From Pseudovirgaria hyperparasitica (taxonomy: Eukaryota), in assembly GCA_010093815.1 (NCBI GenBank), contig ML996568.1: a stretch of DNA of 64,000 nucleotides. One strand, 5' to 3'. Below are positions 1 to 64,000 of the stretch, piece by piece (positions within the stretch are counted from its first letter, which is position 1; every line of letters starts with the position of its first letter). Under the pieces are notes generated by a model. That model was not told where the DNA came from, did not search any database, and saw only the letters and a list, made by a program, of their open reading frames with translations. Made by a program: the position numbers and the translations under genes.

Positions 1-266
1 AAATAATACTAGCTATAAAGATATATATAATAGTCTAGTATATTATAATATTCTAAATACGTCTATTATAGAACCAAAGTCTTATAAAGAGGTATTATTA
101 CACCCTAATAAGAACCTCTACTTAGAAGCTATGAAAGTAGAGGTAGATACTCTTATTAAAAATAATACCTAGGATTTAGTCTTTAATAATAAAGAAATAA
201 AGCCTATTAAAGGTCGATAGGTATTAAAGACTAAACTAAAACTAGACGGTTCTATAGATAAATATA
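1..266 (+). mobile_element. Ty1/Copia reverse transcriptase fragment (RIP-inactivated), 5' part
   Basis: From 71 it translates EPKSYKEVLLHPNKNLYLEAMKVEVDTLIKNNT*DLV...KPIKGR*VLKTKLKLDGSIDKY, the N-terminal Copia RT (RVT_2) signature with W->stop changes. Confidence 0.9.
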
Positions 267-3200
267 GGAAACTTCTTTTACATCCCCAAGAGGCCAACTT
301 GGTCCATTCGGGGTAATATAGCGAGATACACGCCTTAATCGATAGAGTATACCGAGTATACCAACTACTACTATACGCACGTACGTGTAGCGTCGAAACC
401 AAGACGTTATCGCCGTGTAAAGATATATATATACCCTCTTAAAATCCTTATAGAGATAGAGGCACGGACTATACTACTAGAATACTAATACGCTAACCCC
501 CTTTTATTAGTTAAGGGTAGCCCTTAACTAATAAATATAGCGGCCTTAGGTACCGATATACCCCGGTATATACCGGATATACCTCTACCGGTATAATAGA
601 AAAGGCCATATAGCGACATTACTAAGGGTAGCTATATACCTATCTAAAACGTAGAACATATCTAAAGGCGCACGCTACTATAGATAGACGGAATAAAGGG
701 GACCCTAAGAGAGGAAACCCTTCTAGATTATATTAACTACTAGGTAGTATATATAGAGAAGGAAGCCGAAGAGGGCTAGAAGACCCTCCTATATATATTC
801 TAGGACCTTATCCGGAATCTAAAGGGAATTATAGAGGAGGAGAAGAAGATATAACTAGGAGGACCGGAGGATAGACTTAACCGAATAGAGGCTAGCCTAC
901 GTAGAATCTAGGAGGAACTTACTTAAGGTAAGCGCCCTAGTATATAGATATAAATAGTAGTAATACTAGAGGCTATACTACGGGCCCCCCGGACCGGCGA
1001 CGTGGTATATAGTATATACGTCGTAATCTAGGATAAGAACACCCTAGTATAGGTCTAGTAAGTATCTCTAAAGAATATAGTAAGTAAGATTAACGAATAA
1101 AAGGGAATATAGTTAAATATTATTACCGCTAAACTCACGCTAGAAGGAGTAGTACTTACTATAATAACGAATATCGCGTAGTAGACTATCTCGCGCGATC
1201 TAAACGCGATTAGTAGTATCTTTCTAGGCGCCTCTATTAGGGCGGCTATATACCCGATATAGGTATACTCTATACCTATAAGCGGATAGATTATTAAAGA
1301 AGAGGATATTACGCGGATAGAATAGTTAAACGAGCGAAAATACCTAGGGATTAAGATTATAAGAGTATAGTAGAAGAATATATAAGGGATTAAAACTAGA
1401 TTAAAGGTATACTCTACTATAATAGTAGAGCTTAAGGACCCCGCCCTCGCGTATTAAATTATATAAGAGGGATTTCTAGCGGAAGGGGAGCTTCTTATAG
1501 CGGAACCATAGGATAGAGTATAGGCGATAATATAGTACTTTAACTATTAGGGATACGGGTATACGGTATAGCGGTACTTCTAAAAGACTAGATATAGATA
1601 GTATTAATAAGAATATAGTACCTAGAAGTACCTCTACGGGATATAAGGAGAGGGCTAGAGGGATAGGGATATAGCAAAGTACTCTAACTATAACGGTAAG
1701 TACTCGTCGTAGTCGACTACGTGCGCGAAACGTAAATAGGTTACTAAATATATCTACTTAATCCGGATAAAGGGAGTAAGGTAGCTATAAATAATGCGAC
1801 CTACTACCGTTCCTCTCTTTACTATAATACTACTACTATAGACTACCTCCTTACGAGGAAGCGGTTAGAAATAGTAAACTATCCCGAGAAAGCTAATAAT
1901 AGAACGGCCCTAAGGAATTACTAAGGCCGCCGCTATACGAGGATAGTCGCGTCTTAGAGGAATAAATATATAGGCCTATATATTCCCTAGCACCTAATAA
2001 GAGACTAAGATATACTTCTAATTATATAGGTAAACGTATAGTATAAACGTAAGAACTAGGCGATACTCCTTAAGGAGACCGGAGCTATAATACTCGCTAT
2101 ATAGGAGCTATATAAATACTACTAGATAAATAAACTAATAATACACCTAGAATATTATATAATATACCCCCTAGGACCGGAGAGGAGAGTCCTCTTCTAT
2201 GTCCATAAGTCTATCCTACTCTTATTATAGTTATATACTAAATGGGATAACCTCCGGATAATACTACACCTCTAGACGAATATTAGACCTCTCTATATAT
2301 ATAATATATATAATTAGAACTAATCGCTTTAGGTAGATAATATACTTAAGGGCACTACCGAGCTAGAATAACATATCCTTCTAGGAGACTTTAACCTCTA
2401 TTATAGCTAGTAGGGTAGACTAACCGTTACCTACGAAGAGCTTCGAGCTAGAGAACTACGCACCTAATACTACTACTTTCTATACCTTCTTATACTAGTA
2501 GAATAGATTACCTAGCGAAAATATAAATAAGATAAGGGCGGATCCATACTCGACCTTACCCTAGCTACTAGACACCTTTATAATAGGACTTAATACTACC
2601 GCCTAAGCCTTATATAGATAGACTCTAACCACGAATATATAGAGACCTTAATAGACGTATCTACCCCTTAAGACTAATAAGGGCGATAGCTATAGAAGGA
2701 TACTAACTAGAAAAAGTACCTAAAGGACCTAGAATCGACGATTCTAGACCCGCCTATAGTCGACGTATCTAATGGCCCGGCCATTAACTAGGCCATGAAT
2801 ATACTCCTATAGGCGTACTAGGGAGTAAGAGATAAACACGTGCCGTACCGAATATATAGACCCCTAGACCCGAAAAGTATACCTTAAGTACGAGAGTATA
2901 GGTAAGAAGTCTAGAGATTATATAGACGCGTATACTATAACCGTACACCTAAAGCATAGGATAAATAGAGAGAGGTAAGAAGATAACGAGATAAAGTCCT
3001 CCGTAACGAGCGACGTAAATAGTAGTATATAGTTACGGATAGATACACACGTAACACTACTAGACTATGGTATATAGTAAAATAGGCCAAAAGTACCGCC
3101 TCCCCGACACCTACACTACTTATACCTCCCCTTATATATTAAGAAAAGACGTACTCTACGAGCCTCGAGAAAATAGGGATCCTATAAGAGGTTATATTCC

Positions 3201-5559
3201 CTCTTCTAGAACCCGTAGACCTATTAGATATTAACGGTACGGAATACCTAGAAGCTATAAGTATCCCTAGGGAAATCACGGACGACGATATACTCGGTAC
3301 TATTAAGATACTCCCGAATAATAAAGCGCCCGGGCTAGATAGAATTCCGAATCAATACCTTAAGAGGACTATATAGGCGACCTTACCGATTATAGGCTAT
3401 ATATTCCGAGCGTGCGCCCGTATAGGATACTACCTATAGAGCTTCTAAACTATATATATGGTTATACTCCTAAAACTAGGGAAGAGTCTAAACACGCTAA
3501 AGGGATAGAGGCCGATCGCCCTCCTCTTCTATCTAGATAAGGTACTAGAAGCTATAATTACTAAGAAGATAAGTATAGTAGTATAGGTATACGGCCTTCT
3601 CCTAGTAAACCAGAAGGCGAAGGTAGAAAGCTCCCTAATCATAGCTATTTAACATATCCTTAAGGTTATCTAGACTATATAGAAATAAGGACGAGTCGTC
3701 ACGCTACTCTCCCTAGACATAGTAGGGGCGTTTAATAAGGTAAACTATATAAGACTTATCTATAACCTCCGGATGAGGCGAATACCTAAGTAGATTATAC
3801 GATTTATATAGTCCTTCCTCGCGTAAAGGACTACTTAAATATATATTCCCGGATACTAAAGCGAATATAAGGAGACGGTATACAGCATCCCGTAAGGGAG
3901 TACTATCTCCCCAATCCTCTTCCTCTTCTTTATAGTAGACCTCCTTTAGAGAATAGAATATATAGAGGTAGTCGGATATACGGACGATATATACCTCCTC
4001 GCGGTCGATAGTAGTACTAGTAGAATATATATACGACTCGAACGAGACCACGAGAAATACGTCTAGTAGGTAAAGCGCTATAGAGTAAAATTCGCACCTA
4101 AAAAATACTAGCTTATATACTTTATTAACCGCTATAGAGGATAGGCTACTAGGAAGGGGGTATGTCGCCCCTAAATCGACGCCTTTATAGAACTACTAGT
4201 ATAGAGTATACGTATACTTAGCGTCATGATTAATAATAAGCTAAAATAGGGACCATAGGTAGTACACGCCGTCTCTAGAGCCCTCTAGATAGAAACTACT
4301 ATATACCGGATTATAGTATCCACGTAGGGAGTAGCCCGGGATAAGGCGAGATAGCTATACGTCTCCCTAGTACGCCTAGCCTTTATATATAGACACGAGT
4401 ACTAGTATACGGCCCTTATATAAGCTCGGCGGGTAAAGCTTAAGTCTATATAAAACTATATACTCCGCCTTATCTCCGGTATATATAAAGCTACTAATAT
4501 AACGCTCCTCCGACGCGAGATAAACGTAATAAGTATATAGGACTTCTACTAGATATAGAGACTTATATACTTTACTAAATAATAAGTATAAGAACGTAGA
4601 GAAGATAGGGTATATACCTTCGCCGTACTACGTACATGTATCCACGCGTATTACTAGGCCCTCTCTACTATAGAATAAACTTAAGTATAATATAAATACT
4701 ATATAGAGGCGGACTCGAGCTAGACTATATAGGAGGTTCAAAATAACCCGGATACTATCCTAAGCTAATAGAGCCCTAAGGAGCTTAGCCGCGTTATACG
4801 GTCGTAGATCTAGAATAAATAGAGGGAGGTACTTAAAGCCTAGTAGGCCTCCTAATAGAATAGGTATCTAGAATAGATCCGAGGGCCTTAGAAGGAACTA
4901 AGTAAATAGATATATAAAGGGCTAATAAAGGCCTAAGCATCTATACTCCTCTAAGCCCGAATAGGCGCTATAGATCTTCTATATTACCTCTACTAGAGAG
5001 GCGTCCTAGATATATCTCTCTAGTATGAGGACTACGGCCGGAGAGGTATAATATACTACTACCTCGCGACGTGCTCTAGCCTCTATACCCTAAGACAAGC
5101 CCTCATCCGTATAACGAGGACCTCTAATATTACGTAATAGCTTAATAAGTACCCTAAGAACGTCGCCCGATAGATGCTCGTATACCTTCCTCTCCCCTAG
5201 TTCTAGTAGACCCGCGTATATATACTAGAAGAAGCCCGATATATGCCGGAAGAACCCCGGTATACGTTAGAAGAACCCCGGGAGAACCGCGATTATTAGT
5301 TAAGGGTAGCCCTTAACTAATAATCTCCGTACCTATACGTGCTACCTAAGGGTAAACTATTATAATATAGGCTATAGGCCTATAGATAGCCTCTAGGGCT
5401 ATATATATATAAAGAACGAGAGGATAGATAGAGCGTAGTCATAGATATAAGGGAGTTTTTCCTATTCGTAGGTTTCTTCTTATATAGTAGCTTAGACTAG
5501 AGAAGGTATGCGCCTATAGAGTGGTACTCTACCTAGTTTACTAATATTATTATTATTAT
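267..5559 (+). mobile_element. Full-length Tad1-like non-LTR retrotransposon (LINE copy A), RIP-inactivated
   Basis: ORF1 relic with zinc knuckles (~1535-1730). ORF2 relic with endonuclease LGDFNL (~2381), RT motifs KAPGLD (~3323), RPIALL (~3508), P*GSTISP (~3889) and GYTDD (~3974). (TTA)n tail at ~5545-5560. 14-bp TSD TATAGATAAATATA at 253-266 and 5560-5573. Confidence 0.93.
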
Positions 5560-5623
5560 TATAGATAAATATAAAGCTAGATAGATAGCTAAAGGGTTTC
5601 TTTAAAAATATAATATTAATTAT
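5560..5623 (+). mobile_element. Continuation of the Copia RT, left between two LINE insertions
   Basis: Translates DKYKAR*IAKGFL*KYNINY, matching the Copia KYKARxVAKGFxQxYGxDY motif. It starts with the duplicated TATAGATAAATATA also at 253-266. Confidence 0.88.
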
Positions 5624-8600
5624 AATAATAATAATAATATTATATAACTAGGTAGAGTAGTACTCTATAGGCCTATGCCTCCTCTAGTCTAAGCTACTAT
5701 ATAAGAAGAAACCCCATAGGGAAAAACTTCCTTATATCTATAACTATATCTCGTGGAACCTCTATTTCGTCTTAAGTATATAGCTATAGAGTACGCCTAT
5801 TAGCCTATAGCCTATATTACCGTTATTTTACCCTTAGGTAGCACGTATAGGTACGGAGGTTATTAGTTAAGGGCTACCCTCGACTAATAATCGGGGTTTA
5901 CCTAGGGTTCTTCCGGTATATATCGGGTTACTACTAGCGTATACTAGGTCTCTTCTAGTATATATTTCTAGGTCTACTAGTACTAGAGGAGTAGTAGATA
6001 TATAAGTATCTATTAGAAGATATCCTTAGGGTACTTATTAAGCTATCGTACGATATCTAAAGTCTTCGTAACGTAGATAAGCTATTACCGTTATATATAG
6101 AGGTTAGAGTATATAGCTAGATAGTAGCGTATTATACCTCTCCGGCCATACGCCTTATACCATAGAGAGGTATCAGAAACGCCTCTCTTATAGATATAGT
6201 ATAGAAGTTCTATGGCGCCCGTTTAGGCTTAGATAAGTATAGATACTTAGGCTTTCGTTAGCCCTTTATATATCTATTTACTTAGTTCCTTCTATAGCCC
6301 TCGAATCTACTCTAGATACCTATTCTACTAGAAGGTCTATTAGGTATAGAGTGCCTCTTTCTACTTATCTTAAGTCTATAACTATATATTTTTCACGAGT
6401 TCTTAAAGGCTCTACTAGTCTAGAAGAGCGTCTAGATTATCTCGGACTTCTTATACTACTTAGCTAGAGTCGGCTTCTATTAAGTACCTATACCGTATTT
6501 AATTCTAGCCTATATATAGAAGTGCGTAGTAATATATACTAATTCGTACACGTAGCGCGGTAAAAGTATATTCTACGTTTTCTATACGTTCCTATACTTA
6601 TTATTTAGTAAAGTATACTACCCTCCGTATCTAGTAGAAGTTATATATACTTATAACGTCTATCTCGCGTCGTAGTAGTACCGTGTTAGTAGCTTTATAT
6701 ACGCCTAATATAAGACGGAGTATACGGTTCTATATAGATTCGAGCTTTATTTACCTAGTCTATATAAGGGCCGTATACTAGCACTCGTGTCCGTACATAA
6801 AGGCGGGTCGTGCTATAGATATATATAGCTAGCGTACCTTATCCCGGGCGGTTCCCTACATAGAGACTATAATCTATTATATAGCGGCTTCTATCTAGAG
6901 GGCCCTAGAGACGGCGTATACCACTTATAGTCCCTATTTAAGCTTACTATCTAGTATGACTCCGAGCGCGCGTATACTTTATACTAGTAGTTTATTAAAT
7001 ACGTCGATTCGGGGGCGTCGTTTACCTTCTCTAGTTACCTATTTCCCTTAACGATTAATAAAGTACATGAGCTAGTATTTCTCCGGGGCGAACTTTACTC
7101 CGTAGCGTTTTATCTACTAGAGGCACCCCTTATAGTCCTATTCTAGTCGTCTATATGTTCGGTTAGTATTATTATTAATAGCTAGAATATATATATTATT
7201 AGCGTATCCGACTACCTCTATATACTTTATTTCTTAAAGAAGGTCTACTATAAAGAAGAGGAATAGAATCGGAGAGATAGTGCTCCCTTATAGGATACTA
7301 TATACTATCTCTTTATATTCGCTCTAGTACCTAGAGATATATATCTAAGTTATTCTTCCTATAAGGAATAACTATATAAAGCGTATAATCCATTCTAGTA
7401 TTCGTCTTATCTAGAGGTTATAAATAAGTCTTATATGGTTTACCTTATTAAACGCTCCGGCTATATCGAGAGAGAGGAGCGATACTACCCGTCCCTATTT
7501 CTATACGGCCTAGATAACTTTAATAATATATTAGATAGCTATTATTAGAGAGCTATCTATCTTTACCTTCTAGTTCGGAGGGAGGAGATTATATTCCTAT
7601 ACTATGGTACTTATCTTCTTTACTATCGTAGCCTCTAGTATCTTATCTAGGTAGAAGAGAAGGGCGATTAGTCTCTATCCCTTTAGGGAGTTAGGGCTCT
7701 TTCCTAGTTTTAGAAGTATAATAGTATAGGCGACTTAGAAGCTCTAGGGGTGGTACCCCTACGTGACGTATACTTAGAATATATAAGTAATAAGTAGTAG
7801 GGTTACTTTTATAGTACTTTTTAGGCATCGATTTAGAATTCCATCTAGTCTAGGTACTTTATTATTTAGAAGTATCTTAATAATATTAAGTATATCCTCC
7901 TCTGTAACTTCTTCGGGGATATCTACCGCGTATAGATATTCGGCGCCGTGAACGTCTAATAGGTCTACTAGTTCCGGGAGAGGGAACATGGCCTCCCGTA
8001 GAGCCTTAGTTTTCTTAAGGCTCGTAGAGTATATTCTCCCCTAATATATTAGGGGAGGTATAAGTGGCGGGGGTGTCGGAGTATCTACGCCCTTAGCCTA
8101 TTTTACTATACGCCATAGCTCTATTACGTATTATATCTATTAACTAGTAATTATACGCTACTATTTACGCCTTTTATTATAGAGGACTTTATTACGTTAT
8201 TATATCGCTTTCTTCTATTCTTTCTACGACTCGGGTATTCTTATATAGTATACGCGTGTATATAGCCTTCGGGCGTCTTATCTACTTTTCTATACTTAAG
8301 GAATTCTCTTTACTTCCGGGGGCTAGTATATTTAGTATAGTACGTGTTTATTTCTTATATTCTAGTATATTTATAGGAGTATCTATACGGCCTAGTCTAT
8401 GGCTAGGTCGTTAGATATATTAACTATAGAGGGATCTAGGATTACCGATTCTAGGTCCTTTAGGTACTTTTCCTAGTCGGTGTCCTTCTATATCTATTAT
8501 CCCCGTTATTTATTCGGGGTATATACGTTTATTACGGTTTCTATATATTTATAGTTAGAATCCGTCTATACCTAGCCTAGGCGGTAGTATTAGATCTAGT

Positions 8601-10091
8601 AACTAATATACTCCGTAGTAAAGGTAAGGTTAAGCGTGGACCCGTCTTTGTCCTATTTATGTTTTTTCTATATAACTTATTCTATAGGTATAAGTAGGTA
8701 TAGAAAGTCGTGGTAGCGGGTACGTAGTTCCCTTACTCTAAGTTCTTCTCTAACTATAGCTAGGCCTCCCTACTATTAGTAGTAGAGGTTAAAGTCTTCT
8801 AGGAGGATATGTTACCCTAGTTCCGTAGTACCCTCGAGCATCTCGTCTAGTATAAGTATATGTTATTAGTTATATATATTATATATATATAGGGGGCCTA
8901 TATCTATTTATAGGTATAGTATTATTCTAAGGTTATCGCGCTTAGTATACGACTATAATAAGAGTAGTATTAACCTATAAATATAGAAGAGGACTCGTCT
9001 TCCTAGTCCTAGAGGGTATATAGTATAGTATCCGGGGTATATAGTTGGTTTACTCGTCTAGTAGTATTTATAGGGTTCCTAGATAGTAAGTATTATAGCC
9101 CCGGTCTCTTCGAGGAGCGTCGCCTAGTTCTCTCTTTTATATTATATATTTACCTATATAATTCAGAGTATATTCTAGTCCCTTATTAGATACTAGGGAG
9201 TATATATATCTATATACTTATTCCTTAGAGGCGCGACTATCCTTACGCGGTAGCGGCTTTAACTATGCCTTTTAGTCGTCCTATCGTCTTCGGGATAGTC
9301 TACTATTCTACCTAATTATCTTCCGGAGGGGAGGTTAGGGGTATTATAAAGGAAGGGCCCGTAGTAGGTGTTATATTCTATAACTATCTTGCGTCTCTCG
9401 CTTTTATCATATAAATATATTCTATAACCTATTTATATTTTATACACGTTAACGACTACGACGGGTATTTCCTATCGTAGTTTAAATACTATACTATATC
9501 TCTATTTCTTAGTCTATCTCCTCGTGGTTCATAAGGGCACTCCTAGATAGCGTGGTCTCTACGGTACTATCCGCACTTAGTCTTCTATAAGTACCTTTAT
9601 ATAGTATGTCCATACCCTTAATAGTTAAAGTACTATATTATTATCTATACCCTATTCTATGGCTCGGCTATAAGGAGCTCTCCTTCTACTAGGAATCCCT
9701 TCTATATAATATATTATATAAGGGCGGGGTCTCGGAGCTCTATAATTATAGTAGAGTATTTTTTCGCCGTCGTCTTAATCGCCTATAGATTCTTCTACTA
9801 TACTTTTACGATCTTAATCCCTAGGTATTTTCGCGCGTTAGATTATTCTATATATATAATATCCCCTACTCCGATAGCCTATCCCCGTACGGGTACTACG
9901 TGTACTATAATCTAGTATATAGCTACTCTAATAGACGCGCCGGGGAAGATACTATCTATCGCGTTCGGATCTTACGAGATGTTTTACTACGTAGTATTCG
10001 TTATGGTAGTAAGTACTACCCTACCTAGCGTAACTTTAGTAGCCACGACGCTCGACCACATTCCTTTCTATTTATTAATCTTATTTATAAT
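5624..10091 (-). mobile_element. Tad1-like LINE copy B (second subfamily), 5' end lost, RIP-inactivated
   Basis: Reverse-complement homolog of copy A with an (AAT)n tail at ~5624-5640. Nearly colinear with copy C (20520 onward). Ends inside ORF1 where an LTR begins at 10092. Confidence 0.92.
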
Positions 10092-10583
10092 TGTAAACTT
10101 AACCTCTACTATATCTAATAAGTTTATATAAGGTATTTCCTTATTAGGAATAGCTTAATATTAGTAATCGATATTACTAATATTATCTNNNNNNNNNNNN
10201 NNNNNNNNNNNNNNNNNNNNNNNNNNNNNNNNNNNNNNNNNNNNNNNNNNNNNNNNNNNNNNNNNNNNNNNNNNNNNNNNNNNNNNNNNNNNNNNNNNNN
10301 NNNNNNNNNNNNNNNNNNNNNNNNNNNNNNNNNNNNNNNNNNNNNNNNCTAGAATGTATAAGGAGGAATATATAAGGAACGGTCTCTCTATGTATTTAGT
10401 TCTCTCTCTATCTAGTCTTTACTTTAAGAATTATACTATATTCTTATTATCTTTAAGCTATACTCCGCCGATCCGTTTATTATATAATAGTCTATTACGG
10501 CTAGATTCTATTATATAACTCTATTTAGATATATATTCCTTATATAAGGAATATTATATATCTATTTATACCTGCCCTTTTTA
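10092..10583. mobile_element. LTR of a family distinct from the adjacent Gypsy, spanning an N gap
   Basis: Both sides of the gap (10092-10188 and 10349-10583) are reverse complements of the two ends of the element at 35052-35623. Termini are TG...CA-type (TGTAAAC / CCCTTTTTA after RIP). Confidence 0.8.
10189..10348. other. Assembly gap (N run)
   Basis: Run of N. Confidence 1.
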
Positions 10584-13500
10584 TAACCTTTACTATATAG
10601 CCTAATCTATAGAGATACCTTCTCTATTCCTTAAGGTATTTAATAATAGTATAGAGTTCTTTTTTATAGATTAGCTAGTTTATTTCTAACCCTTAGAATT
10701 TTTAGGAGTAAAATACTATAGAGTATCTTTTCCCTTATTTATCTATCTAGGTTAACTACCCTCTAATAGTAAATTCTAATATATCTATCTTAACTTCGTA
10801 GAGTTTTTCTATTTAGTATATCTTTAATACGGGTTTAGTTATAATAGACTCTTTTAACTATTAAAATACTTATTCTTACTTTAGTTTCTATTTAAATATT
10901 ATATTTTTCTTTATAAGCTTATATAGTAGGGCCGTTTTTATAGAATAGTTATATATAAATTTTCTATAAAAGTTCGTGAATCTAGTAAATCCTTAGATTT
11001 CCTTAACTATCTTAGGTTACTTCTAGTTTTTAATAGCCTTAATTTTCTTTAGGTCTATTTATATTTCTCTAGATATAATCTTAAATTCTAAAAATATAAC
11101 TTTCTATATATAGAAGATACTCTTCTTTAACTCTACTAGTAGATTTACTATCTATAATTTCTAAAGTACCTTATATACGTGTTCTCTATACTCCGATAGA
11201 TTTCTTAAATAAATTAATATATTATCTAGGTAGACTATTATAAAGTAGTCGAGGTATTCTCTTAGTATATTATTAATTAGTACTTAGAATATAGCTAGTA
11301 TATTAGTTAGTCTAAATAGTATTACTAGATATTTATAGTAGCCGTATTAAGTCTAAAAAGCTATTTTCTATTTATCTCCTTCTACTATATATACGAGGTT
11401 ATAGACTTCTTATAAGTCTATTATAGTAAAGTACTAAGCTTCCACGAGTTAGTTCTATAATTTATTAATTTAGAGTAAAGGATATCTATTTTTAATAGTA
11501 ATATTATTTAAGTATTAATAGTCTATATAGGGTCGTTCGCTCCTATCCTTTTTTAGTATAAAGAGTATTAGATATTCTATAGGTGATTTAGAGAGTTAGA
11601 TATATCTCTTTACTTCTATTTTCTTAATATATTATCGCGTTATCTCTAGTTATTTTTTAGTAAGTTAGTATATACTTTTAAATATAGGTACTATTCTAGA
11701 TTAGAGTATTATTATATAATTATATAGGCTATACTTTAGTAATTCTATCTTAAGTTCTTCTTTAAAGATAATATAGTATTAGTAGTATTCCTTTAGTACG
11801 AGTGCGTTATTTATTTTTTAAATCTATTTATCTATAGACGTGCCTTATTATACTATATATTTCTTACGTAAGGGTCTACTCTTTATATTACCTTACTTAT
11901 TATTAAGCTTCTAAATATAGTAGATAGACTTTCTAGTTATTAGCGCCTTTATAGATTTATTAATCTCTACTTCTTCTTTAATAGTTTCTAAGGGTCTTAA
12001 TATTCTCTAGGGTATAATTTCCTTAGTTTTCTAGTTAATTATAGGGTTAACTTCTTTAAGCTATAGTATTCCTAGAATTAAGTTATATTATCCTAGTTCC
12101 GCTATATCTAGTTATAATTATTAGTATTCTACTATTAAGACTAAATCTAGAGGTTCTATTTCTAAGTATACTATCCCGTTAGTATATTCTATATTAAGTT
12201 CTTTAAACGTGGATAGCTTATATAGTTCTTCTTTACTATTATAGGGTATTTTTAGTTTATCTACTATAGTTAGAGAGATAAAATTAGACTATACTCTACT
12301 ATTAATTAGTACCTTAATAGAGTATTTTTAATAGAGCTAAATTTTAAGAGATATTTGTATTTCGTCGTCTAAGCTACTAATAGATATAAGAGATTTTTTT
12401 TAGCTTAGCTATTTCTCTTAGTATATCTAGCCTTCCTAGTTTTTTCGTAGCTTACTAAGTTCTTATTCTGTTTCTTATATAAGTTAGATTATAGATTAAA
12501 CTTATTTCTTAATTTCGCCTAAGTCTACTTAAAGATTATACTATATAATAGCCTTAGATATTAAATAAGTTTAGCACGTAACGTCTAGACATTAGATATA
12601 TTAGTTCTCCGGGTAAATTTTATTTTCTATCTATTTTAATATAAAGTAGTTTTTATTAGCTTCCTTAGTAATTATTTTATACTATTATATATCTTCGTCT
12701 CTAAAGGCTTTTAGAATTACTTAGTTTTAATACTATTATAGAAACTATTTCTAGGTTCGCTTCTTATAGAGATAGCGAAGATAATTATTATAGATATAAG
12801 TAATCTAGAAAGTCTTACCGTGTTCCTTATGATAGGGTGAAATAAGTTAGTTATCTTCTAATTAGATTTCCGCGCCTCTTCTAGATAGATCTCTATTATT
12901 CTTATCTATATACTTTCTATAGTAATAGATAATATAGTAAGTAATAGGGTCTTATATTATTATTAACTTATTATATAGTTCCTCTATAGTAAGGGTTTCT
13001 TCCTTACTATTCTCTTCTATAGTACTTTCTTTAATTATTACTTCTTTAGATACTATTTCTTTAGTTAGTTTAGATCTTCTTATTACTTCTAAGTATTTCT
13101 ATAGTTCTACTTTTTTATAAAGCGATAGGGGTTATTTACTAGCTATTAAGGCGTTTCTTTTCTTTAGATACTAATCTATACTATCTTTCTCTAACTTATA
13201 TATAAAATAGAGGTTATTAGTATAACTAGTCTATAATATAGCTACGTAAGGTACTTCTTCCTTTTCTATAGTAAAGTTCCCTTATCTTAGTACCGGGTCT
13301 TTAATCTAATTTTTCTTATTCTTATTTTTCGGGTATTTACGTGCGTAGTATCCCTTTTCCTTATAGTAGAGATACTTATCTTTCTTCTTTAGTTACTTCT
13401 TTTCTTTATTAGATAGATATTTTATCTATAAGGCGCTAAGTTCTATAGATACGGGTCCGTTATAGAATCTCTTATATAAGTAGTTTAGGGCTTTATTAAT

Positions 13501-14046
13501 ATAGCTCTTTCTTATATCTTATTTAAGTATAGATTAAAAGACCTTCTTCCCTCTTTTCTCGTAGCGTCTCTTATATAGTTAGTTATTAATCTAGACTATA
13601 AGCTTAATATACTTCTAGAGGTTAGTAGAATAGTCTCTCTCTCTAGAAATTTTATCCTTAATATTATTATATAATCTAGTATAGAACTAGAGGATTAGGG
13701 GTTTATCGTTCTATCCTAGCTAACTAGAGATTTATTAGAATTTAGAGGCGTAGTTAGATATAGATTTTATCTAGACTATCTACTAGATTTATCTCTCGGC
13801 TATCCTTTATTTATCTATATCTCTAAAGGTTATTTTAATATATTCCTTAAATTCTTTAAAACGTTTAAAGATCTTAGTAGTATTATTCTATTAATTCTAC
13901 GGATTATTTTCTATAAAGTCCCTTAAGTAAGACTCGAACCACGTAAGTACGTCTCCCTTTAGTAGTCTAGTAGTAAATATAACTTATTCTTCTAGGTTCT
14001 AAATTTAATAGGCCTAAAGATATATTCTAATCTATATTAGAAATCC

Positions 14047-14371
14047 NNNNNNNNNNNNNNNNNNNNNNNNNNNNNNNNNNNNNNNNNNNNNNNNNNNNNN
14101 NNNNNNNNNNNNNNNNNNNNNNNNNNNNNNNNNNNNNNNNNNNNNNNNNNNNNNNNNNNNNNNNNNNNNNNNNNNNNNNNNNNNNNNNNNNNNNNNNNNN
14201 NNNNNNNNNNNNNNNNNNNNNNNNNNNNNNNNNNNNNNNNNNNNNNNNNNNNNNNNNNNNNNNNNNNNNNNNNNNNNNNNNNNNNNNNNNNNNNNNNNNN
14301 NNNNNNNNNNNNNNNNNNNNNNNNNNNNNNNNNNNNNNNNNNNNNNNNNNNNNNNNNNNNNNNNNNNNNNN
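14047..14371. other. Assembly gap (N run) with duplicated flanks
   Basis: Run of N. The ~87 bp before the gap are repeated directly after it. Confidence 1.
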
Positions 14372-14715
14372 TAGTAGTCTAGTAGTAAATATAACTTATT
14401 CTTCTAGGTTCTAAATTTAATAGGCCTAAAGATATATTCTAATCTATATTAGAAATCCTTAGAGTTCGCTTTACTTACCTTTAAAAGGTTCCGGGATTTT
14501 TCTTTTAAAGCCCTCTTTAGCTTTTCTAAGTTTAATATTTTCTCTCTAGAGCTCCGTAACTTACTCCCCTAGTTTAATAATAAGATATCTAACTTACTCT
14601 ATAGTTAGTACTTATAGGGCGGTTTATAAAGATAAGGATTATCTATTATTTACTATTTTATATTTAAATAGATAGTATAAATACTTATTTTAGAGTCTAA
14701 GTAGAGTAATTAAAC

Positions 14716-15244
14716 TATAATAAACCTTCCTAGATAAGGATATAGTCTATCCCTTAAGTAGTCTATTATATAGAGTATTCCGGCTTTCCTTAAGGTAAAG
14801 GTACTTAGAAGGCTTAGAGGAGTATAAGTAGGTTTATAGTAAGTATTAATAGAGTATAAATAGTAACTAGCTAGTAGGCGAGTAAAGTAGTAATTATATT
14901 AGTATAAGTTTAAATTAATTACTATAGAACTATCTCTAGAGGTCGGGTCTAAAGAGTCTATATAGTTCTACTAAGGTCCTCTAATTAGAATACTTATTCT
15001 AAGTATTTAGTATATTACTTAGAATACCGATATTCTATTCCTAATTACTATATAGGTTACTTAGAATATCTATTCTAAGTATCTATAATTAGTTCTTTCT
15101 ATAGATGTCTATCTCGGCCTTAGGTTACTATCTAAGGCTATCTATCGTATTATAGGTACCTCTTCTACATGCTATGCTACCTCTTATACTACTTATACTA
15201 GAGTCTACGTATCCTTCTATGGCTCTAGCTAGTAATTTATTATA
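14716..15244 (-). repeat. 5' LTR of Gypsy copy 1 (~529 bp)
   Basis: Bounded by the inverted termini TATAATAAA...TTTATTATA (RIP-mutated TG...CA) and homologous over its length to 19073-19601. Confidence 0.82.
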
Positions 15245-15774
15245 ATTTACTTCTATCTTTCTTTAGTATAAAGAGTATTAGATATTCTATAGGTAATTTA
15301 GATAGTTAGATATATTCTTTTACTTCTATTTTCTAAACTATTATTATGTTATTTCTAGTTATTTTTTAGTAAGTTAATATATACTTTTAAATATATATAA
15401 TATTCCTAGTTAGAGTATTATTATATAATTATATAGACTACGCTTTAGTAGTTCCGTCTTAAGTTCTTCTTTAAAGATAATATAATATTAGTAATATTTC
15501 TTTAGTATAAGTATATTATTTATTTTTTAAATCTATTTATCCGTAGGCGTACTTTATTATACTATATACTTCTTGAATAAGGGTCCGCTCTCTATATTAT
15601 CTTACTTATTATTAAGCTTCCGAATATAGTAGATAGACTTCCTAGTTATTAGTATCTTTATAGATTTATTAATCTCTAATTCTTCTTTAATAGTTTCTAA
15701 GGGTCTTAATATTTCCTAGGGTATAATTTCCTTAGTTTTCTAGTTAATTATAGGGTTAACTTCTTTAAGCTATA

Positions 15775-15784
15775 NNNNNNNNNN
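15775..15784. other. Assembly gap (N run) with duplicated flanks
   Basis: Run of N. The ~95 bp before the gap are repeated directly after it. Confidence 1.
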
Positions 15785-16929
15785 TTCTTCTTTAATAGTT
15801 TCTAAGGGTCTTAATATTTCCTAGGGTATAATTTCCTTAGTTTTCTAGTTAATTATAGGGTTAACTTCTTTAAGCTATAGTATTTCTAGAATTAAGTTAT
15901 ATTATTCTAGCTCTACTATATCTAATTATAGTTATTAGTATTCTACTATTAAGACTAAATCTAAAGGTTCTATTTCTAAGTATACTATTCTATTAGTATA
16001 TTCTATATTAAGTCCTTTAAATATAGATAGTTTATATAGTTCTTCTTTACTATTATAGGGTATTTTTAGTTTATCTACTATAGTTAGAGAGATAAAGTTA
16101 GACTATACTCCGCTATTAATTAGTACTTTAATAGAGTATTTTTAATAGAGCTAAATTTTAAGAGATATCTATATTTTATCATCTAAGCTACTAATAGATA
16201 TAAGAGATTTTCTTTTTAGCTTAGCCGTTTCTCTTAGTATATCCGGCCTTTCTAGTTTTTTTATAGCTTACTAAGTTCTTATTTTATTTCCTATATAAGT
16301 TAGATTATAGATTAAACTTATTTCTTAATTTTACCTAAGTCTACTTAAAGGTTATACTATATAATAGCCTTAGATATTAGATAGGTCTAGTATATAATAT
16401 CTAGATATTAGATATATTAGTTCTCTAGATAAGTCTTATTTTCTATCTATTTTAATATAAAGTAGTTTTTATTAGCTTCCTTAGTAATTATTTTATACTA
16501 CTATATATCTTTATCTTTAAAGGCTTTTAGAATCGCTTAATTCTAGTACTATTATAGAAACTATTTCTAGGTTTACTTTTTATAGAGGTATTAAAGATAG
16601 TTATTATAGAGATAGATAATCTAGAAGGTCTTATTATATCCCTCGTGGTAGAGTAAGATAAGCTAGTTATCTTCTAGTTAAATCTCTATATCTCTTAAAG
16701 ATAGATCTCTATTATTCTTACTTATATATTTTCTATAGTAATAGATAATATAGTAAGTACTAGGGTCTTAGTCTATTACTAACTTATTATATAGTTCTTC
16801 TATAGTAAGGGTTTCTTCCTTACTATCTTCCTCTATAGTACTTTCTTTAATTATTACTTCTTTAGATACTATTTCTTTAGTTAGTTTAGATCTTCTTATT
16901 ATATCTAAGTATTTCTATAGTTCTATTTT

Positions 16930-17868
16930 AGCTAGGTGGCGTAGTAGTAGTATACTACGTTACTAGAAGCGTTTGTTATCTAACGTCGTGGGTTTAAATC
17001 CTATAACGGCTACCTTTTTATACACTAGTTTTCGCACGCTCTATTAAAAAGTATATAGGGCTAAGCGAGCACGTGACGTGAAGGTTACCGTTATATAACT
17101 ACTTAGTCCTAAGCGATCATTAGGTAATATGAAAATAACTATACCGTTATTACATGATAAGAATTACCTAATATAGCCACCTACTAAGCTACCTTAAGTG
17201 GTAGAGCGACGCCTAGAGCGGCTAGACCTATAACTAGCTTAGCTCGAATCATAGAATTTTTACTATATACCGGGGCCTTATCTACCCTAATCCGGCTTAG
17301 CTCGCGCTTACTCCGGCTCGGTAACTATAAAATAGATAGTAATACCTAATTAAGTATCCCGCCCACCTATAGACGATTATATAGCCCCGAAGAATAATTT
17401 CCGAATTCGGCCTAGCTAGGGTTAGTACTAAGGCATGGACCTATTAGATATATACCCCCTCCGGTATTAGTTATCTTAATTAATAACTACTACCCAGCGT
17501 AAAGCTATATTCCTATAGATAGGAAAAAACACGGTAACATAGGAATAAAAGACTAGGCCTAGCCTAGCGACCTACCTAATCATAAGAAAGGTAATACCTA
17601 CTATAGTTAGTTAGGGCGTTATTAAGAGCCGGTACTAATATAGTAATAAAAGCCTAATATAAGGATAAGAAGTAAGTTTATCACCCAATGGGATTCGAGG
17701 ACTTAGACTAGGCTAGGTTAGATTAGTAATAGGGTCTAGTTAGGGAGCCAATCATAGGAGGTTTTCTTATATATATAGCAGCTAATACTAGAGGAGGCCT
17801 GAGCCTATGGAGCATATATATGGCTATATATATAGTTCTTCCTAGTTAAACACTAATATTATTATTAT
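16930..17868 (+). mobile_element. tRNA-derived SINE-like element with a LINE-related 3' tail
   Basis: Absent from the equivalent site in Gypsy copy 1 (~13100-13115). 14-bp TSD TATAGTTCTATTTT at 16916-16929 and 17869-17882. Head has RIP-mutated A box TGGCGTAGTAG and B box GGTTTAAATCC. The last ~110 bp resemble the LINE 3' end and finish in (TTA)n. Confidence 0.85.
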
Positions 17869-19072
17869 TATAGTTCTATTTTTTATAGAGTAATAGAGGT
17901 TATTTACTAGCTATTAAAATATTTCTTTTCTTTAGATACTAATCTATACTACCTTTTTTTAACTTATATATAAAGTAGAGGTTATTAGTATAACTAGTCT
18001 ATAATATAGCTATATAAGGTACTTCTTCTTTTTCTATAGTAAAGTTTCCTTATCTTAGTACCGGGTCCTTAATCTAATTTTTCTTATTTTTATTTTTCAA
18101 GTATTTATAGGTATAGTATCTCTTTTCCTTATAGTAGAGATACTTACCTTCCTTCTTTAGTTACTCCCTTTCTTTATTAGATAGATATTTTATCTATAAG
18201 GTACTAAGTTCTATTAGTATAGGTCTATTATAGAATTCCTTATATAGATAGTTTAGAGCCTTATTAATATAGCCCTTCCTAGTATCTTATTTAAGTATAG
18301 ATTAAAAGATCTTTTCTCTTCTTTTCTTATAGTATCTCTTATATAGTTAGTTATTAATCTAGACTATAAGCTTAATATACTCTTAGAGGTTAGTAGAATA
18401 GTCTCTCTCTCTAGAGATTTTATTCTTAATATTATTATATAGTCCGGTATAGAACTAGAGAATTAGAGGTTTATTATTCTATTCTAACTAACTAGAGATT
18501 TATTAGAATTTAGAGGTATAGTTAGATATAGATTTTATCTAGACTATTTACTAGATCTATCTCTTAGCTATTCTTTACTTATCTATATCTCTAAAGGTTA
18601 TCTTAATATATTCCTTAAATTCTTTAAAATATTTAAAGACCTTAGTAGTATTATTCTATTAATTCTATAGATTATTTTCTATAAAGTCCCTTAAGTAGAG
18701 TTTAAACTAAGTAAGTATATCTCCCTTTAGTAGTCTAGTAGTAAATATAACTTATTCTTCTAGGTCCTAAATTTAATAGACCTAAAGATACATTCTAATC
18801 TATATTAGAAATCCTTAGAGTTCACTTTACTTATCTTTAAAAGATTCTAGGATTTTTCTTTTAAAGCCTTCCTTAGCTTTTCTAAGTTTAATATTTTCCC
18901 TCTAGAGCTCTATAACTTACTTCTCTAATTCTATAATAAGATATCTAACTTATTCTATAGTTAGAGCTTATAGAGTGGTTTATAAAGATAAGGACTATCT
19001 ATTATTTACTATTTTTATATTTAAATAGATAGTATAAATACTTACTTTAGAGTCTAAGATAAGTAATTAAAC

Positions 19073-19601
19073 TATAATAAACCTTCTCTAGTAAGGACGT
19101 AGCTTATCCCTAAAGTAGTCCGTTATATAGAGTATTCTAGCTTTTCTAAAGATAAAGATACTTAGAAAACTTAGAAGAGTATAAGTAGGTTTATAGTAAG
19201 TATTAATAGAGTATAAATAGTAACTAGCTAGTAGACGAGTAAAGTAGTAATTATATTAGTATAAGTTTAAATTAATTACTATAGAACTATCTCTAGAGGT
19301 TAGGTTTAAAGGGTCTATATAGTTCTACTAAGGTTCTTTACTTAGAATACTTATTCTAAGTATCTAGTATATTACTTAGAATACTAATATTCTATTTCTA
19401 ATTACTTAGTATACTATTTAGAATATCTATTCTAAGCGTCTATAATTAGCTCTCTCTATAGTTACCTATCTTAGCTTTAGATTATTATCTAAGGCTACCT
19501 ATAGTATTATAGATACCCCTTCTATATATTATACTATCTCTTATACTACTTATACTAGAGTCTATATATCCTTCTATAGTCGTAACTAGTAATTTATTAT
19601 A
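19073..19601 (-). repeat. 5' LTR of Gypsy copy 2 (~529 bp)
   Basis: Homologous to 14716-15244, with the same inverted termini. Confidence 0.82.
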
Positions 19602-19849
19602 GTAAGTAAGGTAGTATTCTTACTATAAGTATTTACTATAAATAGTACTAGTAGTATATAGATAGAAGTAGTATAGTATCTCTTTATATATATATATAGA
19701 TATATATATTTATATACTAAAGCTATCTATATAGTTAACGAATATTACCTAAAATAAATAGATATATATTATATTACTAGCTATCTAAGCGACTTATTAT
19801 TACTAACTTACTAATAAGTAATTTATATAATAAGTTCAAGGAAAAATCT

Positions 19850-22800
19850 TCTAATCTCCTTAACTTTAGTAATCTCTCTACTATCTCTATCTTATCTAAA
19901 CTTATCTAAATCTACTATAACTCTCTATTAGAGCGTCTTATTAATATAATACCTATCTATAGCGTGTTTAAAGAAGCGTAGAGTCTACTAATTAGTATAA
20001 CTATAGATAGTTAAGAAAGTCTTTAAAGGTTTAAGATTACTAATATATCTAAGTATACTATCTATAAATCTACGCCTTTATTACTATCTATATAAGCTTA
20101 ATAGAGTTAAAGTTAGAAGAGTATAGTAGTATATATTATATAATATAGCTAGTACTAAGGATAAGTAGCTTAATTTATTAGTTTATATAAAGGGCGAGAT
20201 TATCTATAATAATTATTATTATATACCTAGGGTATTTTGCCTTAAGGGTAGATAGTAAGTATATCTCTTACTAAGTATAGAACTCTTCTACTAAGAAGTA
20301 ACCTTTCTTTATCTAATAGTAGATAAATCTATTAACTATAATAGTACTATAGGTACTATATATTAGTCCTTAATTAAGTATACTAAACTTAGTTAGAGTC
20401 TATCTCTTTAGTACTCTATCTCGATATCTCTATCTAATTTTCTTATTAAATATAACCTTATCTAAGAATATATAAGAGTCTACTAGTAGCTCTATAATAT
20501 TCTTAAGATATAAAGTATAATAATAATAATAATAATATTATATAACTAGATAGAGTAGTACTCTACAGGCCTATGCCTCCTCTAGTCTAAGCTACTATAT
20601 AAGAAGAAACCCTATAGGGAAAAACTTCCTTATATCTATAACTATATCTTATTAAACCTTTATTTCGTCTTAAGTATATAGCTATAGGGTACGCCTATTA
20701 GCCTATAGCCTATATTACCGTTATTTTACCCTTAGATAGCACGTATAGGTGCGGAGGTTATTAGTTAAGGGCTACCCTTAACTAATAATCGGGGTTCTCC
20801 TAGGGTTCTTCCGGTATATATCGGGTTACTACCGGTATATACCGGGTCTCTTCCGGCATATATTTCCGGGTCTACTAGTACTAGAGGAGTAGTAGATATA
20901 TAAGTATCTATCGGGAGACGTCCTTAGAGTACTTATTAAGCTATTATACGATATCTAAAGTCTTCGTGACGTAGATAAGCTATTACTATTATATATAGAG
21001 GTTAGGGTATATAGCTAGATAGTAGCGTATTATACCTCTCCGGCCGCACGCCTTATACTATAGAGACACGTCGGGAACGCCTCTCTTATAGAGATAGTAT
21101 AGGAGTCCTATAGCGCCCATTCGGGCTTAGATAAGTATAGATACTTAGGCTTTCGTTAGCCCTTTATATATCTATTTACTCGGTTCCTTCTATGGCCCTC
21201 GAATCTACTCTAGGTACCTATTCTACTAGGAGGTCTAGTAGGTACGGAGTGCCTCTTTCTACTTATCTTAAGTCTACAACCATATATTTTTCACGAGTTC
21301 TTAAAGGCTCTACTAGTCTAGAAGAGCGTCCGGGTTATCTCGGACTTCTTATACTACTTAGCTAGAGTCGGCTTCTATTAAGTACCTATACTATATTCGA
21401 TTCCGGCCTATATATAGGAGTGCGCGGTAATATATACTAATTCGTGCACGTAGCGCGGCGAAAGTATATTCTACGTTTTCTATGCGTTCCTATACTTATT
21501 ATTTAGTAAAGTATACTACCCTCTATATCTAGTAGAAGTTATATATACTTATGACGCCTATCTCGCGTCGTAGTAGTACCGTGTTAGTAGCTTTATATAC
21601 GCCTAATATAAGACGGAGTATACGGTTCTATATAGATTCGAGCTTTATTCGCCTAGTCTATATAAGGGCCGTATACTAGTACTCGTGTCCGTATATAAAG
21701 GCGGGTCGTACTATAGATATATATAGCTAGTATACCTTATCCCGGGCGGTTCCCTACGTAGAGGCTATAATCTATTATATAGCGGCTTCTACCTAGAGGG
21801 CCCTAGAGACGGCGTATACCACTTATGGTCCCTATTTAAGCTTACTATCTAGTATAACTCCGAGCGCGCGTATACTTTATACTAGTAGTTTATTAAATGC
21901 GTCGATTTAGGGGCGTCGTTCGCCTTCCCTAGTTACCCATTCCCCTTAATAATTAATAAAGTACATAAGCTAGTATTTCTCTAGAGCGAACTTTACTCTA
22001 TGGCGTTTTACCTACTAGAGGTACCTCTCATAGTTCTATTCTAGTCTTCTATATATTCGGTTAGTATTATTATTAATAGCTAGGAGGTATGTATTATCGG
22101 CGTATCCGACTATCTCTATATACTTTATTTCTTAAAGAAGGTCTACTATAAAGAAGAGGAATAGGATTAGAGAGATAGTGCTCCCTTATAGGATGCTATA
22201 TACCGTCTCTTTATATTCGCTCTAGTATCTAGGGATATATATCTAAGTTATTCTTTCTATAAGGAATAACTATATAAAGCGTGTAATCTATTCTAGTATT
22301 CGTCTTATCCGGAGGTTATAAATAAGTCTTATATAGTTTACCTTATTAAACGCTCCGGCCATATCGAGGGAGAGAAGCGATACCACCCGTCCCTACTTCC
22401 ATGCGGCCTAGATAACTTTAATAATATATTAGATAGCTATTATTAGGGAGCTATCTATCTTTACCTTCTAGTTCGGAGGGAGAAGATTATATTTCTATAC
22501 CGCGGTACTTATCTTCTTTACTATTATAGCCTCTAGTATCTTATCTAGATAGAAGAGAAGGGTAATTAGTCTCTATCCCTTTAGGGAGTTAGAGCTCTTT
22601 TCTAGTTTCGGGAGTATAATAGTATAGGCGACTTAGAAGTACTAGGGGTGGTACCCCTACGTGACGCATGCTTAGAATATACGAGTAATAAGCGGTAGAG
22701 TCGCCTTTATAGTTCTTTTTAGGCATCGATTTAGAATTCCATCTAGTCCGAGTACTTTATCATTTAGAAGTGTCTTAATAATATTAAGTATATCCTCCTC

Positions 22801-25800
22801 CGTAACTTCTTCGGGGATATCTACCGTATATAGGTATTTAGCGTCGTAAACGTCTAATAGGTCTACTAGTTCCGGGAGAGGGAATATGGCCTCCCGTAGG
22901 GCCTTAGTTTTCTTAAGGCTTATAGAGTATATTCTCCTCTAATATATTAGGGGAGGTATAAGTGGCGGGGGAGTCGGAGTATCTACGCCCTTAGCCCATT
23001 TCGCCATGCGCTATAGCCCTATTACGTATCGTGTCTATTAACTAGTAATTATACGCTACTATTTACGCCTTTCGTTACGGAGAACTTTATCGCGTTATTA
23101 TATTACTTCCTTCTATTCTTCTTACGACTCGGGTATTCTCGTACGGTATACACGTCTATATAGCCTTCGGGCGTCTTATCTACTTTCCTATACTTAAGGA
23201 ATCCCCTTTACTTCTAGGGGCCGGTATATTCGGTATAGTACGTATTTATTTCTCGTATTCTAGTATATTTATAGGAGTATCTATACGGCCTAGTCTATAG
23301 CTAGGTTATTAGATATATCGACTATAGAGAGATCTAGGATCGCCGATTCCAGGTCCTTTAGGTACTTTTCCTAGTTAGTATCCTTCTATATCTATTATCC
23401 CCGTTATTTATTCGGGGTATACACGTTTATTATAGTTTCTATATATTTATAGTCGGAATCTATCTATACCTAGCCTAGGCGGTAGTATTAGATCCGGTAA
23501 CTAATATACTCCGTAGCGAAGGTAAGGTTAAGCGTAGACCCGTCTTTATTCTATTTATGTTTTTTCTATATAACTTATCCTATAGGTGTAAGTAGATATA
23601 GAAAGTCGTGGTAGCGGGTACGTAGTTCCCTCGCTCTAAGTTCTTCCCTAACTATGGCTAGGCCTCCCTACTATTAGTAGTAGAGGTTAAAGTCTTCTAG
23701 GAGGATGTGTTACTCTAGTTCCGTGGTACCCTCGAGCATCTCGTCTAGTATAAGTATACGTTATTAGTTATATATATTATATATATATAGGGGGCCTATA
23801 TCTATTTATAGGTGTAGTATTATCCTAAGGTTATCGCGCTCGGTATATAACTATAATAAGAGTAGTATTAACCTATGAATATAGAAGAGGACTCATCTTT
23901 CTAGTCCTAGAGGGTGTATAGTATAGTATCCGGGGTGTATGGTTGGTTTACTCGTCTAGTAGTATTTATAGGGTTCCTAGATAGTAAGTATTATAGCCCC
24001 GGTCTCTTTAAGGAGCGTTACCTAGTTCTCTCTTTTATATTATATATTTATCTATATAATTCGGAGTATATTCTAGTCCCTCATTAGATACTAGGGAGTA
24101 TATATATCTATATACTTATTCCTTAGAGGCGCGACTATCCTCACGCGGTAGCGGCTTTAACTATACCTTTTAGTCGTCCTATTATCTTCGGGATAATCTA
24201 CTATTCTACCTAACTACCTTCCGGAGGGGAGGTTAGGGGTGTTATAAAGAAAGGGCCCGAGGTAGGTATTATATTCTATAACTATCTCGTGTCTCTCGCT
24301 TTTATCGTACGAATGTATTCTATAACCTATTTACGTTTTATATATATTAACGACTATAACGGGTGTTTCCCGTCGTAGTTTAAACACTATACTATGTCTC
24401 TATTTCTTAGCCTATCTCCTCGCGGTTTATAAGGGTACTTCTAGATAGCGTGGTCCCTACGGTACTATCCGCACTTAGTCTTCTATAAGTACCTTTATAT
24501 AGTATATCTATACCCTTAGTAGTTAAAGCACTATATTATTATCTATACTCTATTCTATGGCTCGGCTATAAGGAGCTCTCCTTCTACTAGGAATCTCTTC
24601 TATATAATATATTATATAAGGGCGGGGTCTTGGAGCTCTATAATTATAGTAGAGTGTTTTTTCGCCGTCGTCTTAATCGCCTATAGGTTCTTCTACCACG
24701 CTTTTATAATCTTAATCCCTAGGTATTTTCGCGTGTTAGATTATTCTATACGCGTAATATCCTCTACTCCGATAGCCTATCCCCGTATAGATACTAAGTA
24801 TATCTATATCGGGTATATGGCCGCCCTAATAGAGGCGCCTAGGAAGATACTACTAATCGCGTTTAGATCGCGCGAGATAGTCTACTACGCGATATTTATT
24901 ATCGTGGTAAGTACTACTCCTCCTAGCGTGAGTTTAGCGGTAATAATATTTAACTATATTCCCTTTTATTTATTAATCTTACTTACTATGTCCTTTAGGG
25001 ATGCTCGCTAGACCTATACTAGGGTATCCTTATCCTAGATTACGACGTGTATACTATACGCTACGTCGCCGGTCCGGGAGGCCCGTAGTATAGCTTCTAG
25101 TATTACTACTATTTATACCTATATACTAGGGCGCTTACCTTAAGTAAGTTCCTCCTAGATTCTACGTAGGCTAGCCTCTATTTAGTCGAGCCTACCCTCC
25201 GGTCCTCCTAGTTATATCTTCTTCTCCTCCTCTATAATTCCCTTTAGGTTCTAGATAAGGTTCTAGAATATATATAGGAGGGTCTTCTAGCCCTCTCCGG
25301 CTTCCTTCTCTATATATACTATCTAGTAGTTAATATAATCTAGGAGGGTTTCCCCTCTTAGGGTCCCCTTTATTCCGTCTATCTATAGCGGCGTGCGCCT
25401 TTAGGTGTATTCTATGTTTTAGATAGGTGTATAGCTACCCTCGGTAATATTACTATATAGCCTTTTCTATTATACTAGTAGGGGTATATCCGGTATATAC
25501 TAGGGTATATCGGTGCCTAAGGCCGCCATATTTATTAGTTAAGGGCTACCCTTAACTAATAAAAGGGGGTTAGTATATCGGTATTCTAGTAGTGTAGTCC
25601 GTGCCTCTATCTCTATAAGGATTTTAAGAGGGTATATATATATCTTTACACGGCGATAACGTCTTAGTTTCGACGCTGCACGTACGTGCGTGTGGTAGTA
25701 GTTAGTGTACTCGGTATACTCTATCGATTAAGGTATGTATCTCTTTCTAACCCGTATAGAGTTTGTTAGTTTTCAACTAACTCGAGTAAAATATAAGATA

Positions 25801-26300
25801 TAAAGTATATACTATCTCTAAGCGCGTACTACTAATATATTTTAATAGCTTATAATTCTAATCTTACTTAGATAACTCCTTTAATAGAAGCTATTTAGAT
25901 ATAGTAAGGTTAAACTCTTTATATATCTATCTAGCTATCTTATTAAGGAATAGCTAGCTCTTATAAAGTAGTCTCTTAAGTATTTATTATATTATATAAT
26001 TACTTAGTTATTACGGTAGGCCACGGCGCGCTAGTTATAGTTTATTCCTCTATCTATATATCTTAAGATTATATCTTATTCTATAGATAGTAGTCTTACT
26101 AACTTTAGTAATAGTAATAATCTTATTAATAGATATATTATATTATAAGAGAAAGTTAATTTAACTATATATAGAGGTAGAATAAATAGTACTATAGAGT
26201 ACTATATATATATATAAGTAAGTCTAAAATACTATATATTAACTATACTAACTTCTATATATAATATAATATAGTTATAGAGGCTATATAAGTATAGTAT
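19850..26300 (-). mobile_element. Tc1/mariner-IS630 (DDE_3) transposase relic interrupted by LINE copy C; boundaries approximate
   Basis: Minus strand reads FLDKVIFNKK (~20440-20469), IIDNLAL (~20190-20210) and YILLYSSNFNSIKL (~20094-20135), which are RIP versions of FLDE..FNEK, MDN...H and YLPPYSPDFNPIEL. The host sequence resumes after 25809. Confidence 0.75.
20520..25793 (-). mobile_element. Full-length Tad1-like LINE copy C, RIP-inactivated
   Basis: (AAT)n tail at ~20520-20540. Homologous to copies A and B. 16-bp TSD TAAGATATAAAGTATA at 20504-20519 and 25794-25809. Confidence 0.93.
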
Positions 26301-26339
26301 AGATATAATTATTAAAAATATTATAAAATATTATATATA

Positions 26340-27780
26340 CTATAAAACGTATGCGCGTGATATAAGCGTGTACTAACTACTAAGCTTTCTTATATAACTA
26401 TAGATAAACGGATATAGCGTACAATCCCTATAGATCTAGAACTAGTACACGCGTATTCTTACCCTAATCTTTCTATCTTAAGTCTTTTCTACTTTTCTAC
26501 TTATCTATAAGTATATAAGGGGATTAAAAGTAGATATAATAGATAATTAGATATATATCTATCTATCTATAAGCTTAGTATATCTTTATAAGGCCGCTTT
26601 AAAGAGATAAAGTTAAAGAACTTAAATCTTTAAATATTCTTAGAAGTTCTTAGAAGAGAGTCTATATAAAAACTATCTTCTTTCTCTTCTCTAAGAGATT
26701 AAACCCTTTTATTATAGACTAAATTAAAGAGTTTAGAGTTCTAAAATTTAGACTATATTATCTTATTATTTACTATAAGTATAAGATAGTAGACTCTATA
26801 TACTAACTATCTATACTAAAAGAACTAAATCTTAAAGCTACTACTTTAAGAGTAGAGTATACTACTTATATATAACTACTATATATATATAGAATTAACT
26901 AGTAGATTATATACTACTTATATATCTAATAATAAGTTTATATAGATACTATAATATATAAACCTCTACTAATATAGAGATAAATTAAAGAGATAAGATA
27001 ACTATTATAGAATAGAGATATAGATATCTATAATAGATATAACTAAGGTATTACTATAATAGTAGATTAAGATATATTATAATTTAACTTTTAAGAAGTA
27101 GAGATAGATCTATATAAGTTACGGCTTAAGTATATAGTTTAAGTAAGATTATATAATACCTCTATTCTAGTTCTATCTATCTTAGCTCTATTATATAATG
27201 TTAAAGATAAGATAAAGCTAAAGTCTATAATAATATCTATATAAGATAGAAAATTCTAAGCTTATTAGATTCTAGAAAAATAATAGATCTTTCTAAAATC
27301 TAATACTCTTAGTATCTATACTTATATATCTAGTACTTCTATCTATATCTATCTAGAGTTCTTTCTATTTCTATACTTTTAACTATATATATAATAATAT
27401 TAGAAGTAGATATAATAGATAATAAGATATATTCTAGTTCTTCTATAAGATTATTATATCTCTATAAAGTTATTTTTTAAAAGAGAAAGAGAGCTTTAAT
27501 TACTAAAAAAATAGAGAAGTTCTTAGAAGATAGTCTACTTATTAAAGCTGTGTTAATACTTACTATATTAAAGGTCTATGAGTCATTATAGCGTTAAGTA
27601 TATCTTAGTTAATTTAATCTCTATATCCTTACTTATACTTTCTCTATAGCTCTATACATTCTATTAAGATATGCGCCGGCGTTATCGTTTATATATACCG
27701 TGCCGCCTCTACTTACAAGTATAGAGATGGCTTAGTACAGGCGTTAAAAGATACTAGTGTCGTAGTCTAAGAGGTCGGCT
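26340..27780. repeat. Unclassified RIP-mutated repeat
   Basis: RIP composition. 26780-26910 is homologous to 34992-35051 plus 35624-35700. No protein family recognised. Confidence 0.6.
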
Positions 27781-28062
27781 TTTACACGCGAATCCTGCTT
27801 CGATTGTGAAATATCCATGTTAACGTTCATGTACATTCTGTGTCTGGTATTGTGTCTCTACAAGCTAGTACATATGAAGTTAGCACTTCCGGCTCCACGG
27901 CCGAGGCTGTCACATGCGCGCGACATGACAGACAGGTGCAATAACGATATGGCGGTAATCCACATGCCAGAATTTGGAAATCTTTCTGGCGTATACCAGT
28001 ATGCGTCCACTGCTTGAAAACTGAGAACTTCGACTGCAGTGCCTTCAAGTCTCTTCCGCATC

Positions 28063-30347
28063 ATGGCGGCTCAGTCGAAACTACACAGCCCATCCATAGC
28101 TACTGAGAGCATGGTCAAGCGCATTATCAGCGAGCTCACAGGACGATATCTCGAGCATCGGACGAAAATAACCCGCGCTGTCTATCTCACACTTTTTATC
28201 ACATTGGTAAACCGCATCCGAAATGCAATAGCAGAGCAAAAAGCTGCCTCTGCACGTGCGGAGGCTAGTAAAAGAGCTGGCACCACAGCAGCAGACAGAG
28301 AAGTCTCGACAAGGAAGAAGGTTGAGCTAAACAGGGAGTTCTTCAAGAACCTCCTAAGACTGCTGCGAATAGTAATTCCTGGATGGAGAAGCAAAGAGCT
28401 AAGACTGCTCATAAGTCATAGTGTGTTTTTGGTACTGCGTACGTTAATCAGTCTATACGTGGCTGAACTCGATGGACGGTTGGTCAGCAGTCTGGTGCGA
28501 GGAAAGGGCAAAGATTTCTTGACCGGACTCGTATGGTGGATGGCTGTCGCAGTTCCAGCGACTTTCACAAACTCTATGGTGAACTACCACAGCCACGTGG
28601 AAGACGCCAAATTCTACTGACACTACCACAGCTCTCCTACCATCAATGCAAGCTCTCCTTACAGTACCGCACCCGCCTCACACATCACATCCACTCCAAA
28701 TACCTCTCGAACATGACCTTTTACACTCTTTCGGCCCTTGACGATCGAATAAAGAATGCCGATCAACTTATAACAGTCGATGTTGCCAAATTTTCAAACA
28801 GCTTGGCAGAGCTATACTCCAATCTTGCAAAGCCGGTACTAGACATGGTGGTCTATAACTACTCGCTTTCAAGAAGCGTGGGAGGAGAAGGATTGTTCTT
28901 TATGGGCATGCTCGTGCAATTATCAGCAGGCGTCATGCGCGCTCTGACACCGCCTTTCGGAAAATATGTTGCCGATGAAGCAATACTAGAGGGAGAGTTT
29001 CGCTTCCAGCATTCAAGGCTGATAGACTATAGCGAGGAGGTTGCTTTGTATGCAGGACATGAGGCTGAGAAAGACACGTTGGACAAGGGCTATTTCACTC
29101 TTATCAAGCACGTTAATAGGATCCTGCGGCGGCGATTCTACCACGGCTTTATGGAGGATTTCGTCATAAAGTACTTCTGGGGTGCACTTGGGCTCTTGCT
29201 TTGCAGTGTTCCCGTCTTCTTCAAGATTCCAGGTGTTCAAGGCGAGAGCATAGGTGATAGGACAGAAAGTGTGTACCAAACGTTTGACACAGACAACGGC
29301 AGCTGATAGAGTCTAGGCTTTGTAACAAACAGACGCATGCTGCTCATGTCTTCCGATGCATTCGGTCGCGTTATGTTCTCATATAAAGAGATCACCGAGC
29401 TTGCTGGTTACACATCTCGCGTGGCCACACTCCTCGATGTTATTGATGACATTCAAGCTGGACATTTTGAGAAAAAGCTTGTATCGTCAGCTAGCTCTCT
29501 GGAGAGTGCAACAGTTCTCGGCGGCCGTGGAGTAGTAACAGAAGGGTCAGACATCGAGTTCATTGATGTACCTATTGTCTCGCCCAACGGCGACATCCTC
29601 GTCCGAGCACTTAGCTTCACGGTCAAGCCTGGTGAGCATCTTCTCATTGTTGGGCCAAACGGGTGCGGCAAGTCGTCTCTTTTCCGTATCCTTGGCGGCC
29701 TATGGCCTGTGTACGGCGGCAAGGTTCGCAAACCCCCATTCGAAGATATTTTTTACATCCCTCAGCGCCCATACCTTTCTCGTGGCTCTCTCCGCCAGCA
29801 AATCACTTACCCAGATGGCTTACGCGAGATGCGCGACAAAGGCATCACTGACGATGACCTCTTCCGCGTCCTCACTGTGGTCGAGATCCAACACATTGTC
29901 GACCGACCTGGAGGCTGGGATGCTGAGCAGGAGTGGGCTGATGTACTGTCCGGAGGCTTGCAGCAACGTGTCGCTATGGCACGACTCTTCTATCATGCGC
30001 CCCGTTACGCAATATTAGATGAATGTACAAGCAGCGTGACGCTGGAGATTGAGCGTGTGATGTACGACGAGGCGAAAAGACTAGGAATTACGCTCATGAC
30101 TGTAAGCCATCGCAGGAGTTTGTGGAAGTACCATGAGAAAATACTGCAGTTTGATGGGCAGGGAAAGTATATCTTTACGAAACTAGATGCAGAAAGGAGA
30201 TTGCGACTAGAAGAGTACGTACATGCCGCCCTACACGCGCGATCCATAAAATGCTAACTTGAGCGTAGCGAAAAAGAAGAGCTCGATCTCCAGCTTCGCG
30301 CGATTCCTGACATTGAGGCTCGAATCACCGAATTGACCGCACAGTGA
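28063..30347 (+). CDS. PXA2: Peroxisomal ABCD half-transporter (long-chain fatty acid import, Pxa2-like); 4 exons
   Basis: Starts MAAQSKL. Has the ABC_membrane_2 [12 protein letters not shown] motif, Walker [10 protein letters not shown], signature LSGGLQQR and ILDECTSSV. Introns at ~28579-28631, 29269-29316 and 30215-30268. The PXA2 versus PXA1 assignment is from recall, not from a search. Confidence 0.93.
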
Positions 30348-31030
30348 ATGTCCGGTTTAGAGCTTGATAAGATAGGCTATGTACTTGTAGGCGAATCAAC
30401 GTCAGGGCCTTCGGAATGTAACGCATTTGTTGGTATTATGTGGCTGCATGTGATCACACACGTCACAGGCATCCAACAGGAATATAAACGAATCTATATG
30501 TGAGTTGGGTATAGTCACGTGACTACCTATGTACAACTCTATGGCTTTGAAGGTCGGCTTGATAATGCGTTTGAGGGTTAATTTCCATGAGCTATGATAG
30601 ACCGGGAGGGGACATTCAATCTAATGTTGGCATGATATCATACGACGAGTAGCGACTGCGAAAGACGATTTTGATGTTTGTTTGACTTCGCTCCCTTCCT
30701 ATTGGATGTTTGTCGAGAGAGATATTGGTGTAGACGGATGGTCTGCGTCATTATTATCATTACAGCGCAATAGAACCTTTGCACCAAGCTGTTGCACTCC
30801 GTTCCCGATGTAGCATAGCAGTGCAACATCCACTTCTCCGCTCACTGCCGATCTTCGATGTGCATCATGAGCCAGGCTAGACAGGGAATCTTCCTGGTTC
30901 AACGATGATTGAGGGGTCGACTAATATATCGCCTTCACCCTCTGTGCCGTACTGATATAGCTCTGCTCCTACAATTTGCGAACGTAGCTATCGCCTACAA
31001 GGAAACAAGGCACAAGGTCCCGATTGTGAA

Positions 31031-34000
31031 ATGAATATGCATGCAAACAGGAGGAACACAGCTCGAGCAGTGCTCAGCACAGCGTTGATAGCTTCGCAGG
31101 CCGTGCCAGGCTTTGCGAATCATGTTATCGACCTGTCTGGTGATGGCTGGACACTATCAAGCACGAATTCGAGCATCTCAGTACCTGCCAAATTACCTGG
31201 ACAGGCGCACTTGGATCTATATGCTGCACAAGTGATTGGCGACCCATACTACGGTCTAAACGACTTTAACCTACGTTGGATAGCATGGAGTAATTGGACC
31301 TATACCTCTGATCCAATACAAGGCTTGTAAGCGACTTCGTGAATCACTTCTCGCTCGTTGATCCTGACAAAGACCAGACAAGGCAATGCCAGCTCGACAT
31401 GGCTTCGCTTCGACGGACTTGATACGTTCACAAGCATATCATTCTGCAACGAACACGTTGCAGCAACTAACAACCAGTTTCGCCAGTATTGGTTTGATGT
31501 CTCAGATATACTTCAGGCCTGTACGGATCAACATCCGGTACTCAGCATCGAGTTTGGTTCTGCTCCGAATATCATCAACGCAATTGCCACAAAACCTGAC
31601 CAAAGAACATGGCCTGATGGTATCCAGATACCTTTCGAGTTCGACAACCGTCAGTGGGTGCGTAAAGAAGGTTCTGATTTTGGCTGGGTGAGACTGTTCG
31701 ACACATATGGTTAACTATATCTGACCCGCTGTTCAAGGATTGGGGTCCAGCTTTTGCTCCTGCTGGTCCCTGGAAGCCAGTGAGTTCTCGTCTCCTTTCA
31801 ATCCCCAGTATAATCATAGCGGGAGACAGATGAATTTACCTCCCAAGTGTTGCAAAACAAAGCTTTGGCTAGATAAGCTTCGGTGTGATCATAGATCCGG
31901 CACCGCAGAACTAACGGACTGATCCAGGTCTATGTGGTGCAGCTTGAACAGCAAGACGTTCATGTACGGAATTCTGTGGTCGACATTTACCGTAAAGGCC
32001 AGTTGAACAACCTCCCACCTGACCAAACGCAGCCATGGGTGCTCAATGCAAGCATGGACTTCTTTGGTACATTACCGGAGGGCGTAAGCTTTGTGTACAC
32101 ACTCTTGGATGCCGAAAGAAATGAACTCGCCCAGGGCGAACTAGAGAACGTCAATACTACCAATGTATCAATCACAGGCAGCACAATCATTCCAAGTGAT
32201 ATGGTTGAGCTATGGTGGCCTGTCGGACTTGGGAAGCAGAGCCTCTACCACATCATTGTTGATGTCCTGAAGGAGAGCGTCTCTTTTGCCTCTATCGAGA
32301 AACGAGTGGGTTTCCGCACCATTATAGTAAACTCCGGTCCTATTCGCACGGATCAATTAGCTCGGGGAATTGCGCCTGGAGACAATTGGCACTTCGAGGT
32401 CAACGGGCATGAGTTCTACGCGAAAGGCTCGAACTTCATTCCGCCAGACACTTTCTGGACTCGTGTCGACAAAGACCGGATCAGTCAGCTATTCGACTCT
32501 GTTGTTGATGGACGACAGAACATGCTCAGAGTGTGGTCAACAGGTGCGTATTCTCCTGATTTCATGTACGATCTGGCGGACGAATATGGTATCCTTCTTT
32601 GGAGGTAAGTGGTGAATCGAGCATATAGTTGTGTCAGGTCTGATGAAGACAGTGAATTTGAATTTGGAGATGCCATGTATCCAGTCGACCCAGACTTCCT
32701 TAACAACGTTCGAGAAGAAGCTGTATATCAAGTTCGCCGTGTCAACCACCATCGTAAGTGTTTGTATAGCACTTTGCTAAACTCCGTATTGACCAATTAT
32801 AGCGTCATTAGCCTTCTGGGCCGGAGGTAACGAAATGGAGAATCTCATCCTGTTCAACTATGTTGCCAAATCCGCTCCTAACAAACTAGATTTCTATATT
32901 GGAGAATATGAGGCACTGTTTCTAAATGTTCTTACGCCCGCAGTGTTTGAAAATTCCAAGAGCATATCCTACCAACCTTCGAGCACCAGTAACGGGTACC
33001 TGAAACTTGACCATAGCCGAGCTGTGCCCATTGTACCACGCTACATGAATCTCACCGAGGGATCCATATACGGCGAGACAGATTACTACAACTATGATAG
33101 CACTCAGTCCTTTAATGTGTCAGGATACCCCGTCGGCCGGTTTTCCAATGAGTTTGGCTTCCATTCCATGCCGTCGATACAATCCTGGAGACAAGCGGTG
33201 CACCCGAATGATTTGCATTTCAACTCTTCTGTAATAATGCTACGCGACCATCATCCTCCGTCTGGCAGCCTGAATACATCAAACTTTGACAAGGCCGCAA
33301 TAGGACAGGGTCAAATGACCATGGCTGTTGAGAACTGGTACCCCATCCCGAAAAAAGTGACCCAATAGCAAACTTTACATCTTGGATCTATGCGACACAA
33401 ATCTTCCAAGCAGACTTCTACAAGAGTCAGATCCAGCACTATAGAAGAGGCAGTGGTATGCCGGAAAGGCAGCTCGGTTGTCTTTATTGGCAACTTGAAG
33501 ACCAGTGGCAAGCGCCTACATGGGCTGGAATAGAATATGATGGGAGATGGAAAGTTCTGCATGCATGTTTACTCAAAATTGACTATGTTTAGCAGCTAAC
33601 TTTACCAGTACACTGCCAAAGATATATATAAGAACGTCATCATCGCTCCGCATCAAAATGATTCGACGGACGATCAACTCGAAGTCTACGTGACCTCCGA
33701 TTTGTGGTCTTCAACGACCGGAAGGGTTAACATGACCTGGTACGATTGGTCCGGGATTCCGCAGAACATCCCAACTGCAACATCAATCGATGTCACCGTT
33801 GACCCGCTGAATACGTCGCGTGTGTATCAGACCAGTCTAGACAGCAGTCTCTCTGGACACGATAGAAACAATCTTGTTCTTATCATGGATGTTACTACAG
33901 AAGGAAAGCTTCCGAATGACGAGACTGCGCAGACTTTCAACCATCGTAATTGGTACCATCCAACTCCACTCAAGGATGCAAGATTAGTCGATCCAGGACT

Positions 34001-34238
34001 GAAGGTCACGCACAACGATGAGACGAAGAAGTTTACCGTCGAGGCCACGACTGGTGTGGCAGTCTGGACATGGCTTGACTATCCGGAAGGTGTCGTGGCC
34101 ACATTTGACGACAACGCATTTGTGTTGAGGAAAGGCGAGACGAGGGAGGTTGGGTATCGGGTTAAGAAAGACACGACTAGTGGTAATTGGATTGAGGGCG
34201 TCAAAGTGGGGAGTCTGTGGGACAATACCACGCCTTGA
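31031..34238 (+). CDS. Secreted GH2 beta-mannosidase (MndA-like), multi-exon, with an apparent 1-bp frameshift at ~33351-33356
   Basis: Signal peptide, then [51 protein letters not shown] and [27 protein letters not shown]. Introns at ~31327-31377, 31688-31737, 31780-31927, 32605-32652, 32754-32802 and 33563-33608. Confidence 0.92.
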
Positions 34239-34935
34239 TATCCTTGGTACCAACACTACTCATTCGGTTGATATGCCTCGTATTAGTCGTATGCAGGATA
34301 ACTGAGGGGTAATACACCCCTTCACACATATCGTCAATCGCAGCCACTTTATTCGGAACTGATTTCCTGGTCAAAGACTCTCTGACTTCTGGTAGTCCTC
34401 GAGTGTAGCTCATGTTTAGTTTGCCTCACAATTCTCTCCCTGCCAGCAGACACAACGGTATGAATGAAGCTAATGTCCTCATATAGGTCGTTTAAAGTTT
34501 TGTCAGTGACCTAAGTACCCGTTATGGCGTCCTGGAACTATAGGTACTTTATCGGACACGTATACTTGATAGATTTGTGTCGGGGGTCGTGCGCCATGCA
34601 TTCAGATTACTTATCGGACGGTCCACCACCAATATGATTCGTCTTAGTTTATGTAGATGATAAATTGGATATGTCTCTGACCTCTAGCAGTACCGCTCTT
34701 CTGTATTGTGGATTTCAACAAGTGATTCCGAGTGCCTCTATGCTCGGCATCAAGGCGATCACAACAAACTCATAGCTGACTGGGCTTATACCACTACGGC
34801 TTTCTTGTTACTATATCACCTTATCAGCGCGAAAAGGTATCACTATGCACAACGGCGAGAGCGAGCAACCATGTTACTGGTGGTCCTGCTCACTTTGCGA
34901 GCCCAGTCTTTTCTCTGTCTCATGGAAGAAGACTA

Positions 34936-35860
34936 CTAAATATAGTATTTTATATTCTATATACTAATATTATTATTTAGATATTCTATCTATAAGATAG
35001 TAGACTCTACGTACTAACTATCTATACTAAAAGAATCGAATCTTAAAGCTATGAAAAGGGCAGGTATAAATAGATATATAATATTCCTTATATAAGGAAT
35101 ATATATCTAAATAGAGTTATATAATAGGATCTAGCCGTAATAGACTACTATTATATAATAAACGGATTAGTAGAGTATAGCTTAAAGATAATAAGAATAT
35201 AGTATAATTCTTAAAGTAAAGACTAGATAGAGAGAGAACTAAATATATAGAGAGACCGTTCCTTATATATTCCTCCTTATATATTCTAGATCCTTCTCTC
35301 AATTAATAATAGGAATCTTCTAGACCTCTAGACATACATATACATTCTATAGCTCTAGTAGTTTCCTTAGAATAGAATAGAGTAGAGTAGAACTCTATAG
35401 AACTTATAGACTCTATAGTAGAATCTAATAGAACTCTATAGAAGTTTATATTTCTAAAGACCTTTAGAAGTTTCTAGAGGGTTCTAGAAACTTCTATAAG
35501 AGTATAGAGTATTTATATATATAAGTAGATAATATTAGTAATATTAATTACTAATATTAAGCTATTTCTAATAAGGAAATACCTTATAGAAACTTATTAG
35601 ATATAGTAGAGGTTAAGTTTATAAAAGCTACTACTTTAAGGGTAGAGTATACTACTTATATACGACTACTATATACATATAGAATTAACTAGTAGACTAC
35701 GTATCTAATACTATCTCTCTATCTTAGAGTCTATATATTATAACTCTTATAGAAGAATAAATATATATCTAATTTTCTATATTAAAGTTAATACTATTAA
35801 TTACTAAGGTCTATATGTAAAAGTAGGAAGAGCTCTACATAGAAAGATAGGAGTGAGAAT
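34936..35860. repeat. Small RIP-mutated island between the mannosidase and eIF5B genes
   Basis: AT/TpA-rich. Flanks are homologous to 26780-26910. Contains a solo LTR. Confidence 0.9.
35052..35623. mobile_element. Solo LTR (~572 bp) with target-site duplication
   Basis: Starts TGAAAAGGG and ends GTTTATA (GTTTACA in the copy at 10092). AAAGCTA is duplicated at 35045-35051 and 35624-35630. The uninterrupted site is visible at 26831-26844. Confidence 0.85.
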
Positions 35861-36206
35861 ACAGACGTGCACGAGTGCCAAGCTCGTCAGGGTCTAGGAA
35901 AACGACGGATCCGGATCGAGTACCGTCTGTGCACAATGACCCCGCCACGCTGCATATTCACTTGCACTCTTAACACCGTGAATTCCACATGTAGTATTGC
36001 GAAGACACGCTGCTCCAGAGGCCATATTTCATACTTGACCGACCTGTTTCCATAATCAAACCTGGCGTTCTCCCTTTGACCTTGACCTCGTCAAACGTAG
36101 CAAACGCGCACGCGAAATACCCCACCTCACCAAAATCCAAGGTTTGCTCCTAAAGGCCAGTGGTAGCCTCGAGCAAGCTATAGAGGTCCAACCCATACTG
36201 ATCACG

Positions 36207-39200
36207 ATGCCTCCTAAGGGGAAGAAGGGTAAGAAAGCCCAGGACGACTGGGAAGCGGACCTCGGCGAGTCCGTTGGGTCCACTGCGCCTGAAGCTCAAG
36301 CTACAAAAGATGAGATACCCGTTGGAGACGACGCTTTCTCTGGTGGTCTTATGGGTCAGATGATGCGCAAGGGAAAGAAGGGCAAAAAAAACAAGCCTCA
36401 GCAAGAAATCGTTGAGGGCGAGGACTCGACAGCAGATGACGCCAAGGGCCTCGGGTTGGCTGCGAAAACACCAGTGGAGGTGAATCCAGACGAGGATGAT
36501 GTGTGGTCAGTTCCGGTGAAGAAACCGCAGCAAGATAAGAAGCCTCAGGTACCAGACGAGGATGAAGATGAGGGCGATGGCACAGGCAGAGTAAAGACCA
36601 AGAAGGAGAAGGAGAAGGAGAAGAAAGAGCGTGAAAAACAGCGGAAAAAAGAACAGGTTGATCTCTTCGTATACAAGTTTAATCACACATCAAATTGACC
36701 GCTTCATAGGCTGCAGCGAAGAAGAAGAGCACACCGGCTCCCGCCGCGAAACCTGAGACAGCGAAACTAGCTCAAGAAGCCAAGAAAGAACCCGCCCCTG
36801 CAAGCAAAGAAACCTCTGCTGCCGCCGGTGGTAAAAAGAAGAAGGTGCCAGCAGCTCTCGCAGCTCTACAAAAGCAACAGGAAGAGCTTAGACTTAGGCA
36901 AGAGGAGGAAGCTCGCTTAGCTGCCGAAGAGAAGGAGCGCTTAGAACAGCTCGACCGAGAAGCTGAGGAGGAAGCAAAACGGAAGGAAGAAGCGAAGCAA
37001 GCCAAGAAGCTAAAGGAGAAGCAAAAGATTGAGCAATTGAAGAAAGAGGGCAAATACATGACTAAGGCTCAAAAGGAGGCACAGGCCAAAGCTGAACTGC
37101 GTCTCAAGCAATTAGTGGAAAGTGGAAATGTCAAAGTCGCAGGTCTCGGAGAAGAGGGCACAGACGGAGCAGATCAAAAGAAGAAGCCCACCTACGATAG
37201 AAAGAGGAAAGGCAAGAAGGGAATCGAGGACAAGAAAGACGCACAGGCTGAGGAAGAAGATGCTCGGAAGAAGATGGAGGAGCTTCGACTCAAGGACGAA
37301 GGTGACAAAGCTGCAGCAGAGAAAGCAGCCAAAGAAGCGGTCGAGACAGAGAAAGCAGAAGCCAGTGACGACCAGGGAGATTGGGAAGACGAAGCTGAGA
37401 AAGACGGTATCAAGGACAGCTGGGATGCTGACTCTGAAGAAGAGATTGAGCAGCCAGTAGCGAATGCAGCTACTACCACCAACGGCAAATCAGCACTGCC
37501 CAGCTCGCAGAGTACAGTGGAGGCCTCAGATTCCGAAGAAAACTCTGAAGAAGATTCTGAAGATGACAGTGATCCTGAAGAAGAAGCCCAGACGAGTGCC
37601 GCAAAGCGTGCGGAGGCTGCTCGCAAGGCCGCTGCCGTCGAGCGAAGACAGAAAGCACGCGAAGAAGCTCTGGCAGCACGTTCAAAAGAGGACCTCCGCT
37701 CTCCTATCTGCTGTATCCTGGGACATGTCGATACTGGTAAGACCAAGCTTTTGGACAAAATTCGACAAACCAACGTCCAAGAGGGCGAAGCTGGCGGTAT
37801 TACACAACAGATAGGTGCTACATACTTCCCAGCCGAAGCCTTGAAGAAAAAGACACAAGTTGTCAATAAAGACAATACATTCGATTTCAGGGTTCCTGGT
37901 CTTTTGGTCATTGACACACCTGGTCACGAGTCTTTTACCAACTTGCGTACCAGAGGGTCTTCTCTCTGCAACATGGCTATTCTGGTTATCGACATTATGC
38001 ACGGTCTCGAGCCACAAACCATCGAATCTTTAAACCTCTTGAAAGCTCGCCGAACGCCTTTCATTGTCGCCCTCAATAAGATAGACAGACTCTACGGCTG
38101 GAACAAGACGGCTGACAATGGCTTCCAAGACAGCCTGAGCAAGCAGAAGAAGGATGTCAAGGCCGAGTTTGCCGATCGTCTTAACAAGGCTAAGATTGCT
38201 CTTGCTGAACAGGGCCTCAACTCTGAACTCTTCTACGAGAATAAGTCGCTATCGAAGTTTGTCTCTATCGTCCCTACATCCGCCCATACTGGTGAAGGTA
38301 TTCCAGATCTACTCAAGCTACTTATCACTCTTACGCAGGACCGCCTTACCAGCAGCCTAATGTATCTCTCTGAGGTTGAGTGCACTGTTTTAGAAGTGAA
38401 AGTTATTGAAGGCCTCGGTACTACTATCGATGTTGTTCTTTCCAATGGTATTCTGCGGGAAGGTGACCGCATTGTGCTTTGTGGTAAAGACGCGCCTATA
38501 GCAACGAATATTCGAGCCCTGTTGACACCTGCTGAAATGAAGGAGCTACGAATAAAATCGCAATACGTGCACAACAAAGAGATCAAGGCTGCCATGGGTA
38601 TCAAAATTGCTGCCGATGGACTCGATGGTGCGATTGCCGGTTCTCGTCTCCTTGTCGTGGGCCCCGACGACGATGAAGATGACCTTATGGATGATGTTTT
38701 AGAAGATCTACGCGGTCTCTCAAATAACATTGCCAAGAACAAGCAAGGTGTCTCTGTGCAAGCGTCTACACTTGGATCCCTCGAGGCTCTACTCGAGTAT
38801 CTCCGCGTTGAAAAAGTGCCCGTAGCCAACATCTCCATTGGCCCCATCTTCAAGCGTGATGTTCTCCCGGCCACAATTATGCTGGAAAAGGCGCCCGAAT
38901 ACGCCATGATACTCGCTTTCGATGTGAAGGTCGACAAGGAAGCACAAGAGTTTGCTGACAAGTATAATATCAAGATCTTCACAGCTGACATCATCTACCA
39001 TCTGTTCGACAATTTCAAGAAGCATATGGATCAGTTTAGGGAAAAGAAGAAGGAAGAATCGAAGCTACATGCTGTCTTTCCATGCAAGTTGAAACCGATT
39101 GCCGTTTTCAACAAAAACAATCCGATCGTTATAGGTGTGGATGTTGAATTAGGTAGTTTGCGTCTGCTGACGCCTGTGTCAATCGTCAAGATTGATCCAG

Positions 39201-39540
39201 CAACCAAAAAAAAGCAAATCATTCCATTGGGTAGGGTGTATGTATCTCAGTATCCCCAATCTTTATGGCCGCCAGCCAGGCTAACATTCATTCTAGCACG
39301 TCCATCCAGCGCGAGCACAAAGACATTCCCATCGCCCTTAAGGGATCTCCATCCGTTGCCGTCAAGATCGAAGGACCCAATCAGCCTATGTACGGTCGAC
39401 ATATCGAGGAGACGGACCCGGTGTACAGTTCCATTAGTCGGCTGAGTATCGACACGCTCAAGGAGTTCTACCGCGATGAGGTCAAGAAGGAAGAATGGGC
39501 TCTACTAAGAGATTTCAAGCCGCTTTTCGATATCTCGTGA
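36207..39540 (+). CDS. FUN12: Eukaryotic translation initiation factor 5B; 3 exons
   Basis: Charged N-terminus [10 protein letters not shown]. GTPase motifs [24 protein letters not shown] and NKID. C-terminal [13 protein letters not shown]. Introns at ~36657-36709 and 39237-39296. Confidence 0.97.
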
Positions 39541-42088
39541 GTCTAAGTTGAGATATATGACAGTCTAGGAGGACTGGAAGTCAATAAAAAGCAAGAGGAC
39601 ATGTACAAGTGTCATGGGTATCATGATATGACCCTCTGCAAAACAAAAGTCTCTTAACTCTGCATCAGTGTACCCGGAGCGTATCTGTAAGTAAGTACTT
39701 AGGTGAGAAGGATCTTCGTATGGGCATCACGAATATCCCTGACCATTAACATTCATTTTCGTTCTATACATCTCCAGAACAGTCTCTCACAGTATCACTG
39801 CCTATGGACCACGGTGTTGGATTACAGCGCTTAACATAGTATCAAGCTGAATTTGTCTCGTCAGATTAAATGACGTGGGTGCTACTTCTATATGCAAATA
39901 ATCAGTAGAAGTATGTGATTACATCTGGAACGTATGGTAAAGGTGAGCAGGATGTCGTGTTGGGCTGACTACCGCGAACAATATTGATGACCACCATCGT
40001 CGCAGCCCTGTCTCACCAAGCTTAACCGACACACAGCCAGAAGAGGTATTCTTCATTCTGTACGGTCGTGATCGACCATGGTACAAATCAGCATGTTCGA
40101 TAACATGGCTGCCATCAGGAATCAAGCTGCTTGAGAAGTTGAACCAGTGCCATATGTAAGATTCGCATGAGCAACGGGTACATATTCATACAATGGGTGG
40201 AACCCCATCCAGTGCCTTCGGCAAGCCCCCAGTACTTTCATCCTCGAAAGGCAACAAGGTCTATCATCAGCAAGCTAAACCTAAAAACCATTAAGCTCTA
40301 ATAGCTTCAGTCAAGGCAGATTTTCATCGCTGTTATTTTATCCAACCTAGACCAGTCTTCCTACTCCGTCGATATCAGGAGGGGACACATTGTTCAATTG
40401 GGTCGTCGCGGAGATCGAGTCCAATAATCAATGTATAAGAAGAGCCTACCAGGGTGGTACCATTACTATGTGACCACTTGCGCCGGGCAGAAATTTGGTA
40501 CGTATTACAGTATATTGTGAGAGAAAGATGTTCGATTGATTCAATTATTTAGGTCATCTTATTGTTCTTTGCTTTAGTATAGGATCTCCCCTTGGTTGAT
40601 TTGTCGCGCTGTCGCTCATTTGAGATGCACAATTTAATCAATTAAAGTCTAGAAGTCCATGAATTATGTTCTTCTGGTGCATCTATAGTAATACAATGGT
40701 ACCACACGCTCGTCCTTGCAATGAAGCCAACCCGAAGTGCTCTAATATGAAAACCTATGTGTAAGAATGTCACCAGGGTGCTGAAAAGTTGAATACTTCT
40801 TGGAAACTGTCATCATCCTAAACCTTCTTTCTCTCATTCAATTGACATGGCCTAACTTACCAGGCTCTATCCGACTGATGTCGTGCTAACTTCGATGTCA
40901 AAGCTCCACAATCAGGAGATGTAGACGTATTCGCCTGCATATCTAGCTCATCTACGAATTCAGGATTCAGGGACTAATAGAACTCGACAGTCCGGGGTCG
41001 TCGCTAGCCATTGATATGTAACCCGATATACCATAGGTTATCTTGTCGCCTTTCTGCCATACTCGCGAGATTACGGTCACATGTAGGGTAATGTCGGGTG
41101 ACTCAGATATCATTCTTCCCATCATGCTTCGAATGTTTATCAACACATCAACATAGGTGATAGTCATAATCACGACGGAATACAGCGGATATGAACACAT
41201 GTATCTACTGGCAGCAGTACAAACAGAAGCAGGTCTTCTTGCGTGCATAGTCTTACAAACAGTGCCAAACACTTATTGCGGCCAAGATTGACGCCTGACA
41301 TGAACAAGCAGCATATGTGGGATTGTTGTTACCAAGGAAGCCATCTTACTGAGAAGTGATCGATTGCCGTGAGACCAATGGTGCCTTGTATGTTGATACG
41401 TCACCATGATCACTGACAACGAAGGATCACTGCGGACCCACTAAGTCTACAGACACGGATGCAACTGCCGCACCGGGATCCGAAACAGAGGGGGTATCCT
41501 TAAACCCGTAAATATTTTCGGGACGATAGAAAGGGCATATCTTCTAGAGTAGAGACTTTTCAGCGCCTGTTCCAAGGCTAGAAGTCGCCAAAGCCACAGG
41601 AATCTAGAGAAGTGCTTTATGTGCTCCCATAGCTTAAGCATTCCTCGTGACATAATTACTCCTCTGTGCTTAGTTCTCATTTCGGTCATGTTTTCCATGT
41701 ACCATGATACTAAGCAAGCTCTTGGTGTATGCTTGAGATGGTACCTGTACAATTCATATCGCCGACAGATTGCAGTACACTCTCGACAAGAGATCGTGAC
41801 ACCTGAAGCATCAAACCCTCAACGTGCGTACTGATTTTCTTGCGATAGTAGAAAGAGCAGAGCAGGTCAGAATTAGCAAATCGAGAATAGAATTCTGACG
41901 TCCGAATTGTTTGTATTTACCTACACTAGACAGCCTCGTAGACGAGCTAATACCTGTGGCTGTGATAAGATTCGGCCAGTATGTAGGAAGGTTCATACCT
42001 AGGAAATGTCTAAGTGTTGTATTAATGAGCATGACAGAGTATCTATAGTTACATAAGAGTACAGCTTATTCCAGAAACACCTGGTCTT

Positions 42089-43938
42089 CTACCCTGCATG
42101 TTCAACAATCTCACTCACTAGCTGTCCATTCTTGATGTACGTTCTGATCTGCTCCGGGGTGGGATGCTCGGTGTAGTCACCATCCTCCTGCGCTGGTGGT
42201 ATGTTGATGTTTATACTGCTGCACTTGCTGGTGAAGATCTCCGTACTGAGGCTGTCTTTGCTGAGATATATCGATGCACCATCAACTTGGTCTAGGAGTA
42301 CAGTAGGTAGACTTCCCAGCACCTGAAGAGCAAAGTTTGGACATTTGATCACATCGACGGATGATACAAGGGTGTCGATAACGAGGGATGCTCGCGAGGA
42401 ATTATCAATACTGATGGAATTGGCTTTGCCAATGATACGAATTGTGGCTTTATTGCATTTCGTGATCAGTACAGATTGCTTGAGATTGGCCTCAATCTCA
42501 ATCATTTCATCAGGGGATTCAAAATTTTCCTGACTGGGTATTAGTAACAAAGCCCTCAAATGCTGAGCTGCACTTACTATTATCCACTTCTGGCCATCAA
42601 GCTCCTTCCTGGGGGGTTTCTTTGTCCTCATACTTTCGGGCTTTGGTTTTTTTCCTGGGGGCGCTGGAGACTTGCTCCTGCTGATCAAAGAAGATTGGCT
42701 ATTACTTCTTTGAGGCACCGATGAGGATGTTCTTAGTGAAGGGTTTTTGTGAGTCATTTGACTTGCATCAACTTTCTTCAATCCCTTGGTGACGTCTGAG
42801 CCCTTATTGAGTTGGTCAAAGACAGCACCCATGTCACCTGTCGGAGCCGTTCCCCGAGAAGCACCCGGCGCTGGCGGCAATTGGGGTGGGATCGCATCGA
42901 AGGTTGGTAACGGTGGCGGGGGTGGCGGTTGGGGAGGTCCACCAGCAGGAACTGCACCATTCACAGTAGAACAGTCTTTAGCTTTGACCTGTTTCAAGGC
43001 TTCAATAGCATCGATGCCATCTTTGTTCCAAGGTACCCCTCGTTCGTAGAACTTCTTGACATACGCAATAAGATCCTTGTATATAGAATAGTACGCCTGA
43101 ACCCATTCGGTGTGCTGTGGTTGTCTGGACCCTGATGAGTTGAGATACTTTTACAAATCTGAGTAGTCTTACTTTTGCTTGAGAACCTTGTTTCCGTACA
43201 TCTGAGCGCCGCCAAAAAGTTCCGAAACATAGTCGGCAGGTTTAGGATTGCTATCGACCGTCACCCATCCCAAGGCCCCGACTCCATCAGCTACCATAGA
43301 TAGATGGTCTTTCAGCTCAGAAGCGCGGTGTGACTGTCGAACCTCGTCCACCTTTTCAATTGCTCCTTGAAGGTCTCTCAAGACTTCCATGTATTTCGAG
43401 GACGCTACATCAGGCTTCTTGGCCTTTGTTGTGACAAGGAGAAACTGTTTCTGAGCTTCGAATGCGCTAACAACTGCAGCGGCCTGTTCCCCAAGGACAG
43501 GGTCAAGTTGGGCGCTCTGAGTCTTCCATGCCTGGACGCCTTTAGGGCCTGCTATAAGTTCATTGTACCCTTCTACCGATGGTGGCAGCATCGATATCAT
43601 GGGGGGAGATAGAGCTGCTGGGGCTGTAGGAGTCTTCGCAGTAGCAGGCGTAGTAGCTATAGCTGTGACTGGGGTCGCAGTTGAAATTGAGCCCCGTTGG
43701 CCTTCCTGCTCAAAAGTTGACGATGCAATATCTTCGAGCCGAGAGGTAGCAGCTTCAAGCCTAGAAATCAATACCGTCAGCGCGGTGTTACCAGCTGTTA
43801 CGGGTGTAGTGACCCGATAGCTCAGACGGTCGGGCATTGCGAAGGGTAATCGGAAATAGTGCTTTGTCGAGGATGAAAATGAAATGAAACGAACCGCTTT
43901 ATGAGAGTCGTAAGGTTATGCATGTTGTTTGCCGCCAT
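42089..43938 (-). CDS. SRV2: Adenylyl cyclase-associated protein (CAP/Srv2); 4 exons
   Basis: MAANNMHNLTTLIKR|LEAATSRLEDIA, polyproline tract, WH2-like VTKGLKKV, MTHKNPSLR and a CARP domain ending SEIVEHAG. Introns at ~43761-43894, 43125-43172 and 42531-42577. Confidence 0.96.
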
Positions 43939-44440
43939 ATCTGCCGGGATATGCGCAGCTGCAAGGAAGTACTGATGGTAATGGTGCAACGGGGATGCTC
44001 AAATGATTGATCGCAAGATGTGTTTAGTGGCTAACGATTACCAATCGATGCGACGACAAGATTCCGCAGTGCGTCGAACGACAGAGCCCGAACAGGTATT
44101 GTAGAGTGCGAATAGAGCTGTATATAGAGCAGACGATGACTTTGTACAGATGCCTGGCTGCGACGATGTGAGAAGTAGAAGTTTAAGGAGAGGATGGATG
44201 CCTTGATGCCTTGTTGGATCGTCCCGTCTCCCTGAGATATAGTGCAGTCTGCCTTTCCCAACATACAAAGACACTGTGTATCTCGAAGCTCCTCGCACGC
44301 TCAAATAGTCGATGAACTTTCTTTCAGACCTCTTCGTCAGGTGTTAAGTCTGTAGATTGCAATTTGGTGCTGAACATTCTCATACAGTCGGTAATATCAA
44401 CACAAGCAGGCGTAGTAGACTTCTCCCAGCTCGACTAAGA

Positions 44441-45642
44441 ATGGATGATCCGATGAGGAACGTGCCTCAGACGGACGTGAGAATAGATTTCTGTACTCTT
44501 GGCATGTTTATAATTGGTATCGAGACTCGACTCGACTATGCTAAGGCTCATCAATGGAAGAGCTGACAAAGGTAAATAGATGAAATACACTTCCCACCAC
44601 CCAAGCCAGCAGCGACGAACATTATTGGCGGCGCAGGTGCATATTCGGCATTGGGCGCGCGATTACTGTCACCGCCACCGCTATCGAATTCGGTTGGATG
44701 GATAATTGATTGCGGGTCTGACTTTCCGTCAGACCTTCGCAAGAATATTGCGCAATGGTGCACTACGTGTCTCATGCGCGAAACCCCCAATAGACTGACT
44801 ACGAGAGGATGGAACGGATATGGCGAGAACGAACACAGAGGTATGTACTAGAAACATGTAATTTGCAACCTTCACGAACATTCTAATCTAACTTAACAGC
44901 TTTTCGATATACCACACCAAAGCTACGGCTTGATCATGAGTCCCTGGACTACAATCTATTAAGATCCAAGTCATTCCATCTCATATGCTCTCCTAAGAGA
45001 TGTGTCGAGATGACGAAGGGTATCATCTGTCGCCGGAATCAAATGCCTCATGCACAGCCTGGAGATCCGCCGCTGTTCATCTGGGAACCCGTGCCCGACC
45101 TTTGTAAGCCAGAGGAGCTTGAGAACTGTCTGGAAGCTTTGCATGCTGTTGACATAGTGAGCCCCAATCACTCCGAACTCGGAGACTTTTTTGGAGTATG
45201 CGCTATAGACGGCGATGATGTGAGTAAGTCCTTTGTCAAACAGTGTGCTGATTCCTGGCTTGCCTCTGGAATCGGCAGAAATGGGCTTGGTGCTGTTGTC
45301 GTGCGAGCCGGAAAGGACGGATGCTATGTTGCCACCAGGGAGAAAGCGTCATGGATGCCACCATATCACCGAAATGCAGATAAGGTCGTCGATCCGACAG
45401 GTGGTGGAAATGGTTTCCTTGGAGGCTTGGCCATTGGACTTGTCCGCAGCCAGGAGGAAGATTGGGTTTCAAAGGTCGAAGATGGAGCTTGCTGGGGATC
45501 AGTGGCTGCAAGTTTTGCAATTGAGCAAATTGGTATGCCAACGCTCGAAAGTAGAGATGACGGAGAACTGTGGAACGGACAGAGCGTTTTCCAACGACTT
45601 TCGGAATACAAAGAGGGGCTGGAGCAGTATGTACAGCCTTGA
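44441..45642 (+). CDS. PfkB/ribokinase-family kinase, MAK32-like; 3 exons
   Basis: DFCTLGMFII|DEI, IGGAGAYSALGAR, WIIDCGSDFP, FIWEPVPD, SPNHSEL and VVDPTGGGNGFLGG. Introns at ~44517-44579 and 44841-44899. Confidence 0.9.
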
Positions 45643-45741
45643 GTGCTAACCAGCACACAACCCAAGGTCCAAACAATAGGTTTTACTTCTAGTTTTCCTC
45701 ACATGCTCAATTGATGTCCCAATGGGCCGAGAGCGCGCTCC

Positions 45742-46404
45742 TTAGGCCTTTGACCTTGCTTCTGCTTCTCTGATCTCCCTACTCCACCTGTGACAATTCA
45801 GTCTACTTTCTAGCATGTCGACAACGAAGCTTACCATCTGCTGGGATAGAATCTGTCGGACCTAGGCATTTTTCCGTAACGCTCTTCTCGGCTCGCACTG
45901 ACCGACAACGCCACTCCGCAGAGTCCGATGATTACAGCTCCCATGATAGCTGTGTTGGCCTTCCAATTTGCGGGCCTCGAATACCATCCACCAGAGGGTG
46001 ACCAAACGTGTTTGGGATACCTATAGAGAATTGGTAGTTAGTCCTCGAGCATGAATGGAGTGGGCGAGACCCAGTGACTCGCATACAGGACCTTGTCGGC
46101 GGTAGACCGCACGATCTTCCCATCTTTCAAGGATTCAAGCTTGTAAGGGTTCGGCCGAGTCGTAAGATGGGGTTCTCCGTGATGTGGTTCTGCATTGATA
46201 CCTAGATGAGCGGCAGCGATCTCCTGTCTTGTAGATTTGGGCAGAGAAGCAAGTGTTGTTTGACGGTTGTCTGGTGACGGAGTTAGCTGGGTGGATCGCA
46301 GCGATATCATATATCTTACCTTCTACGCGTTTCAGTGCTTGGAATAGTTCGTCAATCTCTTGACCGGAGGCGCCCATTTTGAACGATTGTGGTGTCATGT
46401 ACAT
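45742..46404 (-). CDS. Small mitochondrial complex I accessory subunit-like protein (NUUM-like), with an apparent N-terminal extension; start uncertain (46404, 46398 or 46377)
   Basis: Exon ~46021-45836 encodes YPKHVWSPSGGWYSRPANWKANTAIMGAVIIGLCGVALSVSASREERYGKMPRSDRFYPSR. The last exon is WWSREIREAEARSKA*. Introns are canonical GT-AG with CTAAC-type branch points. Confidence 0.75.
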
Positions 46405-46607
46405 CCGTACCTCCAACGTCGTCGTGACGAGTGGTGGTTCGCCGCTGAATCAAGATTACATAACACCACGCTAATCCGAATGTGCATGAAGAAGGAAAGC
46501 TTCGGTCACGAATATTTTCTATGAGCAGCACACGCCCCTATCTTGAAACTGTTCGACGTCTTCTCGCTCCGCTTTGCGTTCTTCTCCCGTCCTCCACATT
46601 TTCTCCA

Positions 46608-47948
46608 ATGAAGCGATTACGGATACAAAGATGGGGTCGCCAACTCCTCTCGCTTCGGACACAACCTACATCCATTCCCTACCTTCCTCGTCCAGCACAA
46701 AGTTCATATAGATCAGTTCAACACCGCGCCCTTTCCGCATCAGCAATACACAAATACCCTCTGTCGACGCAGAACCTAGGAGAAAATGGATATGGGGCAA
46801 CACAAGGACAAGAGCAGGTAGAGCAAGACTTGGACAGAAGCCAGTGGGTTCAGGAAACCAATGAAGAGTATCACGAGCGCAAAGCAGCGGATCGTGACAG
46901 AATTGCTAAAGAGTTCGCGGACCCTGATCTGCTACTCGGATCGCCATCTCCATCGGTGGCGCGACAGTCCGCCAAGCTCGCAGCACTCCACGCTCGATTA
47001 TCATTACCTACACGATTTCCTCTAGAGACCCTTGCACGCACATTGGTACATCCAACAGCAAATCCTTCATCAGAATACAACAATGAATCCCTCGCAGTGC
47101 TAGGAACAGACCTGTTAGCATACTATGCCGCTGAGCACCTCCTCTGCCATTATCCTCGATTGCCTATGTCTGTGCTATTCGCGGCTCAATGGGGTTACGT
47201 AGGGCCACACACTCTTTCTGCTATGGCATCGGAATGGGGCATAGAGCACGCATATCCCGGAGACGAGGTTGAACCAGGGCATCTTATGTTCATGTCGGCA
47301 GATCAATCCCCAGACGCATTGCGAATGCAAGAACAAGCGGAAAACCTAGTGCTGAAAGGCACAGCAAATGTTCTTAAACGTGGAGCAAATTGGCTCAGTC
47401 AGCGTGACCAATTCGGCGAAATGCACCCCTCGAAGGAGATACTAGACCAGATGGCTGAAGCAACAAAGCAGGAAGGTCTCCGAACAGCAACGGCCATAGA
47501 TGCCAACGCGTCTTTCATACGGGCTCTGTTTGGCGCAATCTATCTCCACTGCGGCCGTATAGCTACTCAGCGCTTCTTCACCTCTCACTTACTCTCCCGT
47601 CAACTCGATATAGCCTCCATCTTCGAATTCAAGAAGCCCAAATACGATCTCTCGAGGCTGTGTGCTCGAGAAGGCTTCGATCCGCCTGTCGCTCGCCTCA
47701 TATCCGAGACTGGGCGCCTGAGTAGACATCCTGTCTTTGTTGTCGGCGTATTCAGTGGGGAAGATGAGCTAGGACAGGCCGCTGGCGCCAGCCTCGATGA
47801 AGCGCGTACCCGTGCTGCCGTTGCGGCGCTAAAGAGTTGGTATCTGTACAGTCCGATGGAAGTCACGAAGCCCAGCAGCGTTGAGGGAGCGGGCAATAAA
47901 AGTAAGTGGATACCTAATATGGTTGACCCGGGCGAGGTCGTCACTTGA
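46608..47948 (+). CDS. MRPL3: Mitochondrial large ribosomal subunit protein mL44 (MrpL3), RNase III-like plus dsRBD
   Basis: Presequence MKRLRIQRWGRQ, then SAKLAALHARLSLP, YPRLP, RLISETGRLSRHPVFVVGVFSG and ARTRAAVAALKSWYLYSP. Single exon. Confidence 0.93.
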   Translation: MKRLRIQRWGRQLLSLRTQPTSIPYLPRPAQSSYRSVQHRALSASAIHKYPLSTQNLGENGYGATQGQEQVEQDLDRSQWVQETNEEYHERKAADRDRIAKEFADPDLLLGSPSPSVARQSAKLAALHARLSLPTRFPLETLARTLVHPTANPSSEYNNESLAVLGTDLLAYYAAEHLLCHYPRLPMSVLFAAQWGYVGPHTLSAMASEWGIEHAYPGDEVEPGHLMFMSADQSPDALRMQEQAENLVLKGTANVLKRGANWLSQRDQFGEMHPSKEILDQMAEATKQEGLRTATAIDANASFIRALFGAIYLHCGRIATQRFFTSHLLSRQLDIASIFEFKKPKYDLSRLCAREGFDPPVARLISETGRLSRHPVFVVGVFSGEDELGQAAGASLDEARTRAAVAALKSWYLYSPMEVTKPSSVEGAGNKSKWIPNMVDPGEVVT

Positions 47949-48296
47949 TCGAATAGTGTGCAGGCACTATAACCTGAGCAAGAGGAATACAATGACGAAA
48001 CCATGAACGATCATCCGCCGTGCGGATTTCAAAAACTGTCGTTTTGAGAGCGAATAGTGGATTCTCAAGTCGTAGCTGTGAAAAGCAGCCACCTGTATCC
48101 ACTTATATATACATATTGTACATTAGAAAATCAGCGGGGCTATGTAAATCATGATAGAGACTTTCGAAGTCCTTCCATATCTATGTCTACGTATGGTAAG
48201 CTATTTATGACTACAAACGCATGTAACAAGAAGGTGCTATCAAGTACATTTACGCCTCTGAGTATCGAATGCAGCTCCAGCTCCAGCCTCGAGTTC

Positions 48297-50822
48297 TCAC
48301 GAAAAATGATCTGCATGATCTCCCTGTCCTAATTTCTTCCCTCCTTCACCCCTGCGCACCTTCGCTCGCCTCCTTGCCTCCCTCGTAACCTTCTCCGTCT
48401 CGAGTCGTAACTTCTTCTTCCGCTCATAGACCGCACGCACAGTTCTCTTCGTCCTCTCGGCGCCCTCTTCGAAATTTGCCTTAGCCAGCTGCACAACGCT
48501 CTCTATTTCTTCTGGGCTGTACACGAAATTCCACGTTGACATGAAATCAGATGTGGAGGGGTTTATGCCGGGAACGGAAGGATTGGGGACGAACGGATTG
48601 TAGACAACGGTGATACCAGCATTTGGCGTCATGAGTTGCCAGTCTTCTTCTACGACATGTGATGTTGGGGGGATGTCTGCTGAAGTGCGTTCCTCAGTGG
48701 TGCCAATCCAGACGTTGCAGAACCCGAGGTCCTTCTCAACGTTTGCACTAGGCCTGCTGTCCTTATCATCGGAATCTTGTGCCTTGGCAAGTTTCTGCTG
48801 CGCGTCAGCTTCAGTGTTGGCTTGTGCTGATTCGAATTCCTGGTTGATTTGCTCTTTTGTTTCGCCCACAGTGGGCCATCCTGCGCCGATGGGCCAACCT
48901 TTGATGCCACGCTGGCGGGCATAGCCGTCAACAACTTTGAGCCAATTATCTTCCCTGACGTCTGCGGAGGCATCGAACGCAATAATAATGTCAACTTCGC
49001 GGCCGGGGCGAAGTAGTGGGTAGATTGGGAGATTGTTGCTCATTCCAGCATCCATGAGCTCGAGGTACTTCGATTCGAAAACATCTTTAGGGACAGATGT
49101 GGGAAGCGCACCTTGCATGCCTAAGGCAAAGTTGGGAATGGTGGCAGGATCGATCGGGTGTATCTTTACGAGATCATCGTCGCGTTCAGCGATGAGTTGG
49201 TCGATGCCTCCGAATCCCGAGAGACTTTTCACGATAGGGCGAATCTCTTTATAATAGTGCGAGAGTGTAGCACAGAAGGCACTGCCCCAGATGCCCATCA
49301 TTATAGGGACACGGGTCTCGGGGAGTACCATGCCATTATTCTGCCAGACGGTTTTACCATTTTCAAATTTACGACCCATCGCCCAGGTTGGAATTCCGGC
49401 TTCATATTCCTCACACCAAAACTCGTATGGGGTGATTCTTAGCCAGTCAGATTCGTAACGAATGTAACAGGGGCAAAGTCTACTTACTCGAACCACTGGA
49501 ACCATGCCTCTCTCTTGGCCCTTTCCTTCGCTGCCTCTACACTCGTTTCATTCTGCTCTTGAAATGGTATCTCGTGTCGAACAGCTGTGTAAATAGGCAT
49601 CGGAAACTTCCCGCCATCAGTATATCGGCGCTGATTAGAAACTTTGAGATCTGCGTCATGTACAGCAAGTTCTCCCTTTGGGACGAGTAGACGTGCTGCG
49701 AGTAATAGTCCATAAACATCAACCAGTCCGAATTCAGCGTCGGGTGTTCCTTTTAGCTTTTCCACGAGTCCACCAAGCAGATACTTATTCGTGGGGGCCG
49801 AGTTTAACAGTGACAGGGCTGTCGGTGGGAACGCAATGTGAACACCCAGTCGACTTTTGAGGTGTCTGATGAGGTTTTGGTGGTTCTGGCCTGTGATGGA
49901 AGAATAGAAAAGTGCTTGCATCCAACAGCTCCCACTGACTCCAGCCGAGTAGGTCACACAATCGAACAGTCCAGCCTCCTGGGCAGACAAGTAAGACGAG
50001 GCACCTGCAACTAATGCTCTCAGGCCCCCACCAGAGCCACACATAGCAATGACCGGAATATCGTTCGGGTGAATATCTTCCTCCTTGAGATCCAGATAGC
50101 TGGCTAGAGCTTTACGCGTGAAGTGTCGCCGGTTGTCGAGGAAATTCTTCTCTTGTGGGCATATCTCGTTCGACACCCTGACCGCTGCGTCCCATATGAT
50201 CTCAGGATTTGACTCAGGATCATGAGCTTCCCACCATATTTGTTCGGCGAGTGATCCCGGAGCCATTGAGAGCTCATTTTGCAATTTTGTGATGAACTCC
50301 GGCAGGAGCTTGACCCAGTCAGGAACTAATAGGTTCGTGATCTTGTCGCCTATAGATTCAAAGTCTATCCAAGGCCTCTTCCCTTCGCTGTCCTCACTCC
50401 TCTGCGTTTGTGATGGAGGGGACTGGGCGCCTGAACCATCTACGCATGCGGCGGGTGCGTCGGTACTGGTCTGCTTCCTTCTTTGATCTTTGCTCCTTTC
50501 GATGATAGGTGCCTCTCGTCCCCAGCGCGAGAATCTGTCGGAGCTATCGCATTTTCTTTGAGATTGGTGAAAGTAGACACCTACTTTCTCGAAATGACCA
50601 TGACTCTGACCGTACAGGAGGAGGCCTGCAGCAGCAGCCACCGCAGTCGCATGCGCTGCACTTGACAAGTGAGTAGGACGGGCTTCCGGGTGTCGGTGGG
50701 CGGTGCGAGTCGAGTATCTAATCACTGTTAGTAGCCATAATGCGCAAGGTCTCCGTAAATCCTTACTGTCGGGCAGCAAATCCTATGCGGCGATGGGCGG
50801 GGACCGCATGCGGCCTATGCAT
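48297..50822 (-). CDS. Cytosolic phospholipase A2 / lysophospholipase (PLA2c domain) family protein; 3 exons
   Basis: SGGGLRAL oxyanion motif, GVSGS nucleophile and LMDAGMSNNLP catalytic Asp. The first exon MHRPHAVPAHRRIGFAARQ joins in frame across intron ~50718-50766. Second intron at ~49439-49487. Confidence 0.92.
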
Positions 50823-51561
50823 AGTTGTTGTTCTCCTAGAAGCGACTGCAAGCACCTACAAGGAACACAAATGGTGAAAAAATTAGCGGATATTCAGAAC
50901 GCTAGATGGGCCACTTTTGCTCCTAGGCACTTGATAATGAATATTGGTGCCTGGCAGCCTAATGTCGGCCCGGGGGAGAGTTGTGGATATTAGTAAGTAA
51001 TTACTACTACAGTGGACCCAGCCTGGTTCTTTCCAGGAACTTGAAGTACTGGGTGGTCTAATACAGGTTGCGCAATCCCGTCTTCTCAGGACTTGTCTAG
51101 GTAACGGCCAGTGCGAGTATCACGATCGATGAGATATCTTTAGGAAGGGAATAATTCCAGAGACCCAGAATCCGAACATCGAAAGCATTAATTACTACGT
51201 AAATTCCTTGCAGAGTTAAGACAGCTCCATCGGTGTCAATAGAACTCGAGTTCATCCGGGCTGTTGAACGCCGAGCAGCTGTATAGACTTTCCTCTCTTT
51301 ACTGCGGTGAAGAGAGCTTCAGCCTGGTTTGCCGTGGCACTGTTCGAGCTTTTGGAACCTAGAATCCTCACTATTAATACTACATTTCGTCGTCACCGCA
51401 GCAGGTCCCACCCCTTTCGCCGCATCCCTCTCTCTGTATCTGCATCTGCCCTTCCGTCTGGCCGTTGTTTAACAACCGTCGCCCACCCGTACGAATCCCG
51501 CGAACCCACAAACCTTGGGAAGCAGCGCATCAATTATCTCCGGACGGGAACTGACGACACC

Positions 51562-53607
51562 ATGGTGGCTCCTCGCAAAGCCGCTTTCGCGGAAGAAAGT
51601 GCAGAAGTGGAGGTGCTTTTTGCAAATATGGACAAGTTAAAGAGCTTGACAAAGAAGATACAAGGCTCCGTCAATCGGTTGGAAACGAGCGGCAAAAGTG
51701 TACAAGATGCCATTGCTCCTATCTACAGCAACACGCAGAAGCTCCAGATCGCGAACACAAGTCAGTGGTTCTTCATGGTGGTATTGCGGCGGCTATTGAC
51801 CTGGTCTAGATATTGACCGCATGATCACCGCCATCGATCGAGTCCGTGAACCATTGAACCAGCGTGGTAGAGAAGACCAAGTCATTAAGGCTGGGTGAGT
51901 TATGCTCACCAATCGTGGGGGTTTCCTCCGCTAAGAATAGAAGGCCACGAAAGGTCGGTATGCAAGACTACATAGCATCACTTGATAGGACAACCCAAGC
52001 TCTTGCAGGCCTGAGGCAGTCCAATCTGAAATCGAATCAGAACGCAATGGCGGAGCTGACCTCCCTGATAAAGATGGGAACAAAGCAGCTAGAAGATGTC
52101 TTCAGAGACATGCTTCGAGAAGATGCAAGGCCGCTTGAGCCATTGCAGTATATTACAAAGGGCAAGCGAACTACTTGCAAGTACCTTTTATTGTTTGCTG
52201 ACCCCTATAGATAAGTCTTTTCCAACTCTACCTGAAGACAAATCTTCCCAATTTAGGATAATACACTCCCACACCGCTGCTTCATACGCGCAAACGTCTT
52301 CAAGAGATATACGGGACACCCCAACGATAAAGGTGTATTCCGAAATTCGCGGAGAATACATTACCATCTGCCTTCGAAATCTAGCAGCAGCTTCAATATC
52401 CACAGCTCGTAAAGTGACTGCAGATTCTGTTTATAAGAAAGGCGACAACGGCATAGGGCACTACGCCAAAGCTCTGGAAGGTCTATTCATCGCCGAATAT
52501 GAAAGTATATGTCCTGTATTTTCACGCGAAGAATGGGGAATCGTCTTCACAGCTACCTCTCAAAATGCTCTCAACGAATTCACTAAAACTCTACAGACAC
52601 TCAACACACATGTCATCAACAACCTAAACACCGATTGCTTTCTAGGATACGAGATTATTGAAATCGTCTCTAATCTGTCCATTCGGTTAGAATCACGCAC
52701 CGGGGAGCTCAAACGGCCGATAGCTGACTCCTTGAAACCCGTCCGAGAAACGTCCAAATCATCGCTTGGGAAGCTTCTCGACGATACGCGGAACCGCATT
52801 CAGAGTCTTGTTGCCTTATCAGCAGATTGTTCAACAGTCCCCGTGACGATAGAGACTATGACTAGGTTGCAAAATATGACCTCTTATCTCCCAGCGCTCA
52901 CCTCGATCATGACGTCGTTAGGAGATGGTGGTTGGAACTCATCCGCGACCGCATCATCGAACTCAATACCAACGATGAAGTCGTTTGATGTTGGCGCTGA
53001 CGGCCAACAGCTGTTTGCTCACTATGCCTTGGATACAATTGATACACTTTTGTCGAACCTGGAGAACAAGTGTCGCGTGTTGATCAAAGGCAAACATCTA
53101 CAAGGAATCTTTATAGCCAATAACGTCTCTATCATTGATCGTGCTATCCGCTCGTCTGAGCTGTCCTCGCTTTTGACTGCTGTTGGACCTAAACTTGACA
53201 GTTGGAAGAAGAAGAGCGAAAACCAGTACAAGGACTCGTGGCAAGATATCATGAAGATCTTGATGTCCGACACCATTTATACCAACCGCGGGGGGAGACC
53301 GCATTCGGGCAGCGTTAGTGGTGCAGGAGTCGACTCTACGACAGTCGTCAAGTCTCTGTCATCAAAAGACAAGGATGCTATCAAGGAGAAGTTTCGCAGC
53401 TTCAACAATAGTTTCGACGGCTTCCTCGTTCAGCACAGGGCCCTAAAGATGGAAGCGGATGTACGCGCAAGTATCACTCGTACCCTTCAAGAGACCATCG
53501 AACCTCTTTATTCAAGGTTTTGGGATCGTTACCATGAGATTGACAAGGGAAAGGGGAAATATGTCAAGTACGACAAGCCTGCTCTGGCCAGCGCGCTAAA
53601 AACCTAG
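51562..53607 (+). CDS. EXO70: Exocyst subunit Exo70; 4 exons
   Basis: Starts [22 protein letters not shown]. Contains [13 protein letters not shown] and [23 protein letters not shown]. Introns at ~51761-51809, ~51895-51941 and 52162-52210 (GC donor). Confidence 0.95.
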
Positions 53608-54563
53608 ATATCTCACGCGCAGTACTGTTTACAGGATACCCAACTCATGTGCATACTTGGAAATTCCAACCAGGCGCTTATGCATAGATCCATGTATGTT
53701 ATGTTATGATGTTCTACTGTGTACGTAAGGGCCTTCACTTCTCCTTGCCTGCCGACTCCCGAGTGGAGTCGCTCTGCTCTACAACATGGTTATTGTTGCA
53801 TGGTCCGACGTCGCCAGCAATACTAACTTCTAAGGCTTCAACCTCGTGTAATGTCAATCACGTACGCAGGTTTCAGACATTGTGTCGCAACATGTGGTGT
53901 TCCTGGATAATGGACATTACTCATGGATGACTGGATATCACGTGACTACATAAGCTAGCCCCTTTGAGAAGAAATATCAATGGACAATCGAACACATTCA
54001 TGGGATTGTCTGGGTATGCTAGGTATGCTCGAGCTCGGGGCGTCGATTTTATCACTGAACTTCCCGATGAAGCTCGAATCTTTCATATTTAATTGCAGCT
54101 TCACTTAGGTTGTTGTAAGTTGCGACGTAGAAAGCTTTGAGGACAAACCAGGCCTGCCGCGCTCCTATTGGTGCCCGGTACTTCCTCAAAGGTCCGCTAG
54201 ACCTAGACAGAGCGACCGAGCGACCCCCTGCTCAGACCCCTTTACACTTTCCTCCGCCCTACTTTTCTTCTTCAAGACAACAAAGTCGCCCTTCGACGTC
54301 CTCACCGACTTACTTCCACCCGTCTGATACCTCAGTGTCATCATACAAGACTGTTTAAACAGTACGTTCCCCTCTCTATCAATTCGCTCTCCTCCGCTTC
54401 CATATCCTCATCTCTGCACGGATTTCTGAATTTTGTCCTGCGATTGTCATTGAGCCTCCAACTACACAGCCCTTCATCATAGCTCCAGCATACGCTGACT
54501 TCAGTCTTCTGTAGGAGTCCCAGGTCGCGCTCTGCGTCGTCTACGTCCGCTTTTGCGCTTTTC

Positions 54564-56289
54564 ATGATGGGTAAGCAACCCACCACTTTCTCCGCTCTGT
54601 TGCCACGAATTTGCATGCAGCAATTTGCCCTATCCCTACGCTCAGCGCATGTTCAATTGTCATGGACTACAAACGCATCTCATACTGTATCAATTATACT
54701 TCTCTGATGATATTGCGATCTTGCCAAATCGACGCAAACATTTTGTCTCTTCTACCACGCTAATGAGTTTCCACAACATAGCTTCCAACGGGCCTGTTGC
54801 GGCGGCCCCTACGAGAGCTTCACCTGCGCCCCCAACGCAAGCTACACCAACTGGCAAGCCTACCTCACCTTTTGTCGAACGTAGCAACCCAATGCCTAAT
54901 GGCCAAGGCGCAGCTCCTCAAACGATCACTTCCAAGGATCCCAAAGCTGCGGCTGCGGCTGCCTCTGACATGAGGAACATTGTTCGGAGGAAGCTCACCG
55001 GCTATGTTGGCTTCGCCAATCTCCCAAACCAATGGCATCGCAAGAGTGTTCGTAAAGGCTTCAACTTCAATGTAATGGTCGTCGGTAAGTAGTCATCCTC
55101 CCAAATCGATTGACACTGCCTGACTATTTTGTAAAGGCGAGTCTGGCCTCGGTAAATCGACATTGGTCAACACCTTGTTCAACACCTCTCTCTACCCTCC
55201 CAAAGAGCGCAAGCCACCGAGCCTCGACATTATTCCCAAGACGGTCTCCATACAATCCATCAGCGCTGATATTGAGGAGAATGGAGTGCGTCTGCGACTG
55301 ACGGTTGTTGATACTCCAGGCTTTGGTGATTTCGTCAACAATGACAATTCTTGGGAAACCATCGTTCAGAACATCGAAGGTCGTTTCGATGCTTATCTAG
55401 ATGCCGAGAACAAGGTCAATCGTATGAACATTGTAGACAATCGGATTCATGCCTGTGTCTACTTCATTCAGCCCACCGGTCACTCACTCAAACCTTTGGA
55501 TGTAGAGGTCATGCGTCGACTCCACACCAAGGTAAACCTAATTCCTGTCATCGCCAAAGCCGATACTCTTACCGACGATGAGATCACTGCTTTCAAACAG
55601 AGAGTGAGTACTTCAATTGACTCAAGTGCAAACATATTGGTTAACACGATCAGATCCTTGCAGACATTGCTCATCACAACATCCAGATATTTGAGGGACC
55701 TCGTTATGAGCTTGATGATGAGGAGACCATTTCTGAGAACAATGAAATCATGTCCAAGGTTCCGTTCGCCGTTGTTGGTGCGAACTCCGATGTCACCTCT
55801 GTCGATGGACGCAAGGTTCGGGGACGCAAATATCCATGGGGTATCATTGAAGTCGACAACGAAGAGCACTGCGACTTTGTGAAGCTTCGCCAAATGCTCA
55901 TACGTACTCACATGGAAGAACTGAAGGAAAACACCAATAACTCCCTTTATGAGAACTACCGCTCTGACAAGCTCACCTCAATGGGTGTGACTCAAGACCC
56001 CAGTGTCTTCAAAGAAGTCAACCCCGCCGTCAAACAAGAAGAGGAACGTTCGCTCCATGAGCAGAAGCTGCAGAAGATGGAGATGGAAATGAAGATGGTC
56101 TTCCAGCAGAAAGTGTCTGAGAAGGAAAGTAAATTGAAGCAGAGCGAGGAAGAGCTTTACGCAAGACACAGAGAGATGAAGGAGCAACTGGACAGGAACA
56201 AGGCAGAGCTCGAAGAAAAGAAATCTCGCATCGAAAGTGGAAGACCGCTCGAAGAGAAAGGCAAGAGGAAGGGTTTCTCACTCCGTTAA
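54564..56289 (+). CDS. CDC3: Septin Cdc3/AspB; tiny first coding exon plus three further exons
   Basis: [42 protein letters not shown] and a coiled-coil tail ending KRKGFSLR. Introns at ~54571-54781, 55085-55136 and 55603-55653. Confidence 0.95.
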
Positions 56290-57477
56290 GGTATTGGTGG
56301 CTTCGCTACTTGCGGAGCACTGGACTCGACGTAGGCCCACGACTTGTGACATATTTACTCCCACTGTCACGAAGTTCCCATTCCCTTCTCATTCCCCCCT
56401 TTCTGAAGAGAGTCCCTTTAATTTGCCAAGGCTTTCCGGTAGCACTGGGTGCGACTAGAAAACATAATACATCATGACGGTCGAACAAACGGAAACCATT
56501 GTTTGATTTCCAACCTTGGCTCAGCTAATCTTCTGCTGTTCGAGACCTCTTGCTTCGACTGGTAGTTCAGGTACAAGGCAGCGAAGGTCTTCATTAACAT
56601 ATATGCCGAGGTAGTGAAGAGTGACTTTGACTTTCCTCATGTATTTTACTTTACTAGCTTAGTTAACAGTCCATCTCCTTTGTCAGGGACTTTGTACGCG
56701 TGAAGAGCGAGCGGGTAGAATACGGAAGCCATTTCCAGCTTTCGCATTACCTCTCATCTTGCGTGCACGTGATGCTAGCTATAAACGAGGGCTTAGTGAA
56801 TAGCAGAAGAATCTACGTTGTGCCTCATAACCAGAGGCAGACTTAAGCGTACTGCAGACCGTTATTTGCGTAAGTATTCGTATAGTTTCATACCAACGCT
56901 CAAATAAATCGGCCTCACTCTTTACTGTGGTTTTGTGGACGCTTGTGTGCGCAAGCGACGATGATCCGCGCCCAAAAGCGGCCTTGCGTCACCGCCTGCT
57001 GCAGCCAGGACCGACTTACCAACAAGTTGTTCTTGGATCACCAGCCTGCCTATCCTCTTCAGCGCACATTCTTCTCTTCCCACTTACTCTACCAAAGCGT
57101 CCGCGAACCCTCCCTACGAGCTCGACAGTACACTTCGCACTCAGTATCTTTTCAAAGAACCCTCAGAAACTCAGGTATGTTATTGTCCTTGTCATCATGT
57201 CGTCACTGCTTGCATATTGGCAGCAAAGTGGGCAGCAGGCTCGAAATCATGAATCTGGTGTCATTGTACCCAGCCACCACCACCACCACACCACGGTCCC
57301 ATATCTACCAGAGCCCTTTTCCGTGTAAAAAGCAAGCGCAGCTCATTCAATACCACATTTCTTAGCTTCACCTTATTTTCAATTGCTTCCTTGAATCTAC
57401 TGCCACCTGCTGACATCAGGCTTCCTAGCACTTGATTACCAGCGCTCACGATTCTGTGCAACGAACCTCACGTCGAT

Positions 57478-58372
57478 ATGCCTGCCCAACAGCCTGCCAC
57501 AACTGGATCTCTCCAGGAGCGACTCCTTGCCCTCGCGCAGACTCTACAATTCGCCTGGTTCGTTGGGCACCTCACGCTCTTGTCCACGACCCTAAGATAC
57601 TCGCTCTCATACATGACCTTCAACTATTATTCGCGCTGGGCTAAATTCTCGTATCGTACCACATTTATTGCCGCAGCTGTCACCTATGGCATTGTCGTCT
57701 ATAAGGGATACCGATCTCGTGCTCGGCAAGGGAAGCAGGGCTCCCCGCTGAGCTTGCTCGCAGATGAAAATGTTCAATATCTGGGTACGTCGAGTGGATA
57801 TCAGCTGCGACTCCGCTAACAATATCACAGCTATGGCATCAGTCTGGCTTTTCTCTCGCCAGATTCCTTTAGCTATTCTACCATTTGCCGTCTATTCCAT
57901 CTTCCACGTTGCAACTTACACCCGCGCGAACTTGCTCCCTGTTCTGCAGAGCCCACCCGCTGGTGGGGCCGCAGGTGCCAAGCAAGCTCCTTCAGGGCTA
58001 TCTGAGACCATTGGCCGTTTCGTCAAGACCTACTATGATTCGAGCATGACAACGGTCGCAATTCTCGAAATCGCTCTCTGGTTTCGTATTCTTGGCTCTG
58101 CTCTTCTGTTTCAGAAGGGTTCATGGATTCTTCTTGGTATCTACACAGTCTTTTTTCGTGCTCGCTACCAGCAGAGCGGCTTTGTCCAAAACGCAATCAC
58201 TCAGGTAACCGCTCGCATTGACGCGCAAATCGCAAACCAGAGCACACCCCCCGCTGCCCGACAAGGATGGGAAACTTTCAAAAATTTGATCAGGCAAGCT
58301 GCCGATGCAACTGATATCCGCAAGTATGTCACTGGTCCGCAGCAGCAGGCTGGCCCGAAAAAGGCCCAGTAG
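57478..58372 (+). CDS. POM33: Transmembrane nucleoporin Pom33 / TMEM33 family; 2 coding exons
   Basis: LAQTLQFAWFVGH, AAVTYGIVVYK, LLADENVQYL and YSIFHVATYTR. Coding intron at ~57785-57830 and a probable 5' UTR intron at ~57175-57419. Confidence 0.92.
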
Positions 58373-59950
58373 AGCGCCTGTGCAATCGCTCGCACTTCAG
58401 AGTAATGCGTATCTCAGACCGAGCTTGTCTACACTACCGGATGTGCGAGCATGTTGTGAGCACTGTTGGTTGCTTCGAAAGAATAGGATTCAGTAATTAC
58501 GACAGGGAATCAAAATCATGGCCTGGAACAAACTGGCCTAGCATCGCCTGGGCGGATCCCAACTTCTGGGAATGGGATAAATGCGTAACTTACTGCGCTA
58601 CGTGAGAGCAACAACGTACTGAGTCTATGAGGTTATAACGAGCCCAGTCATACATTGGTATGAAAATAGGATTGGCTGGTGCATTAAAATGTTGTCTATA
58701 GAGGAATTCGATGCTGTCGTAAAACATTGTTGGACTTTATTATTTCTTCTTCTCCACTAACTTGCCTGGGCCGAGTTCAATTTGCCTGTCTAAAGGTCCT
58801 GCAGTGGATTCACGATCTATACAGAACATCGAATATCACTTCTCCCTGGTATTCCATCCTCAATTTCTTACGTCTTCGAGCATGGATAAATGTATTAACA
58901 CAGAAATGTTTGACGTCAGCGGCAAGCTACGACAGGGCTGAGCTTCGATGGACGTCACTTACCTGCATGCTTGAAGTCCACCCACTACGACATCCCTGGG
59001 TAGCCCACGTGTAGATATATCCCGTTGTTCAATATGCGGATTCACATTCTCACAAAATCTTGAATTTAGTATTCGGTAAGCTGATATAAGAAGATAGGAA
59101 TTGCTCCGGTATGGCCTTTCTGCAAGTGCATATGTATCTGGATGTTCATCAATTATCACACACGTACGGAGGATGTTTCAGAGATGCTATTCGGGGAGGC
59201 ATCTCAAAGTAACGCTCAGGCTGGTGATGTGACGTATGAAGGGTGAGTAGTCTCGGACATAGACACGGCGTTGATGGTTGAAGAGCATAAAACAAGACCG
59301 CCAGCTATCAGGTTCAGGCCCTGAAATAGATTTTGGGATTTCAGAGGCGGAAAAGACAAAACTGGGCAAAAGCTGTGATTTTATATCTAACACAGTGTGT
59401 AAGGGACGTGCTCAAGGGCCCTGGACAAGTATTTGTATACATCTACACATAAAGTCATCTGGCTCTTCGCATATACGAAGTGTGAATTAAAGACTACGAG
59501 CTTTGCCGCAAGAAAACGCCGATATAATTAATGCTGCTGTATCGGCCTATAGGGGGAGATATTCGTATGTCCACTTTTCACAGAATCTCAATCCTGCTAT
59601 CTTTCAAGCAGAAGCGCTGAGGGTGCCGCAAGAGATCTACTAATGTCCTGAAATCAAGAGAGAAACATTAGGTATATGATGGATTCGATAATTTACAAAG
59701 CAAGATGCATCCGAACTGATGAGTAATTCAGGTGAAAGCAGTTGGTGTAGAGGGTGAAGATATTGCAGAGGAAGTTTGATATCGGAAACAAGGAGAATGA
59801 TTGGTGATATTGCCGAGTCTATATGAAACGGAGAGGGACGTAACGATCACCTAAGATCTCATAGGAGGTATTACGTAAAGGCTGGCCATAATTAATTTGT
59901 AGCAGTCTGATTGAGCTTAGTAACTGCTTGTGGGATGATCCGTCAGAAAT

Positions 59951-62900
59951 TCAGTCGAGATCTCGATGAAAATATTCATCAGAGTTACCGCTGCTCGAGA
60001 CAGCGGTATCTACACGTGTAGCCATCTTGGTGAAAGGAATTCCTCGTTCTGTGGACGGCCCTGGACAATACGATGCCGGGACTGGTTCATCTTCTACAAG
60101 CTCGAACGCTCGTCCTTCGTTTGGGTCTCTGTTAGGACCAAACAGCTTCTTCAGAGCCGACAGCGTTAATCTAGTATCTATGTCAGCGGCTTCCTATTGG
60201 CTTTCAAATTATACAGACTTCCTGTTTCTCGCAGAATCGAGCATTGCAGCAGCCATATTCGCTTTCACTTGTTGTCTTCCAACCACATGCTCGTCGATCG
60301 AACCCTTCACATGTATGCGCACAATCACAGTTTCCTTGGTTTGTCCCAGACGAAGTATCCGAAATGCCGCCTGCTCCTCTGTCGATGCTTTCCAGTTGGG
60401 CTCAAGTATGATTATTCGAGTAGCTTCTTTCAAATTATGGCCCGTTCCGACGCAGCCGATGGAGGCGAGCAATATATTTTTCGTCGCACTGGTCTTAAAT
60501 TTTCTAAGTTCCCGGTCTTGTGCATCCGTGCTCATCGCTCCGTAGCTCTATAGATATAGTTGTTATTCATTGATGCTTATCTATAAGTCAGCCATAAGAA
60601 AAGAGGCTCACCGTAGTGAACTTCCAGTTCTCCGCTGTACAGATGTGTTTCAGTAGCTCTATGCTAGATCTATATCAGAGGCATGTCCGACAGTTTTGAG
60701 ATGAACATACCACAGTCGAAATTCGGTGAATATGATTATCTTCACTGCAGGATCTTCGTCCATCCATTCTTCGACCTGTGCTTTTAGAGCAAGGGTTTTC
60801 GTTGATGGCATCATTGGGCCAGGTAAATTTATCCACGGGTTGTGCTTCTGGTCCATTGGAGCTCTTGACTCGTTGCCGATCTGTTGCGTGAAAGGCTTCA
60901 TTTGGGTTATCGCAGCTGAGCACTTTGGGCATGATGTTTCCTTTGACATTTGCTCTGAGCCTACCCGTATCCCCAAGATGCAGTCTTTGCAAAAAAGGTG
61001 TAAGCAAGGCGCTATTTGTGCGTTCTCAGGTATATGCCCGCAAACTACACATATGTTTTCAGCGGGAGTATCTCCAAGCGCGACGGGACGCCGAATGCAG
61101 TCCCAGTATTTATCACATCTTACATGCTGACCGTAAGAGCGACCACGTAGCTCGAATGGCCCAGCAATTCCGTCTTTCAGTCGTATCGCTTCACGTGCTC
61201 GGCGAACACGAGTGCCAGGAGCTGATACACAGCTTTCGCTATGCAAGCGCCCCGCACATTCGTGAAGAAGCTTGATCTGGTGATCGCTGAAGTGCTGTAT
61301 GACATGATAAAACAAAATAGGATGGCTGAGGAGTCGTCGATGTTGATCGATGAAACTGAGTCAATTTAGCGAATAAAGAGTAGAGTTGCACATGACTATT
61401 ACACTCACGGCAAGATCGACTTCCTCATGGATTGACTCTGCTTGGTCGCTTTTCCTTCATCGTAGAAGTTCTCGAGAGAGATATCAAGCATAAGCTTCTC
61501 CAGGGGGTCCAGTTCGCATCTTATCTCGCGCTCGATGATCTTCGGCAATGGCAATAATGGTTTGTTATTGAACAAGTCTCCATGCGTCCGGCAGAAGATC
61601 AATCTGCCGATATCTGCATTTGCTCTGGCCGCATGGTCTGTGTCATTACGATTGCAAAAGTTTCTCTTGAAGGTTTTCAGTCCACCTACAATTCGTGCAA
61701 CTAATTAGCAGTGCAACCTAGAGCTAGAAATACCAAACTTGGTAGCTTACCAATATTCGGATCTTGCAAAAATGACTTTATCGCATATAGATCAGACATT
61801 TCATTGTCTAATGGCGTCGCAGTCAACACCCAGCGGTTGTCGGCCTTAAGAGCTCGACAAGCGATCGATGTAGCGGACTTGGGCGACTTAATCCTGTGTC
61901 CTTCGTCAAGCACAATTCTGTGCCACTCCAAACGATGAAAAATGCCACAATTCCCCTCAAAATACACCTGCCAAGCTTTATTGACCGTTGTCTCAGACTT
62001 ATGCCCATCGGGGTCGAACTTAGCTAACCAAGCTTCCCAGCTTGGATGCGAATTTCTGACTTCATCATATGTCGTTATCCTAGCGTCGCGTCAGTTGCGA
62101 TGCATTTGAATGTTTTATCGATAGTCCTACACTATATCGTGACTTTCGATAGTATCAATGTCGCAGCCAGATTGCAGAAGCTGCTTTGCGTACGTCATCA
62201 CCCGTAAGCCGTATTTTTCAGCAAGTCGCTTAGCTTGTCGATCCATTCTGTCGAAGGCTTTATTGCTGTAGCAGTGTTCCTCGACTTGCTCGCGCCCTGG
62301 ACAGTCAATAGATGTCTGCTCGTGTGCGACACGAACTCACAATTTCCCTTTAGGCTCGCTGGGCATACAACTAACGTAGATCTGGTCTGCACTCCCAACG
62401 GCTTTCGCCCGTTGACAATGTTAGAAAGGGCCACGATGGTCTTACCCATCCCAGCTGCTAATGCCAGAATTCCTCCGTGCATGGCTCCTGGCTGTGTCTC
62501 CCGTTCTCTCATCTCGCCTGCGGCTATCAGCTGGTAGTCTTTCAGCAGGGTCCTCATGCCTTTAATAGCAAAGACGCCACCCTCCCGCATAGAGACACAG
62601 CCACGCCCAAAGAAAGATTTCTTCGCTCTCTCGATCATCGCTCTATCTGTGCTTGCTTTCTTGTGATCCTCCAAGTTGAAAGAAGCGAAATAAGCTTTCA
62701 TTGACTTCTGCCATTCGATGGGGCGGTCTGTTCGCTGAACACTGTCTCCCTCATCTATCGTCGAATTTGTTATATCCTGCCTCACACGATCTGTGACAGT
62801 AATCTCGTATACCTTTAGTGGATCCTGACTTGGGGACTGATGTTCTTCTGACCCCGGTGTATCCCGCCGCGAGGTGGATCCATGCTTATCTATCCAACTG

Positions 62901-63663
62901 GCCGTGCAGTCAGGTGTAGTGTTCTTTCCCTTGCCCGCGAACATCTCGATGTTCGTTTTCATCATCGAAGGTCTTACTGTGACAGGATCTTTCCCTGCAA
63001 ACTCTCCATCATTACCAGGAGCGGACTTGTTCGTCTTGCGGCGCTTATAATCTCGGCTAGCAAGCACAGCAGTATTTAAACTATGCCACTCTATGATCCT
63101 CTTTCTATCTTGGACGCTTTTCTCGGCATGCAAAGACTGTAGCATTGCTAAGTCATTCTCTGTAAATTCCTTCACACTGCCCTCCTCTCTAGAATCCATG
63201 TGTTAGCTAAATTATGGAGATCCAAAAACAAAATGAACTGACTGTACACCATCCTCTGCGTTCCGAATGTCATTTTGTTGCTTTTTCTTGAGTAACAACA
63301 GCACTTTTCGTCTCTCACTCTCATAGGCTATGTAGTCCTCCAATGAGAGCAATTTGTTGCGCTGTTTCTCATGATAGAATTCCTGCATGACGCGGAACCT
63401 GCATCAACAATGAGACCACTCCTGTAGAATGAATATTATCAACCTTACTCTGTAAGAATCTCATCATCGTTGTCTATTTGCTCGGCATCTGCATCTACCT
63501 CACCAAAAAGCTCAATCTCTAGACTCACGTCTTTACTCTGTGAAGACGGTTCATCCGTGGGACTCTTGGAAGGGGCCTTGAATTGAGCGTGAGACCACTT
63601 ATTTTCTTCAGTAGTCAAGTTTGTATACGGCGATTCTGAAGGCTTGCGCGAAGTCATATTCAT
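59951..63663 (-). CDS. Divergent SNF2-family ATPase with internal RING finger (Rad5/Rad16/Uls1-like architecture); multi-exon, start inferred
   Basis: LKDYQ, GGILALAAGMGKT, TLVVCPASL, ITTYDEV, WHRIVLDEGHRIK, RWVLTATP, RING CVVC...CLHLFCKDC...CPKC, STKTLAL, KIIIFTEF and WKASTEEQAAFRILRLGQ. Confidence 0.88.
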
Positions 63664-64000
63664 TGACCTCTGTCTAGACGAAAATGTCTTCAAGAAGGAA
63701 GAAGAATAATTAGAGTAAGGATTTCCTTGTCGTAAATGTGTAGCTAGAGCTGGTGTGGTGAACAAAGATGTTGCTGTTTGAGCGCTGAAATAGCGATAAG
63801 TTTTAGTTTCGATGTAAATTGACGCAGAGATCTAACGACGGCGAACCAAGAGCATGGGAGTAGATTATTGCGAGAAAAGGCTCACTTCATCTGATGAAAG
63901 TTGACTGAACTTGAAATACAAAGCGTGTGAAAGACCCGGAGATTTGCTAATGACGGTTACGAGCAGAAAGAAAGTGGACCAAACTTCAGTCCCAGTCATC

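Follow-up and report, generated by a model that had tools for sequence, protein, structure and literature searches.

A 31-nt hairpin sequence, which we term P1, recurs near both ends of a LINE of the fungus Pseudovirgaria hyperparasitica, and finding one 31-mer at two places of the element that are not homologous is far beyond chance. Its core comprises a 14-nt arm, a TAG loop and a second 14-nt arm. Searching the whole window (the 64,000-nucleotide stretch of contig ML996568.1 analysed here) with up to 3 mismatches allowed, we obtained 5 matches compared with 0 expected (100 shuffles), in keeping with a first-pass annotation that had placed the palindrome in both end regions of the LINE. All five matches fall within LINE copies, and the rest of the window has none. 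We tentatively interpret P1 as a cis-acting RNA stem-loop that is putatively bound by the LINE's own protein (ORF2p and/or ORF1p) at both ends.

The same hairpin lies near both ends of a LINE

The five instances of P1 are distributed over three copies of the element (A, B and C) as follows.

503-535 (core 504-534), + strand: 5' P1 of copy A, 15-bp stem with TAG loop
5291-5325 (core 5293-5323), + strand: 3' P1 of copy A, 16-bp stem
5860-5890 (core), - strand: 3' P1 of copy B, stem interrupted
20758-20788 (core), - strand: 3' P1 of copy C, 14-bp perfect stem
25532-25562 (core), - strand: 5' P1 of copy C, 15-bp perfect stem

The core is exact in four of the five instances and has 2 changes in copy B, where the sense left arm reads TCGA compared with TTAA in the other copies. 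The annotation had described 15-16-bp arms around a 3-nt loop. The loop holds in all five, each time as TAG on the sense strand, so the 5' and 3' hairpins have the same polarity; perfect stems measure 14-16 bp, but that of copy B is interrupted. A single long hairpin is in itself not extraordinary in RIPed DNA: when the RIPed 27 kb were resampled 100 times under a first-order Markov model, 4 resamples contained a perfect stem of at least 14 bp. The distance from P1 to the nearer end of the element is 237 nt (5') and 236 nt (3') in copy A, and 231 and 238 nt, respectively, in copy C.

The copies belong to one APE-type LINE family

267-5559, + strand: LINE copy A, full length and heavily RIP-mutated, with a 14-nt direct repeat on either side
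253-266 (left) and 5560-5573 (right), + strand: target-site duplication of copy A, exact 14-nt repeat
5545-5562, + strand: (ATT)n 3' tail of copy A
2294-2641, + strand: APE-type endonuclease domain of ORF2 (Exo_endo_phos_2, E 5.7e-4, 20.2 bits)
3500-4117, + strand: reverse transcriptase domain of ORF2 (RVT_1, E 5.9e-15, 56 bits)
5616-10039, - strand: LINE copy B, 5'-truncated, beginning at position 1129 of A and tail-to-tail with A
20520-25793, - strand: LINE copy C, full length and chimeric, with target-site duplications at 20504-20519 and 25794-25809 (16 nt)

Copies A, B and C are one family of non-LTR retrotransposons (LINEs) of the APE+RT type. All three end 3' in (ATT)n, and two of the three have target-site duplications (14 nt in A, 16 nt in C). 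Copy A is inserted in a copia-like frame, and the host frame resumes beyond the insertion. As A and C are full length with such duplications, their 5' and 3' P1 both fall within the retrotransposed unit and hence in its RNA. The element has no long terminal repeats; its 5' and 3' ends have 31 nt in common.

Frame 1 of the copy A region (301-5700) contains 175 stop codons. With stops read as X, frame 2 of the + strand of copy A matched RVT_1 at 56 bits (cut-off 29.6) and Exo_endo_phos_2 at 20.2 bits, the latter below the curated cut-off of 27.4. We assign the endonuclease to the APE type despite this score because proteins combining PF14529 or PF03372 with PF00078 align to 96% of the LINE query; the alignment of one such relative (P0144) spans query residues 10-1018. 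P0144, from a 5.85-kb ENA metagenome contig, and P0145, from Logan contigs, count among the close relatives.

The element resembles Tad1-clade LINEs in its fungal host, its APE+RT ORF2, its C-terminal Cys/His motif region, its two-ORF size and its RIP-degraded copies, a likeness that rests on features rather than on RT phylogeny. An RNase H after the RT is usual for this clade; the domain search of the RIPed copy A gave no RNase_H match, and RIP damage may hide one. Among relatives, which bear no clade names, RNase H is mixed, being present in L008, P0006, P0017 and P0019 and absent in others. The ORF1 start of copy A was not located by tblastn with the ORF1s of five relatives, by stop-codon density or by Pfam, so we infer the label 5' UTR; judging by ORF1 lengths in relatives, the 5' hairpin would lie upstream of ORF1.

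P1 and a second palindrome are all that the ends share

A second palindrome, P2 (CCGG-TATATA-CCGG, or CGG-N6-CCG), lies close to P1.

563-576, + strand: P2, 27 nt downstream of the 5' P1 of copy A
5236-5249, + strand: degenerate P2 with 2 mismatches, upstream of the 3' P1 of copy A
5913-5926 in copy B, and 20811-20824 and 20832-20845 in copy C: better copies of P2 than the 3' one of A

A search for P2 with up to 2 mismatches gave 6 matches compared with 0.29 expected, which agrees with the earlier remark that CCGG- and ATATA-containing repeats adjoin the palindrome. At each end of the LINE, P1 has a P2 beside it, on one side in the 5' region and on the other in the 3' region. Together, the P1 core and P2 are everything that the two end regions have in common. 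Wider homology of the P1 flanks was considered and rejected: it beat mononucleotide shuffles but neither first-order Markov nulls nor tiles of the same element, with flank similarity scores of 32-43 and control tiles that reach 41. Similarity between the outer 236-nt segments of the LINE was likewise not above the null.

P1 before RIP

RIP has acted on the LINE copies, as seen in CpA and TpG depletion, TpA excess and a transition bias. Observed/expected ratios in copy A are 0.17 for CA, 0.09 for TG and 2.0 for TA, compared with 1.13-1.19, 1.12-1.18 and 0.74-0.76, respectively, in genic DNA. Copies B and C differ by 365 transitions and 25 transversions.

Un-RIPed sequence was available as contigs from runs X3 and X4, another sample with the same species label, which we read by eye against the window. 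In these contigs P1 stands within GC-rich flanks, and at most 4 of 38 letters differ over 496-533, compared with 7 of the 15 letters just upstream of the P1 region (all C-to-T or G-to-A) and 10 of the 30 letters before 598 (9 of them of the same kind). By this comparison, the P1 core predates RIP, which upholds the view that the palindrome was not created by the process. RIP did add outer pairs: the 15th pair of the 3' P1 of copy A is an A.C mismatch in B and C and is thus RIP-made in A. The fully de-RIPed sequence proposed in the first-pass annotation does not hold up, as it needs 6 changes within 504-533 where the un-RIPed contig has at most 4 in 496-533, and copy B keeps TCGA rather than the proposed TCAA. 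Because the surviving TCGA is self-complementary, full de-RIPing there would leave the symmetry intact.

Conservation between subfamilies

Between copies A and C, transversions amount to 0% in 323-1072 and to 6-10% beyond about 1323. Copy C is, on this pattern, a chimera of two subfamilies, with a recombination junction near 1250-1350 and not at P1. The transversion-free 5' part indicates that both 5' P1 copies come from one subfamily, so, with C chimeric, the 5' P1 has been sampled in one subfamily only. The earlier claim that the palindrome is conserved across two diverged subfamilies is therefore retained for the 3' copy but not for the 5' copies.

5290-5356, + strand: conserved 3' block comprising P1 and 33 nt downstream, a 67-nt run without transversions or indels between subfamilies

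This block is the third-longest transversion-free run between the subfamilies, the two longer ones both being in the RT core, and 5290-5323 is the longest run of exact identity between A and C. The 3' P1 looks conserved between the subfamilies and, by the same comparison, older than their split. A covariation count, made on the five P1 instances only, found 12 of 16 pairs invariant; the lone two-sided change includes a RIP-type change in copy A, and 128 of 500 shuffles score as high.

A putative protein-bound RNA stem-loop

If P1 acts as RNA, the full-length transcript would carry one copy in its 5' leader and another in its 3' UTR, and protein would be loaded at either end of a single RNA through this identical pair of sites. 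The 3' P1 would flag the RNA for target-primed reverse transcription, and the 5' P1 would hold a second protein at the far end, for cis-preference, for full-length completion or for second-strand steps. Several observations are consistent with this tentative reading. Both P1 copies are inside the unit flanked by target-site duplications, the TAG loop has the same polarity throughout, and the core was not made by RIP. Single P1 RNAs fold at -12.7 to -21.9 kcal/mol (z-scores -2.9 to -6.7), and the hairpin is retained in minimum-free-energy folds of the 5' region (267-720) and the 3' region (5200-5562). The longest identical run between subfamilies that otherwise differ by 6-10% transversions coincides with the 3' hairpin.

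Other observations weigh against it. The five instances give no covariation signal, and a bulge-free, perfect 14-bp stem that is identical at both sites is equally typical of a DNA palindrome. A hairpin smaller than P1 sits closer to the 3' tail. The 5' P1 is sampled in one subfamily, and its position upstream of ORF1 is judged from relatives.

There are precedents for such recognition. In the zebrafish stringent-type LINEs ZfL2-1 and ZfL2-2, which like the fungal LINE have a 3' UTR stem-loop and end in a short tandem repeat, the cognate ORF2 protein binds the stem-loop, which is part of the 3' tail, as outlined in PMC4176376. Whereas the stem-loop of stringent-type LINEs is in the 3' tail beside the terminal repeats, the putative stem-loop of the fungal LINE has its core 236 nt upstream of the end with its (ATT)n tail and recurs close to the 5' end, a placement that counts against the RNA reading. 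In R2, the RNA segments involved are large, structured and mutually unlike, and the element combines an endonuclease of the restriction-like type with a fixed target; the fungal LINE differs in its APE-type enzyme and in its single short hairpin, identical at the two ends. Two R2 protein subunits are instructed by RNA segments of the two transcript ends, that from near the 5' end positioning the second subunit, according to the account summarised in PMC2346776.

A more specific proposal, which we regard as distinctly unlikely, is that two P1 hairpins, on either side of the coding region and about 236 nt from the RNA ends, recruit two copies of the LINE's own protein or close the RNA, and thereby couple first- and second-strand integration steps. 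If true, this would be symmetric two-ended recognition in an APE-type LINE; to our knowledge, two-ended recognition has so far been described only for R2, with unlike RNAs. Self-recognition of LINE RNA by APE-type elements and the handling of the 5' end at integration are poorly understood outside a few animal models, and an element family with one small hairpin as the mark of its two ends would lend itself to straightforward mutant tests. Un-RIPed copies seem to be present in the contigs of the second sample, so there may be an intact element to work with.

Alternative explanations

P1 could instead act as double-stranded DNA, a palindrome to which a dimeric host factor binds and which makes up a regulatory module with P2; the module would provide an internal sense promoter or enhancer at the 5' end and an antisense promoter or boundary at the 3' end. 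We consider this unlikely. LINEs require an internal promoter, P1 has perfect dyad symmetry with 14 bp per arm, and the half-sites of CGG-N6-CCG are arranged as those of fungal zinc-cluster dimers. The placement of P2 beside P1 at both ends, on opposite sides, is also what loosely arranged binding sites would give. However, 1 of 7 P2 pairs is an A.C mismatch in the un-RIPed contig, so the symmetry of P2 is partly RIP-made; within the window the motif is restricted to LINE copies; and a symmetric DNA site does not require the same loop polarity at both ends. TRE5-A, a published LINE with a duplicated module, does have a 3' module with antisense promoter activity (PMC3159450).

The same element bears on a further explanation, namely that P1 arose neutrally, or nearly so, by copying of a short piece between the UTRs, for example by template switching during reverse transcription, and looks conserved since it is young or homogenised between the sites. 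In TRE5-A (DRE), a Dictyostelium discoideum non-LTR retrotransposon whose structure is AB-ORF1/ORF2-BC, one module stands in direct orientation in the 5' and 3' untranslated regions, and this duplication seems irrelevant for retrotransposition (PMC3159450). The module is thereby an exception to the premise of the first-pass annotation that LINEs lack a sequence present at either end, and, as the lone published duplicated UTR module in a LINE, it also counts against the RNA stem-loop. The B-module measures 290 bp and overlaps the ORF1 start, with no hairpin mentioned in the introductory account of PMC3159450. In the fungal LINE, by contrast, the shared segment is 31 nt long and a perfect stem-loop, and the host and presumably the clade differ. 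The 31-nt core, present twice each in A and C in direct orientation, is nonetheless a duplicated module of the TRE5-A type, with one copy in what we infer to be the 5' UTR.

The chimeric copy C shows that template switching or recombination occurs in the family, the identity of 31/31 at both sites is as expected from a recent copy, and covariation is absent, all of which favours a neutral origin. On the other hand, the 31 nt shared have their boundary exactly at the stem, with flanks that do not rise above Markov nulls or control tiles; the 3' P1 existed before the two subfamilies separated and belongs to a block that ranks among the top three for conservation in the diverged part; and a duplicated piece that is itself a perfect hairpin is an extra coincidence. 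We give neutral duplication a minor chance, and if it holds, P1 would be a structural oddity of minor importance in a single family of fungal repeats.

Two copies of a palindrome are always mutually complementary, so the 5' and 3' P1 could pair with each other instead of each forming its own hairpin, circularising the RNA or dimerising RNAs and joining the ends for translation, packaging or template switching. The 5'-3' pairing suggested earlier is thermodynamically possible, as the 51-nt segments cofold at -49.1 kcal/mol compared with -40.4 kcal/mol for the separate hairpins (-18.5 plus -21.9). The near-equal distances of P1 from the two ends in A and C would suit such pairing, and the chimeric copy C is compatible with co-packaged RNAs without being proof of them. 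However, local hairpins would form faster, without a long-range search; the junction in copy C is away from P1; and the outer segments hold no further complementarity beyond the null (65 of 500 nulls score as high). We therefore regard inter-site pairing as quite improbable.

That the symmetry is an artefact of RIP on low-complexity DNA is very improbable: RIP made the 15th pair of the 3' P1 of A and one P2 pair, RIPed DNA of the window is rich in 7-11 bp palindromes, and stems of at least 14 bp arise in Markov resamples, but the few differences in the un-RIPed contigs, the same 31-mer at two unrelated sites and the symmetry kept by the TCGA of copy B all argue against it. A self-cleaving hammerhead ribozyme, for which nothing speaks beyond the earlier suggestion that the pre-RIP arm could match the core heptamer, is close to refuted by 0 Rfam matches (E up to 1, 250-5700, both strands; RIP could hide one), by a heptamer fully base-paired within the perfect 14-bp stem rather than at a junction, and by an un-RIPed contig in which no more than 4 of 38 letters can differ.

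Searches in relatives and metagenomes

A search of genome contigs with ORF2 returned six fungal-type LINE contigs within bacterial MAGs. These relatives are distant (27-37% identical to P0001), and several contigs may lack complete ends. With that limit, none of the six has a perfect hairpin of at least 9 bp in its end regions, which argues against the RNA stem-loop, and none has a segment shared between its 5' and 3' ends. The P1 pattern at up to 3 mismatches was absent from the 4 MAGs searched, and the viral contigs searched by ORF2 alignment yielded 0 confirmed loci. A transition-degenerate P1 matched twice in metagenomes, in unrelated bacterial contexts, with 1-2 matches expected by chance. 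A literature search by titles and abstracts gave no paper on this LINE or on a hairpin at both ends of a fungal LINE, and no Tad1-clade element described as bearing such a hairpin at its two ends is known to us. One of the relatives, L008, contains two perfect hairpins of at least 9 bp, both inside ORFs.

Recurrence of the hairpin at both LINE ends

The palindrome that the first-pass annotation had reported at 503-535 forms a perfect hairpin and recurs more often than chance allows: its inner 25 nt, at up to 3 mismatches, occurs five times in the window but never in 100 dinucleotide-preserving shuffles. That observation is correct, and the interpretation placed on it is right in part. The 31-nt core of the hairpin, hereafter P1, comprises a 14-nt arm, a TAG loop and a second 14-nt arm, and is found in three RIP-mutated LINE copies (A, B and C):

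504-534, + strand, 5' P1 core of copy A
5293-5323, + strand, 3' P1 core of copy A
5860-5890, - strand, 3' P1 core of copy B
20758-20788, - strand, 3' P1 core of copy C
25532-25562, - strand, 5' P1 core of copy C

The core is exact in four of the five instances; the exception is copy B, whose left arm reads TCGA instead of TTAA on the sense strand. The sense-strand loop reads TAG in all five. Perfect stems reach 15 bp in both 5' copies, 16 bp in the 3' copy of A and 14 bp in that of C. RNA folds of the five 51-nt segments ranged from -12.7 to -21.9 kcal/mol (z-scores -2.9 to -6.7). One core begins 237 nt from the 5' end of A, and the other stops 236 nt before the 3' end; the corresponding distances in C are 231 and 238 nt. 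This near-equal spacing in A and C may be coincidence.

Between the 5' and 3' regions, the P1 core is the sole similarity detected by blastn (word size 11). Smith-Waterman scores of the P1 flanks lie above simple shuffles; they lose significance once first-order Markov nulls or other tiles from this element serve as the control, so wider homology around the two sites was dropped and is not claimed here. The two outer 236-nt segments of A showed neither similarity nor complementarity above null. A smaller palindrome, P2 (CCGG-TATATA-CCGG), sits 27 nt downstream of the 5' P1, with one or two copies, degenerate to varying extents, upstream of the 3' P1 in A, B and C. Allowing up to 2 mismatches, P2 has six matches where 0.29 would be expected, which bears out the CCGG/ATATA repeats described earlier near P1.

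The carrier element

Repeat finding and blastn identified three copies of one element in the window:

267-5559, + strand, copy A, bounds from the flanking repeat
5616-10039, - strand, copy B, tail-to-tail with A and starting only at A position 1129
20520-25793, - strand, copy C, bounds from the flanking repeat

An exact 14-nt direct repeat (253-266 and 5560-5573) flanks A and a 16-nt direct repeat flanks C, which sets these bounds; the tail, (ATT)n in all three copies, may include the first 3 nt of each flanking repeat. A and C are full length, and both hairpins lie within the unit copied through RNA. A and B were inserted tail-to-tail about 50 nt apart in one RIPed copia-like element (window 1-266, 5560-5615 and beyond 10039), whose reading frame resumes across the insertion of A.

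One frame of 301-5700 contains 175 stops. Translation of + frame 2 of copy A, with stops written as X, matched RVT_1 at 56 bits (cut-off 29.6) and, weakly, Exo_endo_phos_2 at 20.2 bits, below the cut-off of 27.4; ORF2 aligns almost end to end with intact APE+RT proteins of about 1,060-1,100 residues. ORF1 was not located in copy A by Pfam profiles, tblastn with the ORF1s of relatives or stop-codon density. In relatives, ORF1 (435-568 residues) lies directly upstream of ORF2, sizes that would place its start in A at roughly 400-800. On this estimate, the original assignment of the 5' P1 to the 5' UTR is likely.

Conservation between subfamilies

Transversions between A and C amount to 0% over 323-1072, then rise to 2% (1073-1322) and to 6-10% for the remainder, from about 1323; between B and C they stay <1% across the whole shared part. 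These profiles make C a chimera of about 1 kb of A-type 5' sequence and a B-type body. The junction falls near 1250-1350, inside the presumed ORF1. With C chimeric, the 5' P1 is sampled in one subfamily only; the reported conservation across two subfamilies thus stands for the 3' copy, which is sampled in both, and lapses for the 5' copy.

Within the diverged part, the longest run of exact identity between A and C (5290-5323) is the 3' P1, and 5290-5356 (67 nt with no transversions or indels) is the third longest such run, behind two in the RT core. These runs are the best evidence that the 3' P1 and the 33 nt downstream were probably under constraint while the family was alive. Among the 16 P1 pairs, 12 are invariant, and 128 of 500 shuffles reached the covariation score observed over the five instances. 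A further non-coding run, 5471-5502, is a 32-nt identity between the subfamilies. Some 25 nt short of the (ATT)n tail, B and C have a 7-bp hairpin (C sense positions 5179-5193) that is weakened in A. This tail-proximal block or hairpin could be the actual tail-proximal recognition element.

Possible roles of P1

P1 would belong with known kinds of LINE cis-elements. We rank first, tentatively and as somewhat less than an even bet, an RNA stem-loop that would be bound at each RNA end by a protein of the element itself. The transcript contains both P1 copies in one polarity, the two hairpins survive when the entire end regions are folded, conservation of the 3' copy resembles that of a catalytic motif, and there are precedents: two studies describe LINE proteins binding a 3' stem-loop (PMC4176376) and, in R2, RNA from near the 5' end positioning a second subunit (PMC2346776). 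Against such a stem-loop, P1 does not adjoin the tail and is as perfect as a DNA palindrome.

Two other explanations are rather unlikely, and equally so. P1 might serve as double-stranded DNA, bound by a dimeric host factor and forming a promoter-like module jointly with the CGG-N6-CCG palindrome; or it might have arisen by neutral duplication, comparable to the 290-bp B-module of TRE5-A, the 3' copy of which, according to PMC3159450, seems irrelevant for retrotransposition. Pairing of the two P1 copies with each other is more doubtful still; it is favourable on paper (-49.1 versus -40.4 kcal/mol) and consistent with their near-equal distances from the ends.

RIP and ribozyme explanations

It is very improbable that the symmetry of P1 is a RIP artefact. 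The LINE copies carry classic RIP, with CpA saturated and CpG still segregating: observed/expected ratios are 0.17 for CA, 0.09 for TG and 2.0 for TA (about 1.1-1.2 for both CA and TG and 0.75 for TA in genic DNA of the window), and 365 transitions and 25 transversions separate B from C. RIP added symmetry at the edges of P1, the 15th pair of the 3' P1 of A being A-T solely through a T where B and C have C. Palindromes of 7-11 bp are plentiful in RIPed DNA of the window, and when the RIPed 27 kb was resampled 100 times under a Markov model, 4 resamples reached a perfect stem of at least 14.

Contigs of four coded sequencing runs (X1-X4) were compared over window 250-5700. The element is hugely abundant in X1 and X2 (13,831 and 5,397 contig pieces); X3 and X4, from a different sample filed under the same species name, yielded 12 and 3 pieces, GC-rich and apparently un-RIPed. 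The isolates seem to vary widely both in how much of this family they carry and in how far it is RIPed, and the apparent un-RIPed copies in the second isolate would make P1 function testable. An X4 contig ending at 533 has 4 other letters in 38 across 496-533, and in its 15-letter loose end before 496, 7 differ, every one a contig C read as T, or a contig G read as A, in the window; in the 30 letters before 598 of a 4,383-nt contig, 10 differ, 9 of them in the same way (both stretches compared by eye). An 86-nt X3 contig over the 3' P1 (5271-5356) has 12 other letters. The X4 match, set against heavily changed flanks, indicates that P1 is naturally AT-rich, that RIP altered at most 4 letters and that the core predates RIP. 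At 6 changes within 504-533, the fully de-RIPed P1 proposed earlier departs too far to be what the X4 relative carries. One P2 pair that is A-T in the window is an A.C mismatch in the un-RIPed contig, so RIP contributed to the perfection of P2. Because TCGA survives in copy B, TCGA in both P1 arms, with symmetry kept, is one likely older state.

Another repeat family, with inverted copies at 10091-10590 and 35045-35624, has long perfect hairpins of its own:

10156-10185, 13-bp stem
35530-35559, 13-bp stem
35465-35496, 14-bp stem

In the first two, the outer arms are similar to those of P1. N runs in the repeat-rich part (10189-10348, 14047-14371 and 15775-15784) are assembly gaps or masked stretches.

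The hammerhead possibility raised at first is the least credible of all, with no Rfam matches at E up to 1 on either strand of 250-5700 and the candidate heptamer buried inside the P1 helix.

Relatives and host

The carrier family is undescribed, and a literature search of titles and abstracts found no paper on it. Of 1.84 billion representatives, P0144 (E 2.7e-115; 1,061 residues) has the nearest intact ORF2; it comes from a 5.85-kb metagenome contig. Six fungal-type LINE contigs inside bacterial MAGs (27-37% identity to P0001, a related protein) had no perfect hairpin of at least 9 bp in their end regions and nothing common to both ends; given how distant these relatives are, and that several contigs break off close to the ORFs, the absence weighs only lightly against a family-wide P1. 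The contigs (L003-L008), filed under Ponticaulis, Bacteroidetes, Verrucomicrobia and Pedobacter MAGs, hold intact eukaryote-type APE+RT LINEs with ORF1 and are most likely fungal contamination of bacterial bins; L003 contains two different LINEs, head to tail.

An Exo70 exon (52093-53604) matches a Pseudovirgaria hyperparasitica protein at 100% identity, with the next best match at 65%, which makes the host an isolated Dothideomycete lineage; close relatives may simply be unsequenced. The gene-rich half of the window (36710-53607; about 46-51% GC) encodes an eIF5B-like GTPase, a CAP protein, an RNase III with a dsRBD, two lysophospholipase exons and Exo70.

Follow-up and report, generated by a model that had tools for sequence, protein, structure and literature searches.

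We have identified, in a 64-kb window of genomic DNA (the whole stretch analysed), a 939-bp element that is probably a tRNA-related SINE, multi-copy and non-autonomous, mobilised by a neighbouring family of LINEs that end in (TTA)n. It constitutes a new family of a kind that is known but has seldom been documented in fungi, Mg-SINE being compared with it by description. The host organism is a dothideomycete fungus, and a protein encoded in the window matches one of Pseudovirgaria hyperparasitica at 100% identity. We provide evidence that the element is a discrete insertion, that its 3' end parallels those of three LINEs in the same window, and that its 5' end carries RNA polymerase III (Pol III)-type promoter motifs partly erased by RIP.

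The element occupies positions 16930-17868 (plus strand), which corrects the original prediction of an insertion of about 940 bp only in its size. Exact-repeat comparison places a 14-bp target-site duplication (TSD), TATAGTTCTATTTT, directly against both of its ends, at 16916-16929 and 17869-17882, the two plus-strand copies being identical; the flank after the 3' copy is T-rich, with a T6 run at 17879-17884. Self-comparison of the window reveals two paralogous LTR-retrotransposon copies (11540-15244 and 15250-19601, 89-90% identity), whose alignment is interrupted at 13113/16929 and restarts at 13094/17863. The sister Gypsy copy contains the target only once, as TATAGTTCTACTTT (13100-13113, plus strand). 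Further empty Gypsy sites are apparent in public contigs from runs X1 and X2, where three joint rows jump 952-961 bases, from 16923, 16926 or 16929 to 17879 or 17891, and a contig loose end behind 16929 fits both 13114-13140 and 17882-17908 with no purine/pyrimidine mismatches. The predicted insertion with a 14-bp TSD, absent from the paralogous Gypsy site, is thus borne out by a perfect TSD, an empty paralogue and empty contigs, and the head and tail strings quoted with that prediction are present where they were placed. A precise empty site and a perfect TSD of this kind are expected of a SINE.

The copy that received the insertion (15250-19601, minus strand) is a heavily RIP-mutated retrotransposon of Ty3/Gypsy type, its pol gene being in the opposite orientation to the element. 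Typing rests on a minus-strand read-through of 10349-14046 with stops read as X, which matches RVT_1 (E 2e-11), RT_RNaseH_2 (8e-13) and RT_RNaseH (5e-6). The element has a RIP index, defined as (CpA+TpG)/(ApC+GpT), of 0.33, compared with 0.02-0.03 in its Gypsy flanks and 1.27 across the genic part of the window. Additionally, T in both TSD copies stands against C in the paralogous empty site. By RIP index and TSD letters, the 939-bp unit landed in a Gypsy copy that was already RIP-mutated.

Three LINEs with (TTA)n ends share the window. LINE A (267-5559, plus strand) is RIP-inactivated, matches RVT_1 and Exo_endo_phos_2, and is flanked by a 14-bp TSD, TATAGATAAATATA, at 253-266 and 5560-5573. 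LINE B (5621-10087, minus strand) matches RVT_1, and its 5' part enters an N gap. LINE C (20520-25793, minus strand) is flanked by a 16-bp TSD, TATACTTTATATCTTA, at 25794-25809 and 20504-20519; Pfam at E<=1 returned RVT_1 alone for it, with no clade marker, and a reverse-transcriptase query made from a LINE read-through found four distant proteins at 22-25% identity, none naming a clade. The TSDs of the element, LINE A and LINE C (14, 14 and 16 bp) all begin with TATA. All three LINEs are dead, which counts against showing an active partner.

The 3' tail of the element (17756-17852, plus strand) is LINE-derived, with about 80% identity to the 3' ends of LINEs A, B and C, and it runs into a terminal (TTA)n microsatellite (17853-17868, plus strand) that also ends all three LINEs. 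When the whole element was used as a query within the window, its best three non-self matches were these LINE 3' ends, and the last ~100 bp before (TTA)n match nothing else there. Stripped of (TTA)n, the tail scores 48.2, 45.5 and 42.8 bits against the three ends, compared with a mean of 28.0, a standard deviation of 2.6 and a maximum of 38.3 bits in 200 dinucleotide shuffles. The predicted parallel with the LINE ends is therefore sustained, and the element has the 3' end in common with a resident LINE that is characteristic of SINEs. Searching the window with the element by transition-collapsed (purine/pyrimidine) BLAST was uninformative, with background matches everywhere and the true tail match within noise. 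We have set aside a shared tail fold as evidence, since the common Y-shaped structure predicted for the tails of the element and the LINEs has no covarying pairs and its z-scores (-0.12 to +1.02) are non-significant.

Relative to the LINE tails, the tail of the element has an 18-nt insert (17813-17830) that is absent from none of the contigs listed, and a LINE contig in X3 aligns solely from 17837 onward. Judged by sequence, the SINE tail appears to be a lineage separate from the LINE tails, about 20% diverged from all three. This bears on a different account of the element, as a LINE-dependent retroposon with no Pol III head, in which an abundant non-coding RNA was fused to a LINE 3' end by template switching, either recurrently or once and then copied, its likeness to promoter boxes being incidental. 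Template-switch chimeras with direct repeats of 10-20 bp, 14 bp for example, are described for fungi in the portions of PMC2104539 available. However, recurrent fusion to present-day LINE RNA is unlikely, given the diverged tail lineage and the lack of any listed contig without the insert.

Evidence from other copies came from public contigs of four runs (X1-X4), placed at a likeness of at least 80% on a 1101-nt stretch that includes the Gypsy flanks. In this way X1 contributed 988 contig pieces and X2 a further 462, and one contig each in X3 and X4 covers 16934-17873, with 54 and 56 differing letters. The 5' loose ends are dissimilar in their upstream part and all finish in GGCC at the TSD boundary of the window copy; such ends were seen in one X2 row (three contigs), in X3 and in X4, with at least three different 5' flanks. 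The element thus appears to be a member of a high-copy family with the fixed 5' end GGCC. Loose ends behind 17873 in other copies are alike among themselves and match nothing in the window, and the X3/X4 copy, one of the least RIP-mutated and set in GC-rich surroundings, has no TSD visible in the 30 flanking letters on each side. Summed contig depth, which is not the same as copy number, is approximately 2-3-fold lower over the head bins than over the body. The head may therefore be absent from many copies, and its lower depth would also suit fusion by template switching.

Tallied by kind, the differences among contigs are all transitions, and the copies differ almost solely in the manner of RIP. 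Among 40 of the 89 differing places listed, A follows in 22 of 23 cases where the window has T and other copies C, and T precedes in 12 of 12 where the window has A and others G. RIP (CpA to TpA) mutated the element throughout after its insertion. From the letters of less-mutated copies, we conclude that RIP broke the B box, made two T5 runs and created a false A1:T72 pair in the window copy, and before RIP the longest T run in the element was T4.

The 83-nt tRNA-related head (16930-17012, all features on the plus strand) contains an A-box-like motif, TGGCGTAGTAG (16937-16947), a (GTA)4 run (16941-16952), a T arm (16988-17004), a B box within it (16991-17001), a 3' acceptor-like strand (17005-17011) and a discriminator A (17012), followed by CC and a T5 run (17013-17019). 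The A-box consensus is TRGCNNAGTGG, this and the B-box motif used here being general knowledge, and TGGCGTAGTAG fits it at 10 of 11 positions. The B box reads GGTTTAAATCC in the window copy, and it becomes exact, GGTTCGAATCC, when 16995 and 16996 are read as C and G, as in less RIP-mutated copies. Other copies carry C for T at 16995, 17004 and 17011 and G for A at 16996, which gives G-C pairs in the T arm and at the acceptor end. They start GGCCAGG, from which the start of the window copy differs by RIP, and no differing letter falls within 16934-16964 among the contig differences listed.

The pattern TGGCNNAGTRG-N30-50-GGTTYRANNCC, which was composed after the sequence had been seen, matches once in the 64 kb and in none of 100 shuffles. 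An A-box-like motif, an exact 11-nt B box and a paired T arm, together at a fixed 5' end, would not be expected by chance. On sequence evidence, the head thus appears to carry the A and B boxes of a SINE. These motifs, at tRNA spacing, argue against an origin by template switching with incidental box likeness, as do the ~20% divergence of the tail from three LINE tails and its own 18-nt insert.

Nevertheless, the head could not be recognised as a tRNA, either as a cloverleaf or by a tRNA finder, and the idea that it folds as one is not supported. ARAGORN found no tRNA in the window copy and, at default settings, none in the head with less-mutated letters; lowering the threshold to 80% gave, for the latter, only a weak Lys(ttt) call out of register, at 16941-17011. 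Rfam gave no tRNA match at E<=10 either, less-mutated letters and a search of 103 nt included. Even with less-mutated letters, hand folding forms only four of the seven acceptor-stem pairs. Neither candidate anticodon arm is canonical, and the 5' half of the head is predicted to fold as a 12-bp hairpin around the (GTA)4 run. A RIP-tolerant B-box-to-acceptor pattern found no loci in metagenome contigs. This silence of ARAGORN and Rfam is what fusion of an unrelated RNA by template switching would lead one to expect, and it is joined by a body with no recognised source in Rfam or window searches. Weighed against the tail and box evidence, we consider that explanation improbable. A failed tRNA call does not bar SINE status, because the heads of AfuSINE2 elements likewise lack a cloverleaf fold, as the available parts of PMC5063351 describe them.

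The letters of other copies also correct the proposed ancestry of the head. Reversing RIP was right in principle, as it restores an exact B box, whereas the specific reconstruction was wrong, the less-mutated start being GGCCAGG and not AGCCGGG. Initiator tRNA-Met is marked by A1:U72, by A54 and A60 in the T loop and by a CAU anticodon in a 7-nt loop. In the window copy, the A1:T72 appearance is a product of RIP: other copies pair G1 with C72 (G at 16930, C at 17011). The T loop, TTCGAAT, has T54. A CAT does appear in other copies (C for T at 16977), though in an 8-nt loop by hand fold. Lys(ttt) is the sole ARAGORN call, and neither a resemblance to initiator tRNA-Met nor an origin from it is supported. 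The suspicion that the T5 run after the head was made by RIP proved correct, as other copies carry C in place of the fifth T, at 17019 (T4C).

Between head and tail, the body (17020-17755, plus strand) is non-coding. Stop-to-stop frames inside it reach 53 aa at most, and it has no Rfam match. In most other copies a further T5 run, at 17257-17261, reads T4C (C for T at 17261). A candidate inverted repeat (17002-17016 with 17081-17095) was rejected, three of its pairs resting on the RIP-changed letters 17004, 17092 and 17094. Under transition-tolerant comparison, a segment of the body (17445-17724, plus strand) is weakly like the interior of LINEs B and C, an unconfirmed candidate, and the body has no other DNA-level similarity inside the window.

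This segment is a reason to consider that the element is instead an internally deleted, non-autonomous LINE derivative, with body and tail from a LINE and a 5' end that is a LINE-type or unrelated promoter and not a tRNA relic. Its counterpart is internal to the LINEs, ~680-950 nt from the 3' end, and it is collinear with LINE B at a score of 74 (100 shuffles: mean 42.5, maximum 56). The score with LINE C, however, is 59, barely above a shuffle maximum of 58, and the homologous region of LINE A, at 39 (rank 11 of 49 windows), is background. Approximately 515 bp of body sequence (17020-17444 and 17725-17755) lack a LINE counterpart, and the head scores 24-26 against LINE 5' ends, which is noise where shuffles average 23. 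Ahead of the X3/X4 copy stands a 12-mer shared with the LINE C 5' UTR, but a 12-mer match with at most one mismatch arises in 40 of 100 shuffled windows. A LINE derivative is therefore very improbable. Nor is the body merely a LINE 3' UTR truncated at its 5' side, as window DNA comparison and LINE alignments show; the original prediction had named such a body as fatal to it.

As the tRNA-like sequences in fungal Helenus LTRs often fold poorly (PMC10886601, in the parts available), we also considered a solo LTR or TRIM with a tRNA-like sequence, from a Helenus-type non-autonomous LTR retrotransposon. Such elements are marked by two LTRs or a solo LTR with a 5-bp TSD, plus a PBS and PPT. The element has no terminal direct or inverted repeats. 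Its TSD is 14 bp, against 5 bp in fungal Helenus, and its 3' end consists of a LINE tail and (TTA)n, so this explanation is already contradicted and its probability is negligible. According to the same portions of PMC10886601, fungal Helenus is known from Pucciniales and a few Agaricomycetes.

For the SINE that we favour, RNA polymerase III would start at the tRNA-related head through the internal A and B boxes, pass the T4 runs of a pre-RIP element that had no run of T5 or longer, and stop in T-rich flanking DNA. The LINE ORF2 protein would then bind the element RNA in trans through (UUA)n and the 3' tail that the two families share, and its endonuclease would nick a TATA-type site where the tail primes reverse transcription; this target-primed reaction would leave duplications of 14-16 bp. 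At 939 nt the transcript would be long for Pol III, which counts against the SINE reading. A fuller scenario is that this is the first documented Dothideomycete SINE/LINE pair, of the 'stringent' type, its Pol III-type element of ~0.94 kb having a ~100-nt 3' module, (UUA)n and a TATA signature of 14-16 bp in common with the LINE; the body would retain remains of a segment internal to the LINE, the element born when reverse transcription jumped from LINE RNA to a tRNA-like RNA and then amplified to ~100 copies in a RIP-proficient genome after Gypsy decay. We regard this combination as speculative and hold it to be rather doubtful as a whole.

Our findings leave knowledge of how SINEs work unchanged. 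Their value is that a single window holds a SINE together with three copies of its likely LINE partner, so that three independent links between them, namely tail homology, the microsatellite end, and the length and first bases of the TSD, are directly checkable. They also show how RIP can mislead: a perfect B box was lost to it, Pol III terminators arose through it, and it lent the head an initiator-tRNA look. This is a caution for annotating SINEs in genomes subject to RIP, in which tRNA finders miss them. Judged by titles, none of the listed papers that mention both Pseudovirgaria hyperparasitica and SINE deals with a SINE of this fungus, and a search on TAA repeats in fungal non-LTR elements found none. 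The available text of two dothideomycete transposable-element surveys treats SINEs in general terms only.

A LINE partner can be identified for few fungal SINEs, those documented in the available portions of PMC2104539 and PMC5063351 being Mg-SINE/MGL and AfuSINE2-1a/I-1_AF. Like our element, the Mg-SINE of Magnaporthe has a tRNA-derived head, a non-coding body and a 3' end that mimics its partner LINE; MGL-mediated insertions have direct repeats of 10-20 bp (14 bp, for example), and Mg-SINE is present in ~100 copies (PMC2104539, PMC5063351, both in part). Compared by description, it differs in being 472 bp long and in reportedly forming a cloverleaf (PMC5063351), whereas our element is 939 bp, has no cloverleaf, ends in (TTA)n and is RIP-mutated. 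AfuSINE2-1a of Aspergillus fumigatus, paired with the Tad/I-clade LINE I-1_AF, is similar in its intact 14-bp TSDs and in a 3' part that resembles a LINE 3' UTR. AfuSINE2 elements also have degenerate A and B boxes, heads described there as lacking a cloverleaf and a nearby LINE with 13-bp TSDs; unlike our element, which is twice as long and has many copies by contig depth, they are 140-493 bp and of low copy number (PMC5063351, in part).

The length of the element, originally flagged as an oddity, is considerable at 939 bp but is less unusual than supposed, as fungal SINEs of 700-900 bp are on record in the available part of PMC5063351. EGH24 (900 bp), Egr1 (700 bp) and mgsr1 (800 bp), filed there as fungal SINEs, belong to the same class by length, the one feature compared; they come from Leotiomycetes and Sordariomycetes, whereas our host belongs to the Dothideomycetes. 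Finally, the MINE/WEIRD-MGL chimeras of Magnaporthe resemble the element in joining a non-LINE RNA to a LINE 3' part with LINE-type direct repeats (PMC2104539, in part). MINE elements, however, arise by template switching and have long LINE parts, whereas our element combines a diverged tail of ~100 nt, bearing its 18-nt insert, with a head of putative Pol III type.

We consider it likely that the 939-bp element at 16930-17868 is a tRNA-related SINE whose internal A and B boxes would have driven its transcription. A LINE ORF2 protein would then have captured the RNA through its 3' tail and integrated the element by target-primed reverse transcription. The element is bounded by a perfect 14-bp target-site duplication (TSD), TATAGTTCTATTTT, at 16916-16929 and 17869-17882. 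Comparing the window with itself revealed a repeat present as two paralogues (11540-15244 and 15250-19601, 89-90% identity), whose alignment is interrupted exactly at the element (11971-13113 pairs with 15785-16929, and 13094-14046 with 17863-18814), and the sister copy carries the target once, as TATAGTTCTACTTT at 13100-13113. Additionally, in Logan contigs from four public runs (X1-X4), all from the same organism, placed on 16850-17950 at at least 80% likeness, three joint rows skip the element (from 16923, 16926 or 16929 to 17879 or 17891), and the loose ends found at 16929 and at 17879 consist of Gypsy sequence that crosses an unoccupied site. The duplication and the empty paralogous site of the original prediction are thus confirmed, and the strings it quoted were found where it placed them. 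Read on the minus strand with stops treated as X, the host repeat matches RVT_1 (2e-11), RT_RNaseH_2 (8e-13) and RT_RNaseH (5e-6), domains by which it is a Ty3/Gypsy-type element. Both Gypsy-type copies show extreme RIP (GC 0.19-0.28) and follow one another as a direct tandem, ~90% identical, in a block broken by N runs at 10189-10348, 14047-14371 and 15775-15784.

The left 27 kb of the window is AT-rich with a RIP signature: TpA/ApT is 1.6-1.8 versus 0.72 in the genic part, and (CpA+TpG)/(ApC+GpT) is 0.02-0.33 versus 1.27. The right half is genic (GC about 0.45-0.52), and one of its ORFs matches, at 100% identity, a protein named under the dothideomycete Pseudovirgaria hyperparasitica. An inverted repeat (10349-10585 versus 35050-35289; 240 bp, 95% identity) connects the edge of the AT-rich block with an AT-rich island at 35001-36000 (GC 0.29) in the genic half. 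The RIP index is 0.33 in the element and tenfold lower, 0.02-0.03, in its Gypsy flanks, and both TSD copies read T in place of the C found in the paralogous site. Thus, the element most likely joined a Gypsy copy already mutated by RIP, and was itself mutated afterwards.

Other copies place the element in a family, documented by contig summary tables rather than individual copy sequences, with 988, 462, 2 and 1 pieces placed in X1 to X4, respectively. Summed word depth across element bins in X1 is 9,600-47,000, and about 180-520 for single listed contigs; this suggests tens to more than 100 copies, although depth does not measure copy number. Copies of nearly full length, spanning 16934-17873, occur in an X3 contig of 5354 bp and an X4 contig of 3131 bp, and differ from the window at 54 and 56 letters, respectively, with 6 gaps. 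Transitions, the only changes tallied by kind, account for 51 of the 54 in X3. Among the 40 variant rows listed of 89, A comes next at 22 of 23 positions where the window has T and others C, and T precedes at all 12 where the window has A and others G, which is the CpA-to-TpA signature of RIP. The loose ends listed before 16934 are unlike one another yet all finish GGCC (the X2 consensus comes from 3 contigs at 0.66 agreement; the X3 and X4 flanks are GC-rich). Thus, the element start, AGCT in the window, was GGCC, and independent copies have a common 5' end at the window's TSD boundary. A 12-mer of the LINE C 5' UTR, CAAACTCTATAC (25754-25765, minus strand), recurs in the 5' flank of the X3/X4 copy; a LINE 5' UTR may be the host of that copy, although a match with at most one mismatch occurs in 40 of 100 shuffled windows. 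Past 17873, loose ends in X1, X3 and X4 give mutually alike 3' flanks of several SINE/LINE copies (AAGRRTAC.TA.AGAAGA...) with no match anywhere in the window, which could mean that these copies are inserted in a single additional repeat family or at a favoured target.

The left 27 kb contains a non-LTR retrotransposon in three copies, all full of stops: LINE A (267-5559, plus strand; RVT_1 and Exo_endo_phos_2), LINE B (5621-10087, minus; RVT_1) and LINE C (20520-25793, minus; RVT_1). With the whole element as query, their 3' ends are the best non-self matches in the window. The tail without its (TTA)n scores 48.2, 45.5 and 42.8 bits against them, versus a mean of 28.0 (sd 2.6, maximum 38.3) for 200 dinucleotide shuffles, and both end in (TTA)n, so the LINE-like 3' end proposed originally is upheld. 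The aligned part begins at GGTTT... and reaches the microsatellite; within it, the element carries an 18-nt insert (17813-17830). This insert is missing from no contig listed (the X3 LINE contig aligns from 17837 onward only), indicating that the SINE tail forms a separate lineage rather than being copied anew from LINE RNA each time. Both LINE A and LINE C are inserted at full length, between intact TSDs beginning TATA: TATAGATAAATATA, 14 bp, at 253-266 and 5560-5573, and TATACTTTATATCTTA, 16 bp, at 25794-25809 and 20504-20519. The element's 14-bp TSD begins TATAG, and the TATA common to the three TSDs suggests that this (TTA)n-tailed LINE family prefers to nick at TATA-type sites. In X1, X3 and X4, other copies have 3' flanks that part from the window only past TATAG. 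A common tail, microsatellite, TSD length and first bases are expected of one endonuclease/reverse-transcriptase machinery serving both, the TATA starts being the weakest of these points because TATA is common in RIP-mutated DNA. SINE RNA would be trans-mobilised through the common tail and (UUA)n, with primer microhomology probably at TATA. LINE A and LINE B are oriented tail to tail, so that a ~60-bp AT-rich spacer (5560-5620) separates the two facing (TTA)n ends.

Inside the element we found no frame above 53 aa, no Rfam family and no LTR or TIR. A Helenus-type LTR element is effectively excluded by the 14-bp TSD, the lack of LTRs and the LINE tail (PMC10886601). In the body (17020-17755), which the original prediction left unexplained, the one lead is at 17445-17724. 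In transition-tolerant local alignment, this segment resembles LINE B about 680-950 nt from the LINE 3' end (291 columns: 170 identical, 49 transitions, 42 transversions, 30 gaps), scoring 74 against a mean of 42.5 and maximum of 56 for 100 shuffles. LINE C scores 59 (shuffle maximum 58), and the corresponding part of LINE A does not rise above background (39, rank 11 of 49 windows). The possible internal LINE similarity is a lead only. It would suit an internally deleted LINE derivative, a reading we think very improbable. LINE 5' ends show no resemblance to the head.

Within the head (16930-17012, with 16930 as position 1), the putative SINE promoter includes, at positions 8-18, the A-box-like TGGCGTAGTAG, which agrees with the consensus TRGCNNAGTGG at 10 of 11 letters. 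The T arm (59-75) includes the B box (62-72), GGTTTAAATCC in the window, which becomes GGTTCGAATCC, an exact consensus match, when 16995 and 16996 are read as C and G, as in other copies; with their C at 17004 and 17011, G-C pairing is likewise regained in the T stem and at the acceptor end. A combined A+B-box pattern, written after seeing the sequence, has one match in the window and none in 100 shuffles. At the level of sequence the predicted boxes stand, but the head fails as a tRNA: ARAGORN found none in the whole window, or in the head with less-mutated-copy letters at default or 90% thresholds, and Rfam gave no tRNA match at E<=10 in 1201-nt and 103-nt searches. At 80%, those letters yield a weak tRNA-Lys(ttt) in another register (16941-17011). 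By hand, 4 of 7 acceptor pairs form, and the two candidate anticodon arms are mutually exclusive and non-canonical. The minimum free energy is -26.5 kcal/mol (z = -2.13; equalled by 4 of 200 shuffles), with a (GTA)4 run within a 12-bp hairpin in the 5' half. Judged by initiator-tRNA hallmarks, the proposed likeness to initiator tRNA-Met is not sustained, as A1:T72 in the window corresponds to G1:C72 in other copies, and position 54 of the T loop is T. The (GTA)4 run (16941-16952) occupies the D-loop place; we speculate that it is a slippage-expanded, RIP-changed AGTGGTA-type D loop, accounting for ~10 extra nucleotides. The tRNA relationship of the head thus lies in its promoter boxes and its 3' half; as a whole, it is no recognisable tRNA. 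A MINE-like chimeric retroposon would carry no Pol III head, and such chimeras with 14-bp repeats are on record (PMC2104539); we regard this origin as unlikely.

Transcription of a SINE of this kind by Pol III would have to pass two T5 runs, 17015-17019 and 17257-17261. Termination by ascomycete Pol III takes about five or more Ts. The last T of each run is C in other copies (at 17261, in most of the depth) with A next, so both were T4C before RIP, as had been suspected for the run after the head. The four T4 runs left fall short of that need, making read-through to the T-rich 3' flank (T6 at 17879-17884) plausible.

Judged from titles, we found no literature on SINEs in Pseudovirgaria hyperparasitica, and the available parts of two dothideomycete transposable-element surveys treat SINEs in general terms only. 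The length once thought notable is not exceptional, since Egr1, mgsr1 and EGH24 are fungal SINEs of 700-900 bp (PMC5063351). We regard the element as a probable new family of an established type. It shares tail mimicry and 14-bp direct repeats with Mg-SINE/MGL (PMC2104539), and a 14-bp TSD and LINE 3' UTR similarity with AfuSINE2-1a/I-1_AF, while the heads of AfuSINE2 families likewise do not fold (PMC5063351).
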